Assembly (NCBI GenBank): GCA_016709145.1
Contig: JADJEK010000009.1
Span: 126,368 to 190,367, forward strand
Source: Planctomycetota bacterium
GTDB taxonomy: Bacteria; Planctomycetota; B15-G4; JADJEK01
Direction of reading: 5' to 3'
Length of the DNA stretch: 64,000 nt
Under the pieces are notes generated by a model, which was not told where the DNA came from, did no database searches, and was given only the letters and a program-made list of their open reading frames with translations. A program made the position numbers and the translations under genes. Shown here one piece after another: positions 1 through 64,000 of this stretch; the stretch's first letter is position 1; each line of letters begins with the position of its first letter.

Positions 1-2
1 GC

Positions 3-1667
3 CACATCGATGCGCGCATCGATCGCCTGGCGTGGGACCTCGGTGACCCGCAGGGCAGCATGAAGGCGCTCACCGGGCAGAACCTCGGCGCGAACGTGCC
101 GGGCATCAACACGGGGTTCCAGCCGTGGCACCCGATGAAGGGCCCGATGACGACGCAGACGCTGCAAGACATCATCGGGAAGGAACCGCTGCACTGGCGC
201 GGTGACCGCGCCGGCATCGAGGAGTTCAATCCCGCGTTCGTCGGACTGCTCGGCGACGACACCCAGTTGTCGACGCCGCAGATGCAGGCGTTCGAGGACT
301 TCCTGGCCACGATCTCGTTTCCGCCCAACCCGTTCCGCAACGTCGACAACTCGATGCCGAACAGCGTGGCGACGGGCATGGTGAGCCCGGGGCGCTTCTC
401 GCCCAAGGGCACGCCGCTGCCGACCGGCAATCCGAACAACGGCGTGATCGCGTATCGGCCGCCGAACCTGCTCGACGGCGGCGCGATCGCGTGCTCGAGC
501 TGTCACAACCTGCCGACCGGCATGGGCACCGACACGACGTTCAGCTTGGCGACGTTGACGTTCAACCCGATCGCGGCCGGACCGAAGGGCGAGCGGCACC
601 ACATGCTCGTCTCGCAGGACGGTTCGACCAACGTGACGATCAAGGTGCCGCAACTGCGCAACCTCTACGACAAGATCGGCTTCGACACCGCGTTCACGTC
701 GAACCGCGCCGGCTTCGGGTTCCTGCATGACGGCTCCGTGGACACGCTTGCGACGTTCATCGCGGAGCCCGTGTTCAACCCGACGAGCGATCAGCAACTC
801 GCGGACTTGGTCGCGTTGATGCTGTGCTTCGCGGGCGGTGATCTGCCGTACGGCGGCCAATTGCTCGAACCGCCGGCCACGGCGTCGAAGGACACGCACG
901 CGGGCGTCGGCACGCAGACGACCGTGAGCAACGGCGCGAGCCCGGCGCCCGGTCAATTCGCGCTGATCGATCAGATGATCGCGCTCGCGAACACCAACGA
1001 CGTCGACGTCGTGGTCAAGGGCAACCAGGGCGGACTCGCGCGCGGATTCGTCTACGTCGGCGCGAACTCGCTGCAGTCGGATCGGCTCGCGGAGACGACG
1101 ACGGTGGCGACGCTGAAGATCGCGGCCAGCGCGGGCAGCGAACTGACGTGGACGCTGGTCCCCGAGGGCAGCGGCACGCGCATCGGCGTCGACCGCGATC
1201 TGGACGGGTTCTTCGATCGCGACGAACTCGACGCGGGCTCGGACCCCGCCGATCCGCTGTCGGTGCCGGGTTGCGGCACGATGAGCACGTACGGCCAAGG
1301 CTGCGCGGGCTCGGGCAACGTCGCGCCGCGGCTGCAGTTGTCCGGCTGCCCGAAGTCGGGTGGAAACGTCACGATCACGATCGACAAGGCGCTCGGCGGC
1401 TCGTTCGCGTTCGTGTTCTTCGGCCTTGGCGAAGCCGCGCTGCCGATGGGCTACGACTGCACGCTGAACGTCGCGCCGCTGTTGTCGCCGGTGCTCGGAC
1501 CGTTGCCGCTGGCCGGGGCCGGCGCAGGCAATGGCACGATCACGCTGCCGGGCACGCTGCCGCTGGGATTGCCGCAAGTGGCGATCACGATGCAGGCGTT
1601 CGTTTCGGACGCTGGCGGCGCGGGCGGCTTCGCGAACAGCAACGGCGCGAAGATGAACATCGAGTAA
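3..1667 (+). CDS. cytochrome c peroxidase/MauG-family haem protein, C-terminal portion, with an acidic Ca-binding-like repeat and a Cys-rich C-terminal extension; 5' end lies outside the window
   Basis: Frame is open back to nt 3. CxxCH haem motif (CSSCH). KVPQLRNL and GFLHDGSVDTL motifs typical of the second haem domain of di-haem peroxidases. DRDLDGFFDRDELD thrombospondin-type-3-like acidic repeat. Stop at 1665-1667. Confidence 0.6.
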   Translation, partial: HIDARIDRLAWDLGDPQGSMKALTGQNLGANVPGINTGFQPWHPMKGPMTTQTLQDIIGKEPLHWRGDRAGIEEFNPAFVGLLGDDTQLSTPQMQAFEDFLATISFPPNPFRNVDNSMPNSVATGMVSPGRFSPKGTPLPTGNPNNGVIAYRPPNLLDGGAIACSSCHNLPTGMGTDTTFSLATLTFNPIAAGPKGERHHMLVSQDGSTNVTIKVPQLRNLYDKIGFDTAFTSNRAGFGFLHDGSVDTLATFIAEPVFNPTSDQQLADLVALMLCFAGGDLPYGGQLLEPPATASKDTHAGVGTQTTVSNGASPAPGQFALIDQMIALANTNDVDVVVKGNQGGLARGFVYVGANSLQSDRLAETTTVATLKIAASAGSELTWTLVPEGSGTRIGVDRDLDGFFDRDELDAGSDPADPLSVPGCGTMSTYGQGCAGSGNVAPRLQLSGCPKSGGNVTITIDKALGGSFAFVFFGLGEAALPMGYDCTLNVAPLLSPVLGPLPLAGAGAGNGTITLPGTLPLGLPQVAITMQAFVSDAGGAGGFANSNGAKMNIE

Positions 1668-1739
1668 GGCCTTTGCGGCTGGCACCGACGATGGCCTGTG
1701 CGGCCGGCACCATGGGGCCGCAGGGCGGCGGCCCCTAGA

Positions 1740-1750
1740 CCCCCCCCCCC
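1740..1750. other. C11 homopolymer tract in a long GC-rich intergenic region
   Basis: Eleven consecutive C read directly from the sequence. Confidence 0.9.
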
Positions 1751-1866
1751 GCGCCCGGAACCGCAGGACCCGGGGTACGTCGAGGGAGAAGGAACGGGAC
1801 TTTGGTCCGCGCGACGGCCCCCTCGAAGCGCAGACCGCGCGCTCGATGGGGTGCTGTTTGGGGGTT

Positions 1867-1879
1867 GGGGGGGGGGGGG
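1867..1879. other. G13 homopolymer tract
   Basis: Thirteen consecutive G read directly from the sequence. Confidence 0.9.
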
Positions 1880-2235
1880 CCGCGCCCGCTGGCCCGCAGG
1901 GCAGGTGGTTTGGGGAGTCCTTGGGCCGGGGGTCGGCGTCCGCCCACGGGATGCTTGCGCGGGCGCTGGCGCGCGAAGCGAGGGGCGTCCCGCGCGGCTG
2001 ACGGGGATTGGTTTTGGATGGGCAGGGGCTTGCCGCGAAGGGCCGAGGAGTTCGTGGATGGGGGCCTTCTTCTTGGGGATCCGGCCGGGGCGGGCAGACC
2101 GCGCCGCGGCTTCCCTGAAGGTTTCGCGGCGGCGAAGCCCACGCGTTCTGTGGAGATGCGGAGGCGCCGTCGCGACCGAAGCCGGCGGGGGGCAGGCCGA
2201 CGGACCGTGGTGGACGGTGCAGGACGAGGCCTCCC

Positions 2236-2692
2236 GGGCCGTCCCGGGCGGCTACCGGCCCGGGCCGTCACCCGGGCCGTCACCGGCCGTCACGCCCGGG
2301 CCGTCCGCCGGGCCGGCGCGTCACCGGCTGGCCCCAGGCCGTCACCCGGGGGGGGAGGCCCCGGGCCGCGCGCGGCCCGGGCCGCCACCACGGCGGGGGT
2401 GCTGTTTGGGTTGTGCCGCGCCCCGCCCCCCCGGGGGGGCGGGGGGTTTGGGCGCGTCACCCCGGCACCCGCCCGGGCCGTCACCCGCCGTCACCCGGGC
2501 CGTCGCGCCGCAAACCGGGCGGGCGGCCACCCCCGGGCTGGCACCCGGGCCGTCACCCGGAGCGGCCGTCACCCGGGCCGTCACCCGGGCTGGCACGGGC
2601 CGTCACCGGGCCGTCACCCGGGCCGTCACCCGGGCTGGCACCCGGGCTGGCACCCGGGCCAGCACCCGGGCCAGCACCCGGGCCACTTCGCT
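2236..2692 (+). repeat. degenerate tandem array of a 12-nt unit CCGTCACCCGGG (variants CCGGGCTGGCAC and CCGGGCCAGCAC), interrupted by G/C homopolymers, directly upstream of the hydroxyproline operon
   Basis: 12-nt periodicity is visible from nt 2236-2340 and again from 2470-2690. The unit is the reverse complement of the array at 54075-54155. Confidence 0.8.
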
Positions 2693-2795
2693 CGCCGCCT
2701 GTCGTTCGATGCGCGCGTCGCGTTCCGCACGGGACTTGCGCCGCACCTTGGTGCCTTCGAGTTCGAGTGCTCTTCGTCGCTAAACTCCGTCCGCC

Positions 2796-4406
2796 ATGGC
2801 ACACGACTCGACATCACTGATGGGTACCTCTTGGGTGGGCGGCCGGCGCGCGGAGGCTGGGACGAGCCCTGTCTGGTTCTCCGCATTCGATCCCGCCCGC
2901 GCTTGTGATCTCGATCCTCCCTTCCTCGCGGCGACGACCGACGATGTCCATGCCGCCATGCGCGCGGCTTCCTCCGCGTTCGAAGCGCTCTCCGTCCGGC
3001 CTCCCCACGAGCGCGCGACCTTGCTCGAGCGGTGCGCCGATGGGTTGCTCGAACTCGGCGACGCGCTGATCGAGCGGGCCTGCCTCGAGACCGGATTGCC
3101 CGGCGCTCGCCTTGCCGCCGAACGCGATCGCACCGTCGCTCAACTGCGCATGTTCGCCGCGCTCGTGCGCGACGGCTCGTACGTCGAGGCTTCGATCGAT
3201 CACGGCGATCCGAAGCGCCAGCCGACTCCGAAGCCCGACGTTCGGCGGATGTTGAAGCCTCTTGGCCCCGTCGTCGTGTTCGGCGCCAGCAACTTCCCGC
3301 TCGCGTTCTCGACGCTCGGCGGCGACTCCGCGTCGGCACTCGCCGCCGGTTGCCCCGTCGTCGTCAAAGGCCATCCCGCGCATCCCGGCACCGGCGAGCT
3401 CGTCACCGACGTCGTCGTCCGCGCCGCGCACTCGCTCGAATTGCCAGCCGGCACGTTCAGCTACCTCCACGCCGGCGGCTCGCGCGAAGTGCATGTCGGC
3501 ATCGAACTGCTACGTCATCCCTCGACGCGCGCGGCCGGATTCACCGGATCGCTCGCGGCCGGCACCGCGCTCGCTCGCATTGCCGCCGAGCGACCCGAGC
3601 CGATCCCGTTCTTCGCCGAGATGGGCAGCGTCAATCCGGTGTTCGTGCTGCCCGCTGTGCTCCGCGACCGCGCCGCCGCGATCGCCGACGCGCTGTTCCA
3701 GTCGTTCACGAACTCCGTCGGCCAGATGTGCACGAGCCCCGGCCTCGTGTTCGTGCCCAAGGGCGAAGGCGCCGATCGTCTCGCTGCCGCACTCACGCAG
3801 CTCGTGCGCGCGGCATCGTCGGCGCCCATGCTGACGCCGAAGATCCGCGCCTCGTTCACCGACGGCGTGCTGCGCTTGAAGAACGTGCCGGGCGTGTTCC
3901 GACTCGCCGAAGTCGACGGCGAGGGCATGAACGCCGGACCGGCGCTGCTCGCGACCACCTACGAGGCGCTGTCGCGCGAACCCGCGATCGCCGAGGAAGT
4001 GTTCGGGCCGGTGCTCGTGCTCGTCGAATGCTCGCACCTCGACGAGTTGTTCGCGTCGGCGAAGCTCGTCCACGGCTCGCTCGCCGCGGCGCTGTGGATG
4101 AGCGACGACGACGGCCCGGCCGCGCACGCGCTGCTCGCCCGACTCGAGAAGATCGCCGGCCGCGTGATCGTGAACGGCATGCCGACCGGCGTCGAAGTGT
4201 GCGCATCGATGGTCCACGGCGGCCCGTTCCCCGCGACCAACCGACCCGAGGCGAGCGCGGTCGGCGCCTCGGCCCTGCGACGCTGGTGCCGCCCGGTCGC
4301 GTGGCAGAACGTGCCGGACAAGCTGCTGCCGCTCGAGTTGCAAGAAGCCAACCCGCGCAAGATCGCTCGCGTCGTCGACGGCGCGGCGGTCGTCGCGCCC
4401 CGCTGA
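2796..4406 (+). CDS. NAD(P)-dependent aldehyde dehydrogenase, probable alpha-ketoglutarate semialdehyde (2,5-dioxovalerate) dehydrogenase
   Basis: 536-aa ORF with the VFGASNFPLAFS and GCPVVVKGHP signatures of ALDH-family KGSADH. First gene of the hydroxyproline catabolic operon. An alternative start at M 2820 is possible. Confidence 0.8.
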   Translation: MAHDSTSLMGTSWVGGRRAEAGTSPVWFSAFDPARACDLDPPFLAATTDDVHAAMRAASSAFEALSVRPPHERATLLERCADGLLELGDALIERACLETGLPGARLAAERDRTVAQLRMFAALVRDGSYVEASIDHGDPKRQPTPKPDVRRMLKPLGPVVVFGASNFPLAFSTLGGDSASALAAGCPVVVKGHPAHPGTGELVTDVVVRAAHSLELPAGTFSYLHAGGSREVHVGIELLRHPSTRAAGFTGSLAAGTALARIAAERPEPIPFFAEMGSVNPVFVLPAVLRDRAAAIADALFQSFTNSVGQMCTSPGLVFVPKGEGADRLAAALTQLVRAASSAPMLTPKIRASFTDGVLRLKNVPGVFRLAEVDGEGMNAGPALLATTYEALSREPAIAEEVFGPVLVLVECSHLDELFASAKLVHGSLAAALWMSDDDGPAAHALLARLEKIAGRVIVNGMPTGVEVCASMVHGGPFPATNRPEASAVGASALRRWCRPVAWQNVPDKLLPLELQEANPRKIARVVDGAAVVAPR

Positions 4407-4413
4407 GGTCGCG

Positions 4414-5361
4414 ATGCACCGTGTCCGCGTCGTCGATTCCCACACCGAAGGCGAGCCGACGCGCGTCGTGCTCGACGGAGCGCCGGACCTCGGCGGTGGA
4501 ACCGTCGCCGCGCAGGCCCGCGTGTTCCGCGAACGCTTCGACTGGTTCCGTGCGGCCGTCGTCAACGAACCACGCGGCCACGATGCGCTGGTCGGCGCGC
4601 TCGTCGTGCCGTCCGTCGAGCGCGACACCGTCTGCGGCGTGATCTTCTTCAACAACGTCGGACTGCTGAACGCTTGCGGACACGGCACGATCGGCCTCGC
4701 GCGGACGCTCGTCCACACGGGTCGCATCGGCGTCGGCCGCCATCGCTTCGAGACGCCCGTCGGCGTCGTCGCGGTCACGATCGACGCGCACGGTGACATC
4801 GAGCTCGACAACGTCGCGAGCTTCCGCCACGAGCTCGACGTCGCCGTCGACGTCGAGCTCGACGGCAGGACGCGCGTCATGCATGGCGACGTCGCGTGGG
4901 GTGGCAACTGGTTCTTCCTCGTCTCCGACCACGGCGAGCCGATCGAGCTCGCGCGCGTCGATCGTCTGACGTCCGTCGCTTGGGCGATCCGCGATGCGCT
5001 CGAGCGCCAGGGAGTGACGGGCAAGGACGGCGGCGTCATCGACCACGTCGAGTTGTTCGGCCCGCCGACGCGGTCCGACTGCGACTCGAAGAACTTCGTG
5101 CTTTGTCCCGGCAAGGCCTGGGATCGCTCGCCGTGCGGCACCGGCACCAGCGCGAAGCTCGCGTGTCTCGTCGCCGACGGCAAGCTCGCGCTGGGTGCGG
5201 AGTGGCGCCAAGAGAGCGTGATCGGCAGCCGCTTCGTCGGCCGCATGCGCGCCGAGCACGGGGCGTGGATCCCGACGATCCGCGGGCAGGCGTTCGTGAC
5301 CGCCGAGTCGACGTTGCTGATCGATCCGGGCGATCCGTTCCGGTACGGCTTCGGGTCATGA
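4414..5361 (+). CDS. 4-hydroxyproline 2-epimerase (proline racemase family)
   Basis: 315 aa. Proline-racemase-family motifs including SPCGTGTSAKLA, which carries the catalytic Cys. 7-nt gap after the preceding gene. Confidence 0.8.
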   Translation: MHRVRVVDSHTEGEPTRVVLDGAPDLGGGTVAAQARVFRERFDWFRAAVVNEPRGHDALVGALVVPSVERDTVCGVIFFNNVGLLNACGHGTIGLARTLVHTGRIGVGRHRFETPVGVVAVTIDAHGDIELDNVASFRHELDVAVDVELDGRTRVMHGDVAWGGNWFFLVSDHGEPIELARVDRLTSVAWAIRDALERQGVTGKDGGVIDHVELFGPPTRSDCDSKNFVLCPGKAWDRSPCGTGTSAKLACLVADGKLALGAEWRQESVIGSRFVGRMRAEHGAWIPTIRGQAFVTAESTLLIDPGDPFRYGFGS

Positions 5362-6500
5362 ACGGCGACGGCACTTCGTCTCGAGCGACCGACGTCCTCG
5401 TCGTCGGAGCGGGGATCGTCGGAGTGGCGTGCGCCGCCGCGTTCGCGGCCCGCGGCGCGACGGTGCGCGTGATCGAGCGCGGCCCGATCGGAGGTGGCGC
5501 GACCGCGGCCGGGATGGGGCACCTGATGGTCCTCGACGACGCACCGGCGGAGTTCGCGCTGACGAGGCGCTCGTGCGAATTGTGGACCGAACTCGCGCCC
5601 GACTTGCCGCCGCGCGCGGAGTACTCGGTGGCCGGAACGTTGTGGGTCGCGACCGACTCGGCCGAGTTCGATGTCGCACGAGCGAAGTTCGTGCGATTGC
5701 GCGAGGTCGGGATCGACGCCGATCTCCTCGACGAATCCGCGTTGCGGGAGGTTGAACCGGCGCTGCGTCCCGGACTCCTCGGGGGGCTGCGATTACCGAC
5801 CGAGGCCATCGTTTACCCGCCAGTCGTCGCTCGCTGGCTCCTTGATCGTGCGGGCATCCTGGGCCGCCCTTCGATGCTCTTTGCGCGAGTTGCGCGGATC
5901 GAGCCTGGACGCGTGACGCTCGACGACGGAACGGTGCTGGCGGCCGGGATCATCGTCAACGCCGCCGGCGTGGATGGCGGAACACTGACGCCCGGGATCG
6001 TGCTGCGTGCGCGCAAAGGCCACTTGATGATCACGGATCGCTACCCGGGACAGTTGAGGCACGAAGTCGTCGAACTCGGCTACATCAAGAACGCGCACGG
6101 CGCGGCGCTCGAATCCGTCGCCTGCAACGTCCAGCCGCGCGCGACCGGTCAGTGGCTCGTCGGATCGTCCCGACAATTCGACGTCGTCGATCCGCGAGCT
6201 GAACCGCGCATGCTGGCACGCGTCGCGGCGCGCGCGATCGAGTTCCTGCCGTGCCTCGCGCACATGAACGTCGTACGCGCGTGGACCGGCCTCCGGGCGG
6301 TGTCCGTCGACGGCTTGCCGATCATCGGCGAGCACCCGACCCAACGCGGAGTCTGGCTCGCGCTCGGGCACGAAGGACTCGGCATCACGACGGCGCTCGC
6401 GACCGCCGAACTGCTGGTCGACCTCGTGGAACGCCGTGAGCCGCGCGTGCCGGCCGCCGCGTTCGACCCCGCGCGCTGCGTCGTGGCGAGGGCGTCATGA
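5358..6500 (+). CDS. FAD-dependent oxidoreductase, D-hydroxyproline dehydrogenase beta-subunit-like (DadA/LhpB family)
   Basis: Start ATG overlaps the upstream stop (ATGA). N-terminal VLVVGAGIVGVACAAAFAARG dinucleotide-binding fold. In frame with ORF 4896..6500. Confidence 0.75.
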   Translation: MNGDGTSSRATDVLVVGAGIVGVACAAAFAARGATVRVIERGPIGGGATAAGMGHLMVLDDAPAEFALTRRSCELWTELAPDLPPRAEYSVAGTLWVATDSAEFDVARAKFVRLREVGIDADLLDESALREVEPALRPGLLGGLRLPTEAIVYPPVVARWLLDRAGILGRPSMLFARVARIEPGRVTLDDGTVLAAGIIVNAAGVDGGTLTPGIVLRARKGHLMITDRYPGQLRHEVVELGYIKNAHGAALESVACNVQPRATGQWLVGSSRQFDVVDPRAEPRMLARVAARAIEFLPCLAHMNVVRAWTGLRAVSVDGLPIIGEHPTQRGVWLALGHEGLGITTALATAELLVDLVERREPRVPAAAFDPARCVVARAS

Positions 6501-8026
6501 GCACGCGCGTGCGCATCGACGTGGACGGTCGCTCGATCGAGGTCGATGCCGACGCGTCGCTGGCCGCCGCGCTGATCACCGCGAACGTCGCCACCACGCG
6601 CACGAGCGTCCGCGGTGAACCTCGCGGGCCGCTCTGTGGCATGGGCGTGTGTTTCGAATGCCGCGCGACGGTCGACGACGTCCCGCACGTGCGAACGTGC
6701 ATGACGCGCGTGCGCGCCGGCATGCGTGTCCGCACGGGCGCACCGGCCGCCGCTCCCCTGACCGCCGCAGCGCCGCCGCTCGCTCGGCTCGATGCCGACG
6801 TGGTCGTGGTCGGCGCCGGACCGGCCGGCCTCGCCGCGGCGTGCGCGGCGGCGCAGGGCGGCAAGCGCGTGCTGATCCTCGACGACAACGACGGCACGGG
6901 CGGCCAGATCTGGCGGCGCGACGCGGCGACGCCGGCGGCGACGTGGCGCGCTCGTGCGCAGCGCCTCGGAGTCCTCGTCGAATCATCGACGCGCGTCGTC
7001 GGAGTCCACGACGAACGCAGCCTGCTCGCCGTGCGCGGCGATGCGGCGCGAGTGGTGGGCTACGGCGCGTTGGTGCTCGCGACCGGGTCGACCGAGCGCT
7101 TCGTGACGTTCCCCGGGTGGACGCTGCCGCGCGTGTTCGGCGCCGGCGGTGCGCAAGCGTTGCTGAAAAGCGGATTGCGCGTCGACGGCTCGCGAGTCGT
7201 CGTCGCCGGCAGCGGACCGCTGTTGCTCGCGGTCGCCGCGACGTGGGCGCGTCACGGCGCGCGCGTCGTGGCGCTGGTCGAGCAAGCTCCCGCGGCCCGC
7301 GTCCGCGCATTCGCGCGCGGGTTGTGGGCGCGCCCGGCCAAGCTCGCGCAAGCGGCGTGGCTGCGCGCGCGATTGCTCGGCGTGCCGTTCCGTATGGGCT
7401 GGTGGCCGCAGCGCATCGACTCCGCCGCCGACGCGCTGCGCGTGACGATCACCGACGGACGGCGCGTCGCCGCACTCGCGACCGACTACGTCGCGTGTGG
7501 GTTCGGCCTCGTGCCCGACGTGCGGCTCGCCGCGGTGCTCGGGTGCGCGATCGAGCGCGGCGCGGTCGTGGTCGACGACGAGCAACGCACCAGCGTGCCG
7601 CACGTGTTCTGCGCCGGCGAGACGACCGGGATCGGCGGTGTCGACAAAGCGCTACTCGAGGGCGAGCGCGCCGGCAGCGCGGCGGCGGGAATTCGCTCGA
7701 CGACCTCGCGCGCGATGCTGGCGCGCGAGCGCCGGTTCGCCGCGGCGCTCGAGACGACGTTCGCGCTGCGCGACGAACTGCGCGCCCTTACGGCGCCCGA
7801 CACGATCGTGTGTCGGTGCGAGGACGTCCTGCGCTCCGACGTCGACGCGTGCGCGTCGTGGCGCGACGCGAAGCTGCAGACGCGGATCGGCATGGGACCG
7901 TGCCAGGGTCGCGTCTGCGGCAGTGGCGTCGCGTTCACGCACGGCTTCGCGGTCGCCGACGCGCGGCCGCCCGTGTTCAATGTCCCGCTTTCGACCCTGT
8001 GTGGTGGACCGGACTCCGGAGCGTGA
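6497..8026 (+). CDS. fused [2Fe-2S] ferredoxin-like / FAD-NAD(P)-binding oxidoreductase subunit (HcnA-HcnB / opine oxidase-like; gamma-alpha subunits of D-hydroxyproline dehydrogenase)
   Basis: ATGA overlap with the upstream gene. N-terminal CGMGVCFEC cluster motif. Two Rossmann GxGxxG motifs (VVVVGAGPAGLAAA and VVVAGSGPLLLAVAA). Confidence 0.75.
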   Translation: MSTRVRIDVDGRSIEVDADASLAAALITANVATTRTSVRGEPRGPLCGMGVCFECRATVDDVPHVRTCMTRVRAGMRVRTGAPAAAPLTAAAPPLARLDADVVVVGAGPAGLAAACAAAQGGKRVLILDDNDGTGGQIWRRDAATPAATWRARAQRLGVLVESSTRVVGVHDERSLLAVRGDAARVVGYGALVLATGSTERFVTFPGWTLPRVFGAGGAQALLKSGLRVDGSRVVVAGSGPLLLAVAATWARHGARVVALVEQAPAARVRAFARGLWARPAKLAQAAWLRARLLGVPFRMGWWPQRIDSAADALRVTITDGRRVAALATDYVACGFGLVPDVRLAAVLGCAIERGAVVVDDEQRTSVPHVFCAGETTGIGGVDKALLEGERAGSAAAGIRSTTSRAMLARERRFAAALETTFALRDELRALTAPDTIVCRCEDVLRSDVDACASWRDAKLQTRIGMGPCQGRVCGSGVAFTHGFAVADARPPVFNVPLSTLCGGPDSGA

Positions 8027-8030
8027 ACCC

Positions 8031-8963
8031 ATGACGACGCGAGACCCGATGCGAGCGACCGACTGGCGCGGAGTGCTGCCGGCGATCACGACGCCGTTCG
8101 ACGCGCACGACCGCATCGACCTCGCGTTCGTGCGCAAGCACGTCGCGTGGCTCGTCGACGCCGGTTGCCGCGGTATCGTCACGCCGGGCTCGCTCGGCGA
8201 AGGCGCGACGCTGAGTGGCGCCGAGAAGACGGCGCTGTGGTCGGCGTGCGTGGACGCGGTCGGCGCGCGCGTGCCGGTGATCGCCGCGATCGCGTCGGCC
8301 AGCACGGCGGACGCCGTCGCGCTCGCGGAGGCCGCGGTCGATGCCGGTTGCCGCGGGCTGATGGTGCTGCCGCCGTACCTCTACAAGGGCGCGTGGCGCG
8401 AGACGAAGGCGCACTTCGCCGCGGTGCTGCGCGCGACTCCGGCGACGGCGATGCTCTACAACAACCCGATCGCCTACGGCGTCGACGCGATGCCCGAGCA
8501 GGTCGCCGAACTCGCGGCCGAACACCCGAGCCTCCTCGCCGTCAAGGAATCGAGCGCCGACGTGCGCCGCATCACCGCGATCCGCTCGCAGTGCGGCGAT
8601 CGCTTGCAGATCAGCGTCGGTGTCGACGACCTGCTGGTCGAAGGCGTCGCCGCGGGCGCCGTCGGTTGGGTCGCCGGACTCGTCAACGCGTTGCCGCTCG
8701 AATCGGTGCGGCTGTTCGACCTCGCGCGCGCGGGACGCTCGCCGGAATGCGACGCGCTCTACGGGTGGTTCCTGCCGCTGTTGCGCATGGACACGACCTA
8801 CGACTTCGTCCAGCTCATCAAGCTCGTCCAACACGAAGTCGGCATGACCGGCAGCGGCGGGCCGATCGTGCGGGGGCCGCGGCGTTTGCCGGAAGGCGAG
8901 GAGCTCGAACGGACCGTCGGTGTCATTCGCGCAACCCTCGCGGCTCGACACATCCTGCGTTAG
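8031..8963 (+). CDS. dihydrodipicolinate synthase-family lyase, probable delta1-pyrroline-4-hydroxy-2-carboxylate deaminase
   Basis: ATG lies 5 nt after the upstream stop and is in frame with ORF 7497..8963. DapA/NAL-family motifs (GIVTPGSLGEGATLS, the Schiff-base Lys region, LAVKESS). Its position in the operon supports the assignment. Confidence 0.75.
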   Translation: MTTRDPMRATDWRGVLPAITTPFDAHDRIDLAFVRKHVAWLVDAGCRGIVTPGSLGEGATLSGAEKTALWSACVDAVGARVPVIAAIASASTADAVALAEAAVDAGCRGLMVLPPYLYKGAWRETKAHFAAVLRATPATAMLYNNPIAYGVDAMPEQVAELAAEHPSLLAVKESSADVRRITAIRSQCGDRLQISVGVDDLLVEGVAAGAVGWVAGLVNALPLESVRLFDLARAGRSPECDALYGWFLPLLRMDTTYDFVQLIKLVQHEVGMTGSGGPIVRGPRRLPEGEELERTVGVIRATLAARHILR

Positions 8964-9094
8964 AAGAGTGACGCAACGACTGGCGACTTGAAACTCGACG
9001 GCCCTCCAGCGCCTGTGACATTGACCGATGGTTCGAATCCAAGCACTGAGGCGCACGAGCTCGATACCTGGCCGGACATCCATCCGATGGAGCA

Positions 9095-10315
9095 ATGCAA
9101 GATCGCATGAGCCCGTACACGGACCAGGAATTGGAAGCGCTCTTGCGGGACGTCGAATCGGACCGCGTCGAGCGCAAGGAGTCGTTGGGGGGAGACGCGC
9201 CGACCAAGGTCCGGGAAGCCATTTGCGCGTTCGCCAACGACCTCCCAGATCATCGGCGATCAGGTGTCGTCTTCATCGGCGCGACCGACGACGGCCGACC
9301 GGTCGGACTTCCGATCACGGATGAGCTGCTGCGGTTGCTTGCGGATATGAAAACCGATGGAAACACGCTTCCGCCTCCAACGCTCGCCGTCGAGAAGCGC
9401 AAGCTGATGAACTTGGATGTGGCGGTCGTCACCGTGGAACCAGCAGACGCTCCTCCGGTTCGATTCAAGGGGAGGATTCACATCCGTGTCGGGCCGCGGC
9501 GCGCGATCGCGACCGCCCAGGACGAACGTGTTCTCAACGAGAAGCGGCGGCATCGGGATCGTCCGTTCGACACCCGCGCGGTGTCGGTCGCGACCATCTC
9601 GGATCTTGATCGTCGCCGATTCGAGGATGAGTATCTCGTATCTGCGGTCGCGGCGGACGTGCTGGCGGCGAACGAGCGCACGTACGAACAACGACTTGCT
9701 GCTACGAAAATGGTCGTTTCTGCCGACGAGCCCACACCGACGGTCCTCGGAGTCCTGGTGCTCTCGTCGCGCACCCGAGACTTCTTGCCAGGCGCGTATG
9801 TCCAGTTCTTGAGGATCGCCGGCCGAGACTTTGCCGACGACGTCGTCGATGAGCAGACGATCGACGGCGCGGTCGCCGACTTGCTTCGCCGAGTCGAAGA
9901 GAAGTTGATGGCGCACAACCAAACGAGCGTGAGCTTCGCAGAGTCGGTCGTCGAGCGACGGCGATCGACCTACCCAATGGCAGCTCTCCAACAGATCGTG
10001 CGCAATGCCGTGATGCACCGCAGTTATGAGATCACGAACTCACCGATTCGGATCACGTGGTTCGACGATCGAATCGAGATTCTGAGTCCGGGTGGCCCGT
10101 ACGGAGTCGTTACCGAGAGCAATTTCGGCCAGCCAGGGATCGCCGACTATCGGAATCCGAGCTTGGCGGAAGCACTCAAGGTACTTGGGTTCGTGCAGAA
10201 GTACGGCGCTGGAATTGCGACGGCGCGTCGGGCACTCGCAGAGAACGGGAATCCGATCTTCGAGGTCGAGATCACGCAGTCGCACGTCAATTTCACGTTG
10301 CGAGCGCGTTCGTGA
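9095..10315 (+). CDS. COG2865-type ATP-binding protein (AlbA_2/Schlafen-like divergent AAA domain plus RecG-C-terminal-like HATPase_c_4 domain); often annotated as a putative transcriptional regulator
   Basis: 406 aa. N-terminal AICAFANDLP...GVVFIGATDDG segment typical of the AlbA_2 domain. C-terminal LQQIVRNAVMHRSYE segment typical of HATPase_c_4. Lies in a lower-GC island. Confidence 0.65.
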   Translation: MQDRMSPYTDQELEALLRDVESDRVERKESLGGDAPTKVREAICAFANDLPDHRRSGVVFIGATDDGRPVGLPITDELLRLLADMKTDGNTLPPPTLAVEKRKLMNLDVAVVTVEPADAPPVRFKGRIHIRVGPRRAIATAQDERVLNEKRRHRDRPFDTRAVSVATISDLDRRRFEDEYLVSAVAADVLAANERTYEQRLAATKMVVSADEPTPTVLGVLVLSSRTRDFLPGAYVQFLRIAGRDFADDVVDEQTIDGAVADLLRRVEEKLMAHNQTSVSFAESVVERRRSTYPMAALQQIVRNAVMHRSYEITNSPIRITWFDDRIEILSPGGPYGVVTESNFGQPGIADYRNPSLAEALKVLGFVQKYGAGIATARRALAENGNPIFEVEITQSHVNFTLRARS

Positions 10316-11310
10316 AGACCATAGCGTTCTTCAACAACAAGGGGGGTGTCGGCAAGACCTCGTTGGTCTACCACTTGGCATGGATGTATGCGGACATGGG
10401 GGTGTCGGTGATCGCCGCCGATCTCGACCCACAGTCCAATCTCACCGCGATGTTCCTCGGAGATGAACGCCTGGAGAGTCTGTGGCCAGCCTCACGGCCC
10501 AGTTCGACGGTGTTCGGTGCGATCAGGCCGCTCCTGGACGGTACCGGTGACGTCGGGACTCCGCACGTCGAACACGTCAGCGAAAGGATAGGACTGCTTG
10601 CCGGCGACCTCGCTATTTCGGAGTTCGAGGACGAGTTGACCCGACAGTGGTCGGATTGCTTGGATCGCAAGCCAAGAGCGTTTCGTGTCGTTTCCGCGTT
10701 CTGGCGACTCTGCGAAGCGGCCGCGACCGAGAGGGGTGCGACATTGGTCTTGATGGATGTCGGCCCGAATCTCGGTGCGATCAATCGAGCTGCTCTGATC
10801 GCCGCACAGAACGTCGTCATTCCGCTGGCGCCGGACCTGTTCTCGATCCAGGGTCTGCGGAATCTTGGGCCGGCGCTGTTCCGGTGGCGACGCGAGTGGG
10901 CCGATCGAGTGCAGCGCAAGCCGCCGGAGGACACGATATCGATTCCCAGAGGCGACATGGTGCCCGTTGGGTACGTAGTAATGCAGCACGCGGTTCGCTT
11001 GGATCGTCCCGTAGTCGCCTATGACCGATGGATGAAGTTGATTCCGTCGGTTTATCGAGAAGCGGTACTCAAAGAACCGGTCATCGGGCATGTTCCGTCG
11101 ATCGAAGAAGACACTCACCGACTCGCTGCGTTGAAGCACTACCGAAGTTTGATGCCGCTCGCGCAAGTGGCTCACAAGCCGATGTTCCAACTGAAGGCGG
11201 CAGATGGAGCGCTGGGCGGTCACGCGAAGGCTGTGCAGGATTGTTATCGAGACTTCCACGATCTCGCGCGTGTGATTGGCGAGCGTTGTCACGTATTCGA
11301 TTCGAATTGA
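10312..11310 (+). CDS. ParA/MinD-family P-loop ATPase, orphan (no parB or partition site recognised nearby)
   Basis: GTG start overlaps the upstream stop (GTGA). Deviant Walker A FFNNKGGVGKTS. About 332 aa. Lowest-GC segment of the window. Confidence 0.7.
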   Translation: MKTIAFFNNKGGVGKTSLVYHLAWMYADMGVSVIAADLDPQSNLTAMFLGDERLESLWPASRPSSTVFGAIRPLLDGTGDVGTPHVEHVSERIGLLAGDLAISEFEDELTRQWSDCLDRKPRAFRVVSAFWRLCEAAATERGATLVLMDVGPNLGAINRAALIAAQNVVIPLAPDLFSIQGLRNLGPALFRWRREWADRVQRKPPEDTISIPRGDMVPVGYVVMQHAVRLDRPVVAYDRWMKLIPSVYREAVLKEPVIGHVPSIEEDTHRLAALKHYRSLMPLAQVAHKPMFQLKAADGALGGHAKAVQDCYRDFHDLARVIGERCHVFDSN

Positions 11311-11346
11311 GTCGTCACGAACTGCGAACGTGAGTCGGCCGGTCCG

Positions 11347-12768
11347 TCAGAACGGAACCGTCTTCGCGAGCAGCAGCGCGACGTTCTCGACGTGATCCGT
11401 GTGCGGGAACAAGTCCACCGGCGCGACGCGCGCGAGTGTGAACGCCGGCGCCAGCGCGGCGATGTCCTTCGCTTGCGATTCGGGATTGCAGCTCACGTAG
11501 ACCAGGCGGCGCGGTCGCATCGCGCCGAGACTCTGAACGACCTTCGGATGCAAGCCGGCGCGCGGCGGATCGACGATGACGACGTCGGGTTCGCCGTACT
11601 TGCGCACGAGGTCGTGATTGAGCTTCTCGGCGATGTCGCCGGACTCGAACGCGACGTTCGTGACGCCGTTGCGGTCGGCGTTCTGGCGCGCGTGGTGGAC
11701 GGCTTCCGCGTCGAGTTCGAGACCGAGGACGCGCTTCGCGTGTCCCGACACGAACAGCGTGATCGTGCCGACACCGGAGAACAGGTCGTAGACGAGGTCG
11801 TCCTGCGTCAGGTCGGCGAACTCGAGCGCGAGCTCGTACAGGCGCTCGGCCTGCTCGGTGTTGGTCTGGAAGAACGAGGACGGTCCGATGCGGAACTCGT
11901 GCGGTCCGATGCGATCGACGACGCTGCCGGAGCCGAACACGACGCTCTGACTCTGTCCGATCGCGACCTGCGCGAGGCCCGAGTGGATCGTGTTCACGAA
12001 CGTCGTCACCGCGGGGACGTCGCGGCGCAAGAACGCGGCGATCGTGTCGATGCGTTGCGGATCGTGGCTGCTCGTGACGAGGTTGACGAGCACGTCGCTC
12101 GTTCGAGCCGGCAATCGCAGCCCGAGGTGGCGCAGGTAGCCCTCGTGCGTCTTGGTGTTCCACGGCGCGTAGCCGTGCTCGAGCGCGAGCGCGCGCAAGC
12201 CGTTCACGACCGCTTGGGCCGGCGGCGGCGGCAGGTGGCACTCGTGCAAGTCGACGACGCGGTCGAAATGCAGCGGCAAGTGCAGGCCGAGCGCGAAGTC
12301 CTTGCGCATCGGCTCGCCCGACGCGATCTCCCAGTCGGTCAGCCAGCGCCGCGCGCCGAACGAGAACTCCATCTTGTTGCGGTACTCGTAGAGCCTCGCC
12401 GCGGCGAGCGGCGTCGGCACGCCGCCCGGCACCTCGATCCGATGGCGCGCGAACGCGTCCTCGACCGCTTGGCGCTTCAGGTCGAGCTGCGCCGAATACA
12501 GCAGGTTCTGGCGCTTGCAGCCGCCGCAGTGCCCGAAGTACCGGCAGCGCGGATCGACGCGCAGCGGGCTCTTTTCGACGACTTCGAGGATCTCGGCCTC
12601 GAACATGCGGCGTGATTTGCGCGCGACGCGCACACGCAGCGTGTCGCCGGGGACGGCGCCGCCGTGGATGTAGAGCGTTCCCTCGGGCAATCGCGCGGAC
12701 GCGAGTCCCTGGGGTTCGATCTGGTCGACGGTGAGAGTGTGTTCGTTGCCGATGCGGAAGGCGGGCAT
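11347..12768 (-). CDS. rlmD: 23S rRNA (uracil-5-)-methyltransferase RlmD/RumA family (TRAM domain, [4Fe-4S] Cys cluster, SAM methyltransferase)
   Basis: Start taken at MPAFRIGNEH (ATG complement at 12766-12768). The long 688-aa ORF is an upstream in-frame extension. Conserved CxxxxxxCxxC plus a C-terminal Cys, DLFSGVGTITL SAM motif and C-terminal VDLFPHTDHVE motif. Confidence 0.8.
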   Translation of the reverse strand: MPAFRIGNEHTLTVDQIEPQGLASARLPEGTLYIHGGAVPGDTLRVRVARKSRRMFEAEILEVVEKSPLRVDPRCRYFGHCGGCKRQNLLYSAQLDLKRQAVEDAFARHRIEVPGGVPTPLAAARLYEYRNKMEFSFGARRWLTDWEIASGEPMRKDFALGLHLPLHFDRVVDLHECHLPPPPAQAVVNGLRALALEHGYAPWNTKTHEGYLRHLGLRLPARTSDVLVNLVTSSHDPQRIDTIAAFLRRDVPAVTTFVNTIHSGLAQVAIGQSQSVVFGSGSVVDRIGPHEFRIGPSSFFQTNTEQAERLYELALEFADLTQDDLVYDLFSGVGTITLFVSGHAKRVLGLELDAEAVHHARQNADRNGVTNVAFESGDIAEKLNHDLVRKYGEPDVVIVDPPRAGLHPKVVQSLGAMRPRRLVYVSCNPESQAKDIAALAPAFTLARVAPVDLFPHTDHVENVALLLAKTVPF

Positions 12769-12891
12769 GAGGCGGAGCAGGGTAGAGGGTCGAGACGACG
12801 GACGGTCGGGGCTTCTTCGACGGGCTGCTAACTTGGTCTCCCCGTGTCGACGTCGACGGCGGTGTCGGTGGCGCGCTTTGGAGGACTCGGA

Positions 12892-13701
12892 ATGCGTCGA
12901 TGGCTGGTCGTGGCCGCGTTGGTGTTCGCTTGGGCGTCGATTGCGGCAGGCTGGGGCACGAAAGGCCACGGCATCACCGGGATCATCGCGGAGAAGTTCC
13001 TGACCGCCGACGCGAAGGCCGGCGTCGAGGACTTGATCGGGCGTTCGCGGCTCGTGTGGATCTCGACGTGGGCGGACGTGATCCGCGACGAGCAACCCGA
13101 CACGGCCCCGTGGCATTACGTGAACATCGCGCCGGGCGCCGAGGGCTACGAGCGCGAGCGCGACTGCGCGGATGGACGCTGCGTGGTCGAGAAGATCGAG
13201 GAGATGAAGCGCGTACTGGTCGATCCAGACCGCGAGAAGACCGAGCGCGTCCACGCGCTGAAGTGGCTGGTCCACTTGGTCGGCGACGTGCATCAGCCGC
13301 TGCATTGCGCGAACGCGGCCGATCGCGGCGGCAACTCGATCCACGTCACGCTCGACGGCGAGCGCTACAACCTGCACGAGCTGTGGGACTCGACGGTGAT
13401 CGAGCGTCAGCACCTCGACGAGGGCGCGTACGCGAAGGCGTTGATCGACGAGATCCGCGAATCGGACGTGGCGTCGTGGCAGCAGGGCTCGGCGGCGGAA
13501 TGGGCGACCGAAACGTGGAAGCTCGCGCGGACGGTCGCCTACGTCGACGAGCGCGGCGAGGCGATCGTGGACGGCGCCAAGCTCACGCGCACGTACGTGA
13601 CGACGCGCGTGCCGGTGATCGACGAGCAGTTGAAGAAGGCCGGAGTCCGACTCGCGGGGCTGTTGAACGACGCTTTCAAGCCTGCCGCGCCACCCAAGTG
13701 A
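12892..13701 (+). CDS. S1/P1-family secreted endonuclease
   Basis: Signal peptide MRRWLVVAALVFAWASIAAG followed by WGTKGH, then HY, HLVGDVHQPLH and NxxDxGGN Zn-ligand motifs. An in-frame upstream ATG at 12844 is an alternative start. Confidence 0.75.
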   Translation: MRRWLVVAALVFAWASIAAGWGTKGHGITGIIAEKFLTADAKAGVEDLIGRSRLVWISTWADVIRDEQPDTAPWHYVNIAPGAEGYERERDCADGRCVVEKIEEMKRVLVDPDREKTERVHALKWLVHLVGDVHQPLHCANAADRGGNSIHVTLDGERYNLHELWDSTVIERQHLDEGAYAKALIDEIRESDVASWQQGSAAEWATETWKLARTVAYVDERGEAIVDGAKLTRTYVTTRVPVIDEQLKKAGVRLAGLLNDAFKPAAPPK

Positions 13702-13713
13702 TCGCCGCCGCGA

Positions 13714-13947
13714 TCACTTCGCGATCATCGCGAGCAGCTCGTCCTTGCGGAAACCGATCATCACGTCTTCGCCGACCACGATCGTCGGCGTCGAGCGCGA
13801 GCCGAGCGCCATCAGTTCGTCGAGCGCGGCGTCGTCTTCGGTGATGTCCTTGTGCGTGAACGGGATCCCGTGCTGTTTCAGGAACTCCATCGCGCTGTGG
13901 CAGGGCGGGCAGCCGGGCTGGTGGTAGACGACGATGTTCTTGGCCAT
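13714..13947 (-). CDS. glutaredoxin/NrdH-like small redoxin (CPPC active site)
   Basis: 77-aa ORF with YHQPGCPPCH thioredoxin-fold motif and TPTIVVG motif. Confidence 0.75.
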   Translation of the reverse strand: MAKNIVVYHQPGCPPCHSAMEFLKQHGIPFTHKDITEDDAALDELMALGSRSTPTIVVGEDVMIGFRKDELLAMIAK

Positions 13948-14130
13948 GTTGGGCTCTCCTCAGGGCGCCGTTCATAGCACCCCGGACGGAGCTTCGCACG
14001 GGCCGCGTCGGTCGGGAAATCTCGCAACGTGAGTTACCTCGACACCGTCGGACGGGTTCCTGATAGGGCGAGCAGTCGTTTCGAAGAACTCCCGGCGGAC
14101 CGTCGGGCGAGCAAGGACGAGGAGTCGACG

Positions 14131-15429
14131 ATGCATCGAACGTGGATGGCCGTGGGGTTCGCGATGTTCCTCGGATCGGCGACGGGACAAGTCGTCGTCG
14201 GCGACGTCGACGGCGATGGGACCGACGACGTCGTGGTGACCGGGACGAAGGGCAAGGACCACTTCGTCGTGGTCGATCGGCCGGGCAATCCCGATGTGGT
14301 CGTCAGCCTCGATCGCAACGGCGACGGCGATTTCCTCGATGCCGGAGAACTCGACGCGCAGGTGTTCGCGCCGTCGACCGCGGCGTTCGGGATCGTGCGC
14401 ATCGCGACCGGCAAGGGGGACGACACGGTCGACGTCACGCTGGACGGGACGCTCGCCGTGCCGCGCGTGCTCGCGATCGAGCTCGGTTCCGGAGCGAACG
14501 CGTTCGCGATCTCCGGCATGCCCGGCGCGCAGGTGGTGGGCGGCGGCCTGACGATCGACGTCACGGGGAGTTCGAAGTCCGACGTCGTCGAGTTCGACTT
14601 CGCGTCGATCGCGTGCGACGACGCGTCGATCGCGTTGCGGTTCGCCGCGGGTTCGGGCGCCGACGACTTGACCGTGGACCTCGGCGCGTTGGCGGGCGCG
14701 ACGATCGTCGACCTCGATGCGGATCTCGGCAAGAAGAACGACGTCGCGCTGCTGCGCAAGTCGGGAACTTGGTCCGAGGGCGCGACGGTCTCGCTCGCGC
14801 TCGAAGGCAACGCCGGGAACGACGAGGTGCGGTGCGAGCTCACGGACGGCCTGCTGGACGATGCGCAACTCGAGCTGCGCGTGAGTTTGTCGAGCGGCAA
14901 CGACGTGTTCGAGACGTTCGTCGACGCCGCGACGTTCGACGTCACGAGCGCCACGGAGTCCGCGCGCGTGAGCTTGCGCGGCACCGGCGGCAGCGGGCGG
15001 GACTCGTTGATCCTGAACACCGCGTTGACGGTCGGGACGATCGCGCTCCAAGGAGTGATCGACGTCGACTTCCGCGGGGAGTCGGAGGACGACACGATCA
15101 CGTTCGACCTCGACGCGCCGCAGGCGCTCGGCTTCGGCGCGGGCGGCGACGCGCTGCTGCGGCTGCGCCTCGACGGTGGCGCGGGCAACGACTTGATCCA
15201 CACGAATCTGTCGAACGACGCGAGCGGCGTCCCCGCGTACGACGTCGAGATGCGCGGCGACGCCGGCGCGGATCAACTGACGTACGGCGCGCAGAACGCG
15301 ACGCCGGGCGGGAACACCGCCGCGAACTACCCGCCGCGCGGAGCGATGTTCATCGATGGCGGCGAGGGCGAGGACGGAGGCTTCGCCTTTGGGAACGCCT
15401 TCGGCGTGGACGTGGTCCGAGTGCCTTGA
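14131..15429 (+). CDS. secreted acidic repeat protein with degenerate RTX/haemolysin-type Ca-binding repeats
   Basis: Start at MHRTWMAVGFAMFLGSATGQ (signal peptide) preceded by an AGGACGAGGAG Shine-Dalgarno. Repeated GxGxDxL/V units (GGAGNDLI, GDAGADQLTYG, GNAGNDEV, GSGADDLTV). Confidence 0.6.
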   Translation: MHRTWMAVGFAMFLGSATGQVVVGDVDGDGTDDVVVTGTKGKDHFVVVDRPGNPDVVVSLDRNGDGDFLDAGELDAQVFAPSTAAFGIVRIATGKGDDTVDVTLDGTLAVPRVLAIELGSGANAFAISGMPGAQVVGGGLTIDVTGSSKSDVVEFDFASIACDDASIALRFAAGSGADDLTVDLGALAGATIVDLDADLGKKNDVALLRKSGTWSEGATVSLALEGNAGNDEVRCELTDGLLDDAQLELRVSLSSGNDVFETFVDAATFDVTSATESARVSLRGTGGSGRDSLILNTALTVGTIALQGVIDVDFRGESEDDTITFDLDAPQALGFGAGGDALLRLRLDGGAGNDLIHTNLSNDASGVPAYDVEMRGDAGADQLTYGAQNATPGGNTAANYPPRGAMFIDGGEGEDGGFAFGNAFGVDVVRVP

Positions 15430-15616
15430 CGCCAGCTCGGGCGTCGGCTTCACAAACGAGCGAAGCCCCCCTTTGGGAACCCCCGCGCCCTTGAGTCGCG
15501 CGTGAGACTTGACGACGTCCCTTGGCGACGGACTGGTTACTCGGGCGCGCGCGAGCTTGAACCCGAGGGAGAACTTCGGGTCGCGCTTCGCGCTCCGCGG
15601 TGGCGATTGAAGGAGT

Positions 15617-15646
15617 GGGGACAGAGCAGATGAGGGGACTGTCCCC
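15617..15646. repeat. REP-like hairpin type 1 (GGGGACAG-AGCAGATGAGGGGA-CTGTCCCC)
   Basis: Inverted repeat seen in the sequence. Identical copy at 23554-23584. Confidence 0.8.
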
Positions 15647-15664
15647 ACCGAGCTCGACGGCCAT

Positions 15665-15692
15665 GACGGGGACGGAGGCGCGTCTGTCCCCG
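15665..15692. repeat. REP type 2 (GACGGGGACGGAGGCGCGTCTGTCCCCGT), same sequence as the REPs flanking the RAYT gene
   Basis: Exact match to the REP copies at 47774-47803 and 48526-48555. Confidence 0.8.
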
Positions 15693-15757
15693 TTCGCGTC
15701 GGGTCTCGGTCACCGGTCACCGGGACTGCCGTCTCGCGTCCCTCGCACCTGCAACCA

Positions 15758-17512
15758 TCACCACCAGATCGGGATTCCGAGCATCCACGCCCTCGCTCCC
15801 TCGCGCTCGCGCTCTCCCCACTTGGAGTGGAGCAGGATTCCCCAGAGGAGGTCGAAGCTCTTGTGCTCGCGGTCGTTCTCGTAGCAGATCGCGTTCGCGG
15901 CCAGGCCGAAGCGGGCCCTGCGCTCCGAGCCCTCGTTGCGCCCGTGCCACGTGAAGATCAGCGGGATGCGCGCGTACGAGTAGTCGACGGTGCGGTCGGT
16001 GGACATGCCGACCAAGCCGAGCAGCATCCAGAAACCGAAGCGGTCCGCGTTGTTCTCGGTGTGCAGCGCGAGGCTGTTGAGGACGCGGAACTTGTAGCCG
16101 TCGTCGTGCGAGCGCCAATCGACGCCCCAGTTGCCCGCGACCTTGAACTCGAACGACTTGTGCAGCGGGCGAATCGCGAGCGGCCAGCGCAGGGCTCGCC
16201 AGTACCAGCGATCCGGGCCCTCGTCACCGTCCTGGACCGTGACCTTGGTGTCGCGCAGGAGTTGGTCCGCGACCGACTGCGCGCGGCCGTCGTGGACGTT
16301 GATCGTCACGGCGACGCGCGTGCCCTCGCGTGCGACCGCACTCGCCCCGATGGTCCCCGTACGCGGGAGGACGTAGGCCTCGAGTTCGTCGGCGAAGGCC
16401 GCTGCCTCGCGCTCGCTGTCCCACACCGTGAACCAGCCGATCGCGTCGCCGGTCGGCGTCTCCCACAGGACGTATCGATCGCCGTCCCAGCCGTCGATGT
16501 CGGACAAGTCGCCCTCGCGCGCGAGCAGCACGCGCGTGCGCAACAGGCCCAGCGTCTGCTGGTGGACTTCGCGGAACCCACTCGGTGTCGAGGGCAGCGC
16601 GATGAGTTGCGGACGGTCGAGTCGATCGACGTAGCGATCGGGATGGAGGATCTGCTCGCTCGATTCGGGCGGCGTGCGAAAGGCCTCGTCGACCGCCTCG
16701 TAGCCGTACTCGGCGCGCAGGCGATTCATGAACATCCAGCCCTTGACGTACGGGAAGTACAGCTCCGAACGCACGATGGCCGGCGCGTCTTGGAGGTCCT
16801 TCGAACCACTGCCGCCGTCGACGTCGATCTCGACGTCGCCGACGTCCGCCAGGTCGACGTGGTCGAGCCACGAGATGCCGGTGCGCAACACGGGACTCGC
16901 GAAGGAGCCGGGGAAGCCACCCGCGTCGAGCGCCGTGTCCGCGCCCGAGTCCATCGCGCTGCCTTCGCACACCGCGTGGAACGCGAGGTTGCGGTCGTCG
17001 TCGTGCGCGAGTTTCGCGTCCATCGCGCCGAGGTCGAAGTGTTGATCTTCGAGCGCGTGCGTGAGTTCGTGCGCGAGCAAGAACGGCTGCGGCAGATCAC
17101 GGTTGCCGTCGTCGTCGTCGCCGCCGGCGCGCGCGATCGTGTAGTAGCGCTTGGTCTCGGTGTCGTAGTAGCCGGCGATCTGATCGGTCATGAACTCCGA
17201 CGCCCACGACTTCATCTCGAGGTCGCGCGGCAGCAGACCGAAGACGCGGTACGCGCGTTCGGATGGCGCGCCGACCGTGTCCCACGTCTTCGCGATGGAG
17301 TCGTCGAGGTACGCCTTCAGCGTGGCCTTGTCCTGTTCCTCGACCGGAACCGGATGCTTGAAGGGGAGATCGCGCACGCGCGCGAGGACGACCTCGATCG
17401 CGGCGGCCTGGTCGGCCAACGTGTCGGTCGGCGGCGGTTCGTGCGGCAGCACGTTGCACGACGCGAACACGAAGAGCAGGACCAAAGCCGCGGGGCGGTG
17501 GGGGTGGTTCAT
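15758..17512 (-). CDS. putative lipoprotein Zn-metallopeptidase (HExxH)
   Basis: 584 aa. N-terminal LLFVFASC lipobox-like signal. HELTHALEDQH zincin motif. No closer family assignment is possible by eye. Confidence 0.6.
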   Translation of the reverse strand: MNHPHRPAALVLLFVFASCNVLPHEPPPTDTLADQAAAIEVVLARVRDLPFKHPVPVEEQDKATLKAYLDDSIAKTWDTVGAPSERAYRVFGLLPRDLEMKSWASEFMTDQIAGYYDTETKRYYTIARAGGDDDDGNRDLPQPFLLAHELTHALEDQHFDLGAMDAKLAHDDDRNLAFHAVCEGSAMDSGADTALDAGGFPGSFASPVLRTGISWLDHVDLADVGDVEIDVDGGSGSKDLQDAPAIVRSELYFPYVKGWMFMNRLRAEYGYEAVDEAFRTPPESSEQILHPDRYVDRLDRPQLIALPSTPSGFREVHQQTLGLLRTRVLLAREGDLSDIDGWDGDRYVLWETPTGDAIGWFTVWDSEREAAAFADELEAYVLPRTGTIGASAVAREGTRVAVTINVHDGRAQSVADQLLRDTKVTVQDGDEGPDRWYWRALRWPLAIRPLHKSFEFKVAGNWGVDWRSHDDGYKFRVLNSLALHTENNADRFGFWMLLGLVGMSTDRTVDYSYARIPLIFTWHGRNEGSERRARFGLAANAICYENDREHKSFDLLWGILLHSKWGEREREGARAWMLGIPIWW

Positions 17513-17638
17513 GGGTTTCGATGCTAGCGGGCCGGCCCGGGCCGGGATGGTCGGGGCGGTTTCCGTGGCCGGTCAACGCGCGGCCGGGTGGCCGGGTTCC
17601 CGCGGGGTGCCCGACTTCGGGAAGTCGGTCGACGCGGG

Positions 17639-18412
17639 TCAGGTCCGGCAGCGCGCGATCACGACTCCGACGATCGGCGCCGCGAGCGTCGGCAGCAACA
17701 TCAAGACGGCGACGGTCGTGAGCGGCGTCCCGAGCGTGCCGCCGGCGACGCGGAGCAAGTCGTTCTCGAGGCCGAACGAGCCGTTGCCGGTGTAGGCACG
17801 GACCGCGGCCGCGCTGGTCGCGAGGCCGAAGAACAGCGTCGCGTTGTGGCAGACGAGGTACAGGGCGAACGTCGCCTCGAGCAGTCGGCCGATCGCCGTG
17901 CCGTCCTCCTCGGAATGATCGAGCGAGCGCACGAGGAACACCGTCGCGAACGCGAGCTCGCCGAGATGACCCGCGAGCAAGCAGAACGTCTCGCGCCCGC
18001 CGCCGAACGCCAGCAGCCACTGCACGGGGACGACCGCGGCCAGCGCGATCGCGGACTTCCGCCACTCCGTGTTCCGGAACAAGTGCGCGGCGCAACCGAG
18101 CAGCGCCGCGGACGCGAGCAGCACGACGACCGGCGAGAACTCGCCATGGATGGTCGCGGCGTGGCCGTCGACACGGATCGCGGGGAACGACGGCAGTCCG
18201 ACCAGCAATCCCGCGATCGTGTGCCCGAGTTCGTGGACCAGCGAGGACAAGAACCACGCGACCCACGAACAGCCTTTGACGACGAACACCTGCGCCAACA
18301 GGAACCCGACTCCGAGGACCTTGAGGTCCGGAAGCCATGGCCGGCTCGGCCCGGCTTGCGGCCGGGGAGCGCGGGTCGCGCCGATGACACGGAAGGTCCG
18401 CGAGGATTCCAT
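17639..18412 (-). CDS. membrane-embedded HExxH metalloprotease-like protein (site-2-protease/M50-like)
   Basis: 257 aa and predominantly hydrophobic. HELGHTIAG sits within a predicted transmembrane helix. Confidence 0.5.
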
Positions 18413-18502
18413 CGGCTTCCTTATCGGAACCGCTCAGGCTCTAATGTGACCTCGTTTGCACCGCACCCGGAATCCCCAGGAACGCACAGCCGGAGCCTCC
18501 CG

Positions 18503-19729
18503 ATGGCCGACGCGATCACGATGTCCTCGAAGGGACTGAACGTCCCCGATCACCCGATCCTCCCGTTCATCGAAGGCGATGGCACCGGACCCGACATCTG
18601 GGCCGCATCGGTCCGCGTGTTCGACGCGGCGGTCGCGAAGGCCTACGGCGGCAAGCGCAAGGTCGAGTGGCTCGAGGTCTACGCTGGCGAGAAGTCGTTC
18701 AAGAAGTTCGACAGTTGGCTGCCCGACGCGACGCTCGACGCGTTCCGCAAGTACCTCGTCGGCATCAAGGGTCCGCTGACGACCCCGGTCGGCGGCGGCA
18801 TCCGGTCGTTGAACGTCGCGCTGCGGCAGATCCTCGACCTCTACGTCTGCTTGCGCCCCGTGCGCTACTTCGACGGCGTGCCGTCGCCGGTCAAGCAGCC
18901 CGAACTCGTCGACATGGTGATCTTCCGCGAGAACACGGAGGACATCTACGCCGGCATCGAGTTCCAGGCCGGCACCGACGACGCCAAAAAGATGTTGGCC
19001 TTGCTGAAGGACCACTTCCCGAAGTCGTTCGCGAAGATCCGCTTCCCCGAGACGTCGAGCATCGGCATCAAGCCGGCGTCGCGCCAAGGCACCGAGCGCC
19101 TCGTGAAGGCCGCGATCGAGTACGCGATCGCGAACGGCCGCAAGAGCGTCACGCTCGTGCACAAGGGCAACATCATGAAGTTCACGGAAGGCGGTTTCCG
19201 TGATTGGGGCTACGCGCTCGCGAAGGAGAACTACGGCGGCCAGGAGATCGACGGCGGCCCGTGGCAGAAGATCAAGACGAAGGACGGCCGCGAGATCGTG
19301 GTGAAGGACGTCATCGCCGACGCGTTCTTGCAGCAGATCCTGACGCGTCCGGCCGAGTACGACGTGATCGCGACGATGAACTTGAACGGCGACTACGTCT
19401 CCGACGCGCTGGCCGCGCAGGTCGGCGGCATCGGCATCGCGCCCGGCGCGAACATCAACTACGACACGGGTCACGCGATCTTCGAAGCGACGCACGGCAC
19501 CGCGCCGAAGTACGCGGGCCAGGACAAGGTCAATCCGGGCTCGGTGATCCTGTCCGGCGAGATGATGTTCCGCTTCCTCGGTTGGAACGAAGCGGCCGAC
19601 CTCATCATCAAGGGCGTCGAAGGCGCGATCGGCGCGAAGACCGTGACGTACGACTTCGAGCGACTCATGAGCGGCGCGAAGCTGCTGAAGTGCTCGGAGT
19701 TCGGCGACGCGATCATCGCGAAGATGTGA
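18503..19729 (+). CDS. icd: NADP-dependent isocitrate dehydrogenase
   Basis: Start at [11 protein letters not shown], in frame with the longer ORF 17588..19729. Strong full-length similarity pattern to bacterial IDH ([34 protein letters not shown]). Confidence 0.9.
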
Positions 19730-19760
19730 ACGAGCACTCGATGAGTGCGAGGAATCGCGC

Positions 19761-20816
19761 GTGACGAACGTCCAGGAACATCTGCATCGCCTGGACGAGG
19801 AGCGCGAAGCGGTCTTCCTCTACGCGCGCGTCGCCGCGTGCGAGCGCGATCCGCGCCGCGCCGCGTTGTTCCGCGGACTCGGCAAGGAAACCGCGGCGCA
19901 GGCGAAGCTGATCGAAGCCGAGATCCAGGCGATCGCGCCCGGCACGCCGATTCCGCCGTTCCGGGCGTCGTCGCGTGTGCGGCTCGTCGCGTGGCTCGTG
20001 AAGAGGTTCGGTCCGCGCGCGATGGTGTCCGTACTCGCCGCGATGAAGGTCCGCGGCGTGTCGGTCTATCGCGGCCCGTTGATCCCGATGGCCGGGCATC
20101 CGGTCACGGACGGCGCGTCTCCCGAGAGTTGGCACAACGCGAAGGGCGGCGCGGGCTCGCTGCGCGCGGCGGTGTTCGGCGCGAACGACGGGCTGGTCTC
20201 GAACGCGAGCTTGATCCTCGGCATGGCCGGCGCGACCGCGGACCCGAAGGTCGTGCTGCTGACGGGCGTCGCGGGCTTGCTGGCCGGCGCGAGCTCGATG
20301 GCGGCCGGCGAGTGGATCTCGGTGAAGAGCCAGCGCGAGATGTTCGAACACCAGATCGGACAGGAGAAAGAAGAGCTCGCGCTCTATCCCGATTCCGAAG
20401 CCGAGGAGCTCGCGCTGATCTACGAAGCGCGCGGCCTGTCGCGCGACGAGTCGCTGCGCATCGGTAAGGCGATGGTCGCGGATCCTGTGGTGGGGCTCGA
20501 CGCGTTGGCGCGCGAAGAGCTCGGGCTGAATCCGGACGATCTCGGATCGCCGTGGGGGGCGGCGATCGCGTCGTTCGTCGCGTTCGCGGTCGGCGCGCTG
20601 CTGCCGCTCGCGCCGTTCCTGATCACGACCGGCTCGTCGGCGCTGACCGCGTCGATCGTCGTGACCGCGGTCGCGCTGCTGTCGATCGGCGCGGTGATCA
20701 GCTTGTTCACCGGCACCAGTGCGCTGAAGGGCGGCCTTCGCATGCTGCTCGTCGGCGGCGGAGCCGGCGCGGCGACCTACGCGCTCGGGCGCCTGTTCGG
20801 TGTCAGCGTCGCGTGA
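19761..20816 (+). CDS. membrane-bound ferritin-like / VIT1-CCC1 family Fe-Mn transporter (MbfA-like)
   Basis: N-terminal erythrin/ferritin-like helices followed by VIT-family transmembrane region (GANDGLVSNASLILG). Confidence 0.7.
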   Translation: MTNVQEHLHRLDEEREAVFLYARVAACERDPRRAALFRGLGKETAAQAKLIEAEIQAIAPGTPIPPFRASSRVRLVAWLVKRFGPRAMVSVLAAMKVRGVSVYRGPLIPMAGHPVTDGASPESWHNAKGGAGSLRAAVFGANDGLVSNASLILGMAGATADPKVVLLTGVAGLLAGASSMAAGEWISVKSQREMFEHQIGQEKEELALYPDSEAEELALIYEARGLSRDESLRIGKAMVADPVVGLDALAREELGLNPDDLGSPWGAAIASFVAFAVGALLPLAPFLITTGSSALTASIVVTAVALLSIGAVISLFTGTSALKGGLRMLLVGGGAGAATYALGRLFGVSVA

Positions 20817-21919
20817 TCGTCGCGGTCGACGTCTCGCCCGCGCTGAAGCACGCGCCCGGCGTCGGGCGCTATGCGCGTGAACTCACGCGAGCCCTGGTGC
20901 GACGCGCGGACGCGCCGGCATTGCGATTGCTCGAAGTCGGTCGCGCGCCGCACGTGCTTCCGGTCACGGCGCTCGGACTCGACGCCGCTCGCGCGAGCGG
21001 CGTCGATGTCCGCGTCACGCGAGTCTCGTTGCCGCGTCGCGTGGTCGGTGCACTCGGTCGCGTCGGTTGGACGACCGAACGCTGGGTCGGCGGCGCCGAC
21101 GTCGTGCATCAAGTGTTGCCGTACGAGCCGCTGCCGACGCGCACGGCGCTGAGCACGCTGACGCTCTCCGAGTTGCCCGAGCCGCGCTCCGCCGACGAAC
21201 CCACGCTGCGCACCACGCTATTGCGCACCGAACGCGCTCTCGTGTTCTCGACGTCCGCGCGCGACGAACTGACGCGACGCTACGACGTCGATGCATCGTG
21301 GATCGACGTCGTGCCCGTCGGCGCCGATCACTGGGCGCGCGAAACGACGGCGACGCACGAACGCCGCTCACCTCCCGAAGTCCTCGTGCTCGGCCAAGCG
21401 TCGTCCTCGCGACGACCGGATGCGATCGTCGCGGCGTGCGAGCGCGTCGTCGCCGCGGGGCTCGAGTTGCGTCTGCGTTTCGTCGGACCGAAGGGCGATC
21501 TCGGCGACGCGTTGCGCGCTCGGCTCCTGCGATCGGCGTTGGCAGGGCGCGCGACGATCGAGCCCGGAGTCGAAGCAGAGATGCCGGGTCTGGTGGCCGG
21601 CGCGGGCGTGCTCGTGCATCTCAATGACGTCGAATGGACGGCGGTCACGCCGCTCGAAGCACTCGCCGTCGGCGTGCCGGTCGTGGTGTCGCGGATCCCC
21701 GCGTTCGTCGAAGCCCTCGGCGACGAGGCCGGCTACGTCGACGACGACGCGGAACTCGCCGACGCGATCGCGGCGGCGATCACGACCGACTCGCCGGCGA
21801 CGCGGATGCGGCGACGTGATCTTGCGCGCTCGTTCACGTGGGACCGCAATGCGGCCGCGACGATCGACGTCTGGACGCGGATGGTCAGCGCGCGGGACTC
21901 GGGTCCGACTTCATCGTGA
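20813..21919 (+). CDS. glycosyltransferase family 1
   Basis: GTG start overlaps the upstream stop (GTGA). C-terminal GT1 core (VHLNDVEWTAVTPLEALAVGVPVVVSRIP). Confidence 0.65.
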   Translation: MIVAVDVSPALKHAPGVGRYARELTRALVRRADAPALRLLEVGRAPHVLPVTALGLDAARASGVDVRVTRVSLPRRVVGALGRVGWTTERWVGGADVVHQVLPYEPLPTRTALSTLTLSELPEPRSADEPTLRTTLLRTERALVFSTSARDELTRRYDVDASWIDVVPVGADHWARETTATHERRSPPEVLVLGQASSSRRPDAIVAACERVVAAGLELRLRFVGPKGDLGDALRARLLRSALAGRATIEPGVEAEMPGLVAGAGVLVHLNDVEWTAVTPLEALAVGVPVVVSRIPAFVEALGDEAGYVDDDAELADAIAAAITTDSPATRMRRRDLARSFTWDRNAAATIDVWTRMVSARDSGPTSS

Positions 21920-23444
21920 GCTTGCGCACGAAGTAGATCGCCAGGCCGATCAACAACCAGATGCCGAAGCGCTCCCACGCGTGGACCGGCAGGCCGAGCA
22001 TCACGTAGATGCACGCGCCGATCGACGTCGGCGCGACGATCCAGATGAAGGGGACCTGGAACGGTCGGTGGATCTCCGGGTGCTTCACGCGCAGCACGAG
22101 CACGCCGAGCGACACGATCGCGAACGCGGACAGCGTGCCGATGTTCGTGAGGTCGTAGGCGGCGTCGTCGTCCCACACGGCGGCGCCGATCGCGACGATC
22201 AGACCCGTGACGATCGTCGTGACGTGCGGCGTGTGGTACTTGGGGTGGAGCTTCGCGAACACCTTCGGCAACAGCCCGTCGCGCGACATGGCGTAGAAGA
22301 TGCGCGGTTGCCCGTACTGGAACACGAGCAGCACGGCCGCCATCGAGATCACGGCGCCGAGCGAGACGATGAACTGCGCGGCCGGGAACTTCTGCAGCGC
22401 GATCGCGAGCGGATCGGCGCCGTTGCCGAGTTCTTGGTAGGGCACGAGGCCGGTCGCGACCAATCCGACCACCATGTAGAGCACGGTGCAGATCGCCAGC
22501 GAACCGAGGATGCCGATCGGCATCGTGCGTTGCGGATTCTTCGCTTCCTCGGCCGCGGTCGACACCGCGTCGAAGCCGATGAACGCGAAGAACACGATCG
22601 CGGCGCCATGGTGGATGCCGGTCCAGCCGTTCGGGGCGAAGTCCTTCCAGTTCTCCGGGTTCACGTTCCACGCGCCGACGCCGAGGAACAGCGCGAGCAC
22701 GCCGAGCTTGATCCAGACCATCACGTTGTTGGCCTTAGCGCTCTCGCGGACGCCGCGCACGAGCAGCCACGTGATCGCGAGCGTGATCAGGACCGCGGGG
22801 ACGTTGACGATGACGTCGAAGCCCCACAGCTTCGGCGCTCCGTCGACGATTCCCTGCATCTCGGCGACGCGCGCGGTCGCCGTCTTGAGCGCCTCGGGCG
22901 TGGCGTCGACGGCTGCGGTCAATTCGGCCAACGACGCTTGGCGGGACGCGAGCTGCTGGAACACGTCGCCGTAGCTGAACATCAGCCAGCGGGGCGGCTC
23001 GATGTCGAACCCGCGCAACAGCGAGTCGAAGTAGTTCGACCACGCGATCGCGACGCCGACGTTGCCGATCGCGTATTCGAGCACGAGGTCCCAGCCGATG
23101 ATCCACGCGACGAACTCGCCGAGCGTGGCGAACGCGTAGGTGTAGGCCGAGCCGGACACGGGGATCATCGCCGTGAGCTCGGCGTAGCACATGCCGGCGA
23201 GCATGCAGACGAAGCCGAGCAGCGCGAACGAGAACACGACGGCGGGGCCGGCACCCTCGCGCACGCCGGGCACGCCGACCGCGGCGGTGCCGAGCGTCGA
23301 GAAGATGCCGGCGCCGATGATCGCGCCGATGCCGAGGAAGATGAGTTCCTTCGGACCGAGCACGCGCTGCAGCCGATGCTCGCCGCGTTCGGCGGCTTCG
23401 CTGAGTTCGCCGACGCTCTTCGTGCGGAACAGATTCCAGCCCAT
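21885..23444 (-). CDS. APC-superfamily amino acid permease
   Basis: Start taken at MGWNLFRTKS. 12 predicted transmembrane segments. Amino-acid permease N-terminal signature (LGPKELIFLGIGAIIGAGIF). 3' end overlaps the convergent GT1 gene by 35 nt. Confidence 0.8.
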   Translation of the reverse strand: MGWNLFRTKSVGELSEAAERGEHRLQRVLGPKELIFLGIGAIIGAGIFSTLGTAAVGVPGVREGAGPAVVFSFALLGFVCMLAGMCYAELTAMIPVSGSAYTYAFATLGEFVAWIIGWDLVLEYAIGNVGVAIAWSNYFDSLLRGFDIEPPRWLMFSYGDVFQQLASRQASLAELTAAVDATPEALKTATARVAEMQGIVDGAPKLWGFDVIVNVPAVLITLAITWLLVRGVRESAKANNVMVWIKLGVLALFLGVGAWNVNPENWKDFAPNGWTGIHHGAAIVFFAFIGFDAVSTAAEEAKNPQRTMPIGILGSLAICTVLYMVVGLVATGLVPYQELGNGADPLAIALQKFPAAQFIVSLGAVISMAAVLLVFQYGQPRIFYAMSRDGLLPKVFAKLHPKYHTPHVTTIVTGLIVAIGAAVWDDDAAYDLTNIGTLSAFAIVSLGVLVLRVKHPEIHRPFQVPFIWIVAPTSIGACIYVMLGLPVHAWERFGIWLLIGLAIYFVRKLTMKSDPSPAR

Positions 23445-23553
23445 GCGCGTGTGCCTCCGTGTCCTCGGACCCGAGCCGGCCTGAGCGGTCGGGTCGATGC
23501 GGCGCGCCATTGAAGGAGTGCCGAGGCCGAAACGCACGCCCCAGCCCCAAAAG

Positions 23554-23584
23554 GGGGACAGAGCAGATGAGGGGACTGTCCCCT
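23554..23584. repeat. REP-like hairpin type 1
   Basis: Identical to the hairpin at 15617-15646. Lies between two convergent gene ends. Confidence 0.8.
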
Positions 23585-23586
23585 TT

Positions 23587-26500
23587 CTAGCGCTGGGCCT
23601 CGCGGACCTCGACGCGTAGCTGGGGGGCGAAGGTCCTTCGCTCCGGTTCGTAGTACGGCGCGATCCGCGAGGCCGGGCCCGTCGTCGTGCCGGGGATGCG
23701 GGCGACGAGGTCGACGTGGAGCGTTCGTTCCGGCTTCGCGCCGAACGAGCGCCAGTAGACGACGAGGTCGCGACCGCGCAGCTCGGCGAAGTCGACCGCG
23801 TTCGACGTCGCGAGCCGTTCGAGTTCGCGCGCCTGGAGTTCGAGGCCCGCGGGGATGCCGAGCACGCCGACCACCATCCCCACGTCGGTCGGGTCGACTT
23901 TCGTGATGCGCGCCGAAAGCCGCGTCAGCGCGCCTTCTTCGACTTGGGTCGCCGACAGCTTGGTCACGATCCGCAGCACGGCGTCGGCCGCGTCGTCGGG
24001 TTGATCGAGGCGACCCTCGACCGCCACCGTGAACGGCAAGTTCGAACCCTCGACCGACCGCACGACGATCGAGTGCGAGCCCGCGCGCAGCGCCGCCGTG
24101 AAGCCGTCGAGCACGACCGGCTCGGTCTCGCCGTCCTTCACCTCGACCGCCCCGGCGAAGCCACCGTCGATCGTCAATTCGAACCGCCCGCCGCCGCGCG
24201 CGTCGAGCCCGAACTCGCGCCCCGCGAGGATCGCCTTCAGCGCCATCACGGTCGCCTGCGTCGCGCCGAACGAGCCGTCGCCCTTGCGGAACGACAACAG
24301 CGCGTCGAACGCGCGTGCCGCGACCGCGCGGTGCGCCGGGTCCGACGCGAGCGCGAGGATCGCGAACGCCGTGGTCTCGACCGTCAGGTTCGCGCCGCGC
24401 GATCCGGTCATGCTCGGGGCCGATCCCGTGAACGTCCCGTCTTCGGCCGCCATCGCGGCGAGGCGATGTCGCGCGGACTGCGCGGCATCGTCGCGACCCG
24501 CGGCCGTGAGAGCTCCGGCGCACAGCGCGAGCTCGTACGCGTCGATCGTCGACTTCGCTCGCGCGGCCAGCGCACCGAGTTCGGCGTTCAGCGCGGTTGC
24601 ATCGCCCGTCGTCGCGAGCGCATACGTGACGTACGCGTTCGTCGTCGTCTTCGAGGCTCCGCCGAACGACGCGAACGCGCCGTTTGCTCGATTGAACCCA
24701 CCCTTGCCGTCGCGGCGCGACACGAGCCACGCGCGCGTCCGCTCGACCAGCGCGGGATCGACGTCGAACACGCCTCGCATGTCGTGGAATTGCATCAGCC
24801 CGTACGCCGTGAGTCCCTCGTGCGCGGGCGACTTGCCGAACCATTCGAAGCCGCCGCCCTCGACCTCGAACGACGTCAGTCGCGCGTAGCCGTCCGCGAC
24901 GAGCTTCGCCGTGTCCTTCGTCGCGGCGCGCGCGTCTCCGGCCGTCGGCCCGAGGTCCTTCAACAGGTGCAGTGCGAGCACGTTCGGGTAGTTCACGCTC
25001 GAGGTCTGCTCGAAGCAGCCGTACGGCTCGCGCAGCATGCCGCGCAGTCCGTCCCCGAGTTCCGACAACGGCGACGTGTACAGCGTCAGCGTCGCCGTCG
25101 AGCGCTCGACGTCGAAGCCGCTCGGCAGCGTCAACGCGAGTTCGCCCGTGAAGCCGGTGCGCCCCGACACCGCGCGGAGGTACGGGAAGCCGCGCGGCGT
25201 GATGGCGACGCGGTGCGTCACGCGATCCGCCCAGCGCCCGCCGCTGGCGTCGAGCTCGATCGTCCCGTCCCAGGTCGGCGTCGCGATGGCGGTGAACGGC
25301 ACGTACGCGCGGCCGCCGCCGTCGGCGAGCGCGACGTCGAACCGCTCGACCGTCCTGTCGCCGCGCAGCGCATCGCCGAGCGTCACGCGAACCTGCGCGG
25401 CGCCGAGCGTGTCGTCGTCGCTGCGCAGCGCGATCGGCATGCGGACGTCGTCGCCATCGGTCAGCTCGATGGGCAGCACCGGCTCGATCGACAATGGACG
25501 CCCGGTGTGGAACGACGCCGCGCCGAAGCCGACGCGGCCGGCGGCCATGCCGTCGGCGACGACGTCCCACTGCGTCAGTCGATCGCTGGTGTCGAACTCG
25601 ATCGTCGCGTCGCCGTTCGCATCGGTGGCGAGCGCGGTCTGCCAGCACAACAACGACGCGAAGTCGCTGCGCGTCTCGCTCGCGCGATGCTCGTGCACGT
25701 ACGCACGCAGCGCGGCGACGGTCGCTGCATCGACGTCGACGTCGTCCGTGGTCGTCGCGATCGATGTGCGCGGAGCGATCAGGTCGGCGAGCCCGGCTTC
25801 GTGCATCGGCGATCCCGTCGTGAACCTCGAACCTGGCTTCGACTCAGTGGGCCGGTCGGCGCCGCCAGGCTCGATCTCTTCGTCTGCGAGACGAGCCTGG
25901 ATCGCAATCGACTCGACAATGGCCCAAGACCCCTCGGACGTGCGAACCTGAATCCTCGACAACGCGAACAGCACGAGCAGTGTCGGTGCTCCCGCGACCG
26001 TGAGTCGCGCGAACGCGCGGTACCACGGCGACGCGATCGTCTCCGTGAACCTCCGCGTCCACCAAGCGAACAGCGCGAACAACCCGAAGATCGCGAGCAA
26101 CGCGATCGCGATCGCCGCGGCGCGCGTGGCCTGTCCGGTCCGATGGCGCGCGTCGCGCTTCGCGGCTTCGATCGCGTACGACGTGTCCTCGACCTTCGTC
26201 GCGTCGGACCGACCTTCCTTGAGGGCAACGCTGCGCGCGAGCGCGAGCGCGACCGGATCGTCCGTCGTCGGATCCATCGTCTGCGCCGACCCTCGGCGCG
26301 CGCCGCGCGTCCCGAGCAAGAGGTCGAGCGCGAGACTCGATCCGGTGTCGGCCGGAGCGGCCCAAGTGAGCGCGGCGACGTGTTCCGGATCGTCGACGTC
26401 GCAGAACAGCCACGTCTGGTGGAACAGGTCCTGCCGCGGCCGGCCGGCGAGATCGGCGAGCGCGTGGTCGTGGACCGACAGTCCGACGATCGCGCGGCTC

Positions 26501-28347
26501 GGAGCTCCGGATTCGTCGGTGGTGCGGACGTGCAGCGTCTGTCGCTCGCCAGGACCGAGGATCGCCTGCCGCGGCGTCAGCGCGACGTGGACCGCGCGCG
26601 CGGGCTTGCGATGCACGAGGCGCTGCGCAAGCGGCCGTCGATCGGCGCCGAGCACGCCGACGCGCAACACGCCCGCGATCGAGTCCGGCGGCGTCAGCAC
26701 GACACTGGCTTCCGTCGTCGGCTCCACGTCCTGGTGCGCGACGAGCACGCCGCGGCAGAACAGCGCGACGGTCAGCGCCTGCGCCGTCGACGCACGGACG
26801 TGGAGGCGAACTGGCTCGCCGGCCGCGAACGAGTCGCTGGTCGACTCGAGCACGACACCGTCGGATTGCGTCGCGGGCAGCGTCGCGGGATCCGCCGCGG
26901 GCGAGTCGAACTCGACGCGGTACGAGCGTCCGTCGCGCGGCGTCAGCGCGAACCGCGCGCGCCCGCGCTCGTCGGCCTCGAACGCCACGACGTCGGAGCC
27001 GCGGTCGTCGACGACGCGCCCGCGTGCGGCCGTCGGTCGTCCGCTCGGCGTCGTCACCTGCGCGTAGACGCGGGTCGGCAATTCCGCGACGAGCGCCCCG
27101 CCCTCGGGGAAGAACTGGACGTCGAGTCGCCGCAACGCGAACGCGAACGGTTGCGCCTTCGTCTCGAGGTCGCCGCGGTCGCGCACGCGCACCGCGAACG
27201 ACGCGTCGCCGACGCGCACGTCCTTCGGCAACGTGAACGCGATCGACGCCTTGCCTTCGCCATCGAGTTTCGCGACGTGCGTCGACGACGCCTCGCCGTC
27301 GACGAATACGACCGCGTCGATCGCGGCGCCGGCGGCCGCTCCGCCGCTCGCGCGCAGGACCTCGATCGTCGCGCGTCCCTTCGCGCCCGGCGCGTACGTC
27401 GCGCGATCGAGCGCGATCGTCGTGAACAGGCGCGGCGCCTGCGTGCTCGCGACGGTGAGACTCGAGCGCGCGAGCTCGATGCCATCCGTGTTCAGCGCGA
27501 GGACGGTCCACGTGCCGGCTGGTGAGCGCTCGTCGAGGACGAATTGCGCGACCGCGATTCCGTCGTGAGGAGTCACGTCGCGCGCCGCTGCACGGTTTCG
27601 CGTCGGATCCTCGAACGCGATCCGCAATGCGTCGGCGCGCGGATCCAACGTCAGTCGATCGAGTGCGACGGCGCGCACGCGGATCACGTCGCCGGGCCGG
27701 TACGCGGGTTGACTCGTCGACAGAGCGACCATCGGCGCGTTGGCCGCAGCGGCGAGGTCCCACTCGAGCCCGCCCATGGCGTCGCCGGATCGCGCTTGGA
27801 TTTCGAGTCGCGCCGGCGCCGCGGCGAGCGGCGGCACCGACAGCGTCCGCAGATTGCCGTCGCCGACCGCGACGCCGTGATGCAGCAGCGTGCCTTCGCG
27901 ATCGAGGATGCGGCCTTCGACCGTGATCGCTTCGCCGTGCGTCGGCACGGCGACGACGTACTCGGTCGGCGCGAACGCGGAGATCGACGCCGGACCGGTC
28001 AAGCGGATCGCCAGTGCAGTGTCGTCGAGGCGCTGCTCGCGCCATTGGAACCAACCCGCCGCGATCAGCGGCCCGACCAACGCGATCGTGATCGCGGCGA
28101 CGGCGGCGGCTCTCGTCCACGCGAACACACGCGAACGCAGCGAAGGCGTGAACTTCAGAGCGAGCGTCGGCATCTCGGCGCGCGCGGCGTCCGACAAGCC
28201 CGTGGCGATGCGCGCCGCTTCACGGTCCAGCGCCGAGAGCTCGGGATCCTCGCGCAGTCGCAGGTTCAACGCGTCGGGGTCGGGATGACAGCCGAAGCGC
28301 AACTGCAGTAGCTCGTCGAGCAGTCGTTCGCGGTCCGCGGGATTCAT
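23587..28347 (-). CDS. alpha-2-macroglobulin-family thioester protein fused to an anti-sigma-factor-like cytoplasmic N-terminus and transmembrane segments
   Basis: 1586-aa ORF whose ATG overlaps the stop of the ECF sigma gene (ATGA). Residues 1-85 are helical and acidic, then a TM helix (AAVAAITIALVGPLIAAGWF), MG-like beta-sandwich repeats, a TM hairpin near residue 740, an MG domain with a TDANGDATIEF...DRLTQW motif, and a thioester motif PYGCFEQ followed by thioester-domain signatures (GGGFEWF, LTAYGL, TTNAYVTYALA). Confidence 0.8.
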   Translation of the reverse strand: MNPADRERLLDELLQLRFGCHPDPDALNLRLREDPELSALDREAARIATGLSDAARAEMPTLALKFTPSLRSRVFAWTRAAAVAAITIALVGPLIAAGWFQWREQRLDDTALAIRLTGPASISAFAPTEYVVAVPTHGEAITVEGRILDREGTLLHHGVAVGDGNLRTLSVPPLAAAPARLEIQARSGDAMGGLEWDLAAAANAPMVALSTSQPAYRPGDVIRVRAVALDRLTLDPRADALRIAFEDPTRNRAAARDVTPHDGIAVAQFVLDERSPAGTWTVLALNTDGIELARSSLTVASTQAPRLFTTIALDRATYAPGAKGRATIEVLRASGGAAAGAAIDAVVFVDGEASSTHVAKLDGEGKASIAFTLPKDVRVGDASFAVRVRDRGDLETKAQPFAFALRRLDVQFFPEGGALVAELPTRVYAQVTTPSGRPTAARGRVVDDRGSDVVAFEADERGRARFALTPRDGRSYRVEFDSPAADPATLPATQSDGVVLESTSDSFAAGEPVRLHVRASTAQALTVALFCRGVLVAHQDVEPTTEASVVLTPPDSIAGVLRVGVLGADRRPLAQRLVHRKPARAVHVALTPRQAILGPGERQTLHVRTTDESGAPSRAIVGLSVHDHALADLAGRPRQDLFHQTWLFCDVDDPEHVAALTWAAPADTGSSLALDLLLGTRGARRGSAQTMDPTTDDPVALALARSVALKEGRSDATKVEDTSYAIEAAKRDARHRTGQATRAAAIAIALLAIFGLFALFAWWTRRFTETIASPWYRAFARLTVAGAPTLLVLFALSRIQVRTSEGSWAIVESIAIQARLADEEIEPGGADRPTESKPGSRFTTGSPMHEAGLADLIAPRTSIATTTDDVDVDAATVAALRAYVHEHRASETRSDFASLLCWQTALATDANGDATIEFDTSDRLTQWDVVADGMAAGRVGFGAASFHTGRPLSIEPVLPIELTDGDDVRMPIALRSDDDTLGAAQVRVTLGDALRGDRTVERFDVALADGGGRAYVPFTAIATPTWDGTIELDASGGRWADRVTHRVAITPRGFPYLRAVSGRTGFTGELALTLPSGFDVERSTATLTLYTSPLSELGDGLRGMLREPYGCFEQTSSVNYPNVLALHLLKDLGPTAGDARAATKDTAKLVADGYARLTSFEVEGGGFEWFGKSPAHEGLTAYGLMQFHDMRGVFDVDPALVERTRAWLVSRRDGKGGFNRANGAFASFGGASKTTTNAYVTYALATTGDATALNAELGALAARAKSTIDAYELALCAGALTAAGRDDAAQSARHRLAAMAAEDGTFTGSAPSMTGSRGANLTVETTAFAILALASDPAHRAVAARAFDALLSFRKGDGSFGATQATVMALKAILAGREFGLDARGGGRFELTIDGGFAGAVEVKDGETEPVVLDGFTAALRAGSHSIVVRSVEGSNLPFTVAVEGRLDQPDDAADAVLRIVTKLSATQVEEGALTRLSARITKVDPTDVGMVVGVLGIPAGLELQARELERLATSNAVDFAELRGRDLVVYWRSFGAKPERTLHVDLVARIPGTTTGPASRIAPYYEPERRTFAPQLRVEVREAQR

Positions 28348-28874
28348 GGCCGGCCTCCGGCGTCGGATTCGGGTTCGAGCGGCGCGAGCTCACGCCGCAG
28401 TCGCATCAGCGCCGACCGCATGCGCGTCTTCGCGGTGCCGAGCGGGATCGACAGCGCTTGCGCGACCGCTTCGAACGACAGGCCGCCCGACACGCGCAGC
28501 ACGAACACTTCCTTCTCGGAGTCGTCGAGGTGCTCGATCGCGCTGCGTGCGCGTAGCACGAGTTCTTCTCGTTGCAGGCGCGCGTCGGGTGGGGCTTCGG
28601 GCGAAGGCAGTTCCATCGGGTCCTCGTCGCTGTGGTCGCGGGCGCGACGATCCCTGCGCCGGCGCACGTCGCGGGCGCAATTCATCGCGACGACGAACAC
28701 GAAACCGAGAGGGTCCGTCCGAATGCGTCGCTCGCGGTGAGCGACAAGCACGCGCGCGAACGACTCCTGCAGCACTTCGCTCGGATCGGCCGCGGGGCCG
28801 AGCACGGAGCGCACGGCGCCGGCGAGGCCGGCCCGATGATCCTGGAACAGTGCCAGCAGCTCGACTTCGTCCAT
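28344..28874 (-). CDS. ECF (sigma-70 family group IV) RNA polymerase sigma factor
   Basis: Start taken at MDEVELLALFQDH. Region 2 (ESFARVLVAH) and region 4 HTH (LSFEAVAQALSIPLGTAKTRMRSAL). Alternative upstream start at MDLVRF (about 29024). Confidence 0.8.
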   Translation of the reverse strand: MDEVELLALFQDHRAGLAGAVRSVLGPAADPSEVLQESFARVLVAHRERRIRTDPLGFVFVVAMNCARDVRRRRDRRARDHSDEDPMELPSPEAPPDARLQREELVLRARSAIEHLDDSEKEVFVLRVSGGLSFEAVAQALSIPLGTAKTRMRSALMRLRRELAPLEPESDAGGRP

Positions 28875-29273
28875 CGTTCGCTCGCTGGAGACGGCGGAGA
28901 CGTCGCGCAGATTGCGAATTCCCCGAACGAAGTCGATCGCGGAATCCGGCACCGAGCCGTGACGGAGGGGTGGCGAGTCGGTGACGACGGGGAGTCGGTG
29001 GTCGAGGAAACGGACGAGGTCCATCCACGGCTCGCGCAAAACGGCGGCGGGTGCGTTTGCGTGGATCGGGTGATCCTGAGCGGTGCGCACGATCGCTTGG
29101 GCAAAGCGACGCGATCGAAGGCGAGCCTCGGGACGCTCGCCCAGCGCGGTCGCAGCGCGTGGCAGCTTATTCCCCCGTGGCATGGACCTTGCAAAGTCCC
29201 TCGCCCCCCGCGATCGCGCACCTCGAGGCTCCCCTTCGTGGTGCGCGTCTCTCCCGATCCGAGGAAGGCACCC

Positions 29274-31169
29274 ATGATCCACCGTTGCGCGCGACTCGTT
29301 GCGCTCGCGCTCGCGTTCGGCTTCGCGCCGACGACGCTGGCCCAAGAACTCCCGCTGTCCGGCACGAACGGCGTGTTCGTGTTCGAAGTCACGCAGCCCG
29401 GCGGACTGACGCAGATGCACGTGATCGCGCCGACCTTGAGCGCGACGTCCGCGGTGCCGATCGGGAATCCGGTGACCGGGGTTCCGTCGCGTTGGGCGCA
29501 TCGTCGTCGCACGCTCGGAGCGCTCGAGACCGAGCTCGCGTTCGCACCGCCGTTCGTCGTGATGGCGCCGATGGGGGATGTGGTTGGTACTGGCGGCATC
29601 CACTTCGTCGACGCACGCACGAACCCGATCACGTCGACGCTGGTCCAAACCGGCGGTAACCCGATCGGCTACGACCTGCTCGTCGACTCCACGCGTCAGC
29701 GCGTCTACGCGGTGTCCGACGACGGGCTCGGCGGCACGATCGTCCACGGCTTCAGCTACGCGACGCCCGGAACGCTGACCGCGCTGACGCCGCCGAGCGT
29801 GACGTTGCCCGGCGCGCCCTCCGCGTACGTGAACCGGATCACGATCGATCCCTCGACCTCGGCGTTGATCGTTCCGACGTCGACGGGCCTCGGCATCGTC
29901 GCGCAGTCCGCGTCCGCTCCGCAGATTGCGCAGTCGGCGTTCCTGTCGACCGGAGTGTTCGCGCCGGCGACGAACGCTGCGCCCGTGACGCGCGCGGGCT
30001 CCACGCAATGGTCGATCGGCTTGTGCCGCTTCGACACCATCAACAACGCCCCGCGTGAAGCGGGGATCGCATTGTTCGACACCACCGCGATCGCGCATCA
30101 GGCGAGCTTCGGCATCGTGCCGCTCGTGCCATCGAAGTTCTGGGTGCCGGCTGCAGGTACGCACGAACTCGCGGTGGTCGGCGACGGCGTCGATGCATAC
30201 GTGTACTTCCTGCTGCGCGAGCCCGGCCCGGGCACGTTCTTCGTCAAGCCTTCGGCGATCGGCGCGCTCGCGCTGGTCGGGAACAACGCTCCGTACACCG
30301 GCATCGTGTCGGTGCCGAATCTCTGCGGCGAACCGTTCGCGATTCCGACGACGTTCGGTGCGCGCGTCGCGTTCGAGTCGAGCTTCGGCCTGCCGTTCAC
30401 GCCGAATCCGCCCGGCGGCGGCGAGATCAACAACCTGCTGTACACGCCGCTCGATCCGCTCGGCGCATCGACGACGTTCGGCTTGGTCGCGGTGCCCGGT
30501 CCGCTGGGTGGCCGCATCAGCACGAAGGGCTACGAGCGTCCGCTGTGGAGCCGTGACGGCACGCGCCTCGTCGCGACGACGAGCCATTTCCCCGGCGCTC
30601 CGAATCCCGGCGTGCCCGGCGTCGAAGTGCTCGAGGTCCCGGCCGACGTCGTGCTGACCGAGTTCAACTCGCCGTCGACGATCGTGCCGAGTCCGACCTT
30701 CCCGGTGCAGGCGATCTTGCAACCAGGCACGTTCCTGCCCCGTGATCCGAACGGTGCGCTCGCGGTGAACGGGCTGTCGTTCGTCGGCAACGTGTTCAAC
30801 GACGGCTTGCGCTCGGTCGCACTGACGACGTTCGGAGCGGTCGGGCAGTACCAGATCGAGACGCCGAACTTCGTGCAGTCGCCGGACGTGCCGAACTTCC
30901 CAGCGATCTTCCCGCCCGCGTTCCTCGATGCGACCGGTTCGCTGACCGCGGTGCCGGCGACGTTCGGCGCGCGGCGCACGAGCTTCAACTTGATCCCGGG
31001 CTTCGGGCTCAGCGGCATGGTCATGGCCGCAGCCGTCGACGACGAGGTCGTGCTGCAGCTCACGGGCTACGACACGCTCGCGGCGCTCGGGCTGTTCGCG
31101 CCCGCGCCGGCGCTGCGCTTCGCGCTGCCGGCCGGAGGTCGCGTGAGTTCCGAAATCACTTCACTGTGA
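29274..31169 (+). CDS. secreted hypothetical protein (631 aa, Gly/Pro/Thr-rich, no recognisable domain), divergent from the ECF sigma gene
   Basis: Start at MIHRCARLVALALAFGFAPTTLAQ (signal peptide) with a GAGGAAGG Shine-Dalgarno 6 nt upstream. In frame with the longer ORF 28572..31169. Confidence 0.6.
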   Translation: MIHRCARLVALALAFGFAPTTLAQELPLSGTNGVFVFEVTQPGGLTQMHVIAPTLSATSAVPIGNPVTGVPSRWAHRRRTLGALETELAFAPPFVVMAPMGDVVGTGGIHFVDARTNPITSTLVQTGGNPIGYDLLVDSTRQRVYAVSDDGLGGTIVHGFSYATPGTLTALTPPSVTLPGAPSAYVNRITIDPSTSALIVPTSTGLGIVAQSASAPQIAQSAFLSTGVFAPATNAAPVTRAGSTQWSIGLCRFDTINNAPREAGIALFDTTAIAHQASFGIVPLVPSKFWVPAAGTHELAVVGDGVDAYVYFLLREPGPGTFFVKPSAIGALALVGNNAPYTGIVSVPNLCGEPFAIPTTFGARVAFESSFGLPFTPNPPGGGEINNLLYTPLDPLGASTTFGLVAVPGPLGGRISTKGYERPLWSRDGTRLVATTSHFPGAPNPGVPGVEVLEVPADVVLTEFNSPSTIVPSPTFPVQAILQPGTFLPRDPNGALAVNGLSFVGNVFNDGLRSVALTTFGAVGQYQIETPNFVQSPDVPNFPAIFPPAFLDATGSLTAVPATFGARRTSFNLIPGFGLSGMVMAAAVDDEVVLQLTGYDTLAALGLFAPAPALRFALPAGGRVSSEITSL

Positions 31170-31280
31170 ACCATGGAACGACGACCGGCGCGCGTGCGTC
31201 GGTCGTCGTTCGTTCCGGTCTTCCCCGTTGTCCGCGTTTCCTCGACGCCCTGTCGTTTCCCCGGAAGAAGGAGTCTCTCG

Positions 31281-32507
31281 ATGCTTCGCTCTCTGCTCAC
31301 GTGTCTCTCGCTGTTCGGTGCTTCGCAAGCGTTCGCGACCGATTGGGTCGTCGACGCGACCGGTGCCGGGTCGTCGTTCACGACGCTGAATCAAGCGATG
31401 GTCGCGGCGTCGCCCGGCGATCGCATCCTCGTGCATCCGGGCAGCTACCCGGCGTTCCAGATGTTCAAGGGCGTGACGGTGCTCGGACTTGGGCCGTCGC
31501 CCGATGCCGTGAAGATCGCGCGCTGCGACTACCACCCGCTGCAGCCGCTCGTGAACTACGACTCGGCGCTGATGAACCTCGCGCTCGGCAGTGCGGCCGA
31601 CGAGGACTCGATCGCGCTGACGGGCAACGAGCTCGCGCTCGGCACGCTGACGCTCGATTCGGTCGTCGTCGACGGCGCCGTGTTCCTGCGCGGCGGCAGC
31701 ACGGGCTTCTACCTGCAGATGTCGAACTGCTCGGTCGTCGCGCAACCGGGTGAGGGATTCGCGGGCGAAGCGATGTGGTTCGGCGGCATCGGCAATCGGC
31801 TCGACGTCCACGACAGCCGCATCGTCGGTTGGGACTGCCCCGAGTCCACGCCGGCGGTCGGCGCGGGCGTCGGATTGCGGCTCGCGCCCGGCACGCAGGC
31901 GCGCCTGACGGATTCGGTCGTCGCGGGTGGTTCGGGCCTCGGCGCCGGAGTCGCTGGAGCGACCGGGCTCGTCGGTTCGACCGGAACGCTCGAGTTGCTC
32001 GGTTCGACGTCGGTGCATGGCGGCAACGCGTCGCTGACGGCGAATGGCGGCGCGGGCGTCGACTTCGCCGGTTCGTTGCGCACCGGTGCGTCGATCGACG
32101 TCGCGGGCGGTTCTGGCGCTTCGACCGGACCGGCGTACGCGAGCGGGATGCCGAGCGCGTTGCCGGTGGATCCTTCGATCACCGTTGTTCCCGACCGTGA
32201 TATCGCGAGCGGACCGTTCGCGGTCGCGAGCGGCGAAACGCTCGGCTTCTCGACGGCGACCGCGGCCGGCTCGACGGTGCTGCTGATCGGATTCGGCGTC
32301 GATTGCCCGCCGCCGAGCGCCGCGGTGTTCCTGCCGCTCTCACCGGCGCCGATGCTGCTCGTCGGTGGAAACGCGCTGTTCGCTACCGTGCCCGCGTCGA
32401 CGGTCGGACCGCTGTTCGGCATCGAGGTGTTCGCGCAAGCGGCCACCGCGAGCCCGGAGGGCGTGCTGCTGTCCGGAGTCGTCTCCACGAGGATGAACCT
32501 GCAATGA
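31281..32507 (+). CDS. secreted right-handed parallel beta-helix repeat protein
   Basis: Signal peptide MLRSLLTCLSLFGASQAFA with a GGAAGAAGGAG Shine-Dalgarno. Gly-rich repeats with the periodicity of pectate-lyase-fold proteins. Confidence 0.6.
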   Translation: MLRSLLTCLSLFGASQAFATDWVVDATGAGSSFTTLNQAMVAASPGDRILVHPGSYPAFQMFKGVTVLGLGPSPDAVKIARCDYHPLQPLVNYDSALMNLALGSAADEDSIALTGNELALGTLTLDSVVVDGAVFLRGGSTGFYLQMSNCSVVAQPGEGFAGEAMWFGGIGNRLDVHDSRIVGWDCPESTPAVGAGVGLRLAPGTQARLTDSVVAGGSGLGAGVAGATGLVGSTGTLELLGSTSVHGGNASLTANGGAGVDFAGSLRTGASIDVAGGSGASTGPAYASGMPSALPVDPSITVVPDRDIASGPFAVASGETLGFSTATAAGSTVLLIGFGVDCPPPSAAVFLPLSPAPMLLVGGNALFATVPASTVGPLFGIEVFAQAATASPEGVLLSGVVSTRMNLQ

Positions 32508-35251
32508 TCCGATCGTCCGCGCGAACCACGTTCGCCGGCGTTGCGTCCGCCATCGCCCTCGCCGCGGGAGTCCTCGCGGCGGGGGCGAGCGCGCAAACGC
32601 CGGCAGCGCCGAGCCCGGCCAAGAAGGCCGATCCGACCAGCGAAGAAGTTCCGTTGCCGGCGCTCGCCGGCTGGAACGGCACGCTCGTGATCGACAACGA
32701 CGTCGGCGTGTGGACGACGCTCTCCGCCGACATCCTGCCCGGGCACGGGTGTCCGCAGATCGTCGGGCTCGACGACAAGGGCCGCTGCATCGTGCTGTTC
32801 TCGTACAGCGGCAAGTGGACGCCGCTGCAGACGGTCGAGGACGGCGAGTGGCTCGGCGCGTTCGAGTTCGTCGATCTCGATCCGCAGCGACCGGGTCGCG
32901 AGATCTACACCGGCGGCAAGCGCGGCAACCTGTTCTGCATCCAGCCGAACGCGCCGCGCGATCCGGCGCTGAAGACGCCGCCGTTCCAGACCGACGTCGT
33001 CGCGCGCTTTCCCGGCGAAGAGCTGCACACGATGGTCGGCGGCGACTTGCTGCCGTCCGAGCCCGGCAACGAGCTGCTGCTGTACACGCTTCACGGTGCG
33101 GCATACCGCCTGAAGCCGCCGCGCGAGCCGCGCGGCATGCTCGTCGTCGAACCGCTCGGCGACGTCGGTGGTCGCGTACGCGAAGCGAAGATCCTGCCGG
33201 CGCGCGCGGGCGAAGCGCCGTGGATCGCGTGCGTGCTCCGTAGCGGTGAGATCCAACTGCAGCGCCTCACGCCAGGCGGCATCGAGCGCAAGACGATCAC
33301 GAAAGAACCGATGGGCTTCGGTCGCCTCGCGCTGCGCAAGTCCGCGGTCGGCGAGCCGGTCGTGTTCTACGCGACGCGCGACGATGGCGTCGTGCTGCGC
33401 TTCGAGGGCAGCCCCGACCGCGACGCATGGACGCGCGAGCTCGTCTACGCCGGGCCGCAAGGACCGCGCGGACTCGCGTGCGGGCGCTTCTCGGCGGATC
33501 CCGACGAAGAGACGATCGCGGTGTTCGGCTACGCGGCGAAAGTGCAATTGCTGTCGCGCAAGCGCGGGCAGCCGTGGCGCGCGGAGACGATCTTCGTCGA
33601 GCGCGACAAGGGCCATTGGCTCGCCGCGGCGGAGCTCGACGGCCGCAATGCGACGGACGAGCTGATCGCGTCGGGCTACGGCAAGCGTGTCGTGCTGCTG
33701 TCGCGACCGCCGGGATACGGCCTCTCGAACGTGCCGACCGACCCGGATCCGCCGCAGCCGCCGACGGTCGATCCGGGCAAAGCCGGCGCGCAAACTGCGC
33801 CGGAGGGCAAAGCCGGCGCGCAAGCTGCGCCGGCGGGCGACGGCGCGCTGCGCGTCGCGGTGCGCGCGCGGTTGCGCGAACCGGGCCGCGTCGACCCGCT
33901 GAAGTACCACGGCGGCTTCGAGACCAAGACGCTCGTCTACGAGACGCTCGTCACGCGCGACGCCGCCGGACGCATCGCGCCGAAGCTCGCGTCGGCGTGG
34001 GAACTCGAGGATGGTGGAGCGACCGTGAAGTTCACGCTGCGCGAGGGCGCGACGTTCCACGACGGCACGCCGGTCGACGCGCAAGCGGTCGCGATGCACT
34101 TCCGCCGCGTGCTCGGCTTGCCCGAGCACGCGTGGTTGCGCGGGCTCGCTCGCGTGCGGTCGGTCGACGTCGACGGGTCGCGCGTGCTGCGCTTCCGCCT
34201 CGACGCGCCGTGCTCGCTGCTGCCGGATCTGTGCGCGGTGAATCCGTGTTCGATCCGCGCGCCGTCGACGCTCGACCGCGAAGGCGAGTTCGTGCGCGCG
34301 ATCGGCAGCGGTCCGTTCAAGGTCGAGGCGGCGGACTCCGACGGCATGCGCTTGGCGTGGACGCGCGGCAAGGCGCGCTCACCGGTGCAGCTCGTGTTCG
34401 CGTCGGGCGCCGCGGCGGACCTCGTCGATCGTGTGCTCGGCGGTGAGTTGGACGTCGTCGCCGACGGTTGGAGCGAACTCGTCGATCGCTCGCGCGTCGC
34501 GGCGTTGAGGGACGATCCGCGCGTGCGCGTGATCGGCGGGCCCGGGTCGTCCGTCACGTACTTGTCGTTCCTGATCCGCGAGGGGCCGACCGCCGACCCG
34601 GCCGTCCGCGCGGCCGTGGCCGCGGCGATCGATCGCGCGGAACTCGTCAAGGACGTCGAGTTCGGCTGCGCGCAGCCGTGCGCGACGTTCGCCGCTCCCG
34701 CTGTCGCCGATTGGCCGCGAGCGACGCCGCGCGCGTCCGCGACGGACGTCGCGATCGATCGAGCGCTCGTCGTCGTCGGCGACGGCGCGACGCGCGACGG
34801 TCGGCTCGCGGGCGCGATCGTGGCGCAGCTCGCGCGGCGCGGAATCGCTGCGCAGGCGCGCGTGCTCGAAGGAGCGGAACTCGCGAAGGCGATCGAAGGC
34901 GGGGAGTACGACGTGCGGATCGAACGAACCTGGGGAGTGCCGTACGACCCGTACCTGTCGTTCGTGAATCGGTTCTCGACGCCGACTACCGGCGCGACCG
35001 CGGCGACGAAGCCGGTTGCCGGGTTCGACGCGGAACTCGCTCGGATCGCGGACGCGTTGCGCGGCGAGGTCGATCCCGCGAGGCACGGGGAGATGTACCG
35101 GAAGGCTCAGGCTCGGATCGAGGAAGCGAGTGTCGTCGTGCCGTTGTTCGTCGCCGAGAGGGTCGGAGTCGTGCGGAGCGGGGTTGGGGAGATTGCGATG
35201 GGGGTGAATCTTTATGAGATCGGGTTGGAGGGGGTTTTGCGCGGGCGGTGA
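32504..35251 (+). CDS. secreted fusion protein: N-terminal beta-propeller-like repeat domain, Pro-rich linker, C-terminal ABC-type solute-binding protein family 5 (DppA/OppA/NikA-like) domain
   Basis: ATGA overlap with the upstream gene. Signal peptide. Repeated hydrophobic-strand motifs (VLFSYSG, EIYTGG, VVFYAT, IAVFGY, LIASGYG). C-terminal LKYHGGFETKTLVYETLV...ASAWELEDGGATVKFTLREGATFHDGTPV matches SBP_bac_5. No permease or ATPase genes adjacent. Confidence 0.65.
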   Translation: MIRSSARTTFAGVASAIALAAGVLAAGASAQTPAAPSPAKKADPTSEEVPLPALAGWNGTLVIDNDVGVWTTLSADILPGHGCPQIVGLDDKGRCIVLFSYSGKWTPLQTVEDGEWLGAFEFVDLDPQRPGREIYTGGKRGNLFCIQPNAPRDPALKTPPFQTDVVARFPGEELHTMVGGDLLPSEPGNELLLYTLHGAAYRLKPPREPRGMLVVEPLGDVGGRVREAKILPARAGEAPWIACVLRSGEIQLQRLTPGGIERKTITKEPMGFGRLALRKSAVGEPVVFYATRDDGVVLRFEGSPDRDAWTRELVYAGPQGPRGLACGRFSADPDEETIAVFGYAAKVQLLSRKRGQPWRAETIFVERDKGHWLAAAELDGRNATDELIASGYGKRVVLLSRPPGYGLSNVPTDPDPPQPPTVDPGKAGAQTAPEGKAGAQAAPAGDGALRVAVRARLREPGRVDPLKYHGGFETKTLVYETLVTRDAAGRIAPKLASAWELEDGGATVKFTLREGATFHDGTPVDAQAVAMHFRRVLGLPEHAWLRGLARVRSVDVDGSRVLRFRLDAPCSLLPDLCAVNPCSIRAPSTLDREGEFVRAIGSGPFKVEAADSDGMRLAWTRGKARSPVQLVFASGAAADLVDRVLGGELDVVADGWSELVDRSRVAALRDDPRVRVIGGPGSSVTYLSFLIREGPTADPAVRAAVAAAIDRAELVKDVEFGCAQPCATFAAPAVADWPRATPRASATDVAIDRALVVVGDGATRDGRLAGAIVAQLARRGIAAQARVLEGAELAKAIEGGEYDVRIERTWGVPYDPYLSFVNRFSTPTTGATAATKPVAGFDAELARIADALRGEVDPARHGEMYRKAQARIEEASVVVPLFVAERVGVVRSGVGEIAMGVNLYEIGLEGVLRGR

Positions 35252-35425
35252 GGGAGGACGAGGGACGAGGGGGACGCGAGGGACGAGGGGGACGCGAGGG
35301 ACGACGAGGGACGCGAGGGACGAGGGGGACGCGAGGGATGAGAGGGACGAGGGGGACGACGAGGGACGCGAGGGATGAGGGGGACGCGAGGGATGAGAGG
35401 GATGAGAGGGACGCGAGGGATCGGA
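35251..35425. repeat. tandem array (about 19 copies) of the degenerate 9-nt unit GGGACGMGA (array A)
   Basis: 9-nt periodicity read directly from the sequence. Begins at the stop codon of the preceding gene. Confidence 0.85.
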
Positions 35426-35483
35426 CGACCCACCACCAGGGGCGAGACCCGCGCGCCCTTGGTCGCTATCGTCCGCCGCCACT

Positions 35484-36632
35484 ATGACGAACCTCGCGAT
35501 CGCACTGCTCGGGCAGAAGTTCATGGGGCGGGCCCACAGCAACGCCTGGGGCCAGGTGAACAAGTTCTTCGACCTTCCGCTGAAGGCCGCGCTCGACGTC
35601 GTCGTCGGGCGTGACGTCTCCGAGCTCGCCGCGTTCGCGAAGCGGTGGGGCTGGCAGCGGTTCGCCGCCGACTGGCGCGCCGTCGTCCGCGACGATGCCG
35701 TCGGGCTCGTCGACATCGTGACGCCGAACGACCTGCACGCCGAGCCCGCGCTCGCCGCGCTCGAAGCCGGCAAGCACGTCGCCTGCGAGAAGCCGCTCGC
35801 CGGCACGCTCGATCAAGCGCGCGCGATGCGCGACGCCGCGAAGAAGCACGCGAAGAAGGCCAAGACGTTCGTCTGGTTCAACTACCGACGTTGCCCCGCG
35901 GTCGCTCTCGCGCAGCGGCTGATCGCGTCCGGCAAGCTCGGCCGCATCTACCACGTGCGCGCGCATTACCTGCAAGAGTGGGGCGGGCCCGACACTCCGC
36001 TGCTGTGGCGCTTCCAGAAGAAGATCGCGGGCTCCGGCGCGCATGGCGATCTCAACGCGCACATCGTCGACATGGCGCGCTTCCTGCTCGGCGACGAAGT
36101 CGTCGAAGTCCACGGCGCCGTTTCCCGCACGTTCATCACCGAGCGCGTGATCCCCGGCTCCACCAAGACCGGCAAGAGCGACGTCGACGACGCCGTGTTG
36201 TTCCTCGCTTCGTTCAAGGGCGGCGCGGTCGCGAGCTTCGAAGCGTCGCGCGTCGCGTTCGGTCACCAGAACGACAACTCGATCGAAGTGAACGGCGAGA
36301 AGGGCTCGCTGCGCTTCTCGTTCGAAGACATGAACGTGCTCTGGCACGCCGATGCGACCGCGCCGCGCGCGACCAGCGGCTGGACGCGCATCATGGCGAC
36401 CGAAGGCGCGCACCATCCGTACGTGAAGGCGTGGTGGCCTTCGGCGCACGTGCTCGGCTACGAGCACGGCTTCGTCAACATGGCCGCGGACATCCTGCGC
36501 GTGCTCGCGGGCCAGGAGCCCGAAGCGCCGCTGCCGGACTTCGACGACGCCTACCAGACGCAGCGCGTGCTCGAGGCCGCGCTGCTGTCGGCGAAGGAAC
36601 GCACCGCGATCAAGCTCGCGCAAGTGAAGTGA
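35484..36632 (+). CDS. Gfo/Idh/MocA-family NAD(P)-dependent oxidoreductase
   Basis: 382 aa. N-terminal Rossmann fold. EKPLA consensus (ACEKPLAGTLDQA). Confidence 0.75.
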   Translation: MTNLAIALLGQKFMGRAHSNAWGQVNKFFDLPLKAALDVVVGRDVSELAAFAKRWGWQRFAADWRAVVRDDAVGLVDIVTPNDLHAEPALAALEAGKHVACEKPLAGTLDQARAMRDAAKKHAKKAKTFVWFNYRRCPAVALAQRLIASGKLGRIYHVRAHYLQEWGGPDTPLLWRFQKKIAGSGAHGDLNAHIVDMARFLLGDEVVEVHGAVSRTFITERVIPGSTKTGKSDVDDAVLFLASFKGGAVASFEASRVAFGHQNDNSIEVNGEKGSLRFSFEDMNVLWHADATAPRATSGWTRIMATEGAHHPYVKAWWPSAHVLGYEHGFVNMAADILRVLAGQEPEAPLPDFDDAYQTQRVLEAALLSAKERTAIKLAQVK

Positions 36633-36685
36633 CGCAGGACGAGACCCCCGTGATCCGCGCGACCCCTCGCGCGTGAAGGAGCCGC

Positions 36686-37999
36686 ATGGAGAGCAAGAGC
36701 CCGCTCGGTCGTCTGTCCGTGATGATGTTCTTGCAGTACGCCGTGTGGGGTGCGTGGCTGCCGATCGCGGGGCGCTTCTTCGGTGCCGCACCCGAGACGG
36801 GCGGCCTCGGCTTCAGTTCCGCGGACATCGGGTTGATCCTCGGTGTCGCGGCCTCGATCGGCGCGATCGCCGCGCCGTTCGTCGCGGGGCAGATCGCGGA
36901 TCGCTACTTCCGCACCGAGCGCTTCCTCGGCTTCCTGCTGCTCGTCGGCGCGGCGCTGCAATGGAAGTTGCGCTCGAGCACGACCGTGAACGAGTGGCTC
37001 GTGCTCGGCTCGCTGTACTCGGTGCTGTACATGCCGACGCTGGCGTTGTCGAACTCGCTGGCGTTCGCGCATCTGAACGACCGTACGCGTGAGTTCGGCA
37101 AGGTCCGCGTGTGGGGCACGATCGGCTGGATCGCGGCGAGCTGGATCTTCCCGATGATCTGGTTGCAGCACGACCTGGAACTCCAGGCGATGCCGCCGTT
37201 CCTCGTCGGACCGGAGATGGATCGCGTCACGGGACGCCTCTCGGACGCGTTCCTGTTCTCGGCGATCGTGTCGGCGATCTACGGCGTCTACGCGCTGACG
37301 TGCCTGCCGGCGACGCCGCCGAAGAAGGACGCGACGCAGAAGCTCGCGTTCGCGCGCGCGTTCGCGCTGCTCGCGAAACCGTCGATGGCCGTGCTGATGC
37401 TGGCCGGGCTCGCGATCAGCATGATCCACCAGATCTACTTCATCCAGGCCGGGCCGTTCCTGTCGGCGATCGGGCTGAAGGACAGCGAAGTCGGGCCCGC
37501 GATGACCGCCGGGCAGTTCTCCGAGATCCTGATGATCGCGATGCTCGGGTTCGCGTTGAAGCGGCTCGGCTTCAAGCTGACGTTGACGCTCGGTGCGCTC
37601 GCGTACTTCGGGCGCTACTTCGTGTGGTCGACGGAAGGCGTGACGCCGACGATCGCCGTGACGAGCCAGGCGCTGCACGGCATCTGCTACGCGTTCTTCT
37701 TCGCGTCGGCGTACATCTACGTCGACCGCCTCGCGCCGCCCGACGTGCGCCACTCGGCGCAGACGATGTTCGGCATCGTCATGCTCGGCGGCGGACCGAT
37801 CCTCGGAGGAGCGTTCGTGAACCGCTGGCTGTCGGAAGCCAACACCGTGAAGCTCCTGCAAGACGGCGTCGAACTGACGAAGCTCGAGTTCGGCCCGTTC
37901 TTCCGCACGCTGTCGTGGATCGGGCTCGGCGCTGCCGCATTGATCCTGTGGGCGTTCAAGGACGAGACCAAGGACGAGACCAAGGAACAGGCGTCGTGA
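36686..37999 (+). CDS. MFS transporter, nucleoside:H+ symporter (NHS) family-like
   Basis: 437 aa, 12 transmembrane segments. N-terminal LSVMMFLQYAVWGAWLP motif characteristic of NupG/XapB-type transporters. Confidence 0.65.
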   Translation: MESKSPLGRLSVMMFLQYAVWGAWLPIAGRFFGAAPETGGLGFSSADIGLILGVAASIGAIAAPFVAGQIADRYFRTERFLGFLLLVGAALQWKLRSSTTVNEWLVLGSLYSVLYMPTLALSNSLAFAHLNDRTREFGKVRVWGTIGWIAASWIFPMIWLQHDLELQAMPPFLVGPEMDRVTGRLSDAFLFSAIVSAIYGVYALTCLPATPPKKDATQKLAFARAFALLAKPSMAVLMLAGLAISMIHQIYFIQAGPFLSAIGLKDSEVGPAMTAGQFSEILMIAMLGFALKRLGFKLTLTLGALAYFGRYFVWSTEGVTPTIAVTSQALHGICYAFFFASAYIYVDRLAPPDVRHSAQTMFGIVMLGGGPILGGAFVNRWLSEANTVKLLQDGVELTKLEFGPFFRTLSWIGLGAAALILWAFKDETKDETKEQAS

Positions 38000-38610
38000 T
38001 CGTGCGCCGCGGCTTCGTGCTGCTCGTGCTGACGGGCGCACTCGGGTTCGCCGCGGACGAACCCGAGTCGGTGCCGGCAGCGCAGGTCGACTTCAAGCTG
38101 AACGACCGGCTGCGTGTGTTGTGGGACCCGTCGACGTGCACGCTCGCGCGCACGTCGAAGCCGGACGGCGTCGAATTGCCCGATCCGCTGGTCGGAATGC
38201 GATGGGCCGCGACGCGACTCGGTGCGCCGATCGCCGTGACGCCGCGCTTCGTCGAGGTCGTCACGAAGGACGGCAAGCCCGAGATCCGCTACGTGCTCGC
38301 GCTCGAAGGCGTCGCCGAGATCGAGGTCGCCGAAGCCATCGACGACTACACGCACGACGACAAGGGTCGGCCCGCGTGCTGGCGGCGCTTCCGCATCGGC
38401 GAACTGCCGCACGGCGTCGTGCTCGCGCAAACACGCGACGACGTGTCGCTCGCGGCAGCCCGCGTGCTCGCGCGTTCGAACGCGACGTGGACGTGGGGCG
38501 AAGCCCGCTTCGTGCGCGGCATCGGCGGCGAGTTCGCGCTCGTTCGGACGGCTCGCTTCGAGTTCCCGCAGCGCGGCGAGACGATCGTCACGGTGGTCTA
38601 CGACGCTTGA
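37996..38610 (+). CDS. hypothetical secreted protein
   Basis: GTG overlapping the upstream stop (GTGA). Signal-like N-terminus. No motif recognised. Confidence 0.4.
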   Translation: MIVRRGFVLLVLTGALGFAADEPESVPAAQVDFKLNDRLRVLWDPSTCTLARTSKPDGVELPDPLVGMRWAATRLGAPIAVTPRFVEVVTKDGKPEIRYVLALEGVAEIEVAEAIDDYTHDDKGRPACWRRFRIGELPHGVVLAQTRDDVSLAAARVLARSNATWTWGEARFVRGIGGEFALVRTARFEFPQRGETIVTVVYDA

Positions 38611-38649
38611 CCCCACGCGCCGCTGCGCGGCCGTCGGAGTCCGAGTGGA

Positions 38650-39615
38650 TCAATGGGTTCCGGTGCGTTCGACGCGAACGCGCCACGCCGGGCCGGCCGC
38701 GATGCCGTGTGTGCGCGCGAAGTCACCCATGTTCAGAGCGAACGCAATGCGGTCGAGGCTGTTCAAGTACGCCAGCGGCGCACCTCGTGGCACATCGCCG
38801 AACGTCGCGCAGAACGGCACGGCTCCCGCGAACACGGTGCGCGCCGCTCCCGCGTCGCCGGTTTCGATCGTGACGTTCAACACCGTGCCGGGCTCGATGC
38901 CCGCGCCACGGACGAACGCGATCGGCAGGTTGGTCCAGACGTTGCCGTAGGGTTCGTCGATGACTTCGACGATGCCGCGCATCGAGCGCGCGCCGGTGGC
39001 GTCGTCGAACGTCGGCTCCGGCACCGCGAGCAGCACGAGGCGCTCGACCGGGATCGAATCGCCGACTTCGCGCGCTTCGATCTCGCCGGCGGCGAGCAAT
39101 GCACCGACGTACGAGAACACGTCGCGCCCGTGGAAGGTCGCCGTGACGTCGGCGCCGGGGCGGTGGAAGCGCTCGACGTCGATCGCGTACGCGGCGCTCA
39201 AGCCGACCTCACGCGCGAGGAACGTCAACGTGCCGTTGTCCGGAGTCACGATGCGATGCCCGACGTGATCGATCGCGATGATCGGCAGGCGGTCGGTGCC
39301 GACTCCCGGATCGACGACGCAGACGAACACGGAGTCGGACGGCCAATACGGAACCGTTTGGCGCAAGCGCAGCGATGCGGTCCAGATGTCGAACGGCGGG
39401 ATGCGATGGGTGATGTCGAGCAAGTCGAGTCGCGCATCGACCGCGCGCGCGACGCCCTTCATCGACGCGACGGCGCCGTCCATCGTGTCGAAGTCGGTCA
39501 GGTAGACGACGGAACCCGTTCGATCCGCGCACCCGAGTGGTCTCGGCAGCAGCCCACACGACGGCGCGATCAGCGCCAACACCAACGATCCCGCGACTCG
39601 TGCCGTTGCGTTCAT
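38650..39615 (-). CDS. S-adenosylmethionine hydrolase (SAM hydroxide adenosyltransferase, DUF62 family) with an N-terminal lipoprotein-type signal peptide
   Basis: Start at MNATARVAGSLVLALIAPSCG. Core VVYLTDFDTMDGAVASMKGV and downstream motifs match the DUF62/SalL/FlA fold. Confidence 0.65.
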   Translation of the reverse strand: MNATARVAGSLVLALIAPSCGLLPRPLGCADRTGSVVYLTDFDTMDGAVASMKGVARAVDARLDLLDITHRIPPFDIWTASLRLRQTVPYWPSDSVFVCVVDPGVGTDRLPIIAIDHVGHRIVTPDNGTLTFLAREVGLSAAYAIDVERFHRPGADVTATFHGRDVFSYVGALLAAGEIEAREVGDSIPVERLVLLAVPEPTFDDATGARSMRGIVEVIDEPYGNVWTNLPIAFVRGAGIEPGTVLNVTIETGDAGAARTVFAGAVPFCATFGDVPRGAPLAYLNSLDRIAFALNMGDFARTHGIAAGPAWRVRVERTGTH

Positions 39616-39847
39616 GGCGCCCGATCGTGCCAACGTCCGACGCGAACGGGAAGGGCGCCGAGCGGTTCGCTCGCGGTGATCTCGGCTGTCGCGGGTGGGG
39701 CGAATCGGCCGGGCCGCGGCGCGCGGGACCTCGCGCCGCGGCCCGTGGAGCGATAGGGTTGGCGCACGTTCAGGGACGCGGACAGGTGCCCCCCTGTCGC
39801 CGTCCGATCGGTATCCCCCAGGCGGGATCAACTCGAGGAGTCACGCC

Positions 39848-41095
39848 ATGTCCTTCGCTTCGATGGCGAGCCGTTTCGGCTCGCTCGCCGCCCTGATTCT
39901 GTCCCCGGCCGGATCGCCGTCCACGTTGGCGCAATGCGGCCCGGACGGTCTCGATCTCGGTGCGTGCTGCCAGCTGACGAACGCGAACTTGCCCGGGTTC
40001 TTCGGGCAGCAGATGCCCGGCCTCGGCATCGTGTGGAACAACTGCATTCCCGCCCAGCAGGCCAACCTGGTCGTCGACGTCTCGACGCCGGCGCTGGTCC
40101 GTTGCGGCCAGTACCAGGCCAACGTGTTCGTGCGCGACGTCGGCACGAACCAGATGCTGCTGAGCGGCTCGATGACGCTCGACTACACGCGTACGTGGCA
40201 AGAGGTGCACACGAGCGGCGTCGTCGAGCAGGTCTGGCGCTTCGCCGCGAAGGCCGACCTCAAGGTCGCGACCCTCGGGATCCCGCCGCTGCCGCCGATC
40301 CCGAACTGCATCGCGCCGTTCGGCCCGCATCCGACCGCGTTCTTCTACGGCTACATGGACTGGTCCGGAGGGTGCACCGGCACGCCGCCGCGCAACGCGC
40401 TCGTGCTCTATCACGCCAACGACTTCTTCATCCACAACCCGGCGCTGTCGGACAAGCCCGGCGCGTTCCATCCGACGCGCGGCTACGCGATCGTCGCGCC
40501 GCACAGCACCGCGCAGTTCTTCATCCCGGCGAACCAGTTCGCGCCGCAGGGTGGGCTGTTCGGTGAAGCGACGCGTGACGTGCCGGCGTCGACGTTGGCC
40601 TGTGTCGTCGAGGACCGTCTCGTCAGCGGCTTCATGAACAACTTCGGCGCCGCCTGCCTCTGCAACTTCTCGACTACGCCGCAGCAGCACAACTTCCGTC
40701 AGATCGCCGGCAAGACCGCGTGCGTCAACGCCGTGGGCCAAGGCGGGAACTTCCAGTCGCTGGCGTTGTCGTTCCCGACGTTGCCGTGGTTCCACATGAC
40801 GTCGACGAGCATCGGCTTCTGGACCAATCCCAACCAATACCCCGGCACCGAGTCGGCCTGGGTCGAGGAGGGGCTGTTCCTGCGCCAGACGCCGTGCCAG
40901 GGCGATTTCGTCGCGCTCTACTACGGCGGTTCGACCGACGGTGGTCTGCAGCCGCTGTTGCCGATCCCCGTGATCGCCGACGGCTTCGTCGACATCGCGG
41001 ACAACTACACGGCGCCGATCAACGGTCCGTATCCGTTCCCGATCCTCGGCAGCACACGGCCGACGGATCATCTGATCTACGTCAACGTGCCCTGA
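39848..41095 (+). CDS. secreted Cys-rich hypothetical protein
   Basis: Signal peptide with a GGAG Shine-Dalgarno. 415 aa, about 14 Cys, no known domain recognised. Confidence 0.5.
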   Translation: MSFASMASRFGSLAALILSPAGSPSTLAQCGPDGLDLGACCQLTNANLPGFFGQQMPGLGIVWNNCIPAQQANLVVDVSTPALVRCGQYQANVFVRDVGTNQMLLSGSMTLDYTRTWQEVHTSGVVEQVWRFAAKADLKVATLGIPPLPPIPNCIAPFGPHPTAFFYGYMDWSGGCTGTPPRNALVLYHANDFFIHNPALSDKPGAFHPTRGYAIVAPHSTAQFFIPANQFAPQGGLFGEATRDVPASTLACVVEDRLVSGFMNNFGAACLCNFSTTPQQHNFRQIAGKTACVNAVGQGGNFQSLALSFPTLPWFHMTSTSIGFWTNPNQYPGTESAWVEEGLFLRQTPCQGDFVALYYGGSTDGGLQPLLPIPVIADGFVDIADNYTAPINGPYPFPILGSTRPTDHLIYVNVP

Positions 41096-41197
41096 CCGCG
41101 GGACACGAGCCGTTCGATGTTCGTCTGCGCGAGCGCGCCGGATCCTCGGGTTCGGCGCGCTCGCGGCACGAATCGGCGCGCTAGACTCCCGCCCCGC

Positions 41198-42520
41198 ATG
41201 GCAATGCGCGACTGGATCGAAGCGAAGAAGGCAGGCAAGGCGTTGTCCGACGCGGACATTCGCGCCTTCGTCGCCGGCGTGACCGACGGCTCCATCGAGG
41301 ACGCGCAGATCGCCGCGTGGTTGATGGCCGTCTGCTGGCGCGGCATGACCACCGAAGAGACGACGGCGCTGACGCAGGCGATGATCGCTTCGGGTCGCAC
41401 GCTCGCGTGGGCCGGAGTGCCTGGGTTGCGCGTCGACAAGCACTCGACGGGCGGAGTCGGCGACAAGATCTCGCTGCCGCTGTTGCCCGCGGTCGCGGCA
41501 TGCGGCGGTCAGGTGCCGATGATCTCGGGCCGCGCGCTCGGCCATACCGGCGGCACGCTCGACAAGCTCGAGGCGATCCCGGGCTTCCGCACCGACCTCG
41601 CGCTCGACGCGCTGATCGAACAGACCAAGCGCCTCGGCGGCGCGTTCGGCGCGGCGACCGATGACCTCGCTCCTGCGGATCGCCGGCTATATCGCTTGCG
41701 CGACGCGACCGCGACCGTGGCGTCGATCCCGCTGATCACCGCGAGCATCCTGTCGAAGAAGGCCGCCGAAGGCGTCGACGGACTCGTCCTCGACGTCAAG
41801 TGCGGCGGCGGTGCGTTCTTGGCCGGTCGAGACGACGCGCGCAACCTGGCGCTGTCGTTGATCAACACGGCGGAGCGACTCGGGCTGAAGAGCGTCGCGC
41901 TGCTGACCGACATGAGTCAGCCGCTCGGCCGCACGATCGGCAACGCGCTCGAGATCGCGGAGACCATCGACGTCTTGAAGGGCTAAGGTCCCGACGACGT
42001 CGTCGGGCTCGTGATCGAGCAGGGCGGCGAGATGCTCGTGCTGGGCGGCGCCGCCCCCGATCTCGACGCCGGCCGACGCAAGATCGCCGCGGCGTTGTCG
42101 GATGGCAGCGCTTGGAAGACGTTCGTGCGCATCGTCGAAGCGCAGCGCGGCGACGTCGCGGTGCTCGACGATCCGCGGCGATTGCCGCGCGCGAAGCAGA
42201 CGAAGTTGTTGGCCGTCGACGAACCCGGCTTCGTGCGCGCGTTCGATTGCCGCGCGCTCGGTGTCGCCGCGACCAAGCTCGGCGCCGGCCGTGAGCGCCA
42301 AGCCGACGTCATCGCGCCAGCCGTCGGACTGGTGCTCGCGAAGAAGGTCGGCGACGTCGTCGCGAAGGGTGAGCCGTGGGTCGAAGTCCACTTCGACGAC
42401 GTCGCGCGCTTCGAGGCGGTCAAGGACACGTTGGCCCAGGCGATCACGATCTCGAAGCGACGCGTGTTCCCGGGGCCGCTCGTGCTCGAGCGCATTCCCG
42501 GCCAACGCTGGAGGCTCTGA
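41198..42520 (+). pseudogene. deoA: thymidine phosphorylase (deoA) interrupted by a single in-frame TAA at 41984-41986; both halves are collinear and in the same frame
   Basis: The N-terminal half (ORF to 41986) and the C-terminal half (42011..42520) are in the same frame, with only 8 sense codons between them. Their combined length is 440 aa, equal to full-length DeoA. Conserved motifs: KHSTGGVGDK, and TDMSQPLG before the stop. Confidence 0.7.
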
Positions 42521-43795
42521 GTGGACTGGACGCTGAAGGCGCGCGGCGTGTTCGGTCTGATCGTGCTGCTCGGCCTGTGCTGGGCGCTGTCGACGAACCG
42601 TCGCGCCGTCGCCTGGCGCATCGTCGGCTATGGCCTGGCGCTGCAGATCACGTTCGCGCTGCTGATCCTGAAGACCGAGCCCGGCCGAGCGTTCTTCGCC
42701 GCGGCGAACTCGGCGATCACGAGTCTGCTCGGCTTCGCCGATGCCGGCATCGGCTTCCTGCTCGGCCCCGTGCTCGCGGACAAGAGCGGCGACGGCAAGT
42801 CGATGGGCGTGATCTTCCTGTTCCACATCCTGCCGACGATCATCTTCTTCGCCGCGCTCATGAGCTTGCTCTACCACCTCGGCATCCTGCAGTGGGTGGT
42901 GAAGGGCGTGGCGTGGGTCATGCAGAAGACCATGAAGACGTCGGGCGCCGAGACGTTGTCGGCCGCCGCGAACATCTTCGTCGGCCAGACCGAAGCGCCG
43001 CTGCTCGTGAAACCGTTCATCCAGGACATGACCAAGTCCGAGATGATGGCCGTGATGACCGGTGGTTTCGCCACGGTCGCCGGCGGAGTCATGGCTGCGT
43101 ACGTCGGCATGCTGCACGACGTCAATCCCGACATCGCGGGCCACTTGCTCGCCGGATCGACGATGGCCGCGCCGACCGGACTCGTGATCGCGAAGTTGCT
43201 CGTGCCCGAGACCGAGGTCGCGAAGACCGCGAACACGATGACGGTCCACGTCGAGAAGAACGCGTCGAACGTCGTCGACGCCGCGGCGACCGGTGCGTCC
43301 GAAGGCATGACGCTGGTGTTGAACGTGGCGGCGATGCTGCTCGCGTTCGTCGCGCTGGTGAACATGTTCGACGTGATGCTCGCGTGGGGCGGCGATCACC
43401 TGCATGCGTGGACCGGCGCAGCGGTATTCGAGGACCTGAGCTTGCCGAAGGTGTTCGGCTGGATCTTCGCGCCGCTCGCGTGGCTGATGGGCATCGAGTC
43501 CGGCGACGTGCAAGACGTCGGACGTCTGCTCGGCGAGAAGCTCGTGCTGACCGAGTTCACGGCGTACCGCAACCTCGGCACCTCGGGCGATCTGCTGTCG
43601 CCGCGTTCGTTCACGATCGCGAGCTACGCGTTGTGCGGCTTCGCCAACTTCGCCAGCATCGCGATCCAGATCGGCGGGATCGGCGCGATGGCGCCGAACC
43701 GACGCTCCGATCTGGCCCGGATCGGCGTAAAGGCGATGTTCGCGGGCTTCCTCACCACATGCATCACCGCGACGGTCGCGGGCATCCTGATCTGA
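42521..43795 (+). CDS. concentrative nucleoside transporter (NupC/CNT family)
   Basis: GTG start directly after the deoA stop, with a GGAGG Shine-Dalgarno. 425 aa. CNT motifs (GQTEAPLLVKPF, FANFASIAIQIGG). Confidence 0.8.
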   Translation: MDWTLKARGVFGLIVLLGLCWALSTNRRAVAWRIVGYGLALQITFALLILKTEPGRAFFAAANSAITSLLGFADAGIGFLLGPVLADKSGDGKSMGVIFLFHILPTIIFFAALMSLLYHLGILQWVVKGVAWVMQKTMKTSGAETLSAAANIFVGQTEAPLLVKPFIQDMTKSEMMAVMTGGFATVAGGVMAAYVGMLHDVNPDIAGHLLAGSTMAAPTGLVIAKLLVPETEVAKTANTMTVHVEKNASNVVDAAATGASEGMTLVLNVAAMLLAFVALVNMFDVMLAWGGDHLHAWTGAAVFEDLSLPKVFGWIFAPLAWLMGIESGDVQDVGRLLGEKLVLTEFTAYRNLGTSGDLLSPRSFTIASYALCGFANFASIAIQIGGIGAMAPNRRSDLARIGVKAMFAGFLTTCITATVAGILI

Positions 43796-43829
43796 CCGTC
43801 GCGCGAGTCCGACCGATCCTGGAGCGAAC

Positions 43830-44759
43830 ATGAGCAGCTACGTCTTCGAAGAAGCCCAAGAGGCCTACGCCGCGGTCAAGAAGATCGCCGGCGCTCCGCA
43901 GGTCGGTCTGATCCTGGGCTCCGGCCTGGGCGGATTCGCGAAGTCGTTGAAGAACGCGCGCGTCGTGCCCTACGCGCGCATTCCGAACTTTCCGCCGGCG
44001 CGCGTCGAAGGCCACGCCGGCCAACTGATCTTCTGCACGTTCCGCGGCGTCGAGATCGCCGTGCTCGCGGGGCGCGTCCACTACTACGAAGGCCATGCGC
44101 TCGAAGAAGTGACGCTGCCGACGCGCGTCCTCGGCCTGCTCGGCGTGAAGGTCCTGCTGGTCACGAACGCGGCCGGCGGCATCGCGCCTTCGCTCGATCC
44201 GGGCGATCTCATGGTGATCACCGACCACATCAACCTGCTCGGCACCAACCCGCTGCGTGGGCCGAAGGATCCGCGCCTCGGGCCGCGCTTCCCCGACATG
44301 ACGAACGCCTATCACCCGCTCGTGCGCGCCGCGCTCTATGAAGCCGCGGACGCCGCGCGCGTGCCCGTGAAGTGCGGCGTCTATGCCGCGCTCGGCGGGC
44401 CGTCGTACGAAACGCCGGCCGAGATCAAAATGCTGTCGACGCTCGGCGCCGACGCGGTCGGCATGTCGACGGTGCCCGAAGTAATCGTCGCCAATCAAAT
44501 GGGCATGAAGGTCGGGGGCATCTCGTGCGTCGCGAACAAGGCCGCCGGGATCTCGCCGAACAAGCTCTCGCACGAAGAGGTCATGGAGACCACGCAGAGC
44601 GCGGCGAAGCGCTTCTGCAAGCTGCTCGCCGAGGCGATCCCGCTGGCCGCGAAGGCCGCGAACGGCCCGGAGCAGCGCAGTGACAAGCACGCCAAGATCG
44701 TGCTCTCGCTGCGCGAGAAGTGCTCGGTCGGCAACATGCTGAAGGGTGCGAAGAAGTGA
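43830..44759 (+). CDS. purine nucleoside phosphorylase (PNP/MTAP family, trimeric type)
   Basis: 309 aa. GSGLG phosphate-binding loop. SMSTVPEV motif. Confidence 0.8.
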   Translation: MSSYVFEEAQEAYAAVKKIAGAPQVGLILGSGLGGFAKSLKNARVVPYARIPNFPPARVEGHAGQLIFCTFRGVEIAVLAGRVHYYEGHALEEVTLPTRVLGLLGVKVLLVTNAAGGIAPSLDPGDLMVITDHINLLGTNPLRGPKDPRLGPRFPDMTNAYHPLVRAALYEAADAARVPVKCGVYAALGGPSYETPAEIKMLSTLGADAVGMSTVPEVIVANQMGMKVGGISCVANKAAGISPNKLSHEEVMETTQSAAKRFCKLLAEAIPLAAKAANGPEQRSDKHAKIVLSLREKCSVGNMLKGAKK

Positions 44760-45415
44760 ATAGAGCCGCGCTCGCCGCTCGCATCGACCACACCATCTTG
44801 AAGGCCGATGCGACGCGCGCCGCGGTCACGAAGGTCGTCGACGAGGCGCGCGCGTACGGCTGCGCGTCGGTCTGCGTGAACGGCAAGCACGTCGCGTTCG
44901 TCGCGCGGGCGCTGGCCGGCTCGAACGTGCTGGCGTGCGCGGTGGTGGGGTTCCCGCTCGGCGCGATGGACTCGCGCGCGAAGGCGCAGGAAACCGCGAG
45001 TGTCGTCGCGGCCGGCGCGCGCGAGGTCGACATGGTGATCGACGTCGGCGCGCTGAAGGACTGCGACGATGCGCGCGTGCGGGACGACATTCGTGCCGTC
45101 GTCGAAGCGGCGGACGGCGTGCCGGTGAAGGTGATCCTCGAGACCTGCTTGCTGACGCACGACGAGAAAGTGCGCGCGTGCGAGGCGTCGGTCGCGGCCG
45201 GCGCGGCGTTCGTGAAGACGTCGACCGGCTTTTCGACGAGCGGCGCGACGCTGGACGACGTGCGTCTGATGCGCAAGACGGTCGGCACGCGATGCAAGGT
45301 CAAGGCGTCCGGCGGCATACGCGATCTCGCGGCCGCGCTGGCGATGATCGAGGCCGGAGCGGATCGGCTCGGCTTGAGTGCGACCGTCGCGATCCTCGAA
45401 GCGCTACCGAATTGA
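44756..45415 (+). CDS. deoC: deoxyribose-phosphate aldolase
   Basis: GTGA overlap with the PNP gene. Catalytic Lys motifs (VCVNG..., FVKTSTGF). An alternative GTG start lies at 44720. Confidence 0.8.
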   Translation: MNRAALAARIDHTILKADATRAAVTKVVDEARAYGCASVCVNGKHVAFVARALAGSNVLACAVVGFPLGAMDSRAKAQETASVVAAGAREVDMVIDVGALKDCDDARVRDDIRAVVEAADGVPVKVILETCLLTHDEKVRACEASVAAGAAFVKTSTGFSTSGATLDDVRLMRKTVGTRCKVKASGGIRDLAAALAMIEAGADRLGLSATVAILEALPN

Positions 45416-47512
45416 TCGTCGCGGCGATCCGCGATCGTCGTTCCGCGCCGTCCATCGAGTCAGCCACGCGCACAGGGCGATCGCGCCCACCAACGTGCCC
45501 GCCAACGACGTGGTCAGAGCGCGGCGACTGGCGTGCGCGCGATCGCGCTCCGCCGCGTGTTCGACGTACCAGTCGGCCGTGTGGCGAGCGCGCTCGGCCG
45601 CGGGTCGCAGCGCATCGTCCGCGAGCGCGGCGTTCTCCAGCTCGACCGCTGCCGACGTGGTGCGCGCGAGGGCCGCGCTCGGCGACGCGAGGTCGTAGGC
45701 CTCGATCTCCGCGGCCAGGGTCGTCGCCCACGTCGCGCCGCCTTGCGGGAGCGAATCGCGATGCGCGAGCAGGCCGGCCAACGCCCGGTGCGGTTCGCCC
45801 TCGAAGCGGAGCCGTTGCGCCTCGCGCCAGGCCGTCGCGCTGGGCGCGTCGTGGCTCGATGCCATCGAGTCGAACGCGGCCTCGTACGTGGAGCGCGTGT
45901 CGTCCACCGTGCCGCGTTCGAGCTGCTCTTGCATCACGCGTTCGACCGGCGCGTGATCGTCCACGAACACTTGCTCGCTCGCCGCGAGCGTTGGCCGCAG
46001 CAGCAACGAGCGGAACGCCGTCGCGGCTGCGGTGAGGAATGGCGGGGGCTCGCGCAGCAGTCGCGTCGGAGTCTCGTCGCGCGCACCGCAGAACAAGATC
46101 GCCGAGGGGAAGTCGCGGACCGGCGTGAGCCAGACCGGGCCGAGCTCGGCCGCGTGAAGCGTCGCAGCGAGTGCACGCGGCAGTCGCGCCGCGGGTCGGC
46201 GGCAATCGACGTTCAGTGCCAAGAGGCCGGTCGGCTCGAGATGTTCGCGGATGCGCGCGAAGCACTCGCGCGTCGCGACCTGGAACGGGATGTACGTCTG
46301 ATGCGCGTACGCGTCGACGACGACGAGGTCGAAGCGTTGGTCGCGCATGAGCGTGTTCACGACGGTGCGACCGTCGTCGACGATCAGCGTCAGTCGAGGG
46401 TCGGCGCGGTCGAGGTCGAAATGCGACGCGGCGACGTCGAGCACGAGCGGATCGATCTCGACGCCGGTCAGGCGCAGCGTGGGGCCGAGCAGCGCGTCGA
46501 GCTCCGTGAACAGCGTGCCCGCGGCGAATCCGATCACGAGGACGTCGTACGTTCCGTCCGCCGGAGGCTCCTGGAGCAGAGGCAACAACGCGAGCGTGTC
46601 GAAATAGCGTCCGCCGGAGTCGATGCGACCCTCGATGCGCGCCGAGTGGAACTCCGCGTCGCCTTCGTCGAGCGCGAGGATGCGCGTCGTGACCATCGTG
46701 CCGGTCGTCCGGTCCCCGATGTCGCGCTCGAGCACGCGGACCGTTTGGACCACGGAATCGCGCTCGAACAGCACGCGGTCGCCCGCGATGCCTGGGCCCT
46801 TCAGCGGACCGGCGTCGAAGGAGGCGCAAGCGAACGCGCACAGGAGCGCGAGCGCGATCGCTCGCGGCGGTGGGGGGCGATGCGCGAGAGCGCGCACCCA
46901 GAGCGAGGCCGCACAAAGCAGAGCCGCGCAGGCCAGCAACGTGCGCTGCGTGCCTAGCCATGGGATCAGCACGAGGTTCGCGAGATAGGCGCCGAGCACG
47001 GACCCGACCGTCGACAACGCGAGCACGACGCCGCCGCTGGCGCCGACGGCATGCGTCGGCGCGAGATGTGCAAGCACGAGAGGCGTGATGGCTCCGAGCA
47101 GCAGCAATGGCGGCGCGAACAGGACCAGCGCCGCTTCGAGCGAGCCGAGCAGCGCGAGTGTCGGATCGGGTCCGTCGCGGAATCCGTCGGGCAGCAGCAT
47201 CCGCGCGAACTGTGAGCCGAACCGCGCTGCGCCCGCGATCCACGCGGCCGCGGGGAGTGGGAGCCAGATCAACGCGTGCCGAAAACGAGGTCGGTTCGAC
47301 CACCGTCCGCCGAGCCACGCGCCGAGCGCGAGCGCGAGCAGCACGACGGCGATGACGTTGGTCCAAACGATCGGCGACTGGCCGAAGAACGGCGCCAGCA
47401 GGCGCACTGCGGTGAACTCGAGCAACGTGATCGCGGCGCCGCACACGAGCACGAAGGCTCCGAGTGCGGAGAACGCGCCGCGCTTGGGCGGCGGAGAGAG
47501 AGCGGGGGACAT
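45404..47512 (-). CDS. fused membrane-domain / spermidine synthase-like (polyamine aminopropyltransferase family) protein with a C-terminal helical extension
   Basis: Start taken at MSPALSPPPKRG. About 8 N-terminal transmembrane segments. Central VLVIGFAAGTL...D methyltransferase-fold motif of the SpeE family. Confidence 0.6.
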   Translation of the reverse strand: MSPALSPPPKRGAFSALGAFVLVCGAAITLLEFTAVRLLAPFFGQSPIVWTNVIAVVLLALALGAWLGGRWSNRPRFRHALIWLPLPAAAWIAGAARFGSQFARMLLPDGFRDGPDPTLALLGSLEAALVLFAPPLLLLGAITPLVLAHLAPTHAVGASGGVVLALSTVGSVLGAYLANLVLIPWLGTQRTLLACAALLCAASLWVRALAHRPPPPRAIALALLCAFACASFDAGPLKGPGIAGDRVLFERDSVVQTVRVLERDIGDRTTGTMVTTRILALDEGDAEFHSARIEGRIDSGGRYFDTLALLPLLQEPPADGTYDVLVIGFAAGTLFTELDALLGPTLRLTGVEIDPLVLDVAASHFDLDRADPRLTLIVDDGRTVVNTLMRDQRFDLVVVDAYAHQTYIPFQVATRECFARIREHLEPTGLLALNVDCRRPAARLPRALAATLHAAELGPVWLTPVRDFPSAILFCGARDETPTRLLREPPPFLTAAATAFRSLLLRPTLAASEQVFVDDHAPVERVMQEQLERGTVDDTRSTYEAAFDSMASSHDAPSATAWREAQRLRFEGEPHRALAGLLAHRDSLPQGGATWATTLAAEIEAYDLASPSAALARTTSAAVELENAALADDALRPAAERARHTADWYVEHAAERDRAHASRRALTTSLAGTLVGAIALCAWLTRWTARNDDRGSPRRSIR

Positions 47513-47718
47513 GGGAACTCGGAGAGCGATGCAGGCGGCGAACTGTGGAACCCCGTGGTGGCGGAGAACCACGCAAGAAAATGACTCGGTCCTGCGTGAG
47601 GGGTCAATGATTCGACGATCTCGCGCCTCGATGCGGTCTTTCCGCGCAACGGCTCGGAGGCGGGCCTGGTCAGCGGGGGATCTCCACTCCCAAGACGTTC
47701 CCGCGCCGTCCACCGCAT

Positions 47719-48555
47719 GACGGGGACAGACGCGCCTCCGTCCCCGTCATGCTCGCAGGGCCACGGCCGCCGCGACGGGGACGGAGGCGCGTCTGTCCCC
47801 GTCATGCTGTAACCCCGGGGCCTCGCGTGCGTCTCCTCGGCATGGCACGACATCCACGACTCGTCATTCCTGAGTTGCTCCAACACGTCACCCATCGCGG
47901 CTGCGGCGGGCAGAGGATCTTTCGGGACGACGAAGATCGCCACGCGTATCAAGCGTCGACGGTCTTCCACGCGAACCGACTGGGCATTTTCATTCCCGGC
48001 CACGTCCAGATGGACAATCACGTCCACTTCGCGCTGTTCGTCCCGACGAAGAAGTCTCTCTCCGAGTTCATCCAGCGACTGCATTCCGAGCACGCGCAGC
48101 GCATGAACGCGAAGTACGGCACTTCGGGGCACTTGTTCGGCGATCGCTTCTATTCCGCCTCCGTCGATGACCGGCCGGCGCTCGAGGTCATTCGCTACAT
48201 CGACCTCAATCCCGTGCGTGCGGGCATGGTCGCGCGTGCGGAGGACTTCGTGTTCTCATCCGCTCGGGCGCACGCGTTGGGGATTCCCGATATCGTGACG
48301 GGCGAACTGTGGAAACCGCTGCGCGAGATCGAGAACTACGCGGAGTGGCTCCGCGAAGTGGCCCCGGATCACGAGCGGCGGCTTGCGACCATTCGCTTAT
48401 GCACGCGCCGGAGTCGCCGCATCACGAACCAGTTGATGTTCGGCGATCAACTGCCGCCTCGATGATGCATGACGGGGACAGACGCGCCTCCGTCCCCGTC
48501 ATGCTCGCAGGGCCACGGCCGCCGCGACGGGGACGGAGGCGCGTCTGTCCCCGTC
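47719..48555 (+). mobile_element. REPIN-RAYT unit: REP doublet (47719-47803), IS200-like Y1 (HuH) transposase gene, REP doublet (48471-48555)
   Basis: The two 85-nt flanks are identical. Each is two 30-nt REPs in inverted orientation (GACGGGGACAGACGCGCCTCCGTCCCCGTC and its reverse complement) separated by a 25-nt spacer. Confidence 0.8.
47842..48465 (+). CDS. REP-associated tyrosine transposase (RAYT; IS200/IS605 TnpA-like Y1 HuH transposase)
   Basis: HuH motif HVHFALF. Conserved Tyr region (YIDLNPVRAG) typical of RAYT/TnpA_REP. Start taken at MARHPRL because the upstream ATG at 47749 lies inside the REP. Confidence 0.75.
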   Translation: MARHPRLVIPELLQHVTHRGCGGQRIFRDDEDRHAYQASTVFHANRLGIFIPGHVQMDNHVHFALFVPTKKSLSEFIQRLHSEHAQRMNAKYGTSGHLFGDRFYSASVDDRPALEVIRYIDLNPVRAGMVARAEDFVFSSARAHALGIPDIVTGELWKPLREIENYAEWLREVAPDHERRLATIRLCTRRSRRITNQLMFGDQLPPR

Positions 48556-48566
48556 ATGCGTTCGGG

Positions 48567-49565
48567 TTAGCCGCCGAAGCTCTCCCACGAGTTCGCCTTT
48601 GCGAGCAGCGCGTTCAGCGCCTGGATGTTCTTCACGCCGCGGTCCTGGAGCCACGCTTCGAACGCCGCAGCGCCTTCCTTCGCGTAGACGGGGATGCCCT
48701 GCTTCCAGGTCGCACGTCCGCACAGCACGCCGTTCCAGCGCGTCTTCGCGTCGATCGCGTACTCGAGGTTCTCGCGGAACACGTCGTCGTCGACTCCGGC
48801 CGACAAGTAGATGAACGGCCGCGTCGCGGCGTCCGACGAGCGCTTGAAGTGGTCGAGCGCTTCTTGCTTCGAGTAGACCGACTCGCCCTTGCAGCCGCGG
48901 CCGCCCGCGACGAACGCGGGGTTGATCGGGACTTCGACCTTCAGCACGTCCACGTAGTACTTGTCCTGCGTGAACTCCTTGATCGAGCCGAGGACGATGT
49001 CCGGCTTCTGCTTCGCGAACGCCGCGCCCTTTTCGTCGCCGCCCTTCGGGTCGTAGCCGACGAACTCGAGGAAGTACGGGATGTCGTGGAACGCGCACTC
49101 GACGCCGATGCGTTCGACCCACGCGTGCTTGAACTCGTTGACCTTCTTGTCGTCGAACGGCGAGTAGTACAGCAGGATCTTGACCGCATTGGCGCCGACG
49201 GCGACGTGGTCGCGCACCGTCCAATTGCGCAGCAGGCGCGGCAGGCGGCCCGGGCCGCTCTGGTCGTAGCCGGTCTCCTCGTACGACAGGATCAGGCCGG
49301 CGTTCTTCGCGCGCGCCTTCGCCGCCGGCAGACCCCACTCGGGGTCGAGCAGGATCGCGCTCGCGTGGGGGGTCAGCACCTTCGACACGATGGCCTTGAA
49401 CTCGGACATCATCGCGTCGGTGATCTGGTCGTCGGCGACGCCCTTTTCCTTCGCCAGCGACTTCTTCAGCGACCCGCGCTGGTCCATCGCCGCGGCGGCG
49501 ATGACGCCTTGCGCGTTCGAAAGTGCCTTCAGGTGCTTCTTCTTTCCGTCGCTGAACTTCACCAT
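48567..49565 (-). CDS. tagatose-1,6-bisphosphate aldolase-like class I aldolase (LacD family)
   Basis: 332 aa. LacD-family motifs (AAMDQRGSL, catalytic Lys region LKVEVP). Confidence 0.65.
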   Translation of the reverse strand: MVKFSDGKKKHLKALSNAQGVIAAAAMDQRGSLKKSLAKEKGVADDQITDAMMSEFKAIVSKVLTPHASAILLDPEWGLPAAKARAKNAGLILSYEETGYDQSGPGRLPRLLRNWTVRDHVAVGANAVKILLYYSPFDDKKVNEFKHAWVERIGVECAFHDIPYFLEFVGYDPKGGDEKGAAFAKQKPDIVLGSIKEFTQDKYYVDVLKVEVPINPAFVAGGRGCKGESVYSKQEALDHFKRSSDAATRPFIYLSAGVDDDVFRENLEYAIDAKTRWNGVLCGRATWKQGIPVYAKEGAAAFEAWLQDRGVKNIQALNALLAKANSWESFGG

Positions 49566-49594
49566 GGCGCGCGCTCCTACGTCCCAGTCCGAGG

Positions 49595-50632
49595 TTGCAT
49601 GTCATGCCGAAACGGCGCGCCAGAGTACGCCACGACCCACAGGCGGTCAAACCGACGAAATCGCGACGAAAGGCCGCACCGCGACCGCGCGTGCTGGTCG
49701 TCGGGCCGAACAGCGCGATCGACGAAGTCTTCGCCACGCGCGGGTTCTGCCCGCTCGGCGGCGCGCGTGCCGCCCGCTCGTTCGCGTTCGCCGGCGGCAA
49801 GGCGGCGAACGCCGCGCACGTCGCCGCTCTCGAGGGCGCGGAGTCCACGCTGGTCGGCTTCGCCGGCGGTCCGCGCGGGCGAAGGTTCGCGCGCGGTCTC
49901 GTCGAGCGTGGCGTCCGCGGAGCTCTGGTGCGAACCGCCGCGGACACGCGCCGGACGTTCTGCTTCCTCGATGCCGATGGCGCGAACCCCGTCCTCGTCG
50001 TCGAGGACGGTTCGAGAGTCACGCACGACGAAGTCGCCGCGCTCGAGACGAAAGCACGACGCGAGATCGCGCGCGCCGACGTGCTCGTGCTGTCGGGAAG
50101 CGTGCCGCCGGGATGCGCTCCCACGCTGTACGCGCGACTGATCCGCGCCGCGCGCGAGCGCGGCGTCCCGACGGTCGTCGACGCGCACGGCGCCACGCTG
50201 CGCGCCGCGATCGCCGCGACACCGACCGTGATCGTTCCGAACGAGCGCGAGTTCGCGCAATGGCTCGGCCTCGCCATCGTCGACGGCGTCGACGACACGA
50301 CGCTCATCGACGGCGCGCGTGGCTTGCTCGATCGAGGAATGCTCGCGGTCGTCGTCAAGCAGGGCGAGCGCGGCGTTCTCTGCGTCGAGCGCGATCGCGT
50401 GACGCGCGTCGCCGGTCTGCCGCGCCTCGGCAATGCCACCGGATCCGGCGACGTCGTCACCGCGCACGTCGCGCTCGCGCTCGCGCGAAGGTGGCCCGTC
50501 GTGGTCGCGCTGCCGCGGGCCGTTGCCGCCGCCGGGGCGAACCTCGCGCATGAGCAGCCCGCGCATTACCGCGAGCGAGAGGTCTTGGAGTTGATGAGCG
50601 TGGTGGAGGTGCGCAGGGGCGGGGAGGGATGA
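49595..50632 (+). CDS. PfkB-family carbohydrate kinase (1-phosphofructokinase / tagatose-6-phosphate kinase-like)
   Basis: N-terminal VLVVGPNSAIDEV motif. C-terminal GSGD motif (NATGSGD). Divergent from the aldolase gene. Confidence 0.65.
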   Translation: MHVMPKRRARVRHDPQAVKPTKSRRKAAPRPRVLVVGPNSAIDEVFATRGFCPLGGARAARSFAFAGGKAANAAHVAALEGAESTLVGFAGGPRGRRFARGLVERGVRGALVRTAADTRRTFCFLDADGANPVLVVEDGSRVTHDEVAALETKARREIARADVLVLSGSVPPGCAPTLYARLIRAARERGVPTVVDAHGATLRAAIAATPTVIVPNEREFAQWLGLAIVDGVDDTTLIDGARGLLDRGMLAVVVKQGERGVLCVERDRVTRVAGLPRLGNATGSGDVVTAHVALALARRWPVVVALPRAVAAAGANLAHEQPAHYREREVLELMSVVEVRRGGEG

Positions 50633-50845
50633 GAGGGACGCGGGGGATGCGAGGGACGAAGGGGACGACGAGGGACGACGAGGGACGCGAGGGACGAGAG
50701 GGGCGCGAGGGGCGAGGGGCGCGAGGGACGCGAGGGGGCGGAGGGACGAGAGGGACGCGAGGGACGAAGGGGACGCGAGGGGCGCGAGGGACGAGAGGGG
50801 CGCGAGGGGCGAGGGGGACGCAAGGGACGAGGGGGACGCTGGGGA
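50621..50845. repeat. tandem array (about 25 copies) of the 9-nt unit GGGACGMGA (array B)
   Basis: 9-nt periodicity. Overlaps the last codons of the kinase gene and extends into the intergenic region upstream of the ECF sigma gene. Confidence 0.85.
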
Positions 50846-50930
50846 GACCGTGGGACCGAACAGCAGACCCACACCAGATCGGGCGGGTCGAATCACGGCA
50901 CGGTCGCGAGTCCTGGGTTAGATTCCTCGC

Positions 50931-51491
50931 GTGGCTGACGGCATCGACGCTCCCTCAACTTCGTTCGACGTGCTTTGGGCCGAGGCCGCGCCCCGCCTTT
51001 ACGCGTGGGCCGTCCTGCACTTAAGGCCGGCCGTTCGGCGACGGCTCGACCCCGAGGACGTCCTTCAAGAAGTCGCTTGCCGGGCCTACGGTCAGTTCGC
51101 GCATTTCGATCCCGCGCGCGGGCCGTTCCGTGCTTGGGTGTTCGGGTTCGCGCGCAACGTCCTCAACGAGGGAATGCGGCGCCTGACGTCGATGAAGGGC
51201 GCCTTGCCCGGCGGTTCCCTCTCCACCGGCGTGCTCTCCCAATTGCCGGCCACGACGACGACGCTGAGTCGGGCCGTCGCGCGCGACGAGTCGCTCGCGA
51301 AGTTCGTCACGCGACTCGAGACGCTGGCCGAGGACGAGCGTTGGCTCGTGCTGTTCCATGGGCTCGAGGGGATGTCGCACGCGGCGGTCGGCGAGTTGCT
51401 CCAAGTCACACCCGATGCGGTCGCGAAGCGCTGGCAGCGGTTGTGCGAACGGTTGCGCGACGAGCCGCGGTTCGCGGAACTCGTCGCCTGA
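50931..51491 (+). CDS. ECF sigma factor
   Basis: GTG start. Region 2 (LQEVACRAY) and region 4 HTH (MSHAAVGELLQVTPDAVAKRWQRL). Confidence 0.75.
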   Translation: MADGIDAPSTSFDVLWAEAAPRLYAWAVLHLRPAVRRRLDPEDVLQEVACRAYGQFAHFDPARGPFRAWVFGFARNVLNEGMRRLTSMKGALPGGSLSTGVLSQLPATTTTLSRAVARDESLAKFVTRLETLAEDERWLVLFHGLEGMSHAAVGELLQVTPDAVAKRWQRLCERLRDEPRFAELVA

Positions 51492-51515
51492 GGTCGAGGA
51501 ACGGGGGACCGTAGC

Positions 51516-53960
51516 GTGACGGACTCGGCGCATCGCGCATTGCCGGACGCATTGTGCGTCGACCTGCTCGGCCGCTTGCTCGCGGACCGTGAGACCGGGA
51601 CGCTCGGTTCGACCGCGCAGTACCAGGCGCTCTATCCCGGATTCGAGAACGCCGTCGCCGCCGAAGTGCATCGCTTCGTCGACGCGTCGCCGCGTGAAGC
51701 CCGCTCCGAGCGCGCGTTGGTCGGTCCGTTCCGGCTCGTGCGCGAACTCGGCCGCGGCGGGCAAGGCACCGTTTGGCTCGCCGTCGACGATCGCATCGGC
51801 CGGCACGTGGCGCTGAAGATCGTCGCGCGCTCGCCGCTGCTCGAAGATCTCGCGCCGCGCTTCCAACGTGAAGCGCGACTGCTCGGTCGACTCGATCATC
51901 CCGGACTCTGTCCGGTCTACGACGTCGGCAGCGACGACGCGGTCGCGTGGATCGCGCTACGCTACGTCGAAGGCGAGACGCTCGCGCATCGGCTCGAGCG
52001 TGGGCCGCTGGCGCGCGACGATGCGTTGCGCGTCGTCGAACATGCGGCACGCGCGCTGCATGTCGCGCACGGGTTCGGCATCGTCCATCGCGACGTGAAG
52101 CCGAGCAACGTGATGCTCGCGCCCGATGGTTCGCCGGTCGTGCTCGACTTCGGCATCGCTCGCTTGGTCGAACGCGAAGAGACGAAAGACGCGCCGGCCA
52201 CGCTCACGGCCACCGGATTCGTCGTCGGGACGCCGGCGTACCTCGCGCCCGAACTCCTCGACGGTTCGGTCCAGCCGGATCCACGCGTGGACGTGTGGTC
52301 GCTCGGCATCGTGCTCTACGAAGCTCTGACGGGTCGACGTCCGTTCCATGGCGCGACGCACCACGCGCTGATGCGGTCGATCGTCGAGGACGACGTCGAT
52401 CTGCCGCACGACTTCGACGACGACCTCGCGACCGTCGTGCGCACCGCGCTGCAGAAGGACCCCGCGCAGCGCTATCGCAACGCGCTCGAGTTCGCAGCGG
52501 ACCTCGAGCGACTCCGCAAGCAGTTGCCGATCCAGGCGCGGCGAACGCCGCCGTGGCGCCGGTTGATGTTGTTCCTGCGTCGAGAGCCGCGTCTCGCGGC
52601 GACGCTCGGAGCGCTCGCCGTGGTCGTGGTCGCGGCACTCGTCGTGACCGGCGTGTTGCTCTCGCGCACGCGAACGACGTTGTCGGCGCTGACGCGGCTG
52701 TCGGATCAGGACGTCGCGAGTCAACTCCTCGCGCGCCAGGACGCGCTGTGGCCGTCCGCGCCGGAGCGCGTGCCGGAGCTCGAAGCGTGGTTGGCGCAGG
52801 CGAACGAACTCCTCGCGCGCGAGCCGCTGCATCGCGCGACGCTGGATGCGAAGCCCGGTGAGCTGGGTCTCGCGGACACCAGTGACGCGTGGATGCGCGA
52901 ACAGATCGCGGCGTTGCTCGACGAGTTCGGGCGGCTCGCCGCGGTCGTCCCGCGCGTCGAGGCTCGGATCGAGGACGCACGCACGATCGACGCGCGGACC
53001 ATCGAGGCGCCGCGCGCGTCGTGGCAGGTCGCCGCCGCGGCCGTCGCTGCCGACGCGCGCTTCGACGGACTCGTGCTCGTTCCGCAGCGCGGATTGGTCC
53101 CGCTCGGCGCCGATCCCGGATCACGGCTCGAGGAGTTCGCGATCGTCGCGACCGGGGCCGTGCCGACGCGCGACCCCGCGACGTCGCGCTTGGTCCTCGA
53201 CGACGCCTCGGCGTGCGTGCTCGTGCTCGTTCCCGGCGGGCGTGTGCGTATCGGCGCCGACGCGAGCTTCGATCCGTGGACGCAGACGTGGGACGGGCCC
53301 GCGCACGAGGTCCGCTTGGATGCGTTCTTCATCGCGAAGCACGAGCTCACGCAAGGTCAGTGGCTGCGCCATGCCGGCGAGAACCCCGCGATCTTCCAAC
53401 GCGGCAGCGGACTGGCGGACGGACCGCTCGCGCTGACGCATCCGGTCGAGAACGTGCGCTGGGACGACTGCGATCGGTTCGTGAAGCAGACTGGACTCCG
53501 GCTGCCGACGGAGTCGCAGTGGGAATACGCAGCGCGCGCGGGGACGACGACGCCGTGGTGGACCGGCGACGAGCCCGAGTCGCTCGACGGCGCGGCCAAC
53601 CTCGCGGATCGCTTCGCGAAGGCGCACGGCGGATCCGCCGAGTGGCGCTACGACGAGTTCCTCGACGACGGCTTCACGAATCACGCACCGGTCGGCACGT
53701 ATCGACCGAACGCGTTCGGGCTCCACGACGTCGCGGGCAACGTCAACGAATGGTGCGACGGGCGGTGGGAGGACTACGCGAAGGTCGCACCGCGCGACGG
53801 CGACGGATTGATCGACGGGAACGAGATCGACTCGACGTTCCGCGGCGGCTCGTACTTCGAGCCGGCGTCGGCGTCGCGCGTCGCGTTCCGGCGTGGCAAT
53901 CCGCGCTACTACCGCAGTTTCGTGGTGGGCTTGCGCGTCGCGCGTGATCTGGAGCGCTGA
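51516..53960 (+). CDS. Ser/Thr protein kinase with transmembrane segment and C-terminal FGE-sulfatase (SUMF1/DUF323) domain
   Basis: Kinase motifs GRGGQGTVWLA, VALK, HRDVKPSNVM, DFG, TPAYLAPE. TM helix LGALAVVVVAALVVTGVLL. C-terminal FGE motifs (NAFGLHDVAGNVNEWCDGRW, RGGSY). Confidence 0.85.
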   Translation: MTDSAHRALPDALCVDLLGRLLADRETGTLGSTAQYQALYPGFENAVAAEVHRFVDASPREARSERALVGPFRLVRELGRGGQGTVWLAVDDRIGRHVALKIVARSPLLEDLAPRFQREARLLGRLDHPGLCPVYDVGSDDAVAWIALRYVEGETLAHRLERGPLARDDALRVVEHAARALHVAHGFGIVHRDVKPSNVMLAPDGSPVVLDFGIARLVEREETKDAPATLTATGFVVGTPAYLAPELLDGSVQPDPRVDVWSLGIVLYEALTGRRPFHGATHHALMRSIVEDDVDLPHDFDDDLATVVRTALQKDPAQRYRNALEFAADLERLRKQLPIQARRTPPWRRLMLFLRREPRLAATLGALAVVVVAALVVTGVLLSRTRTTLSALTRLSDQDVASQLLARQDALWPSAPERVPELEAWLAQANELLAREPLHRATLDAKPGELGLADTSDAWMREQIAALLDEFGRLAAVVPRVEARIEDARTIDARTIEAPRASWQVAAAAVAADARFDGLVLVPQRGLVPLGADPGSRLEEFAIVATGAVPTRDPATSRLVLDDASACVLVLVPGGRVRIGADASFDPWTQTWDGPAHEVRLDAFFIAKHELTQGQWLRHAGENPAIFQRGSGLADGPLALTHPVENVRWDDCDRFVKQTGLRLPTESQWEYAARAGTTTPWWTGDEPESLDGAANLADRFAKAHGGSAEWRYDEFLDDGFTNHAPVGTYRPNAFGLHDVAGNVNEWCDGRWEDYAKVAPRDGDGLIDGNEIDSTFRGGSYFEPASASRVAFRRGNPRYYRSFVVGLRVARDLER

Positions 53961-54074
53961 AGCTCGCACCGCCCGCGCTCACCGAGCACGCCGTCAAGAG
54001 GAGTGCGCGAGCGCGTGGACCCTCGATGACCCTGGCCGAGCCGGGGACGGTCCCGCACCCGTCGCCGCGCTGTC

Positions 54075-54155
54075 CCCGGGCGACGGCCCGGGCGATGGCC
54101 CGGGTGATGGCCCGGGTGACGGCCCGGGTGACGGCCCGGGCGATGGCCCGGGCCT
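54075..54155 (-). repeat. tandem array (about 6.5 copies) of the 12-nt unit CCCGGGTGACGG, the reverse complement of the 2236-2692 array unit
   Basis: Read directly from the sequence. Lies between convergent gene ends. Confidence 0.85.
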
Positions 54156-54219
54156 GCAACGCTTCGGGGCGGAGGATCCTGTTGGACCGCTCCGCCCCGC
54201 ATTGCGTGCTCGAACGAGT

Positions 54220-54450
54220 TCAGCCGGCGTTGCCGATGGCCTCGACCGGGCACTGCTCCATGGCTTCCTTGCACTGCGCCCGCTCTTCGTCGGTCGCCGG
54301 CTGCTTGTAGACCATGTCATGGTCGCCCGCTTCCGACTCCTTGAAGTTGTTGGGGGCGAGGTCGACGCACAAGGAGCACAGAATGCACGACTTGTCGACG
54401 AACCACTGGCCCGGAACGTTGTCTTCCCAGCGTTCACCCGGGTTTGCCAT
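54220..54450 (-). CDS. small single-cluster ferredoxin
   Basis: 76 aa starting MANPGERWEDN. Strong GGGAGGTAAGG Shine-Dalgarno. Cys motifs CILCSLC and CP. Confidence 0.65.
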   Translation of the reverse strand: MANPGERWEDNVPGQWFVDKSCILCSLCVDLAPNNFKESEAGDHDMVYKQPATDEERAQCKEAMEQCPVEAIGNAG

Positions 54451-54622
54451 GAGTTCCTTACCTCCCGGCGGTGTCCGTGCCGGAGCGTTCAGTTCGGGAA
54501 ATGAAAAGGGCGGGAGTCTATCCGCCCTCGGGGCCGGGAAGATAGCTCGGATCGCGGGGCGTGCAAACTTGGGAACAATCCAAATCCGTCCCCTCCGGGG
54601 GCGCAGTCGAGGGTGGTGAGCG

Positions 54623-55621
54623 ATGGCAGGTCGGACCGAGCGAGCCTTGGTGACCGGGGCGACCGGATTCGTGGGCGCCGAATTGGTGCGCCTGCTGGTC
54701 CAGCGCGGGTTCGCCGTCCGGGCACTTTGCCGCCCGAGCACGCCGCCGACGCGGTTGGCCGGACTCGACGTCGAAGGCGTCGCGGGCGACGTCACCGATC
54801 GGGACTCGCTGGCTCGGGCGATGCGTGGCGTCGACGTCGTGTTCCACGTCGCCGGTGTCGTCAGCTATCGAACGCGGGACGCGGCGCGCATGCACGCGGT
54901 CAACGTCGTCGGCACGCGCGATGTGTTGGCGGAGGCGCGTGCGGCCGGCGTGCGGCGCGTCGTCCACACGTCGAGCGTCGTCGCGGTCGGCAGCAGCGAG
55001 GACGGCGAGCCGATCGACGAGACCGCGGCCTGGAACCTCGGCGGCATCGGCGCCTACTTCGACACGAAGCGCGCTGGAGAAGCCGAAGTCACCGCGGCCG
55101 TCGCGCGTGGCCAAGACGTCGTCGTCGTCAACCCGGCCGCCGTCCTCGGCGAGGGCGATGCGCGCGGCAACTTGCATCAGCTCGTGCGCATGGTGTTGCG
55201 GCACGGTCGAGCGCTCGTGCCCGGAGGTGGCGTGAATGCGGTCGACAACCGCGACATCGCGCTCGGTCATTTGCTGGCGCTCGAGCGCGGACGCACGGGC
55301 GAGCGCTACGTGCTCGGCTCCGAGAACCTCACGTTCGTCGCGTTCGCGACGCGCCTCGCCGCAGCGCTCGGCAAGCCAGCGCACGTGACGCGACTTCATC
55401 CGGCCTTGATCGCGCTCTTACGCGGAGTCGCGGGTCTGCTCGATCCGCTGTTCGGGATGAAGCCGCCGCTGACCCCTGCGACACTTCGTTCCATGGGCCG
55501 GCGCTTCTGGTTCTCGTGCGCGAAAGCGGAGCGGGAACTCGGATATGCTCCGCGCCCGGTCGACGACGCCATGCACCGTGCGGTCGCCGCCATGCTCGCC
55601 GACAAGGAGTCCCGGTCATGA
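54623..55621 (+). CDS. NAD-dependent epimerase/dehydratase (extended SDR) family protein
   Basis: TGATGFVG Rossmann motif. YxxxK active site (YFDTKRAGE). Confidence 0.75.
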   Translation: MAGRTERALVTGATGFVGAELVRLLVQRGFAVRALCRPSTPPTRLAGLDVEGVAGDVTDRDSLARAMRGVDVVFHVAGVVSYRTRDAARMHAVNVVGTRDVLAEARAAGVRRVVHTSSVVAVGSSEDGEPIDETAAWNLGGIGAYFDTKRAGEAEVTAAVARGQDVVVVNPAAVLGEGDARGNLHQLVRMVLRHGRALVPGGGVNAVDNRDIALGHLLALERGRTGERYVLGSENLTFVAFATRLAAALGKPAHVTRLHPALIALLRGVAGLLDPLFGMKPPLTPATLRSMGRRFWFSCAKAERELGYAPRPVDDAMHRAVAAMLADKESRS

Positions 55622-56430
55622 GCCGTGTGTCGCTCGCGTGTGGTGTCGCCGTTCTCGCGCTCGTCTCGGTGGCCGCGTCGAGCGCGCAAGTCGACGCGGC
55701 AAGGCCCGCGGCGCCCGCCGTCGCATTCGACCCGAAGGGTTCCGACGCCGTCGCGATCGATCTGGTGAAGCAGTTGTGGGACTCGATGGGCGGCAAGGCC
55801 GCGTGGGACGCCGTCGCGGTGCTTTCGTTCGACGCGGTCGTCGAATCGGACGGCAAGCCTGTGCGCCGAACGTCATGGGTCTGGGACCGGGCGACCGACC
55901 GCTTCCGCATGGAGATGAAGACGAAGCGCGGATCGCTCGTCGCGCTGATCGATCGCAAGGAGAACCGCGGTGTCGTGCTCGAGAACGGCGAGAAGGTCGC
56001 CGAGTCGGATCACGAGGCGGTACTCGGTGCGGCCAAGGGCTTTCTCGAGTTCGACCTGAACGGGCTGATCCTGCCCTGGCGTCTGATGGATGCCGGTGTC
56101 CACCTGAAGAGTCTCGATGCCGTCGAGGTCGCGGGTCGCAAGCAGCCGCGCGTCGAGGTGACGTTCGACGCGGGCCTCGAGATGCCGCCCGGCAACAAAT
56201 ACGTCCTGACGCTCGATCCGATCGGTCATCGGCTCGCGGCGCTCGCGATCACCGTCGCCGGCGCGCCGCCGGATGCCGAGCCCATGAACTTCGCTTGGAT
56301 CGATTGGGCCGACGTCGGCGAACTGCAGTTCTGCGTCGACAAGGAAGGCCTGAACGTCCCGAACCGACTCGTCGCCGAAAACGTCGCGACGCCTGCGCAA
56401 GTGCCGGAAGGCACGTTCGAGGGCCTGTAG
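55618..56430 (+). CDS. secreted hypothetical protein
   Basis: ATGA overlap with the upstream gene. Signal peptide MSRVSLACGVAVLALVSVAASSAQ. Confidence 0.5.
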   Translation: MSRVSLACGVAVLALVSVAASSAQVDAARPAAPAVAFDPKGSDAVAIDLVKQLWDSMGGKAAWDAVAVLSFDAVVESDGKPVRRTSWVWDRATDRFRMEMKTKRGSLVALIDRKENRGVVLENGEKVAESDHEAVLGAAKGFLEFDLNGLILPWRLMDAGVHLKSLDAVEVAGRKQPRVEVTFDAGLEMPPGNKYVLTLDPIGHRLAALAITVAGAPPDAEPMNFAWIDWADVGELQFCVDKEGLNVPNRLVAENVATPAQVPEGTFEGL

Positions 56431-56490
56431 GCGGTCACGCTCGCTACACTCCCGCGCTTTCGTTCCATCCCTCACGCTGGGTCCACGCCG

Positions 56491-57747
56491 ATGAGCTTCA
56501 AGATCCCCGAGAAGAGCCTGAAGTGGCAGCTGAAGGCGCGCGAGATCGCGCACAAGTACGTGCTGCCGAACGCGAAGAAGTACGACAACCCGAAGCAGTA
56601 CGACCCGGCCACCGGCGTCGCGCAATACAACCACGAAGCCATGAAGGCGGTCGCCGACGCGGGCCTGCTCGGTGTGTTCATCCCGGAGCAGTACGGCGGC
56701 GTCGACGGCTCGGTGCTGTCGCTCTGCCTCGTGGTCGAGGAACTCGCGCGCGCGGACTCGGGCTTCGGCGTCGCGTTCGCGGTCAACGCGCTCGGCTCGT
56801 TCCCGATCCAGGTCGGCGGCACCGAGGAGCAGAAGCAGAAGTGGCTGCCGCAGGTCGCGCAGGGCAAGAAGCTGTGCGCGTTCGCGCTGTCCGAGAAGTT
56901 CGCGGGTTCCGACGCGCAGAGCCTGCGCGTGCGCGGCGAGCGCGTGCCGCAAGGTTGGAAGATCCGCGGCGAGAAGAAGTGGACGACGAACGGCGCCGTC
57001 GCCGACATCTTCACGGTGTTCGCGGTGACCGACCCGACGTCGAAATCGCGGCGCATCTCGGCGTTCGTCGTCGAGAAGGGCACGCCGGGTTTCCGCATCG
57101 GCAAAGTCGAAGACAAGATGGGCATCCGCTGCGTGCCCGTCGTCGAGACGATCTACGACGACGTGATCGTCCCCGAGACGAACCTGCTCGGCGGCCGTGA
57201 CGGCATGGGCTTCAAGCACTCGATGATGACGCTCGACCTCGCGCGCCCCGGCGTCGCCGCGCAGGCGGTCGGTGCGGCGCAGGGCGCGCTCGATCTCGCG
57301 CTCGTCTACGCGAACCGTCGTCGCCAGTTCGGCGCGACGATCTCGAGCTTCCAGATGGTGCAGCAGATGCTCGCCGACATGGCGATGCAGACCGAGGCCG
57401 CGCGCTGGCTCGTGTACGCGTCCGCGGCGGCCGTCGACAACGGCGAAGAGAACCTGACGAAGCGCGCCGCGATGGCGAAGTGCTTCGCGACCGACGCGGC
57501 CGTCAAGGTAGCGACCGACGCGGTGCAGATCTTCGGCGGCTACGGCTTCATGGAGGACTACCCGATCGCGAAGTTCTATCGCGACGCGAAGATCCTCCAG
57601 ATCTACGAGGGCACGAACCAGATCCAGCGCCTCGTGATCGCGCGCAACCTGATCAAGGAAGCTGGCCAGCTCGGTCATCTCGACGCGTACATCCCGCGCG
57701 AGGAGCAAGACCTCCACGGCGTGACCGACGTCGATCCGATCCAGTGA
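56491..57747 (+). CDS. acyl-CoA dehydrogenase
   Basis: 418 aa. ACAD motifs (ALSEKFAGSDA, C-terminal QIFGGYGFMEDYP, YEGTNQIQR). Confidence 0.85.
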   Translation: MSFKIPEKSLKWQLKAREIAHKYVLPNAKKYDNPKQYDPATGVAQYNHEAMKAVADAGLLGVFIPEQYGGVDGSVLSLCLVVEELARADSGFGVAFAVNALGSFPIQVGGTEEQKQKWLPQVAQGKKLCAFALSEKFAGSDAQSLRVRGERVPQGWKIRGEKKWTTNGAVADIFTVFAVTDPTSKSRRISAFVVEKGTPGFRIGKVEDKMGIRCVPVVETIYDDVIVPETNLLGGRDGMGFKHSMMTLDLARPGVAAQAVGAAQGALDLALVYANRRRQFGATISSFQMVQQMLADMAMQTEAARWLVYASAAAVDNGEENLTKRAAMAKCFATDAAVKVATDAVQIFGGYGFMEDYPIAKFYRDAKILQIYEGTNQIQRLVIARNLIKEAGQLGHLDAYIPREEQDLHGVTDVDPIQ

Positions 57748-57751
57748 TGCG

Positions 57752-58135
57752 ATGAACGTCCCGCTGCCCGTCCTCGTCGCGCTCGGCGGCGCGCTCGGCG
57801 CGGTGGCTCGTTTCGTCTGCGGCGGCGCGATCACGCGCGCCGTCGCGTCGTCGTTCCCGTGGGGCACGCTGACGGTCAACGTCGTCGGCTCGCTCGCGAT
57901 CGGCGCGATCCTCGGCGTCGCGGAAGGTCGCGGCGGTCTGTCCGACGCGTGGCGCGCTTTCGCGGTGACCGGCGTGCTCGGTGGGTTCACGACGTTCTCG
58001 GCGTTCTCGGCCGAGACTCTCGGGCTGATCCAGCGCGCGCACTACGGCGTCGCCGCCGCGAACGTCGCGGTGTCGGTCGCGCTCGGGCTCGCTGCGGTCG
58101 TGCTCGGCTTCGCGATCGGGAGGGCTCTGACGTGA
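57752..58135 (+). CDS. crcB: fluoride ion channel CrcB/Fluc
   Basis: 127 aa, 4 transmembrane segments. GxxGxxTTFS motif (GVLGGFTTFSAFS). Confidence 0.8.
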   Translation: MNVPLPVLVALGGALGAVARFVCGGAITRAVASSFPWGTLTVNVVGSLAIGAILGVAEGRGGLSDAWRAFAVTGVLGGFTTFSAFSAETLGLIQRAHYGVAAANVAVSVALGLAAVVLGFAIGRALT

Positions 58136-59631
58136 TGCTCGCTTGGCTCGTCGGATGGATGCTCGCGCAGGACGCGTCGACGGTTCCGGCGCCGCCGTCC
58201 TCCGTCGTCGCCGCGCGCGAAGCGATCGAAGCGCATGGACCGAGACTGGTGCGGGACGCGGTCGCATTCGTCGACGGGGACGACGACGTCGTCGAGCGCG
58301 CGCTGCAACAGCGAGCGTTCGAAGTCTCGACCGGCGCCGGCGAGGGCTGGATCGTCGCGGTCCGAGCCCGTCCCGATGCGCGGCGGACGATCGGGTTCCT
58401 CGTGTCGACCGAAGACCAGGCGTTCGCGACGCTGCCCGTCGCATCGGGTGGCCCATCGACGGACGGTGTGCTTTGGCGTGATCGCGGGCGCGGAGCCGTC
58501 GAAGGCGTGCTCCCGCCGCAGGACGGCGAGGCGGTCGATCGCACGCTGCGCTTCGAGGAGGGGGCGAGCGCCGGGAGGTTCGAACTCGCGGCGCTGCTCG
58601 CGGCGATCGACGCGCTCGACGCCGCAGGCATCGGTCCCGCGTCGAACCTCGTCGTCGCGATCGATCGCACGAATCGGCTCGAGGGCTGGGACGAGCTCGC
58701 GGCGCGCGACGTCCCGCTGACCGCCGAGCATGCCGCGGATCTGTGGTGCGTGTTCGCGGGCGCGCCGTTGCCGACGTCGCGCGCGACCGTGGCGTTCGGC
58801 GCGCGAGGCCGCGTCGACGTCGAGCTGACGTTCGACGTGGCCGGCGCGACCGCGGAGCTCGGCACGTACGGCGGCATCGTGCATAACGCCGCGCAGGTGC
58901 TCGCGACCGAGATCGCGGCGCTGCGCAACGAACGCGGCTCGGTCCAGGTCGCCGGCTTCTACGACGATGGCGAGGTGCCGACGGACCACGACTTGATCGG
59001 TCAGGCGCTCGAAGCCGCGCCCGACGTCGAATCGACGTTGAAGGACGCGTTCCGCATCGACGAAGTCGAACTCCCCGGCGTCGGCATGAACGGGCTCGCG
59101 CTGCGGCCATCGCTCGAAGTCGTCGCGCTCGACGCGGGTCGTGCGTTCGGCGACTCGCGTGCGTTCGTCGCGGGTCGAGCGAGCGCACAGTTGCGCGCGT
59201 TCACGATTCCCGGGCAGACGCGCGAACAGGTCGCTTCGCGACTGCGTGAGCATTTCGGCATGCGTGGATTCGTCGTCCGCGATGCGCCGCTGTCGGGAAC
59301 TCGAGTCGAACGCCACCGCATCGCGGCCTGCGTCGTGTCGGATCGCGGCTTCGACGCGCAACGCATGTCGCTCGACCAGGCGATCGTGATGCCGCTGTTC
59401 CAGGCCGTGTTCGCGATCGAACGCAAGCCCCCGGTCATCGCGCCGTCGCTGCCGGCCGCGCTCGATCTGGCGATCCTGCCGCTGAAGCCAGGCGGCGCGC
59501 GCGTGCTGCTGCCGCAAGGCAACGACTCGATGAGTCGGCTGCCGCCGCGCGTGCGCGAGAGCGGGACGGTTGGGGCTTATTTTCGGTGCGTCGAGACGGT
59601 TGCCGGCGTGCTCGAAGTCGGCGGTCGGTGA
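58135..59631 (+). CDS. hypothetical protein (weak resemblance to peptidase M20-like dimerisation architecture; function uncertain)
   Basis: ATGA overlap with crcB. 498 aa. No clear catalytic motif recognised. Confidence 0.45.
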   Translation: MLAWLVGWMLAQDASTVPAPPSSVVAAREAIEAHGPRLVRDAVAFVDGDDDVVERALQQRAFEVSTGAGEGWIVAVRARPDARRTIGFLVSTEDQAFATLPVASGGPSTDGVLWRDRGRGAVEGVLPPQDGEAVDRTLRFEEGASAGRFELAALLAAIDALDAAGIGPASNLVVAIDRTNRLEGWDELAARDVPLTAEHAADLWCVFAGAPLPTSRATVAFGARGRVDVELTFDVAGATAELGTYGGIVHNAAQVLATEIAALRNERGSVQVAGFYDDGEVPTDHDLIGQALEAAPDVESTLKDAFRIDEVELPGVGMNGLALRPSLEVVALDAGRAFGDSRAFVAGRASAQLRAFTIPGQTREQVASRLREHFGMRGFVVRDAPLSGTRVERHRIAACVVSDRGFDAQRMSLDQAIVMPLFQAVFAIERKPPVIAPSLPAALDLAILPLKPGGARVLLPQGNDSMSRLPPRVRESGTVGAYFRCVETVAGVLEVGGR

Positions 59632-59668
59632 CGCGACGGAGCGACGGACGCGAGGGACGCGAGGGACG
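59632..59668. repeat. short array (about 3.5 copies) of the 9-nt GGGACGMGA unit (array C), adjacent to a REP-like hairpin
   Basis: Directly after the upstream stop codon. Confidence 0.75.
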
Positions 59669-59670
59669 CG

Positions 59671-59705
59671 AAGGGTTCAGGGACTGACCCCGCATCGGGG
59701 TCTGT
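59671..59705. repeat. REP-like hairpin variant (GGGACTGACCCCG / CGGGGTCTGTCCCC) ending in the CCCCGTCATGC tail shared with the other REPs
   Basis: Near-perfect inverted repeat in the sequence. Confidence 0.6.
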
Positions 59706-59781
59706 CCCCGTCATGCGCCCGTCATGCGTTCGCGTTCCGTCGCCGTCGAGCACACCTCTTGAGTCCGGCGGCTGCGCCGCC

Positions 59782-61095
59782 TCAGTCGATCTCGGGCGCC
59801 ACGTTCTCGCCGCCGGTCGTGAACACGTTGGCGGTGAACGTCGCGGTGCCGTCGTTCGCGAGGTCGAGGCGGCTCTGCTTCGCGTCGTTGTCGGTGATCG
59901 TCGCGTTCGCTCCCGAGTTCTCGATGCCCTCGGCGAGGCAGCGGCGCACGACGTTGTTCGTCACGACCGCGGCTGTGGCCTGGGCACCGACATCGATGCC
60001 GTCGCGTCCGCAGTCCTTGATCGTGTTGTCGTCGACGACGATCGCGCCGCCATTGCCGAGCGCGATACGGATCCCGTCGCCGCCGAGGCGCGACAGGACG
60101 TTGTCGGCCACGGTGACGTCGGAGGCTGCGTCGATCAGGATTCCAGCGGTGCCGAGCGACCCGCACCGCTGGACCTTGTTGTTCCGGACCGAACCGATCG
60201 CCGATGGCCCGATGCGGATCGCGGTCCCGTTGGAGTCCCGGATCGAGTTCTTGCGGATGTCGCAGGTCCCGAGATCGACGTCGATAGCGGAATTGGAGTC
60301 CTTGAACGTCCGACGGATCGTGTTGTCGGTGAGCGTCATCAGCGCACCCGAGACCAGGAACGCGCGCCGCGTGCCGTCGACCGAGTTCTTGCGGACGGTG
60401 ATCGTGCCGCCGACGGCGACGTCGACGCAGTCCGTCGAGATGTCCTTGAAGCGGCAGTCGACGACGTCCAGAGAGCCGACGAGGTCGCCGCCGACACCAT
60501 CACCGCTGATGTTCGTGAACGAGCACCCGACGATGACCGCCGACCCCGGGCCGTCGAGTTGAATCGAGTCGAAGCCGAGTTCGAACGCGCAGTCGACCAC
60601 GCGAGCGAGCCCCGAGCCCGAGATGCGGATACCCAGACCGGAACCGACGAACTTGCAGTCCTCGATCGTCGGATCGGCTCCGGTCGTCTCGATGCTGCGG
60701 AATTCGCACGCGAGGAATCGGCACTTGCGGATCCGTGGTCGATTCCCGCTGACCGAGATGCCGTGCCCGGGGTCAGCGTCAGTGACCGGATTCCGGATCG
60801 TGAGTCCCGAGACCTCGACATCGTCGGACGCGATCGTGAGCGCGATTCCGCCGTTTTGGTCGAACCCGTCGAGGATCGCGCCCGGCTTCGCCTTGATCCG
60901 CAGTCCGTCCTTGCCCACCGGCACGACGACGCGTTCGTCGAACACGCCGGCTTTGACCACGATCACGTCTCCGGCCGCCGCGGCGTCGACACCGGCTTGG
61001 ATCGAGTCGATCGGTCCGTTCTTCGCGACTTCGATCACCGCCGCGGACAGCGGACCGCAGCTCAGCGACAGGATGATCATGGGGGCGAGTTTCAT
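59782..61095 (-). CDS. secreted right-handed beta-helix repeat protein (paralog 1)
   Basis: Start at MKLAPMIILSLSCGPLSAA with an AGGAGA Shine-Dalgarno. Parallel beta-helix repeats. C-terminal FTTGGENVAPEID. Confidence 0.65.
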   Translation of the reverse strand: MKLAPMIILSLSCGPLSAAVIEVAKNGPIDSIQAGVDAAAAGDVIVVKAGVFDERVVVPVGKDGLRIKAKPGAILDGFDQNGGIALTIASDDVEVSGLTIRNPVTDADPGHGISVSGNRPRIRKCRFLACEFRSIETTGADPTIEDCKFVGSGLGIRISGSGLARVVDCAFELGFDSIQLDGPGSAVIVGCSFTNISGDGVGGDLVGSLDVVDCRFKDISTDCVDVAVGGTITVRKNSVDGTRRAFLVSGALMTLTDNTIRRTFKDSNSAIDVDLGTCDIRKNSIRDSNGTAIRIGPSAIGSVRNNKVQRCGSLGTAGILIDAASDVTVADNVLSRLGGDGIRIALGNGGAIVVDDNTIKDCGRDGIDVGAQATAAVVTNNVVRRCLAEGIENSGANATITDNDAKQSRLDLANDGTATFTANVFTTGGENVAPEID

Positions 61096-61132
61096 CGGGG
61101 TCTCCTGGGTTCGCGAGGGGCGAAGCAGTCGG

Positions 61133-62476
61133 TCAGTCGATCTTGGGCGCAACGTTTTCGCCGCCGGTCGTGAACGACACGGCGACGAGGGTCAGCGTGC
61201 CGTCGTTCGTGACGTCGATGCGGTTCTTCTGGAACACTCCGTTCGACGCGGTGGTCGACGGACCGCTGTTGTCGAGGCCCTCGGCGCCGCAGAACTTGGC
61301 GGCGCATCCGTCGAGCGTCACGTTGGCGGCCGTGGCATCGACGTCGAAGCCGTCCTTGCCGCAGCGCACCGCGAGGCAGCCCTCGAGGTTCACGCCGTCG
61401 GCCGCGACGAGGAACCCGTCCCCGGCGACGTCGATCGCGGAGCAGTCGACGAGTTGGCAGCCGTCGCCCTCGATGAGGAACGACGCCAAGAAGAGCGAGG
61501 GGGTCGAGCGGCGAACGACGTTCGCCACGACGATCGCGTTCGTCGCCGTTGCTTGGATGTCGATCGCCGTTCCGCCGACGGCTTGGAGGCGATTGCCTTC
61601 GATCGTCGCGCCGATGGAATTGCGGACGTTCAGCGCGGACGAGTTCGACGCAGCTCCGTCGATGACGTTGTCGCGGATCACGAGCCCGTCCCCGCGCACG
61701 CTGATCCCGCCGCCACCGCGCTTGATCGAGCATTTTTCCACGAGGAGATTCGCGGCTCTCATCGAGACCGCGTTGCCTTCGAGGTGCTCGAACTTGCAGG
61801 ACTTGACGACGGTTCCATCGTTCGTGTCGGAGAACGAGCCCCGGAAACCGGTGACGCCGCCACGCACGATGCACTTCGAAAATGTGGCCACGGCTTCGTC
61901 CAGCAGATCCGCTGCTCGATCGGTGTTGGAGTCGAACGTGACCTTCTCCACGAGTGCGACGCCGGTCGTCGAACCGACGACGATCCCGATGTCGTTCGCC
62001 ACGAGTTTCGACGACCTCACGACTGCGTCCGGTCCGAGCAGAATGATCCCCGAGTCGACGCATCCCGTGATCAGGCAGTTCTGGATCCTGCACCGTTCGC
62101 CGGTCACGCGAATCCCGTCGCCGGGGTTGCCGGCGGCTGGCGTCGCGTTGCGCACGGCGAAGCCCCGCACCACGACGTCGTTCGACGCGACTTGGATGCC
62201 CGCGCCTGCGGCAACACCTCCCGCGGGAAGCGCGTCGAGGACGACTTTGCCGGTCGCTGCGAGGTTGAGACCGTCCTTTCCGACCGGGATGGTGACGTTC
62301 TCGAAGTAGATCCCGCCGGCGACGCGGACCGTGTCGCCGGCCGCAGCGCTATCGACTCCCGCTTGGATCGTCGAAAGCGGGCCGTTCTTCGAGACCTTGA
62401 TGACGGCGGCGTCGGTCGAGTTCGTGGCCAGGAGCAAGAGCGCGCACGCGGGAAGGACGACTTTGGAACAGCGCAT
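61133..62476 (-). CDS. secreted right-handed beta-helix repeat protein (paralog 2)
   Basis: Start at MRCSKVVLPACALLLLATNS with an AGGAGG Shine-Dalgarno. Same architecture as paralog 1. C-terminal FTTGGENVAPKID. Confidence 0.65.
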   Translation of the reverse strand: MRCSKVVLPACALLLLATNSTDAAVIKVSKNGPLSTIQAGVDSAAAGDTVRVAGGIYFENVTIPVGKDGLNLAATGKVVLDALPAGGVAAGAGIQVASNDVVVRGFAVRNATPAAGNPGDGIRVTGERCRIQNCLITGCVDSGIILLGPDAVVRSSKLVANDIGIVVGSTTGVALVEKVTFDSNTDRAADLLDEAVATFSKCIVRGGVTGFRGSFSDTNDGTVVKSCKFEHLEGNAVSMRAANLLVEKCSIKRGGGGISVRGDGLVIRDNVIDGAASNSSALNVRNSIGATIEGNRLQAVGGTAIDIQATATNAIVVANVVRRSTPSLFLASFLIEGDGCQLVDCSAIDVAGDGFLVAADGVNLEGCLAVRCGKDGFDVDATAANVTLDGCAAKFCGAEGLDNSGPSTTASNGVFQKNRIDVTNDGTLTLVAVSFTTGGENVAPKID

Positions 62477-62584
62477 CTCGGGAGCCTCCTGCGTCGGCGA
62501 ACGAGCGCAAGCTCGGCACGGGGACGCAGGATCGACCACGCAGTAGGTGGAGCTTGGCGACACGGAATTTGGGAAAAGTGGGAT

Positions 62585-62695
62585 CGAAGGGACGCGAGGG
62601 ACGCGAGGGACGATGGGGACGACGAGGGACGACGAGGGACGCGAGGGACGACGAGGGACGCAAGGGACGCGGGGGACCGCAGGGACGCCTTGGAC
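62585..62695. repeat. tandem array (about 12 copies) of the 9-nt GGGACGMGA unit (array D) in a divergent promoter region
   Basis: Lies between the start of the minus-strand beta-helix gene (62476) and the plus-strand gene starting at 62800. Confidence 0.85.
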
Positions 62696-62799
62696 CTCGA
62701 TCTGTCGGCGGAGTCACAGTCCACGCCGGGGCTGGAACCCCGCGCGACCGAGGACACAATGACCGCGCCCTCGGAGTTCGCAGTCGGTTGGAGCCCTCG

Positions 62800-64000
62800 A
62801 TGCGCTTCCCTCTCGCGTTCGCAGTCGCGTTGCCGTGTCTCGGCGCCCTGATCGGCGACGACGACGCCCGGCCCGCGGTCGCGCCGGCCGAGCGCACCGA
62901 GCCCGATCCCGTGTACTTCGAAGAGCGCGTTCAGCCGCTGCTGGTGAACTCGTGCGCGATCACCGGCTGCCACGACCAACCCGGCGCCGGGCGACTGATC
63001 CTCGAGCGCCCCGACTTCACCGGACGCGTTTCCGTGGCCGGGACCGCGAAGAACCTCGAGACCGCGCTCCAGTTCGTCACGTTCAAGGCGCCGATGGAGA
63101 GCCGCCTGCTGCTGAAGCCGCTGGTGAAGCGCGACGGCGGGCTCGACCACAGCGGACACCACTACGACTTCACGAAGAAGTCCGAGAAGTTCCGGCTCCT
63201 GTCCGAGTGGATCGATGGCGTCGAGTTGCACGACGTGCCGCCGATCGCCGACGCCGGGCCGGCCATCAGCGCGAAGGTCGCGCAGCGCGTCGAACTCGAC
63301 GGCGACGGCAGCCGCGAGCGGCGTGGTCTGCCGCTGAACTACTCCTGGTCGATCGTGTCGCGGCCCGACGGCAGCGTGCCGTTGCTGAAGGCCGCCGATA
63401 GCGCGCGCCCCGAGTTCCGCGGCGACAAAGAAGGCTCGTACACCCTCGCGCTCGTCGTCGACAACGGCACGCTGTCGAGCGAGGCGGACACGGTCACGAT
63501 CACGCTCGACGCGTTGCCGATCGTCCTGCTCGACGCCGAGCGGTTCCGCAGCGCCGACGCGTTCCACTCCGTGCGCGACGCGGCGGCTTCCGGCGGACTC
63601 GCGCTCGACGTCGGCCAAGAGATCAGCGCGCGCACCGAGGCCGTGGCGACGTACGAGTTCGTCGTGCCTGAAGGCGCCGCCTATCGCCTGTTCGCGCGCG
63701 TCGCGTCGCGCTCGAGCGCGGTGATGCCGCTGACGTTTTCGATCGACGACGCGGAGCCCGACGCGATCGAGGTCGCACCGGGGCCCGGCTACCAACTCAT
63801 GCAAGTCGGTGGCGACGGTGAGCAAGGGCGGCTCGAAGGTGCTGCGCTCTCGCTTTCGTCGGGCGATGGTGCGATCCGCGACGGCCGCCTCGTGCTGCGT
63901 GGCAGTCCGAAATCACCGGCGGTCGGCGTGCTCGACGTCCGCGCGCGCACTGCATCGATGCGCGTGCTCGGTCGCGTCGATCAAGGTGCATCGCTGCTGG
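62800..64000 (+). CDS. PSCyt (planctomycete cytochrome-c-like, DUF1549-type N-terminus) domain-containing secreted protein; 3' end outside the window
   Basis: ATG preceded by GGAG. Signal peptide MRFPLAFAVALPCLGALIG. YFEERVQPLLVNSCAITGCH motif characteristic of PSCyt/DUF1549 N-termini. Frame stays open to the window end. Confidence 0.6.
   Translation, partial: MRFPLAFAVALPCLGALIGDDDARPAVAPAERTEPDPVYFEERVQPLLVNSCAITGCHDQPGAGRLILERPDFTGRVSVAGTAKNLETALQFVTFKAPMESRLLLKPLVKRDGGLDHSGHHYDFTKKSEKFRLLSEWIDGVELHDVPPIADAGPAISAKVAQRVELDGDGSRERRGLPLNYSWSIVSRPDGSVPLLKAADSARPEFRGDKEGSYTLALVVDNGTLSSEADTVTITLDALPIVLLDAERFRSADAFHSVRDAAASGGLALDVGQEISARTEAVATYEFVVPEGAAYRLFARVASRSSAVMPLTFSIDDAEPDAIEVAPGPGYQLMQVGGDGEQGRLEGAALSLSSGDGAIRDGRLVLRGSPKSPAVGVLDVRARTASMRVLGRVDQGASLL

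Follow-up and report, generated by a model that had tools for sequence, protein, structure and literature searches.

Twelve-nucleotide tandem arrays in intergenic slots of a Phycisphaerae-like planctomycete, probably a lineage-specific and hypervariable satellite family

The window, that is, the whole 64-kb stretch of DNA that was analysed, has a G+C content of about 70% and carries close to its start a hydroxyproline-catabolism cluster. This cluster opens with a gene for alpha-ketoglutaric semialdehyde dehydrogenase (ALDH), which is followed by a Pro_racemase-family epimerase gene (4414-5361) and then by DAO, Fer2_4/Pyr_redox and DHDPS-like genes, in agreement with the original prediction, which had placed a hydroxyproline operon here. 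The ALDH protein is 100% identical over 482 aligned residues to P0123, from an NCBI 'Planctomycetes bacterium' MAG, and its best named homologues are those of Phycisphaerae and Phycisphaerales. The preceding gene lies on the + strand and ends at 1667, which leaves an intergenic region of 1128 nt (1668-2795) before the ALDH start codon. The features of this region, referred to as locus 1, are the following:

1693-1850, + strand: conserved single-copy non-coding element of about 160 nt at the left of the intergenic region (blastn, alignment A1)
2236-2315, + strand: degenerate satellite block A of unit CCCGGGCCGTCA, whose 5' edge has units of 10-16 nt (TRF and unit parse)
2316-2471, + strand: G/C-rich degenerate spacer of about 156 nt between blocks A and B, not a 12-mer repeat
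2472-2692, + strand: satellite block B, 17.7 copies, with 24- and 45-nt higher-order periodicity (TRF, repeat finding and unit parse)
2659-2685, + strand: last two units of the array, orthologous to the two-unit seed GCCGCCACCCGGGCCCGCACCCGGGCC (alignment A4 with the relatives L021 and L030)
2693-2795, + strand: right flank, conserved as far as the ALDH start codon (alignment A4 with L021 and L030)
2796-4406, + strand: ALDH, first gene of the hydroxyproline cluster

According to TRF, the 12-mer array expected upstream of the operon is present as two blocks of the 12-nt unit, at 2259-2315 (period 12, 4.8 copies, 79% matches) and 2472-2684 (period 12, 17.7 copies, 76% matches, score 162), with about 22 copies in total, and higher-order periods of 24 and 45 nt reach TRF scores of up to 194. 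The array itself was thus correctly announced, while the figure of more than 25 copies given with it was generous: parsing of the units yields 7 exact copies, 19 with at most two edits, and 27 only when three edits are permitted. Arrays cover 457 of the 1128 nt of the intergenic region (about 40%), and the true 12-mer blocks account for about 24% of it. Within block B, variant units are grouped in runs (CCGTCA, CTGGCA twice and CCAGCA twice). The spacer between the blocks holds scattered CCCGGG cores, a G8 tract (2348-2355), a C7G7 palindrome (2426-2439) and, at 2396-2410, a 15-nt copy of GGGGTGCTGTTTGGG from 1848-1862. The C11 and G13 homopolymers that had been reported for this region were located at 1740-1750 and 1867-1879, and every homopolymer of at least 7 nt in the window is confined to the intergenic region 1668-2795. 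Some 104 nt separate the end of the array from the ALDH start codon, and the conserved flank that follows the array presumably holds the promoter and 5' leader of the operon. Scans of 1600-2900 with promoter and terminator consensus sequences, which may not suit planctomycetes, returned no sigma-70-like promoter or terminator. The conserved element at 1693-1850 has no match in Rfam.

A second array of the same family lies between two convergent genes and is here referred to as locus 2. It comprises the following features:

51516-53960, + strand: Ser/Thr kinase-FGE fusion gene, bordering the locus-2 slot with its 3' end
54075-54153, - strand: second array of the 12-mer family, 6.6 copies (TRF)
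54166-54198, no strand assigned: conserved G+C hairpin GGGGCGGAG...CTCCGCCCC between the convergent genes (conserved in the relative L033)
54220-54450, - strand: ferredoxin gene (Fer4_13), convergent with the kinase gene, with its stop at 54220

This corresponds closely to the clean array of about 6.5 copies foreseen on the opposite strand, between convergent genes, at about 54075-54155. After the kinase stop (53960) come 114 nt of unique sequence, then the array, which is the reverse complement of the CCCGGGCCGTCA unit (92% matches, no indels), and then the hairpin, a probable bidirectional terminator. Read on the - strand, the units carry the variants CCGTCA, CCGTCG, CCATCA and CCATCG, and two of them match the locus-1 consensus exactly. 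Folding of the locus-2 spacer is strong in comparison with shuffled sequences (z = -5.5), owing to the terminator hairpin and to 7-bp hairpins between adjacent units. For the locus-1 array as a single strand, folding is no better than that of shuffles (z = -0.9).

Both arrays lie far beyond chance, since their TRF scores of 116-194 compare with a best score per simulated window of 46-83 in 60 order-3 Markov simulations of the window. They are also non-coding. Open frames do cross both of them (for example 1698-2783 and 53893-54504, both on the + strand) and would give a repeat-encoded Pro/Gly-rich peptide (PGPS or GDGP), but long spurious frames are expected because the genome has about 70% G+C and the array regions 78-85%. 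The G+C content at the three codon positions shows no periodicity in the array region (0.77/0.80/0.78), against 0.72/0.53/0.86 in the ALDH gene, which speaks against a coding repeat. In addition, the irregular lengths of the locus-1 units disrupt every reading frame, the locus-2 frame overlaps the ends of two real genes, and relatives lack the putative coding sequence, so that the probability left for this reading is practically negligible. A search of Rfam at gathering and permissive thresholds gave nothing significant, the sole sub-threshold match being Guanidine-II (E = 0.18).

Several other classes of repeat were considered and rejected. CRISPR arrays consist of 23-55-nt repeats with unique spacers, and the 12-nt units abut without spacers. 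In the case of REP or REPIN elements, only the 6-bp CCCGGG core of the 12-mer is palindromic, its copies are direct, and the Y1_Tnp gene of the window is not flanked by it. Iteron or centromere-like (par, rep) arrays are discounted by the neighbouring genes (ALDH, kinase and ferredoxin) and by the absence of the array from orthologous sites in relatives. Regarding restriction-modification, 28 of the 47 CCCGGG sites of the window fall in the two arrays, and outside them the motif is not depleted (19 observed, 20.3 expected), so a link to restriction-modification or site avoidance is unlikely.

The 12-mer is found at a third locus. Scanning of a collection with one genome per species (185,579 species), with a dimer or tetramer of the unit as the query, returned 15 loci, of which only one, L011, comes from this lineage. 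In this 'Planctomycetota bacterium' MAG, positions 6374-6456 carry an array of 6.9 copies, in which the variants CCGTCA and CCAGCA recur, in a divergent region between a lysyl-tRNA synthetase-like ORF (an identity read from its translation) and a + strand ORF, about 85 nt upstream of the + strand gene. The tetranucleotide correlation of L011 with the window is 0.985, within the range of confirmed relatives (0.97-0.995), and unrelated high-G+C loci give 0.69-0.92. The other 14 loci bear the titles of actinobacteria and other high-G+C taxa, and the five sampled among them have low tetranucleotide similarity to the window. Metagenome contigs yielded six loci, none from this lineage, and a scan of viral contigs did not find the 12-mer. 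One of the six metagenome loci is an independent (CCAGCACCCGGG)n array in a different high-G+C bacterium (L038/L040), with four versus at least five copies. Beyond this lineage, the unit is thus rare. The 12-mer unit therefore constitutes a family at at least three loci of the lineage (locus 1, locus 2 and L011). The flanks of these loci have in common only short matches, found by reading (TGCAG|GCC at two loci and GGCGGTCGTT at two), which are too weak to define a mobile unit by its flanks.

The family stands beside two others, 9-mer and REP-like, which bears out the earlier suggestion that the unit might represent a second short-repeat family. The 9-mer arrays of the window lie at 35250-35420, 50624-50839 and 62588-62688, all of them G-rich on the + strand, and at four sites the stop codon of the gene upstream adjoins or falls within a 9-mer array. 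Their presence varies between relatives, as exemplified by the window array between the PfkB and ECF-sigma genes, which L034 also has and L043 lacks, the spacer there measuring 59 nt. The REP-like family is dispersed in the window (15665, 47722/47774 and 48474/48526). The Y1_Tnp (IS200-like, RAYT-like) transposase gene at 47842-48465 is flanked by inverted REP doublets (GGGGAC...GTCCCC palindromes) and forms with them an arrangement of the REP/RAYT type, a class described by Di Nocera et al. 2013 (PMC3733652). In relatives, short-read contigs repeatedly break off inside 9-mer or REP arrays, as is expected of real repeats.

Orthologues of locus 1 were found by protein look-ups at graded distances, and the relatives so obtained share with the window nucleotide identities of 95.0% (L030), 90.8% (L021) and 84-85% (L017-L020, L022, L031, L032 and L042). 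In L030 and L021, which come from two independent read sets, the slot upstream of ALDH contains exactly two units, GCCGCCACCCGGGCCCGCACCC(C/G)GGCC, with the same flanks as in the window: the left flank is conserved and ends in GGTGCA(G/T), and the right flank aligns well to the start codon. The two units align to the last two of the window array, and alignment A4, from these units through the ALDH start, has a mean column identity of 88%. This two-unit state is unlikely to be a collapsed array, because it is shorter than typical assembly k-mers and has unique flanks on both sides. Given that both the nearer (L030) and the farther relative (L021) have two units, the expansion of about 430 nt, from two to about 22 units, would most simply be derived in the lineage of the window. 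All three clade-B genomes retain the two-unit core CACCCGGGCC-N2-CACCCGGGCC at about 105-130 nt before the start codon, and this core could be a small functional site, such as an operator.

The slot is filled differently in the relatives at 84-85% identity, where a REP-like unit of about 50-60 nt is repeated directly two or three times, with a copy number that varies between assemblies. This unit is built on the palindrome GACGGGGACGGAGGCGGGTCTGTCCCC, the one that makes up the dispersed REP-like family of the window. The left edge of the slot (GGTGCAG) is shared with these relatives by alignment, and the right edge, CCCCTTCT, by reading of the sequences rather than by alignment. Their upstream gene is a different one (a divergent tRNA-synt_1b gene), and the element at 1693-1850, for which blastn gives 81% identity to L017 9214-9362, is still beside the operon; it travels with the operon even when the upstream gene changes. 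A second MAG of the same strain as the window, L001 (GCA_020851675.1, 99.9% identity), begins its contig 1.3 kb downstream of the array. Neither the window ALDH protein nor the identical P0123 led to a contig by exact look-up. No second same-strain assembly spans locus 1.

At locus 2, the flanks are likewise conserved in relatives, namely the kinase gene, the terminator hairpin and the ferredoxin gene, and the content between the kinase stop and the hairpin differs. In place of the 12-mer of the window, three relatives have a 9-mer array (GAGGGACGC) and a fourth has a 10-mer. The 9-mer, GAGGGAYGC, extends from the stop codon in L034 and L035 (kinase protein identity 92%) and in L043 (87%), and the slot of L033 (87%) contains four copies of a 10-nt unit (AAGGCAGTTC-like). 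The comparison with relatives, as originally recommended, therefore has two sides: the flanks of the slots are conserved, and the 12-mer arrays are not, their places being taken by two units, REP, 9-mer or 10-mer copies. On these alignments, the satellites appear to occupy intergenic slots with conserved flanks and a fast turnover of content.

The arrays are best explained, with a probability of roughly 0.6, as lineage-specific, multi-locus, hypervariable non-coding intergenic satellites of the VNTR type in a Phycisphaerae-like planctomycete, which would grow by slippage and unequal recombination. The features by which satellites and VNTRs are recognised are all found here: head-to-tail units beyond chance, lack of coding, a copy number that varies between close relatives and a unit present at multiple loci. 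The locus-1 array appears to have grown in place to about 22 units from a seed of two, CACCCGGGCC-N2-CACCCGGGCC, situated about 105 nt before the ALDH start codon, in an expansion that may also have brought in the G and C homopolymers and the small duplicated fragment. This growth most likely occurred by replication slippage together with unequal recombination. Since every unit has a self-complementary CCCGGG core, adjacent units would be able to form short G+C hairpins with one another in single-stranded DNA, which should make misalignment easy. The occurrence of variant units in runs and the 24- and 45-nt periods are the usual footprint of local duplication, slippage and unequal exchange. 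Simple slippage leaves unexplained both the presence of the 12-mer and the 9-mer at several loci and the replacement of one family by another in a slot, and a dispersal step is for this reason needed. Most likely, the 12-mer reached other loci by copying between them, through ectopic gene conversion or template switching in break repair, which would act at such structure-prone sites. The arrays are probably without a conserved sequence-specific function, and any effects on neighbouring genes would be incidental, via spacing or DNA structure.

The original prediction had proposed that the two inverted arrays could act as a recombination substrate through which the intervening 52 kb would be inverted. 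The arrays are oppositely oriented, 51.6 kb apart, and share about 79 nt at 87-91% identity to a common unit series; homologous recombination between them, giving rare isoforms, is possible. Nevertheless, every relative that covers a junction has the configuration of the window (the order element-slot-ALDH is the same in L017, L021 and L030, and that of kinase-slot-terminator-ferredoxin in L033), and at one of the two sites, or at both, the 12-mer is missing from relatives, so that the pairing of the arrays is recent and lineage-specific. Furthermore, a Pfam scan of 31 ORFs revealed a single DNA-rearranging enzyme, the RAYT-like Y1 transposase at 47842-48465, and neither an invertase nor a site-specific recombinase; the segment between the arrays carries ordinary metabolic genes, and 79 nt of imperfect homology make a poor substrate for RecA. 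An inversion system at this position is highly improbable, and the proposal gains no support from the comparison. A cis-regulatory array or contingency locus, in which the repeats would bind a regulator or nucleoid protein or set the distance between promoter and upstream sites, and their copy number would tune or switch the operon, agrees with the location of two arrays shortly before genes (about 104 nt before the ALDH start and about 85 nt before the + strand gene of L011), with retention of the two-unit core in clade B and with the large copy-number differences between relatives, as at phase-variable loci. The array at locus 2, on the other hand, lies between convergent gene ends without a promoter, the genes beside the three 12-mer loci are functionally unrelated, and the scan of 1600-2900, although perhaps ill-suited to planctomycetes, found no sigma-70-like promoter. 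The idea of a conserved regulator-binding array finds no support, as the same operon has two units in the relatives at 95% and 91% identity and REP elements in those at 84-85%, and a regulatory role in the wider sense is left as a minor possibility.

An active installation, that is, the enzyme-driven placing or exchange of repeat cassettes at particular slots by a RAYT-like Y1/HUH enzyme on single-stranded DNA or by a repair polymerase that copies ectopic templates, would account for one slot having different occupants across relatives (REP, 12-mer, 9-mer and 10-mer) with shared edges. It would also fit the REP/RAYT unit resident in the window, the presence of the CCGTCA of the 12-mer unit at the REP end (CCCCGTCATG) and the position of the 9-mer arrays at upstream stop codons. 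Yet the 12-mer is neither a REP-type palindrome nor beside the transposase gene, its three loci show no target-site duplications or consistent flanks, and growth in place is favoured at locus 1, where the array can be aligned to a seed already resident there. About a quarter of the longer intergenic regions hold arrays, according to a rough gene map made, beyond the annotated neighbours, with a simple GC3-based caller, and co-occupancy of permissive slots would be possible without targeting. Active installation is unlikely, and so is its most novel form, in which a possibly enzyme-driven process, run by the resident transposase or by a break-repair pathway, would install and exchange 12-mer, 9-mer, 10-mer and REP cassettes at defined positions by gene ends. 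Copying between loci during repair is preferred over enzyme-driven spread. Lastly, the long degenerate array of locus 1 and its homopolymers might have been mis-assembled or mis-polished. The large array is known from one assembly only, which also speaks against the satellite-slippage explanation; the second MAG of the strain does not extend into the region, all long homopolymers of the window fall in it, and many irregular units are explained by one to three bases missing from a run of C or G, so that the exact copy number and the homopolymer lengths are provisional. If the assembly is based on long reads, a guess from its protein accession series, some irregular units and homopolymers could be consensus errors. 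An artefact as the explanation of the whole is very unlikely, as the arrays of locus 2 and L011 are short, clean and internal to long contigs, the seed is present in two independent relatives, the other repeat families break the short-read contigs of relatives where expected, and variant units in runs are not expected from an artefact.

In practical terms, the arrays mark positions of assembly breaks in this lineage and would suit strain typing. More generally, the comparison demonstrates that tenfold growth of satellites is possible in a compact bacterial genome within about 5% sequence divergence, and that unrelated repeat families can take over a fixed intergenic slot. The slot-by-slot replacement of families between close relatives is the aspect most worth attention. 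If the multi-locus spread were enzyme-driven, it would bear on how bacterial satellite families disperse, a matter that surveys leave unresolved (PMC6749651). Likewise, if active installation were true, satellites would be a class of mobile, interchangeable elements and not products of local slippage. As they stand, the arrays are an ordinary kind of feature and not a conserved switch or regulatory array.

VNTR or MIRU minisatellites are used for strain typing, for instance in Mycobacterium tuberculosis, and have units of 40-100 bp, often located in operons and with small overlapping ORFs. The present arrays resemble them as intergenic tandem repeats whose copy number varies between close strains, and differ from MIRU in their 12-nt, non-coding unit. 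Phase-variable contingency loci have repeat tracts upstream of promoters, such as the TAAA tract of Neisseria nadA. Both have a hypervariable tract of repeats shortly before a gene, whereas the units found here are longer than typical and one array lies between convergent gene ends. The short tandemly repeated repetitive (STRR) heptamers of heterocystous cyanobacteria, reportedly described by Mazel and colleagues in 1990, are probably the closest known analogy: they form dispersed, lineage-specific intergenic arrays of a few short unit types that are usable as strain markers, like the arrays described here, and differ in their phylum, in having 7-nt rather than 12-nt units and in lacking the CCCGGG palindrome.

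With REP/BIME elements (PMC3733652), the 12-mer shares that it is short, G+C-rich, intergenic, structure-forming and clustered. A REP-like family and a Y1 transposase coexist with it in the window, and in the more distant relatives (84-85%) it is REP-like copies that fill the slot before ALDH. In contrast to REP/BIME, the 12-mer has a 6-bp palindrome, is arranged in direct head-to-tail arrays instead of inverted doublets and is not found beside the transposase gene. Other prokaryotes, too, have families of short-unit intergenic satellites that are specific to a species (Subirana & Messeguer 2019, PMC6749651), with examples in Burkholderia, Chloroflexus aurantiacus and the octamer family of Mesorhizobium ciceri, and their birth has been attributed to replication errors with possible transposition. 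Like these, the arrays of the planctomycete consist of short head-to-tail units in intergenic regions, with one unit at several loci per genome and restriction to a species or genus; unlike them, they have a new unit sequence and a new host phylum. They thus belong to a known class, that of bacterial intergenic satellite/VNTR families, and do not constitute a new regulatory or recombination system, while the exchange of repeat families within one slot among closely related genomes, seen here, is not addressed by that survey.

Read in unit orientation, the 12-mer array upstream of the ALDH gene, the first of the hydroxyproline operon, begins at the left boundary TGCAG|GCC in the form carried by L021, a relative at ~91% nucleotide identity (window 2216-2222, L021 29-38), and the same boundary is found at the reverse-complemented array (window 54154-54160, read on the - strand). 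It is absent from the 12-mer array of L011, in another MAG of the lineage, and its sharing by the two window arrays may be due to chance. An independent (CCAGCACCCGGG)n array was observed in a divergent region of a different high-G+C bacterium, with four copies in one metagenome contig and at least five in the other (L038 1600-1664 and L040 609-660); from a reading of its N-terminal sequence, the gene downstream looks like hrcA.

Beside the 12-mer, the window holds a second satellite family with the 9-nt unit GAGGGACGC, whose arrays in the window and in the relatives L034 and L043 are as follows.

Window 35250-35420, G-rich on the + strand: 9-mer array
Window 50624-50839, G-rich on the + strand: 9-mer array
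Window 62588-62688, G-rich on the + strand: 9-mer array
L034 1-166 and 3276-3322: 9-mer arrays
L043 5013-5065: 9-mer array

The G-rich side always lies on the window + strand, and the sequence places a GGG tract once per 9 nt, which matches canonical G-quadruplex spacing. At their edges the arrays adjoin the upstream gene's TGA stop codon or even provide it (35249-35251, 50630-50632). In L043, the PfkB/ECF-sigma spacer measures 59 nt and lacks the 9-mer array that the window has there. Long (GGACGCGAK/GGCCGCGAK)n arrays of 9-mers, which may or may not be related to the window's 9-mer family, were noted in two lower-G+C viral contigs from IMG/VR (UViG_3300044691_000349 and UViG_3300035704_000013), at or near contig ends (L044 14059-14289, L046 4-51, L045 1-318, L047 1676-1869). 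Judged by their last residues, the genes preceding them look homologous, and the arrays may be in frame, as a repeat tail.

The region upstream of the hydroxyproline operon also contains a conserved, single-copy non-coding element (window 1693-1850), which shares 81% identity with L017 9214-9362 by blastn and is kept beside the operon despite a different upstream gene between genomes. A long-range stem and a GGGGCCGC/GCGGCCCC hairpin are predicted for it, the two distinct sequences giving no power for covariation, and Rfam returned no match. All homopolymers of at least 7 nt in the 64-kb window fall within this single intergenic region.

Window 1740-1750: C11
Window 1867-1879: G13
Window 2348-2355: G8
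Window 2426-2439: C7G7

C11 and G13 form partly complementary arms separated by 103 nt; L017 has C5 at the C11 position, and no G run was seen in it. These homopolymers may be either real slippage products or consensus errors.

An insert of lower G+C (0.60-0.63) at ~8.9-11.3 kb, between a DHDPS-like gene and a tRNA methyltransferase gene, may represent a small acquired island. The gene at 9095-10315 in this insert is of SLFN_AlbA_2/HATPase_c_4 type; another gene in it, CbiA/ParA-like, was seen in L021 and in the MAG contig L001. The relatives L017 and L022 lack the insert.

Between the genes for the 432-aa protein and DUF8575, relatives carry a 36-nt tandem repeat with a hairpin (L017 20988-21135, TRF: 36 nt x 4.2, 148 nt; L018 21015-21076, TRF: a 62-nt array only), in place of which the window (15430-15757) has REP-like palindromes, CATGACGGGGAC-N12-GTCCCCGTCATG.

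Window 15617-15691 and 23554-23583: REP-like palindromes
Window 47716-47806 and 48468-48558: REP-like inverted doublets
Window 47842-48465: Y1_Tnp/IS200-like domain gene (E = 1.5e-10)

In relatives that are 84-85% identical, the slot upstream of the ALDH gene is filled by this palindrome. The Y1_Tnp gene, together with the doublets on either side of it, is a REP/RAYT-type unit.

Follow-up and report, generated by a model that had tools for sequence, protein, structure and literature searches.

Why should a gene for a ParA-like ATPase lie among housekeeping genes, coupled in translation to a gene for a Schlafen-type protein? This question is raised by the window analysed here, a stretch of 64,000 nt from Planctomycetota bacterium (GCA_016709145.1, JADJEK010000009.1:126368-190367), in which all coordinates count from the first nucleotide. 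A sequence-only reading had described the two genes as a low-GC island that might be an uncharacterised defence or abortive-infection module, or else the relic of an integrated element. The evidence assembled below favours the former: with a probability of roughly 0.6, the pair is a self-contained, horizontally mobile two-gene defence module of the abortive-infection type, and it is most likely not a DNA-partition system. The features of the locus are as follows.

8964..9106, + strand: upstream intergenic region, the left edge of the low-GC and high-divergence blocks (from identity to the related locus L081)
9107..10315, + strand: gene A, a Schlafen(AlbA_2)-GHKL "Schlatpase" of 402 aa, predicted nuclease effector (from the ORF, Pfam and homologue starts; alternative ATG at 9095)
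9155..9238, + strand: Schlafen nuclease signature in gene A (from conservation across 72 family members)
9992..10300, + strand: GHKL (HATPase_c_4) module in gene A (from the Pfam match and alignment to PDB 3lmm)
10312..10315, + strand: GTGA start/stop overlap, translational coupling (from the sequence; the overlap is kept in related loci)
10312..11310, + strand: gene B, a 332-aa "long" ParA/Soj-like ATPase of the DIP2308-like subfamily (from Pfam, an AF2 model and a profile match)
10333..10359, + strand: deviant Walker A motif NNKGGVGKT of gene B (columns invariant or nearly so in alignments)
11311..11346, no strand: 36-nt spacer from the gene B stop to the stop of a convergent rlmD-like gene, the right edge of the cassette (from ORFs and comparison with L081)

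Composition and divergence of the locus

An ORF scan of the window places gene A in a frame of 406 aa at 9095..10315 (+). The ATG at 9107, which yields 402 aa, is preferred by the NCBI model and by most homologues, and 402 aa is also the modal length of the family. Gene B, consisting of 332 aa, starts at a GTG at 10312 in the frame of the ORF 10057..11310. Positions 10312-10315 read cgttcGTGAagacc, so that the GTG start of gene B overlaps the TGA stop of gene A by 4 nt, in agreement with the coupling first read from the sequence. Such coupling implies that the two proteins are made together and probably form one complex. The placement of the pair between a hydroxyproline operon and rlmD also agrees with the precomputed Pfam assignments of L081, where Aldedh, Pro_racemase, DAO, FAD oxidoreductase and DHDPS genes lie upstream of the pair and a convergent tRNA_U5-meth_tr (RlmD-like) gene lies downstream.

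The bins 9001-10000 (62.3% GC) and 10001-11000 (60.4% GC) are the lowest of all 64 1-kb bins, and the pair as a whole has 60.6% GC against 69.3% in the remainder of the window. In 300-nt windows, GC stays at 56-64% from about 8750 to about 11450. The proposed GC deviation is therefore real, although the earlier estimate of 55-60% was slightly low and the dip is not confined to the two genes, extending slightly beyond them into intergenic DNA and the 3' end of rlmD. The 64-kb window holds no tRNA gene, and searches around the cassette for flanking direct or inverted repeats, att sites, TIRs and centromere repeats returned short matches at chance level only. An Rfam scan gave no match, a terminator scan gave nothing informative, and no sigma-70-like promoter was detected in the upstream intergenic region (8964..9106).

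Comparison with L081 sharpens these borders. Nucleotide identity falls from 93-98% to 75-79% at the upstream intergenic region, and divergence remains high to about 11450-11600, within the 3' end of rlmD. Synonymous divergence (dS) is about 0.8 for the pair and 0.08-0.10 for the flanking genes, a difference of about 8-fold, while dN/dS against the syntenic orthologues is 0.068 for gene A and 0.057 for gene B. The nearest homologues, about 73% identical, belong to other phyla or to archaea, and the pair is lower in GC than its own flanks in 60 of 70 loci. The pair is thus under strong purifying selection and has spread horizontally, as had been suspected from its composition. A search of metagenome contigs for an empty site, made with the upstream DHDPS-like protein, gave 16 matches of about 60% identity that lack DHDPS-rlmD synteny; these are too distant to demonstrate insertion directly.

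Domains and motifs of the two proteins

Pfam assigns two domains to gene A, both above the gathering cut-offs: SLFN_AlbA_2 (PF04326) at residues 21-135 (E 6.8e-14) and HATPase_c_4 (PF13749) at residues 316-402 (E 5.7e-16), with residues numbered from the 9095 start. The E(x)4ExK motif appears as E21-S-D-R-V-E26-R-K28 (nt 9155-9178) and the Schlafen box as CAFAN at residues 44-48 (nt 9224-9238); the likely third acidic residue, D65/D66 (nt 9287-9292), falls just past the signature range 9155..9238. Across 72 family members, A45 and N48 are present in all, E21, E26, C44 and D49 in 71 each, and D65 in 65. The nuclease signature E(x)4(D/E)xK with a SAFAN box is one whose mutation abolishes tRNA cleavage in RzAgo (10.64898/2026.05.29.728809), and the conservation of E21, E26 and CAFAN in agreement with it points to effector competence. 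In one subclade of 16 members K28 is replaced by T, so the nuclease motif is not universal in the family, and this counts against a defence reading built on a nuclease effector.

The GHKL module departs from a canonical ATPase. Its N-box, QQIVRNAVMHRSY, contains the invariant N304. Four residues ahead of this Asn, where the catalytic Glu would stand, gene A has Q300; when gene A is aligned to PDB 3lmm, this residue falls opposite the Glu of "VREAMLNAMIHRDW". Among the 72 family members, 56 have Q at this position and 16 have E. The corresponding E314 and N318 of RzAgo coordinate Mg-ATP, and an E314 mutant binds ATP without hydrolysing it (10.64898/2026.05.29.728809). The C-terminal wHTH that many, but not all, Schlatpases carry is absent from gene A: the protein ends right after HATPase_c_4, and Pfam finds no HTH family in it at E <= 0.01. 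The best PDB match in both sequence and fold is 3lmm. An AF2 model built with 27 close homologues reached a pLDDT of 58, with residues 115-230 disordered, and was used for domain identity only; a fold search with this poor model returned only 3lmm and weak matches to histidine kinases and SLFN11. Source annotations name the protein a "putative DNA binding domain-containing protein" or a "transcriptional regulator". By its motifs, gene A is primarily a predicted Schlafen-type nuclease. The earlier description of "paired ATPases" accordingly keeps its pairing of two genes but fits gene A poorly, both for this nuclease character and for the change of the GHKL catalytic Glu to Gln.

Gene B matches Pfam AAA_31/CbiA (E 4e-22) and shares with ParA, Soj and MinD the deviant Walker A, Walker A' and Walker B motifs as well as the fold. 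NNKGGVGKT supplies the signature lysine K10 and the P-loop lysine K15, with Walker A' (D37/D39) and Walker B (D149) downstream; all of these residues are invariant or nearly so in alignments, and homologues remain about 70% identical across different phyla. The AF2 model is of good quality (pLDDT 86, pTM 0.89). Foldseek matches it to 3pg5 (DIP2308; E 6e-15, TM 0.69-0.74) and to Soj 2bek (E 7e-11), and the family profile prefers 3pg5 (E 9e-36) over Soj (6e-15). Gene B also matches PHROG 164, "ParA-like partition protein", at E 7e-36. In contrast to the 250-aa Soj, gene B is about 330 aa long with insertions absent from the former; it has no ParB or centromere, and its partner is a predicted nuclease. 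The best PDB matches of gene B (3pg5) and gene A (3lmm) are both from C. diphtheriae and carry neighbouring locus tags, DIP2308 and DIP2311, which made an operon link conceivable. This link was rejected, as the ParA-like and AlbA_2/HATPase_c_4 genes lie about 7 kb apart with seven housekeeping genes between them; DIP2308 is a lone gene in Corynebacterium, whereas gene B is in operon with its partner.

Conservation, defence context and partner exchange

The pair was traced through 80 loci found via gene B; among GTDB contigs taken at one genome per species, at least 591 pattern-confirmed matches were obtained. A gene A homologue lies directly upstream of gene B on the same strand in 79 of the 80 loci, which span more than 15 phyla of bacteria plus archaea (Methanosarcinales). 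The ParA-like gene is consequently no "orphan", as it had been called, since gene A is its obligate partner, and the proposed check of pair synteny across genomes comes out in favour of a fixed unit. Of 77 junctions, 52 retain the 4-bp overlap, and the remaining gaps do not exceed 8 nt except at the disrupted locus L012. Distance matrices of the two proteins correlate (Mantel r = 0.48, reached in 0 of 999 permutations). Strict pairing and translational coupling make the pair a conserved unit. Clustering of all flanking ORFs at the 80 loci revealed neither a third conserved gene nor a conserved parB beside the pair, which upholds the earlier statement that no parB or partition site is nearby; the immediate neighbours are diverse, mostly housekeeping genes. 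Diverse neighbours without a conserved third gene are the pattern of an autonomous cassette.

Several aspects of this distribution count against a role in defence. Gene B is more conserved than gene A (mean distance 0.39 vs 0.50), and a sensor racing against phages would usually outpace its effector. About 80-85% of the examined loci, like that in the window, lie among housekeeping genes and outside defence islands. Among 72,556 plasmids and 50,697 phage genomes, no member of the family appears at 55% identity or more, and in IMG/VR it is confined to 2 contigs.

Within PADLOC-DB v2.0.0 no system model matches both proteins at full length, and the proposed scan of the cassette accordingly returned no known system. 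The lack of a model also weighs against defence; it is probably explained by the near-restriction of the pair to uncultured lineages, represented by MAGs. Gene A matches only pAgo-associated SLFN/GHKL models, over residues 145-405, and gene B only the P-loop of PDC-M28B, over 39 residues (E 7e-6). The surroundings of the pair are more telling. PADLOC identifies full-length HmaA, HmaB and HmaC around it at several loci, in the orders HmaA-[A-B]-HmaB-HmaC (L002), HmaA-[A-B]-HmaB (L022), HmaA-PD-T4-6-[A-B]-HmaB (L045) and HmaA-[A-B]-AbiLi/AriA-like-...-HmaB (L001). Embedding in the strict sense, between HmaA and HmaB, is seen in these four loci; five more have a single HmaA-like or HmaB-like neighbour, and some of the contigs end too soon to show whether the pair is enclosed. 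By ORF clustering, an HmaA-like or HmaB-like gene adjoins the pair in 9 of 80 loci, among them L062, where the pair lies between an HmaB-like methylase and a PLD-type helicase, and at a tenth locus an HmaA-like helicase lies two genes upstream. BrxC neighbours the pair in one further locus and a mad3/mad8-like domain in two. Genes of 1,100-1,190 aa upstream of the pair in L009, L050, L060, L066 and L015 had no PADLOC match as defence partners.

The HmaA-HmaB interval has previously been used to discover defence systems. Payne et al. (10.1101/2024.01.29.577857) described 1,485 Hma systems among more than 230,000 genomes, selected cassettes present in more than 5 Hma systems and in more than 100 genomes outside Hma, and found that 7 of 9 tested Hma-embedded cassettes protect against phage. 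Embedding of the pair in Hma therefore provides independent support for a role in defence.

Distant full-length relatives of gene B, which are 24-39% identical to it and share the B-specific motifs, occur with other partners. In Salmonella, Spirosoma and Vibrio, SIR2 genes are coupled to such relatives by a 4-bp overlap, and in Paeniglutamicibacter a SIR2 gene starts 80 nt downstream. On viral contigs, relatives of gene B are followed by SIR2 in 22 of 80 loci and occur with RelA_SpoT toxin-like genes in 25 of 80. In P22-like prophages, one relative occupies the moron site between cI and N by itself, adjoining the PADLOC candidate PDC-S43. These associations suggest one constant ATPase module with swappable effectors, and this exchange of partners, seen among relatives at 24-39% identity, adds support for a defence role of the pair. 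Together with the Hma embedding, it strengthens the idea of an uncharacterised defence or abortive-infection module.

A wider proposal, offered tentatively and with somewhat less than even odds, is that the long ParA-like ATPase of the DIP2308-like clade is the constant sensor or regulator of an unrecognised two-gene immune/toxin superfamily in bacteria, archaea and prophages. It would couple a conserved cue, such as nucleoid or DNA state or ATP level, to at least three interchangeable effectors (Schlafen-GHKL nuclease, SIR2 NADase and RelA/SpoT-type toxSAS), and in the Schlafen branch ATP-hydrolytic control would have moved from the Glu-to-Gln GHKL domain to the ParA partner.

Proposed mechanism, alternatives and known systems

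In the proposed defence module, gene A would be the effector, a stand-alone Schlatpase that combines a metal-dependent RNA nuclease with a GHKL nucleotide-binding domain. Its probable substrate, judged from SLFN-pAgo and CRISPR-associated Schlafens, is tRNA. Its GHKL domain, with Gln for the catalytic Glu and no wHTH, probably binds ATP to drive oligomerisation, with no reset by hydrolysis. Gene B would act as the switch: through ATP-dependent dimerisation and, probably, non-specific DNA binding, it would keep gene A inactive, and it would license gene A once infection disturbs the cue that gene B monitors, with protection against phage as the expected outcome.

An unlikely alternative is a toxin-antitoxin-like addiction or stress module without a dedicated anti-phage role, in which gene A would be a toxic RNase and gene B its ATP-dependent neutraliser, the two serving as a selfish element or a growth-arrest switch. 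Two tightly coupled genes that stand singly among housekeeping genes at most loci, with GC below that of the host, would fit this description, as would the pairing of gene B relatives with the classic toxin domains SIR2 and RelA_SpoT/toxSAS-like. In PanA/Panacea-type toxin-antitoxin systems, promiscuous antitoxin domains form the one common partner of many toxins, a pattern that gene B resembles in standing beside Schlafen-GHKL, SIR2 and RelA_SpoT proteins. Gene B differs from them in being a dimerising P-loop ATPase instead of a small antitoxin domain, and its role as neutraliser is putative. Toxin-antitoxin and defence roles are, however, not mutually exclusive, and the Hma embedding beside PD-T4-6 and AbiL-like genes argues specifically for immunity. 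Both proteins are also much larger than typical type II components, and addiction modules are usually plasmid-borne, whereas this family is absent from all 72,556 plasmids searched.

That the two genes form a housekeeping or regulatory pair, gene A binding DNA or RNA as a regulator and gene B positioning or remodelling it on the nucleoid, is quite improbable. The source annotations of gene A, the mostly housekeeping contexts, the strong purifying selection and the high conservation speak in its favour; but gene A has no wHTH, the domain on which the "regulator" annotation is based, its nuclease catalytic residues are conserved, and no neighbouring target gene is. The distribution, moreover, is scattered and does not follow phylogeny, the nearest relatives being found in other phyla, and the cassette has 8-fold the dS of its flanks. 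The full ParA/Soj fold and motifs of gene B, along with its PHROG 164 match, would accord with non-canonical segregation or positioning of a chromosome region or integrated element, with gene B as motor and gene A as adaptor in the place of ParB. This is very improbable, given that the window has no parB, centromere-like repeat or replicon gene close to the pair, that none of these is conserved across the 80 loci, that the gene order is the reverse of par operons, and that the family is missing from the plasmids searched. In V. ponticus, one plasmid carries both a SIR2-coupled relative of gene B and a true ParA-ParB pair, and the SIR2 and RelA_SpoT partners of other relatives are not adaptors. 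The relic raised as an option in the sequence-only reading, a decaying remnant of an integrated mobile element without current function, would account for a low-GC island in which no mobility genes are left, but hardly any weight can be given to it, as both ORFs are intact, dN/dS against the syntenic relative is about 0.06-0.07, catalytic motifs are kept, and the same intact pair recurs at 79 of 80 loci.

Returning to the defence module, its nearest known counterparts are other Schlafen-based systems. Prokaryotic Schlafen nucleases have only recently (2026) been shown to act in defence, SLFN-pAgo RzAgo being one example (10.64898/2026.05.29.728809). Gene A has in common with Schlatpases of this kind the two-domain PF04326 and PF13749 architecture and the E(x)4(D/E)xK plus SAFAN-type box, and both occur within BREX-related or Hma loci; COG2865 proteins are likewise embedded in BREX and BREX-related systems (PMC12839542). 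Unlike RzAgo, gene A is free of Argonaute, NACHT and wHTH sensor domains, Gln replaces the catalytic Glu of the GHKL domain in 56 of 72 members, and gene A is coupled to a dedicated ParA-like ATPase, whereas SLFN-pAgos specifically are reported to have no conserved partner (10.64898/2026.05.29.728809). Links to BREX, RM and CRISPR systems are noted for many prokaryotic Schlafens that have ATPase domains, and the Cash tRNA nucleases resemble the arrangement predicted for the pair in placing a Schlafen effector under a nucleotide-binding sensor module (PMC13462974). Cash is activated by cA4 via a fused Csx15 (PMC13462974), while the pair has no CRISPR context and its predicted control module is a separate protein of the ParA class.

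HEC-01 to HEC-09 are, like the pair, small cassettes between hmaA and hmaB that also occur alone elsewhere, and several of them share its two-gene "ATPase + nuclease" layout (10.1101/2024.01.29.577857). Their ATPases are of the ABC class with TOPRIM, NERD or PIN partners, in contrast to the pair, and the two proteins match no HEC or PDC model beyond the P-loop.

The known roles of ParA/MinD-class ATPases lie in the spatial arrangement of DNA and protein cargo. If the present reading is true, a clade of them that controls toxic immune effectors extends these roles; a literature search, which covered few subscription papers, found nothing relevant that describes a Schlafen-GHKL/ParA pair, or SIR2 or toxSAS proteins with a ParA-like partner. 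The pair, missed by current surveys, is a well-defined practical lead and offers a simple two-protein Schlafen system in which the predicted regulator can be separated genetically from the nuclease. The natural replacement of Glu by Gln in gene A suggests that the two nucleotide-binding modules may divide their tasks.

The cassette and its conservation

The interval 9095-11310 is occupied by two open reading frames on the same strand, identified by ORF search. Gene A encodes a Schlafen (AlbA_2) protein with a GHKL domain, gene B encodes a ParA-like ATPase, and the A stop TGA overlaps the B start GTG in the sequence GTGA. Residues of A are numbered from the 9095 start.

9095, more likely 9107, to 10315, + strand: gene A, SLFN_AlbA_2 (residues 21-135) and HATPase_c_4 (316-402) by Pfam
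10312 (GTG start) to 11310, + strand: gene B, AAA_31/CbiA by Pfam, deviant Walker A NNKGGVGKT

Identical proteins from a Planctomycetes MAG are named at NCBI as a "putative DNA binding domain-containing protein" (A, 402 aa) and a "ParA family protein" (B). The low-GC two-gene island proposed in the sequence-only reading is confirmed: the two 1-kb bins over the pair (62.3% and 60.4%) are the lowest of the 64-kb window, and the pair has a GC content of 60.6% versus 69.3% in the rest of it. The surrounding genes described in that reading, a hydroxyproline operon and rlmD, match the Pfam-labelled gene order of L081, a metagenomic relative with the same hyp-operon/A/B/rlmD arrangement. There, Aldedh, Pro_racemase, DAO, FAD-oxidoreductase and DHDPS genes lie upstream, while a convergent tRNA_U5-meth_tr (RlmD-like) gene and then an S1-P1 nuclease gene lie downstream. 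No tRNA and no Rfam element was detected across the window, and no meaningful repeats flank the pair.

The B family is unusually uniform, with about 330 aa and about 70% identity across Planctomycetota, Gammaproteobacteria, Chloroflexota, Dehalococcoidia and one Thermoplasmata archaeon. A B-alignment scan of one genome per GTDB species returned at least 591 confirmed matches, and the best 80, which were inspected, span more than 15 bacterial phyla and one Methanosarcinales archaeon, nearly all as MAGs. The two tests suggested by the earlier reading, conserved adjacency of the pair and a search for a hidden par partner, both favoured a self-contained cassette. By tblastn, an A homologue ends at the B start on the same strand in 79 of these 80 loci, with a 4-bp overlap at 52 of 77 junctions and spacings of -1 to +8 nt at the others, bar the disrupted L012. 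All-against-all clustering of flanking ORFs in the 80 loci revealed no third gene family in more than 7 of them. Pairwise distances of A and B also correlate (Mantel r = 0.48, reached by 0 of 999 permutations). The exceptions are informative rather than contradictory: B stands without A in L039, only the last ~60 codons of A are left in L023 (7693-7989), and A is split by a ~1.1-kb insertion with two small ORFs in L012 (5360-8004, a Capsulimonadaceae MAG). Such degraded copies are rare, and B is intact in all three.

The closest homologues of both A and B come from other phyla. The GC content of the pair tracks that of the host (r = 0.88), lying below the flanks in 60 of 70 loci by a mean of 4.2 points. 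Between the window and L081, dS is 0.08-0.10 in the flanking genes (0.35 in rlmD) versus 0.79-0.80 in A and B, and nucleotide identity drops from 93-99% to 75-89% between ~8900 and ~11450; the history of the cassette is therefore decoupled from that of its neighbours, through either allelic replacement by recombination or old polymorphism. Because dN/dS against L081 is 0.068 for A and 0.057 for B, the cassette is under strong purifying selection, and the earlier alternative of an integrated-element relic is rejected. No empty site was found among the metagenome contigs scanned.

Three shorter stretches are also divergent from L081 (68-87% versus 93-99% nucleotide identity), which suggests a mosaic recombination history of the whole region:

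5300-6050: DAO-like gene
11900-12200: 5' half of rlmD
12800-12937: spacer between rlmD and the S1/P1-nuclease gene

Domains and relatives of the two proteins

The Schlafen nuclease signature of SLFN-pAgo and mammalian SLFNs comprises E(x)4(D/E)xK and a SAFAN box (bioRxiv 10.64898/2026.05.29.728809). Gene A carries E21-x4-E26-x-K28 and C44-A-F-A-N48, followed by a Gly/hydrophobic core and D65/D66, and E21, E26, A45 and N48 are each retained in at least 71 of 72 aligned family members. In defence, the SLFN-GHKL "Schlatpase" supradomain works as a tRNA nuclease gated by ATP, and mutation of the catalytic Glu of the SLFN-pAgo protein RzAgo (E314) abolishes ATP hydrolysis while ATP binding is kept (bioRxiv 10.64898/2026.05.29.728809). 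In type III CRISPR immunity, cA4 activates another Schlafen effector, Cash (PMC13462974), and Schlafen-histidine-kinase-wHTH proteins are widespread inside BREX and BREX-related loci (PMC12839542). The GHKL N-box Asn, N304, is invariant among the 72 A homologues; four residues before it, where RzAgo (E314) and PDB 3lmm have the catalytic Glu, the window's gene A and 56 of 72 aligned members have Gln. The C-terminal wHTH common in COG2865 proteins is absent from A by Pfam scan. Because the N-box Glu is replaced by Gln and the wHTH is missing, we infer from sequence that hydrolytic switching and DNA contact may have passed from A to its ParA-like partner.

K28 (nt 9176-9178), in the nuclease ExK motif, and Q300 (nt 9992-9994), at the GHKL catalytic position, show perfect covariation in the 72 A homologues: K28 goes with Q300 in 56, and T28 with E300 in 16 (loci given: L013, L016, L027, L029, L031, L036, L051, L052, L054, L057, L058, L060, L062, L065, L066 and L069). 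One split in the phylogeny could account for this, as could a trade-off in function between the nuclease and GHKL domains.

B gives a confident AF2 model (pLDDT 86), whose best fold match is the uncharacterised ParA-like DIP2308 (3pg5), followed by Soj/ParA; the family profile gives E 9e-36 for 3pg5 versus 6e-15 for Soj. The closest solved structures of B (3pg5, DIP2308) and A (3lmm, DIP2311) are both of C. diphtheriae proteins whose locus tags are close to each other. An operon is rejected, as seven housekeeping genes separate the two over ~7 kb (L106:4170-5279 and L106:12329-13279), and their proximity seems to be due to chance or loose linkage. Both structures can still serve as templates for the two components.

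Searches of 72,556 plasmids and 50,697 phage genomes returned no B family member at 55% identity or above. More distant full-length relatives (24-39% identity) carry the B-specific motifs GDxxLSxFED, W192, G220, S279, Q285, P290 and DGxxG. A SIR2 gene adjoins such relatives downstream in Salmonella, Spirosoma and Vibrio ponticus (each with a 4-bp overlap) and in Paeniglutamicibacter (80-nt gap), and the two SIR2 proteins scanned, from Salmonella and Spirosoma, match ThsA/Dsr/LmuA-type defence SIR2 models in PADLOC. On IMG/VR contigs, SIR2 is directly downstream of the B relative in 22 of 80 loci (e.g. L135, L137, L167), and RelA_SpoT-domain proteins of 218-315 aa are encoded downstream in 25 of 80.

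Long ParA-like ATPase followed by a second gene
SIR2: L100:5001-6916, L103:5001-6886, L105:5001-6856, L108:6001-7892
RelA_SpoT-domain protein (IMG/VR): e.g. L134:6001-7766, L145:5896-7682, L148:6001-7781

The SIR2 cassette recurs in Proteobacteria, Bacteroidota, Actinomycetota and viral contigs, with a 4-bp overlap in three annotated records, and PADLOC has no model for its ATPase. The RelA_SpoT cassette, often met on viral or proviral contigs, has the appearance of a toxSAS-type toxin paired with a ParA-like protein. Additionally, Salmonella phages ST160 (L101:3995-5068) and SE1, P22-like prophages, carry a lone ParA-like gene of the long subfamily in the moron site that separates the c2 repressor from the gene-24 antiterminator. 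The adjoining DUF3024 gene has a match to PADLOC candidate PDC-S43 (E 2e-41).

Neighbourhoods and a possible defence role

The immediate neighbours of the pair are very diverse and mostly housekeeping genes, such as those for gyrase, UvrA, KdpD, ribonucleotide reductase and tRNA synthetases, which indicates that the cassette inserts autonomously, as in the window. Flanking-ORF clustering places a gene of the Hma (Helicase-Methylase-ATPase) defence type directly beside the pair in 9 of 80 loci; L004 is a tenth, where the gene for an HmaA-like helicase is the second one upstream of the pair. PADLOC scores around the embedded pairs correspond to full-length matches.

Gene order around pairs with Hma-type neighbours (PADLOC, except L062)
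L002: HmaA (1680 bits)-[A-B]-HmaB (1517 bits)-HmaC (1126 bits)
L022: HmaA-[A-B]-HmaB
L045: HmaA-PD-T4-6-[A-B]-HmaB
L001: HmaA-[A-B]-AbiLi/AriA-like ATPase-...-HmaB
L062: pair between an HmaB-like methylase (ORF cluster) and a PLD-type helicase

Only 1,485 Hma systems are recorded in more than 230,000 genomes, and an embedded position within Hma has been used to nominate candidates, 7 of 9 of which protected against phage when tested (Payne et al., bioRxiv 10.1101/2024.01.29.577857). BrxC is a neighbour in one other locus, and proteins with mad3/mad8-like domains in two. On L110, an IMG/VR contig with an A-B pair, the gene directly downstream (6978-9293) has a 771-aa product that matches the PglZ domain weakly (E 3e-5, slightly under the gathering score). 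This contig is classed as viral, and the match may point to a BREX-related neighbour.

The cassette resembles ATPase-plus-nuclease two-gene defence systems and Schlatpase effectors. The PADLOC scan proposed earlier assigns it to no catalogued system, and the literature outside subscription yielded no link of Schlafen, SIR2 or toxSAS genes with ParA-like ATPases. A partition system is rejected, since the defining ParB, centromere and replicon are all missing. The long ParA-like ATPase is a constant module found next to three unrelated families of toxic effectors, an arrangement typical of defence and toxin-antitoxin systems, and a toxin-antitoxin-like selfish module is the main rival explanation. 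Comparative genomics supports the earlier defence interpretation, and a defence or abortive-infection role is probable at roughly 0.6.

Under the defence reading, A and B would be co-translated and form a complex, in which Q300 would keep ATP permanently bound to A. In the form of an ATP-bound dimer, probably nucleoid-associated, B would stop A from assembling into an active oligomer; infection would alter the nucleotide or DNA state of B, allowing A to oligomerise and cut tRNA or other RNA, thereby aborting infection. With mean distances of 0.39 for B and 0.50 for A, B is the better conserved of the two, which makes sensing of a conserved cellular cue a better fit than direct recognition of a phage protein that evolves fast. 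Alternatively, the polarity may be reversed, with B activating A.

A close A homologue, P0187 (695 aa, 69% identity), is annotated with an extra AbiEi_4 (PF13338) domain. Either the protein is fused to a domain of the abortive-infection antitoxin type, or the annotation is an artefact of gene calling on its 3.5-kb contig.

Follow-up and report, generated by a model that had tools for sequence, protein, structure and literature searches.

The window analysed here is a 64 kb stretch of planctomycetal DNA. On its minus strand, a short gene for an ECF sigma factor overlaps a long gene whose product joins a predicted anti-sigma domain to an alpha-2-macroglobulin (A2M). We distinguish the following features (residue numbers refer to the 1586-aa protein).

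28889..28913 (-): ECF-type promoter motif AATCT-N15-CGTCT (sole strict match in the 64 kb window; conserved in related loci)
28344..28874 (-): ECF sigma gene, 176 aa, limited to the sigma-2 and sigma-4 regions (Pfam, TIGR02937, family HMM)
28344..28358 (-): translational-coupling junction, with a GGAGG Shine-Dalgarno sequence at 28354-28358 and an ATGA stop/start overlap at 28344-28347 (read directly from the sequence)
23587..28347 (-): anti-sigma::A2M fusion gene, 1586 aa (intact ORF, Pfam, structure models, Foldseek)
28168..28347 (-): residues 1-60, predicted cytoplasmic anti-sigma domain, a zinc-less ZAS derivative (model, hhalign, RslA profile match)
28042..28116 (-): TM1, residues about 78-102, predicted N-in/C-out (hydropathy and model)
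26368..28035 (-): MG1-MG6, residues 105-660, up to a conserved DLLLGTxGxRR motif (all-beta model, Foldseek, Pfam)
26128..26367 (-): pre-hairpin bait linker, residues 661-740 (low model confidence, flanking motifs)
25939..26127 (-): transmembrane hairpin, residues 741-803, consisting of TM2, an R-rich loop WWTRRFTETIASPWYRAFAR and TM3 (hydropathy, models)
25684..25938 (-): post-hairpin bait linker, residues 804-888, disordered and acidic (low pLDDT, variability)
25054..25683 (-): MG7 (Pfam A2M) and first half of CUB, residues 889-1098 (Pfam A2M, confident model, Foldseek)
24229..25053 (-): thioester domain (TED), residues 1099-1373 (Pfam TED_complement, 1.8e-24; alpha-alpha toroid with pLDDT >90)
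25006..25020 (-): GCFEQ thioester motif, residues 1110-1114 (translation)
23590..24228 (-): second half of CUB and C-terminal MG8/receptor-binding-like domain, residues 1374-1586 (weak bMG10 match, confident beta domains)

Sequence profiles confirm the 176-aa protein as an ECF (group IV) sigma factor: it matches Pfam Sigma70_r2 (residues 9-77), r4 (residues 112-160) and r4_2, and it scores 64.7 bits against TIGR02937 (sigma70-ECF), where the cutoff is 42.9. Thus, the sigma factor named in a preliminary description of this DNA is borne out, and the ATGA overlap of the 1586-aa gene with the sigma stop codon is likewise present. On its other side, the A2M gene is flanked by an amino-acid permease gene on the minus strand; a 740-aa ORF on the opposite strand (21291-23513, +) was rejected in favour of the permease based on GC3 (0.66 versus 0.93) and Pfam. 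No terminator turned up downstream of the A2M gene in a consensus scan. A GC-rich hairpin with UUUU behind it was considered as a candidate and rejected, as it is no different from shuffled sequence (z = -0.7).

The macroglobulin ectodomain and its bait region

The ectodomain is confirmed as a full A2M core (MG1-6, bait/linker, MG7, CUB, TED and MG8) with a predicted thioester. Pfam finds MG2 at residues 210-286 (2.7e-12), A2M at 901-981 (5e-7) and the TED over its full extent, in addition to weak matches to A2M_BRD (500-631) and bMG10 (1468-1569). The similarity of the thioester region that had been proposed thus holds in profile searches, and the motifs on which the proposal was based (TDANGDATIEF...DRLTQW, PYGCFEQ, GGGFEWF and LTAYGL) all occur in the translation. 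Furthermore, the glycine, cysteine, glutamate and glutamine of the thioester motif are invariant in 43 aligned family members. With Foldseek, the model of the N-terminal half resembles the beta chains of C3, C4 and C5 (MG1-6; E about 1e-28 over about 600 columns), and that of the C-terminal half resembles native A2ML1, A2M, C3, ECAM and SaA2M (E from 1e-37 to 1e-33). The latter model has a TM-score of 0.50-0.57 to native forms compared to 0.25-0.29 to activated forms.

The preliminary description had referred to bacterial A2Ms as the YfhM/ECAM family; by sequence, the protein does not belong to it. NCBIfam gave no match for the 1586-aa protein, and a phmmer search of the PDB returned only eukaryotic A2M-family proteins, with A2M, A2ML1, C4 and TEP1 as the nearest solved relatives and ECAM and SaA2M absent. 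None of the PADLOC defence models matched.

No part of the protein varies more than the bait region. At the position expected for a bait we find disordered, variable linkers that are split by a transmembrane hairpin. The conserved motifs that enclose the pre-hairpin linker are those that border a disordered bait of 134-175 aa in secreted relatives; the pLDDT of the linker is below 50 at residues 679-731 in one model and is lowered mainly at 685-703 in the other. The bait region of hairpin forms is longer than in the secreted forms (206-397 aa), with 206 aa in the query. The post-hairpin linker is among the most variable segments, with 35% identity to the relative P0002 compared to 65% over the whole protein, and residues 800-888 have a pLDDT below 50. 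The hairpin itself, which had been noted near residue 740, is recovered by both hydropathy and models: it is strongly hydrophobic and modelled as two long helices (pLDDT 72-79), and it is only 21% identical to P0002 while retaining its hydrophobicity. In the hairpin-type relatives the loop between the helices is short and commonly rich in R/K, which is consistent with a cytoplasmic location.

In some relatives, including Rhodopirellula baltica, there is a lipobox at the end of the second helix of the hairpin. This suggests that these proteins may be processed into two chains, and it bears on the possible origin of two-chain thioester proteins such as C3.

What does such an ectodomain report? 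Below we put forward attack by foreign proteases. Alternatively, sigma factor and anti-sigma factor form a true pair and the ectodomain reports something else, such as endogenous periplasmic proteases, the state of the membrane or peptidoglycan, small nucleophiles reacting with the thioester, or a non-protease ligand for which the MG/TED scaffold serves as a generic sensor. We consider this unlikely, though it deserves weight. In some relatives of the anti-sigma type the thioester or the TED is missing (P0011 reads HGSFEH; P0054, P0058 and P0081 have no TED), and the anti-sigma domain (ASD), the MG domains and the hairpin are retained; covalent trapping is thus not essential to the signal that those relatives transmit. 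The bait is, in addition, pinned at the inner membrane and not freely exposed, and thioester proteins of the C3/TEP type are known to tag non-protease targets as well. However, the query has every element of a working trap, modelled in native-like geometry, and its bait linkers are long, disordered and fast-evolving, as expected of promiscuous protease substrates. The closest secreted sister clade, moreover, has the ordinary A2M layout.

The anti-sigma domain and TM1

The preliminary description had assigned an anti-sigma-like character to the N-terminus. We find that the assignment stands for the domain as such and that the zinc motif of the ZAS type is gone: the N-terminus is a recognisable anti-sigma domain by profile comparison, in which the position aligned to HxxxCxxC reads RLREDPEL. 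Residues 1-60 are modelled as three helices (pLDDT 84-95). When the Cys-less N-termini, among them that of the query, are combined into a profile, they align in register with the HxxxCxxC-bearing N-termini of the family (hhalign probability 96.5%, E = 7.5e-10), and the family profile matches the anti-sigma factor RslA (PDB 3hug_B, E = 2e-4). HxxxCxxC is kept in at least 11 relatives (P0006, P0028, P0031-34, P0042, P0049, P0051-52, P0058 and P0081), and Pfam zf-HC2 is matched by 4/12 family N-termini, the best at 1.2e-8.

It is, on the other hand, conceivable that the N-terminus of the query is a mere membrane anchor of anti-sigma descent that no longer binds the sigma factor, which would be controlled otherwise and would drive the expression of a protective, membrane-anchored A2M. 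The replacement of HxxxCxxC by RLREDPEL fits such a loss, as does the lack of a zf-HC2 match for the query N-terminus alone; the Cys-less profile by itself retrieves from the PDB only designed helical repeat proteins and a weak match to RskA (E = 0.3), an outcome that we regard as uninformative. Nevertheless, we regard a mere anchor as quite improbable. In the alignments, residues 1-60 are among the best-conserved segments of the protein: their identity to P0001, P0002 and P0003 is 93, 70 and 55%, compared to 84, 65 and 40% for the whole protein, which is unexpected for a mere tail. About 60 representative clusters have an N-terminus of the Cys-less type, and the tight overlap of the sigma and A2M genes has been maintained. 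Furthermore, class I anti-sigma domains without zinc are well known.

TM1 has a Kyte-Doolittle hydropathy of 2.15 (19-residue window) and lies inside a continuous modelled helix (residues 68-110). Its predicted orientation, N-in/C-out, would be that of S2P substrates. In the window, no gene for a protease is linked to the module.

Conservation of the gene pair and its predicted promoter

The query subfamily consists entirely of Planctomycetota, including R. baltica (locus L026). An ECF sigma orthologue adjoins the A2M gene in all of its 18 evaluable hairpin-bearing loci (E from 1e-51 to 1e-59 with an HMM built in this analysis), whereas a sigma gene adjoins none of the secreted, hairpin-less relatives (about 45 loci). 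One secreted relative has a LysR gene in the upstream position. At metagenomic loci the sigma gene lies directly upstream in 6/6 cases, and the remaining neighbours all differ. In the related loci, the commonest junction between the two genes is again the -4 overlap. At the level of sequence and gene order, the pair is thus a conserved family and not a one-off. Elsewhere in the family the hairpin and the coupling to sigma are separable, since relatives from Chloroflexota have the hairpin and no sigma gene, and the hairpin is missing at locus L061, where both a ZAS motif and a sigma gene are present. Public databases hold many members of the family under automatic names, for instance 'zf-HC2 domain-containing protein' or 'anti-sigma factor RsiW'.

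Conservation also bears on the integrity of the long gene, for which two genes joined by a hidden frameshift had been named as a possibility. The reading frame is real, as GC3 is 0.88 compared to a GC2 of 0.54, and orthologues that are 84% and 65% identical align colinearly along 100% of the protein; an exact copy of the protein was absent from the searched protein collection. That an anti-sigma/MG gene and a separate A2M gene were fused at the hairpin through faulty assembly or a frameshift is effectively refuted: although three relatives (P0054, P0058 and P0081, 1118-1165 aa) end just past the hairpin and MG7 (Pfam A2M), the ORF has no interruption, its coding statistics are uniform and the same continuous single ORF is present in more than 20 independent loci and assemblies from varied samples and taxa.

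The -10 element of the promoter motif ends 14 nt 5' of the sigma ATG, so the leader would be very short. Of the related loci, 11/23 carry AATC[CT]-N15/16-CGTC 36-66 nt 5' of the sigma start (background 0.02 per 120 nt), and the motif recurs consistently only ahead of the sigma gene. Since the strict motif has no second site in the 64 kb window, the predicted promoter is unique to the sigma gene there, and what it supports is autoregulation alone. Looser matches were rejected as regulon sites, as they are scattered within genes; one of them near the downstream gene (23412-23435) falls inside the permease coding sequence and is thus taken as a chance match. The divergent 631-aa gene (29274-31169), which had been suggested as a member of the regulon, finds no support as such: it lacks the promoter motif and is conserved only at the locus of the closest orthologue. 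Scanning the window and the related loci for the motif, we found no regulon members beyond the operon itself.

Proposed protease sensing and comparison to known systems

The architecture of the gene pair is solid, and from it we infer a signalling mechanism. With this pair, the cell can probably sense an attack by proteases and react to it. More specifically, we consider it reasonably likely that this is an ECF sigma/anti-sigma module with a complete thioester-bearing A2M as its periplasmic sensor, which would work as follows. Going by homology and synteny, the N-terminal domain would keep the sigma factor at the inner membrane from the cytoplasmic side. The A2M is placed on the periplasmic face, anchored by TM1 and by the hairpin, which divides the long disordered bait into two exposed linkers. 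From the biology of A2M, a foreign protease that enters the periplasm would be expected to cleave a bait linker, upon which the A2M would collapse and catch the protease via Cys1111/Gln1114. The spent, cleaved anti-sigma factor may then be destabilised, either because it is cleared as far as TM1 and then undergoes site-2 proteolysis or because TM1 rearranges against the hairpin, and the sigma factor would be freed. After cleavage of the bait, about 640 periplasmic residues would stay on TM1, so the cut alone cannot be a canonical site-1 cut. The freed sigma factor would transcribe its own operon from AATCT-N15-CGTCT, as the promoter motif supports, and would thereby replenish the single-use trap; further targets, if any, would lie outside the window.

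A more specific version is that the anti-sigma factor is a suicide substrate, in which the bait cut by a foreign endopeptidase is the site-1-like trigger that frees the sigma factor, and that the hairpin consists of a stop-transfer helix and, after it, an internal signal peptide, with two-chain maturation at the position used in C3, C4 and C5. Taken together, we put these proposals forward only tentatively.

Taken separately, both ECF sigma/anti-sigma pairs and bacterial A2Ms have been studied well. Their pairing had been presented as undescribed, and we likewise found no report of it in the searchable literature, including the main text of the ECF reclassification paper; the same sources contain no mention of macroglobulin-type anti-sigma factors. 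Neither did the searchable literature yield a report of an A2M with a membrane-embedded bait region or of an anti-sigma ectodomain of the A2M type. If the proposed mechanism is true, the pair would constitute a bacterial circuit resembling innate immunity, which both neutralises and reports the proteases of competitors, predators or hosts, and a conserved planctomycetal ECF group would gain a function. Anti-sigma sensing would also acquire a new type of input, i.e. enzymatic attack read by a suicide substrate. Among bacterial transcriptional sensors, such a suicide substrate would be the first to respond to exogenous proteolytic attack, with consumed traps replaced automatically. If the module works as we propose, bait swaps on an orthogonal ECF switch could yield a programmable protease biosensor.

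Several known systems share parts of this layout. ECAM/YfhM and SaA2M are periplasmic, monomeric traps that are tethered to the inner membrane and carry a CxEQ thioester and a bait, a likeness that for the query is predicted from sequence and models; the MG7-CUB-TED-MG8 part of the query superposes on ECAM (5a42, 4.3e-35) and SaA2M (4u48, 6.7e-34). In contrast to both, the query has no N-terminal signal peptide or lipobox, starts with a cytoplasmic domain ahead of TM1, is tethered by TM1 and by a hairpin within the bait, and has a much longer bait (206 aa). Type I bacterial A2Ms are found next to pbpC (PBP1c) (PMC5764988). The query has no adjacent pbpC and an ECF sigma gene in that place; no PBP gene was found among the scanned neighbours. 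Type II A2Ms (MagD/YfaS) lack CxEQ and belong to a six-gene mag operon (PMC5764988), whereas the query has CxEQ and a different gene context.

The eukaryotic A2M/A2ML1/TEP1/CD109 proteins and C3, C4 and C5, which are the nearest solved relatives of the query by sequence and fold, share with it the core of eight MG domains, the CUB and the TED with G-C-x-E-Q. The hairpin of the query lies at the site that separates the beta from the alpha chain in C3, C4 and C5. Unlike these proteins, the query is bacterial, membrane-integrated and fused to a transcription-control domain, and it has no anaphylatoxin domain.

Among anti-sigma factors, the class I ZAS proteins RslA, RsiW and ChrR resemble the query in having a helical ASD of about 60 aa, a linker and a single N-in TM helix, and in being encoded immediately downstream of the ECF sigma gene with an overlap. 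They differ in that the zinc ligands have been lost in the query lineage, that the query ectodomain is a thioester A2M of about 1480 aa and that the query crosses the membrane two more times. Lastly, the RsiV-SigV system of Firmicutes follows the logic that we propose here. The ectodomain of RsiV is a direct receptor for a hostile enzyme, lysozyme, whose engagement results in the destruction of the anti-sigma factor and the induction of resistance. In RsiV the binding of lysozyme is non-covalent and the cut is then made by signal peptidase, whereas in our proposal the hostile enzyme itself would cut the sensor and become covalently trapped.

Gene pair, promoter and flanking genes

The preliminary description had proposed an ECF sigma gene that shares an ATGA overlap with the gene of a large membrane protein. 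This arrangement was borne out by the ORFs, Pfam and NCBIfam. The overlap can be read from the sequence, and the 176-aa protein contains sigma-70 regions 2 and 4 as its only regions (Pfam) and passes the NCBIfam ECF superfamily model. The features of this region are:

28344–28874, minus strand: ECF sigma ORF, 176 aa (ORF translation, Pfam, NCBIfam)
23587–28347, minus strand: anti-sigma::A2M (alpha-2-macroglobulin) ORF, 1586 aa (ORF translation, Pfam)
28889–28913, minus strand: promoter motif AATC[CT]-N15/16-CGTC, its sole occurrence in the window
21885–23444, minus strand: APC-family amino-acid permease, starting ~140 nt beyond the 3' end of the A2M gene
29274–31169, plus strand: secreted 631-aa protein, divergent from the sigma gene, no Pfam match
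31173–32507, plus strand: protein of about 410–444 aa in the divergent block, no match
32303–35251, plus strand: large solute-binding protein (SBP_bac_5) with a much extended N-terminus, divergent block

In 11/23 loci, the promoter motif lies 36–66 nt ahead of the start codon of the sigma gene, compared to a background of 0.02 per 120 nt. Because the motif is unique in the window and, across related loci, recurs consistently only ahead of the sigma gene, a putative autoregulation of the sigma-A2M operon is supported. The -10 element ends just 14 nt ahead of the sigma ATG (28875–28913, minus strand), and this spacing implies that the sigma mRNA may be leaderless or nearly so. The A2M gene further along, by contrast, has a clear Shine-Dalgarno sequence (GGAGG, 6 nt ahead of the start codon).

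The divergent 631-aa gene had been put forward as a regulon member. This is not supported, as no such motif was found upstream of it and as it is conserved only beside the orthologue with 65% identity (locus L001). The three-gene divergent block is syntenic with that locus and missing at more distant loci. On the other side, the permease gene is not conserved at other loci, and no convincing terminator was found between it and the A2M gene. Its start is probably the ATG at 23444 (MGWNLFRTK), the listed GTG at 23537 being too far upstream. Overlapping plus-strand ORFs such as 21291–23513 were rejected as spurious on GC3.

The window overall is ordinary chromosomal DNA of high GC content (about 69%), and its closest match is a Planctomycetota metagenome-assembled genome (L019; 82% identity over the compared fragment). 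Its other genes include:

2796–8026, plus strand: catabolic cluster, apparently for hydroxyproline breakdown, encoding an aldehyde dehydrogenase, a proline-racemase-family enzyme and an FAD/2Fe-2S oxidoreductase
36686–49565: nucleoside-utilisation set of two nucleoside transporters, a thymidine-phosphorylase-like enzyme, a purine nucleoside phosphorylase and a DeoC aldolase
51516–53960, plus strand: 814-aa fusion of a Ser/Thr protein kinase with an FGE-sulfatase (formylglycine-generating enzyme-like) domain; a comparable fusion lies near the anti-sigma::A2M gene of locus L007

Anti-sigma domain and A2M ectodomain

The anti-sigma assignment of the N-terminus stood at the level of profile homology, whereas Pfam zf-HC2 was not matched by the 1586-aa protein alone. 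Many of its 82 homologues carry HxxxCxxC, the motif of zinc-type anti-sigma (ZAS) domains, at residues about 28–42, and several are already annotated as PF13490. We compared the profile of nine N-termini without these cysteines, including that of the 1586-aa protein, to the profile of eleven ZAS-bearing N-termini of the same family. The two align in register (probability 96.5%, E 7.5e-10), with the CPxC of the ZAS members standing over DPE. Furthermore, the mixed family profile matches the anti-sigma factor RslA of M. tuberculosis (PDB 3hug_B, E 2e-4). Searching residues 1–210 against 1.84 billion representative proteins gave 60 matches, nearly all of which align starting at their own N-terminus, and the full-length ones are mostly 1400–1830 aa long. 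Judged from sequence, the N-terminus is thus a predicted anti-sigma domain.

For the remainder of the protein, every motif quoted in the preliminary description was found in the translation, including the GCFEQ thioester motif (residues 1110–1114), and the A2M similarity survives profile searches: Pfam detects MG2, A2M and TED, with weak matches to A2M_BRD and bMG10. NCBIfam models gave no match to this protein. Two AlphaFold2 models were built from family alignments. The model of residues 1–900 (mean pLDDT 76.7) has three confident helices at residues 3–58, a long helix at 68–110 that includes the first transmembrane helix (TM1) and beta domains at 115–620. With Foldseek, this N-terminal half aligns over ~600 columns to the MG1–MG6 chains of C3, C4 and C5 (E about 1e-28). 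The model of residues 621–1586 (mean pLDDT 78.1, pTM 0.71) has two long helices (about 722–768 and 774–799) with disorder on either side (679–731 and 800–888), followed by a confident MG7-CUB-TED-MG8 block. This block matches native A2ML1, frog A2M, C3, ECAM, SaA2M, CD109 and TEP1 (E 1e-37 to 1e-33), and it fits native conformations (TM-score 0.50–0.57) better than protease-activated ones (0.25–0.29). As both halves match A2M-family structures, the ectodomain is, according to the models, a complete thioester A2M core in native-like geometry. Among solved structures, those closest to it in sequence belong to eukaryotic members of the A2M family rather than to ECAM or SaA2M.

The thioester is lost in some anti-sigma-type relatives. 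In P0011, HGSFEH stands where GCFEQ would be expected, P0030 lacks a CxEQ motif, and P0054, P0058 and P0081 stop after the central hairpin, so that the TED is wholly missing. Instead of two central transmembrane segments, P0081 (Anaerolineae) has about seven.

A membrane-pinned bait coupled to the sigma gene

The bait region is bracketed by two conserved motifs, DLLLGTxGWRRF and RxDFxETLxW. Between these, secreted family members have 134–175 disordered residues, whereas forms with a two-helix membrane hairpin (residues 741–803 in the 1586-aa protein) have 206–397, ordered as a linker of ~55–115 aa, two hydrophobic helices and a second linker of 96–234 aa. Within the protein, evolution is fastest in the hairpin and in the linker that follows it. 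The bait region of the 1586-aa protein is membrane-pinned, disordered and variable. Since the short loop between the hairpin helices is commonly R/K-rich, a cytoplasmic position of this loop would fit; by domain logic, both A2M halves must be periplasmic.

In a subset of relatives, including R. baltica and a Chloroflexota group, a canonical lipobox ends the second hairpin helix (L026 (Rhodopirellula baltica BR-MGV), L016, L034, L077, L082, P0007, P0035–P0047 and P0053). Examples that follow the short basic loop are LIGC/G, VVGC/S and LVAC/AAPAAP; the 1586-aa protein has no cysteine at this position (…LFALS/RIQV). This layout suggests that the helix may act as a lipoprotein signal peptide inside the protein and that two chains may form, with the proposed cleavage at the position that separates the chains of C3, C4 and C5.

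A survey of genomes for ECF genes adjoining A2M genes, as suggested earlier, revealed a recurrent association. All six independent metagenomic loci compared for hairpin-type homologues carry an ECF sigma gene immediately before the homologue's gene, either overlapping it or no more than 5 nt away, while all remaining neighbours vary; for a secreted homologue, that place is taken by a LysR gene. When one genome was scanned for each species, at least 588 relatives emerged, the best 80 of which were classified by hydropathy and a sigma HMM. Among these 80, a sigma gene (E 1e-51 to 1e-59) abuts the gene start in all 18 evaluable central-hairpin loci, all Planctomycetota and one of them Rhodopirellula baltica, whereas the sigma HMM detected no adjacent sigma gene in the ~45 hairpin-less loci with a signal peptide.

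The association is not universal in the wider family. In the Planctomycetota metagenome-assembled genome L061, a hairpin-less protein with the ZAS motif and TM1 is accompanied by a different ECF sigma gene; Chloroflexota relatives, e.g. P0037 of Caldilinea sp. CFX5 (L092), combine a lipoprotein N-terminus with the bait hairpin and have no sigma gene upstream. Thus, hairpin and sigma coupling are separable outside the subfamily of the 1586-aa protein. In a neighbour-joining tree, its anti-sigma clade is sister to a secreted clade, and anti-sigma forms also occur in a second, deeper subfamily. We conclude that within its own subfamily the sigma/anti-sigma pairing, the A2M ectodomain and the membrane-pinned bait are tightly coupled in evolution.

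Proposed mechanism and known systems

We infer that a protease would cut the bait linkers and thereby collapse the A2M, that the spent anti-sigma factor would then release its grip on the sigma factor, and that the freed sigma factor would re-express the sigma-A2M operon. Sigma release is the weakest step of this proposal. About 640 periplasmic residues would stay on TM1 after a bait cut, and further clearance or a conformational relay would therefore be needed. Alternatively, the A2M ectodomain might read a non-protease or endogenous signal, which we regard as unlikely but worth keeping in mind. That the anti-sigma domain has decayed and now serves as an anchor only appears quite improbable; residues 1–60 rank among the best-conserved segments of the protein. 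An assembly artefact behind the 1586-aa ORF deserves hardly any credence, with both reading frames backed by third-position GC content.

Our full-text literature search for anti-sigma or ECF factors linked to macroglobulin-type proteins returned nothing relevant, and a type with an A2M-like anti-sigma factor is absent from the main text of the ECF reclassification paper. The claim that the pairing is undescribed thus holds for the literature searched, but many family members are already in databases, all under automatic names. Bacterial A2Ms have been divided into type I (CxEQ, linked to pbpC) and type II (MagD) (PMC5764988). The protein described here matches neither context; with it, anti-sigma factors would gain a new sensor class and A2Ms a new membrane topology.

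Follow-up and report, generated by a model that had tools for sequence, protein, structure and literature searches.

A RAYT-like Y1 transposase gene of the TIRYT branch, probably chromosomally fixed, and its cognate palindromic repeats in an uncultured Planctomycetota lineage

A stretch of 64,000 nt from a Planctomycetota genome (hereafter the window) carries a HUH/Y1 transposase-derived gene enclosed by two identical pairs of inverted palindromes. It is probably a chromosomally fixed, vertically inherited gene of the REP-associated tyrosine transposase (RAYT) type that resides there together with its cognate palindromic repeat and is a member of the branch called TIRYT, subclass 2.1 or Group 1. 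The gene is intact with its catalytic motifs, the product shows a RAYT-like fold, the locus is syntenic and fixed, and the coding region is under purifying selection. Identical repeats are dispersed, and the paralogs of the gene are paired with repeats of their own. Partnerships of an enzyme and a repeat are known as a kind, but the enzyme here comes from a branch rarely linked to such repeats.

The branch is known under three names: TIRYT or 'TIRtron' (Di Nocera et al. 2013, PMC3733652), TnpA_Y1 subclass 2.1 (Quentin et al. 2018, PMC6006769) and RAYT Group 1 (Bertels et al. 2017, PMC5581495). Near subclass 2.1 genes no REP-like sequences were found by Quentin et al., and according to Bertels and colleagues an association with REPINs is restricted to Groups 2 and 3. 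The combination of a TIRYT with a self-complementary cognate repeat had been sketched by Di Nocera et al. The features of the window are summarized in Table 1.

Table 1. Y1 gene, repeats and arrays in the window. Positions refer to the first nucleotide of the window as position 1.
Feature	Position	Strand	Remarks
HUH/Y1 transposase-derived gene, RAYT-like, by sequence TIRYT / subclass 2.1 clade	47842..48465	+	intact, 207 aa; HuH = H60-V61-H62; Tyr119 in YIDLNP
GTAACC box	47809..47814	+	33 nt 5' of ATG
Left REP doublet	47715..47807	.	REP(+) 47719-47748, 25-nt spacer, REP(-) 47774-47803; divergent intergenic region upstream of the gene
Right REP doublet	48467..48559	.	REP(+) 48471-48500, REP(-) 48526-48555; occupies the gap to the aldolase gene
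Orphan type-1 REP singlet	15665..15694	-	one mismatch; between convergent genes
Type-2 hairpin	15617..15646	+	orphan copy of the P0150-flanking repeat; hetero-doublet with the REP at 15665
Type-2 hairpin	23554..23583	+	orphan copy; both adjacent genes on the (-) strand; bordered by A and T runs
Degenerate or hybrid hairpin	59680..59716	+	18 nt, GTCTGTCCCCGTCATGCG, in common with right arm and tail of the type-1 REP, fused to a different hairpin
12-nt tandem array, (CCCGGGCCGTCA)n	2233..2684	+	intergenic; unit also flanks P0004
12-nt tandem array, CCCGGGCCGTCA unit, opposite orientation	54075..54153	-	intergenic

The downstream start codon that an earlier note on this DNA had favoured is borne out, since all 40 of the 40 aligned homologs open with MARxxRL at this position. 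Upstream lies a divergent spermidine-synthase-like gene on the (-) strand (start at ~47512) and downstream a convergent DeoC aldolase gene, separated from the Y1 gene by 101 nt. A tnpB-like ORF does not adjoin the gene on either side. Comparison of the sequences shows that the distance of the GTAACC box to the ATG is equal in the ortholog and in both paralogs. The box may thus represent a promoter or 5'-UTR element, which would place expression signals at the repeat-gene junction. A simple consensus scan around the repeat-gene-repeat unit and at the flanking doublets yielded neither a sigma-70-like promoter nor an intrinsic terminator. Scanning the 64-kb window with Rfam gave no match at gathering thresholds, and the composite element in L053 and L033 produced only sub-threshold, generic long-hairpin (miRNA-like) matches. 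The window protein is 100% identical to an entry annotated 'transposase' in an uncultured Planctomycetota MAG.

Membership in the HUH/Y1 superfamily follows from the match to Pfam Y1_Tnp (PF01797; 1.5e-10, 41.7 bits at a cutoff of 23). H60, H62, Y119 and N123 are invariant among 40 homologs, and Y119-I-D-L-N123-P124 represents the Y---NP signature of class 2 of Quentin 2018, not the Y---Q of IS200. Among the NCBIfam models REP_Tyr_transpos (NF047646) ranks first with 48.9 bits, which is below its cutoff of 80, and the IS200 model (NF033573) reaches 20.3 bits (cutoff 55). At E <= 0.01 Pfam reports Y1_Tnp alone and no C-terminal HTH extension (Bac_DnaA_C, HTH_23, HTH_28); the relatives P0069 and P0024 carry C-terminal HTH-type domains. 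Both the score below the RAYT cutoff and the undetected HTH were counted against our explanation. The AlphaFold model of the protein (pLDDT 93.7) has a shorter helical tail. Its best match in the PDB is 4ER8, E. coli TnpA_REP bound to REP (E 8.8e-9, TMt 0.74, 170 columns), followed by the TnpA proteins of IS608 and ISDra2 at ~1e-5. 4ER8 is also first when the homolog profile is run against the PDB sequences (1.6e-8); phmmer with the single sequence retrieved nothing relevant from the PDB.

The assignment to a group rests on the equivalence table of Quentin 2018 and on the RAYT and TIRYT reference sequences of Di Nocera (Additional file 5). BLASTP against these published sequences gave 1e-16 to 1e-32 for TIRYTs at 31-40% identity, the best being pca_3049 (1e-32), compared to 1e-3 to 3e-8 for the RAYTs of Pseudomonas and Stenotrophomonas and 4e-3 for E. 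coli YafM. The phylogeny proposed against the RAYT groups points in the same direction: by neighbour joining the window protein is nested in the long-TIRYT clade, albeit with weakly supported deep nodes. Of the subclass 2.1 signature (NHVH, W[EQ] or FQ, YIELNP and a C-proximal SS) the protein shows NHVH, YIDLNP and FSS, with FG at the W[EQ] position, where most relatives have WE or WQ. GGGGACAG in the flanks conforms to the TIRYT repeat motif GGGGWSAS. The protein is RAYT-like by its Y...NP motif and its best structural match, and by sequence it falls into the clade of the TIRYTs, i.e. subclass 2.1 or Bertels Group 1. The earlier designation as RAYT type thus survives insofar as an ordinary IS200/IS605 TnpA was rejected (Y...NP motif, 20.3 bits vs. 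55, single copy, syntenic locus, neighbours that are not tnpB-like). It does not hold for the classical REPIN-associated RAYTs of Groups 2 and 3, which were rejected as well (48.9 bits < 80; BLASTP 3e-8 for Group 3 and 4e-3 for Group 2 vs. 1e-32 for TIRYT).

The type-1 REP is a 30-nt palindrome, GACGGGGACAGACGCGCCTCCGTCCCCGTC, and each doublet is an inverted pair of it. Exact copies occur four times in the window, namely as the four doublet units of Table 1, and never in 100 shuffles. With this and the Y1_Tnp match, the description of REP doublets around an IS200-like HuH Y1 gene is confirmed. The two doublets were said to be identical over 85 nt; they are 100% identical in direct orientation, yet over 93 nt. 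In each doublet a perfect inverted repeat of 34 bp encloses a loop or spacer of 25 nt, so that at the flanks of the gene two inverted REPs with a short spacer form one long hairpin, as in a REPIN. Folded as ssDNA the doublet reaches -55 kcal/mol (z = -13), single REP units -12 to -15 kcal/mol. Within one unit the arms mismatch at two positions (A-C and C-C); these mismatches orient the single unit and become paired in the doublet. The loop of the unit comprises 12 nt, or 6 nt if a G-T wobble and two inner pairs are allowed.

The unit and its borders read GCAT / GACGGGGAC...GTCCCCGTC / ATGC. The GT[AG]G foot of canonical GTAG-tagged REPs is absent from these flanks. CGTC-tagged REPs exhibit an unpaired terminal CGTC, a stem of 8-9 bp starting with A/T pairs and a loop of 4-5 nt (Di Nocera 2013, PMC3733652); a designation as 'CGTC-tagged REP' was rejected because CGTC pairs with GACG inside the stem. 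Lacking the GT[AG]G foot and with its CGTC paired, the type-1 REP therefore belongs to neither of the tagged REP super-families of Di Nocera. GGGGACAG, an instance of GGGGWSAS, is found in every type-1 REP and type-2 hairpin, and distant homologs from other phyla have palindromes of the GGGGACAG type in their flanks too. The spacer of the doublet is identical on both sides of the gene within a genome and unrelated between lineages. This implies that the flanking doublets are homogenised or turned over per lineage.

Apart from the doublets the 64-kb window harbors a single orphan type-1 REP; the recurrence reported near 15665 is real and corresponds to this copy. A third REP variant had been claimed at 59671. 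The hairpin found there (Table 1) has only the 18 nt GTCTGTCCCCGTCATGCG in common with the REP, and the claim is dropped. Nor do all copies lie at convergent gene ends, as the left doublet is located in a divergent region and the hairpin at 23554 between co-directional genes on the (-) strand.

Copy numbers were obtained by scanning one genome per bacterial or archaeal species with a degenerate REP pattern, and the counts derive from two related species representatives. The pattern matched 42 contigs in these two related Planctomycetota MAGs and two contigs elsewhere. The latter, L030 and L040, are not of Planctomycetota and differ in their inner sequences; they were taken as chance palindromes. 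Summed over both MAGs there are 45 copies of the exact 30-mer, so that the REP extends beyond the sites of the window, and with up to five mismatches the MAGs hold 34 and 30 type-1 REPs, respectively. The family is therefore real but modest, with tens of copies per related MAG. In E. coli several hundred REPs are present, and the repeat population here is far smaller. The modest copy number, well below that of classical REPIN populations, was counted against our explanation. A scan of metagenome contigs for the pattern returned 2 unrelated contigs only; this collection does not comprise the JGI samples carrying the orthologs and the number is hence not a census.

REP copies of MAG-32 are often located at contig ends, and REP-containing modules occur in at least 25 contigs with unique flanks. 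As the REP-ended contigs are otherwise unique, the copies are truly dispersed repeats. Palindromes thus both flank the gene (here) and are dispersed (in the two related MAGs), as expected for a RAYT. In ~200 kb of REP-bearing loci from the two fragmentary MAGs most dispersed REPs are singlets or tandem runs of the same orientation. The inverted doublet with the 25-nt gene-flank spacer was found in these MAGs only beside the RAYT gene; as a dispersed, replicating unit, which would define a REPIN population, it was not found in the ~200 kb. What had been described as a complete REPIN-RAYT unit with dispersed REP singlets is consequently retained for the flanking doublets and the singlets and abandoned for the doublet as a dispersed unit. 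The REPIN-form doublet being confined to the gene, together with the static hairpin at 23554 (see below), was a further point counted against our explanation.

Between lineages whose genomes share ~86% identity, the 30-mer shows 100% conservation. At the RAYT locus seven REPs are present in the lineage of the ortholog P0002 vs. four here. The 21.7-kb region L053, orthologous to window ~5.7-27.5 kb, contains no type-1 REP at up to five mismatches, so the REP at 15665 appears to be present here and absent there, in an intergenic region that is too rearranged for a clean comparison. Such lineage differences in REP content are compatible with gain and loss and do not by themselves demonstrate current activity. 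The statement that the REP/RAYT system is still propagating is accordingly unproven, considering also the modest copies and one orphan hairpin that is conserved at its orthologous site.

This orphan hairpin is of type 2. The sequence GGGGACAGAGCAGATGAGGGGACTGTCCCC had been noted at 15617 and 23554, and both copies are exact. The one at 23554 is conserved in 30 of 30 positions at the orthologous site in L053, thus it is old and static on that time scale. It may be a terminator-like element that serves the host. The origin of the type-2 hairpins becomes apparent from the paralogs. The genome that holds the window (accession blocks MBK694xxxx and MCC717xxxx) encodes three Y1 paralogs, namely P0001 of the window, P0150/P0007 and P0004. 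P0150/P0007 is 57% identical to the window protein and flanked by four type-2 hairpins in one orientation, two upstream and two downstream, including the exact 30-mer of 15617 and 23554. Its ortholog P0005 (79%) shares both the UbiD neighbour and the flanks. P0004 is 63% identical to the window protein and carries (CCCGGGCCGTCA)x9.5 upstream and the reverse-complement array downstream.

The pairing of paralog and repeat is one-to-one: P0001 has the type-1 REP, P0150 the type-2 hairpin and P0004 the 12-nt arrays. The earlier note was right in listing the second hairpin but not in assigning it to the same system, as it is the cognate repeat of P0150. The two sequence types of the window are thus orphan repeats, each cognate to a different paralog, and the existence of three enzyme-repeat pairs in the genome explains why several repeat types are scattered through the window.

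In a different view the repeats would by now be essentially static and belong to the host as terminators, mRNA-stabilising hairpins, structural sites or the like. The Y1 protein would then be co-opted for another ssDNA task or would maintain or edit them, and the identity of the flanks would result from local gene conversion or duplication instead of transposition. We judge this unlikely. It fits the hairpin at 23554, bracketed by A/T runs and unchanged at its orthologous site, the two orphan sites at convergent 3' ends and the low copy number. The spacers speak for homogenisation of the flanks, and Group 1 RAYTs are regarded in the literature as co-opted proteins of unknown function without REPINs. 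However, the REP at 15665 appears to be absent from L053 (with the above reservation of a rearranged intergenic region), the number of REPs at the RAYT locus varies between lineages, and the modules of MAG-32 are dispersed among unique flanks. Moreover, templated copying or enzyme-mediated selection is a better explanation for a 30-mer that stays perfect across lineages at ~86% genome identity, and the simple consensus scan detected no intrinsic terminator at the flanking doublets. Static elements may account for some copies, but they leave the lineage differences and the cross-species uniformity unexplained.

Our preferred reading, a fixed gene with its cognate repeat, is supported by the locus itself. 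The repeat-gene-repeat unit is also present in a conspecific assembly of 99% identity (GCA_020851675.1). The ortholog P0002 (87% identical) resides in JGI metagenome contigs of ~86% nucleotide identity to the window with a common gene order: spermine-synthase-like, RAYT, DeoC aldolase, PfkB, sigma-70 and Ser/Thr kinase (Pkinase). The locus is found again at the end of contig L032 of MAG_700. Between the RAYT orthologs dN/dS is 0.24 vs. 0.11 for the neighbouring aldolase. The paralog of the window is single-copy in the 64-kb window and all fetched loci. In the open assemblies it thus shows the low copy number and fixed locus of a RAYT, and the P0150/P0005 pair behaves alike. Syntenic ortholog and dN/dS together imply that the gene stays at its locus, is passed on vertically and is constrained by purifying selection, and that it is not a hopping IS.

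This makes it highly improbable that the unit is an autonomous IS, i.e. a Y1 gene bounded by perfect 34-bp TIRs (47774-48504) with the solo REPs as MITE-like remnants: read outward from the gene both sides do give the identical 34 nt GCATGACGGGGACAGACGCGCCTCCGTCCCCGTC, the 100% identity of the flanks would suit a recent event, and among the RAYTs Group 1 (6.3% duplicates, 1.2% on plasmids) is more IS-like than Groups 2-5 and surpassed in this by Group 6 alone (Bertels 2017, PMC5581495), but only one copy was found in the window and all fetched loci, the ortholog occupies the matching syntenic slot in a genome ~14% diverged with the second paralog doing alike, dN/dS was taken between orthologs and not between copies, and tnpB, the Y...Q motif (here Y...NP) and an adequate IS200 HMM score (20 bits vs. 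55) are missing.

Among known systems the fixed gene and its repeat resemble the TIRYTs most by sequence. Common features are NHVH, YI[ED]LNP and SS, the single-copy gene, the GGGGWSAS flanks and moderately abundant singlets, dimers and clusters as in the self-complementary TIR family of S. maltophilia 1152. In contrast to TIRYTs, the protein has 207 aa instead of a median of ~238 with no Pfam HTH tail detected. Furthermore, its flanks are full inverted REP doublets with a 34-bp perfect hairpin, and one Planctomycetota genome harbors three diverged paralogs side by side, every one of them with a separate repeat, of which one is a 12-nt tandem array.

The REPtron of E. coli TnpA_REP (YafM; 4ER8; Group 2 / subclass 2.2) is the best structural match and likewise consists of a single-copy gene flanked by inverted REP pairs. 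Its REPs are also imperfect palindromes with orientation-marking mismatches, and the Y...NP motif is shared. The differences are an aligned structural identity of 17%, the BLASTP E-value of 4e-3, a REP here without the GT[AG]G foot, and the context of HuH, which is NHVH here, EHMH in YafM and DHLH in the subclass 2.2 consensus.

The REPIN-RAYT systems of Pseudomonas (Group 3; Bertels and Rainey 2011) likewise combine several vertically inherited RAYT paralogs in a genome with a separate repeat family for each of them, and their doublets fold into long hairpins that pair the REP mismatches. The one-enzyme-one-repeat pattern seen here is familiar from Pseudomonas and Stenotrophomonas. Unlike here, with tens of REPs and gene-flank-spacer doublets only at the gene, the doublet of Pseudomonas is dispersed and replicating with hundreds of copies; protein clade and repeat sequence are both distinct. 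The TnpA proteins of IS200/IS605 (IS608, ISDra2), from which the proposed mechanism is borrowed, likewise have the HUH/Y1 fold and are associated with DNA hairpins. The system here differs from them by not being multi-copy, by its conserved chromosomal locus and by lacking Y...Q, tnpB and distinct left-end and right-end subterminal hairpins. By analogy, the system would function like a REPtron or REPIN-RAYT, while its membership lies with TIRYT / subclass 2.1 / Group 1.

A mechanism can be drawn by analogy to E. coli TnpA_REP and IS608 TnpA (PMC3479197, PMC8266576), from which we infer catalysis, action on ssDNA and present-day mobility. The enzyme would bind the folded REP hairpin on ssDNA, e.g. 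on the lagging-strand template, and recognise the GGGGACAG-containing stem along with its two mismatches. Cleavage would take place at the foot of the hairpin by means of Tyr119 and the HuH-bound metal, giving a 5'-phosphotyrosine, and would be followed by rejoining. In this manner REP units may be excised, copied or rearranged in trans, while the gene itself no longer moves. Three such enzyme-repeat pairs would run in parallel within the genome.

The practical consequence is that the repeats break metagenome assemblies, many MAG-32 contigs terminating in them. With regard to the family, our analysis adds an uncultured Planctomycetota lineage and the TIRYT / Group 1 branch to the known range of REP/RAYT-type systems. 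Published surveys report neither REPs nor REPINs beside Group 1 genes. Three diverged paralogs with a different repeat each provide a compact, testable case of how Y1 enzymes choose their hairpins. A broader proposal, which we put forward only tentatively and hold to be rather doubtful at present, is that the Y1 proteins of Group 1 / subclass 2.1, the largest RAYT group, are enzymes that process repeats, every one of them acting on a cognate repeat of its own. The three paralogs of this one small genome (57-63% identical to the window protein) would then act on three substrates, namely a 30-nt mismatched palindrome, a large-loop hairpin and a 12-nt tandem array. If true, a Y1 enzyme could seed or maintain microsatellite-like arrays, and the genome would offer a natural system to map the determinants of specificity.

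Next to the type-2 hairpin and the orphan copy of the 30-nt REP in the window lies an arm of a more extensive conserved element (see table below). In MAG-32, a fragmented related Planctomycetota MAG, it abuts a REP and is scattered over at least 16 contigs. Its full form, seen in L033, comprises ~540 nt in the order REP, arm, centre of ~160 nt, inverted arm and REP. Between L033 and L053, the region orthologous to ~5.7-27.5 kb of the window, the long stem differs at positions that compensate each other. Comparison of the element with Rfam returned no real match. It could represent a MITE or cargo element bounded by REPs, or else a structured RNA.

Coordinates of repeat modules, associated genes and elements
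Feature	Location	Remark
Larger element, arm	window 15447-15612	adjoins type-2 hairpin and REP at 15617-15694
Larger element, counterparts	L033 6158-7080; L053 12300-12540	
GTAACC box	window 47809-47814; L047 ~5966; L063 ~1896; L058 ~1468; L046 ~4075	
P0150 gene	L063 1927-2550	
Duplicated right doublet and ~175 nt of aldolase 3' end	L047 6630-7436; L032 5508-6335	P0002 lineage; same arrangement in both
12-nt tandem arrays (CCCGGGCCGTCA)n	window 2233-2684; window 54075-54153	intergenic
12-nt arrays bracketing P0004	L046 3872-3985 and 4821-4891	
9-nt tandem arrays (GAGGGACGC)n	window 35250-35420, 50624-50839, 59630-59671, 62588-62688	G-rich strand always +
~41-nt tandem hairpin repeat (CCCGGACAGGATTGCCGGCGGCAGTTTCGTCCGGGTA)	L053 12050-12200; L054 12050-12330	

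All three Y1 paralogs and their orthologs carry a GTAACC box 31-36 nt 5' of the ATG, directly after the proximal repeat; this box may act as a promoter or leader element. The paralog P0004 is flanked on both sides by the 12-nt unit CCCGGGCCGTCA, with the orientation inverted between the two sides, so this unit may be the cognate repeat of P0004. In P0150 and P0007, the type-2-associated paralog of the window's species, the nearly invariant proline of the catalytic-tyrosine motif Y---NP is lost (YVELNS or YVELNT); the 79% ortholog P0005 retains NP. This loss may mean that activity is weakened.

In the lineage of P0002, the 87%-identical ortholog of the window Y1 protein, an insert of ~460 nt, which carries a small minus-strand ORF, separates the two copies of the duplicated right doublet and aldolase 3' end. 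The window lacks this duplication, which is thus a repeat-associated rearrangement.

The G-rich 9-nt arrays are mostly intergenic in the window, and no gene associated with the four of them was identified. Their GGG runs are spaced by 6 nt, matching the G-quadruplex consensus. Similar arrays of 9-10 nt units are found in three MAG-32 contigs (L008, L012 and L015). The ~41-nt hairpin repeat varies in copy number between two samples of one population (~3 in L053 vs ~6 in L054). REPs of MAG-32 are flanked by related CCGGAC...GTCCGG hairpins. A further dispersed module (...GAACGTGAACGGGACCATGGAAAACGGTGACGGCGGCGCGGGACCCGGAGGCACCGG...), which resembles a conserved N-terminus (MENGDGGAGPGG...) recurring across many contigs, is located at repeat-unique junctions of MAG-32 contigs L003, L014, L039, L041, L043 and L044. 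Between its genes, this lineage carries mosaics made up of several repeat modules.
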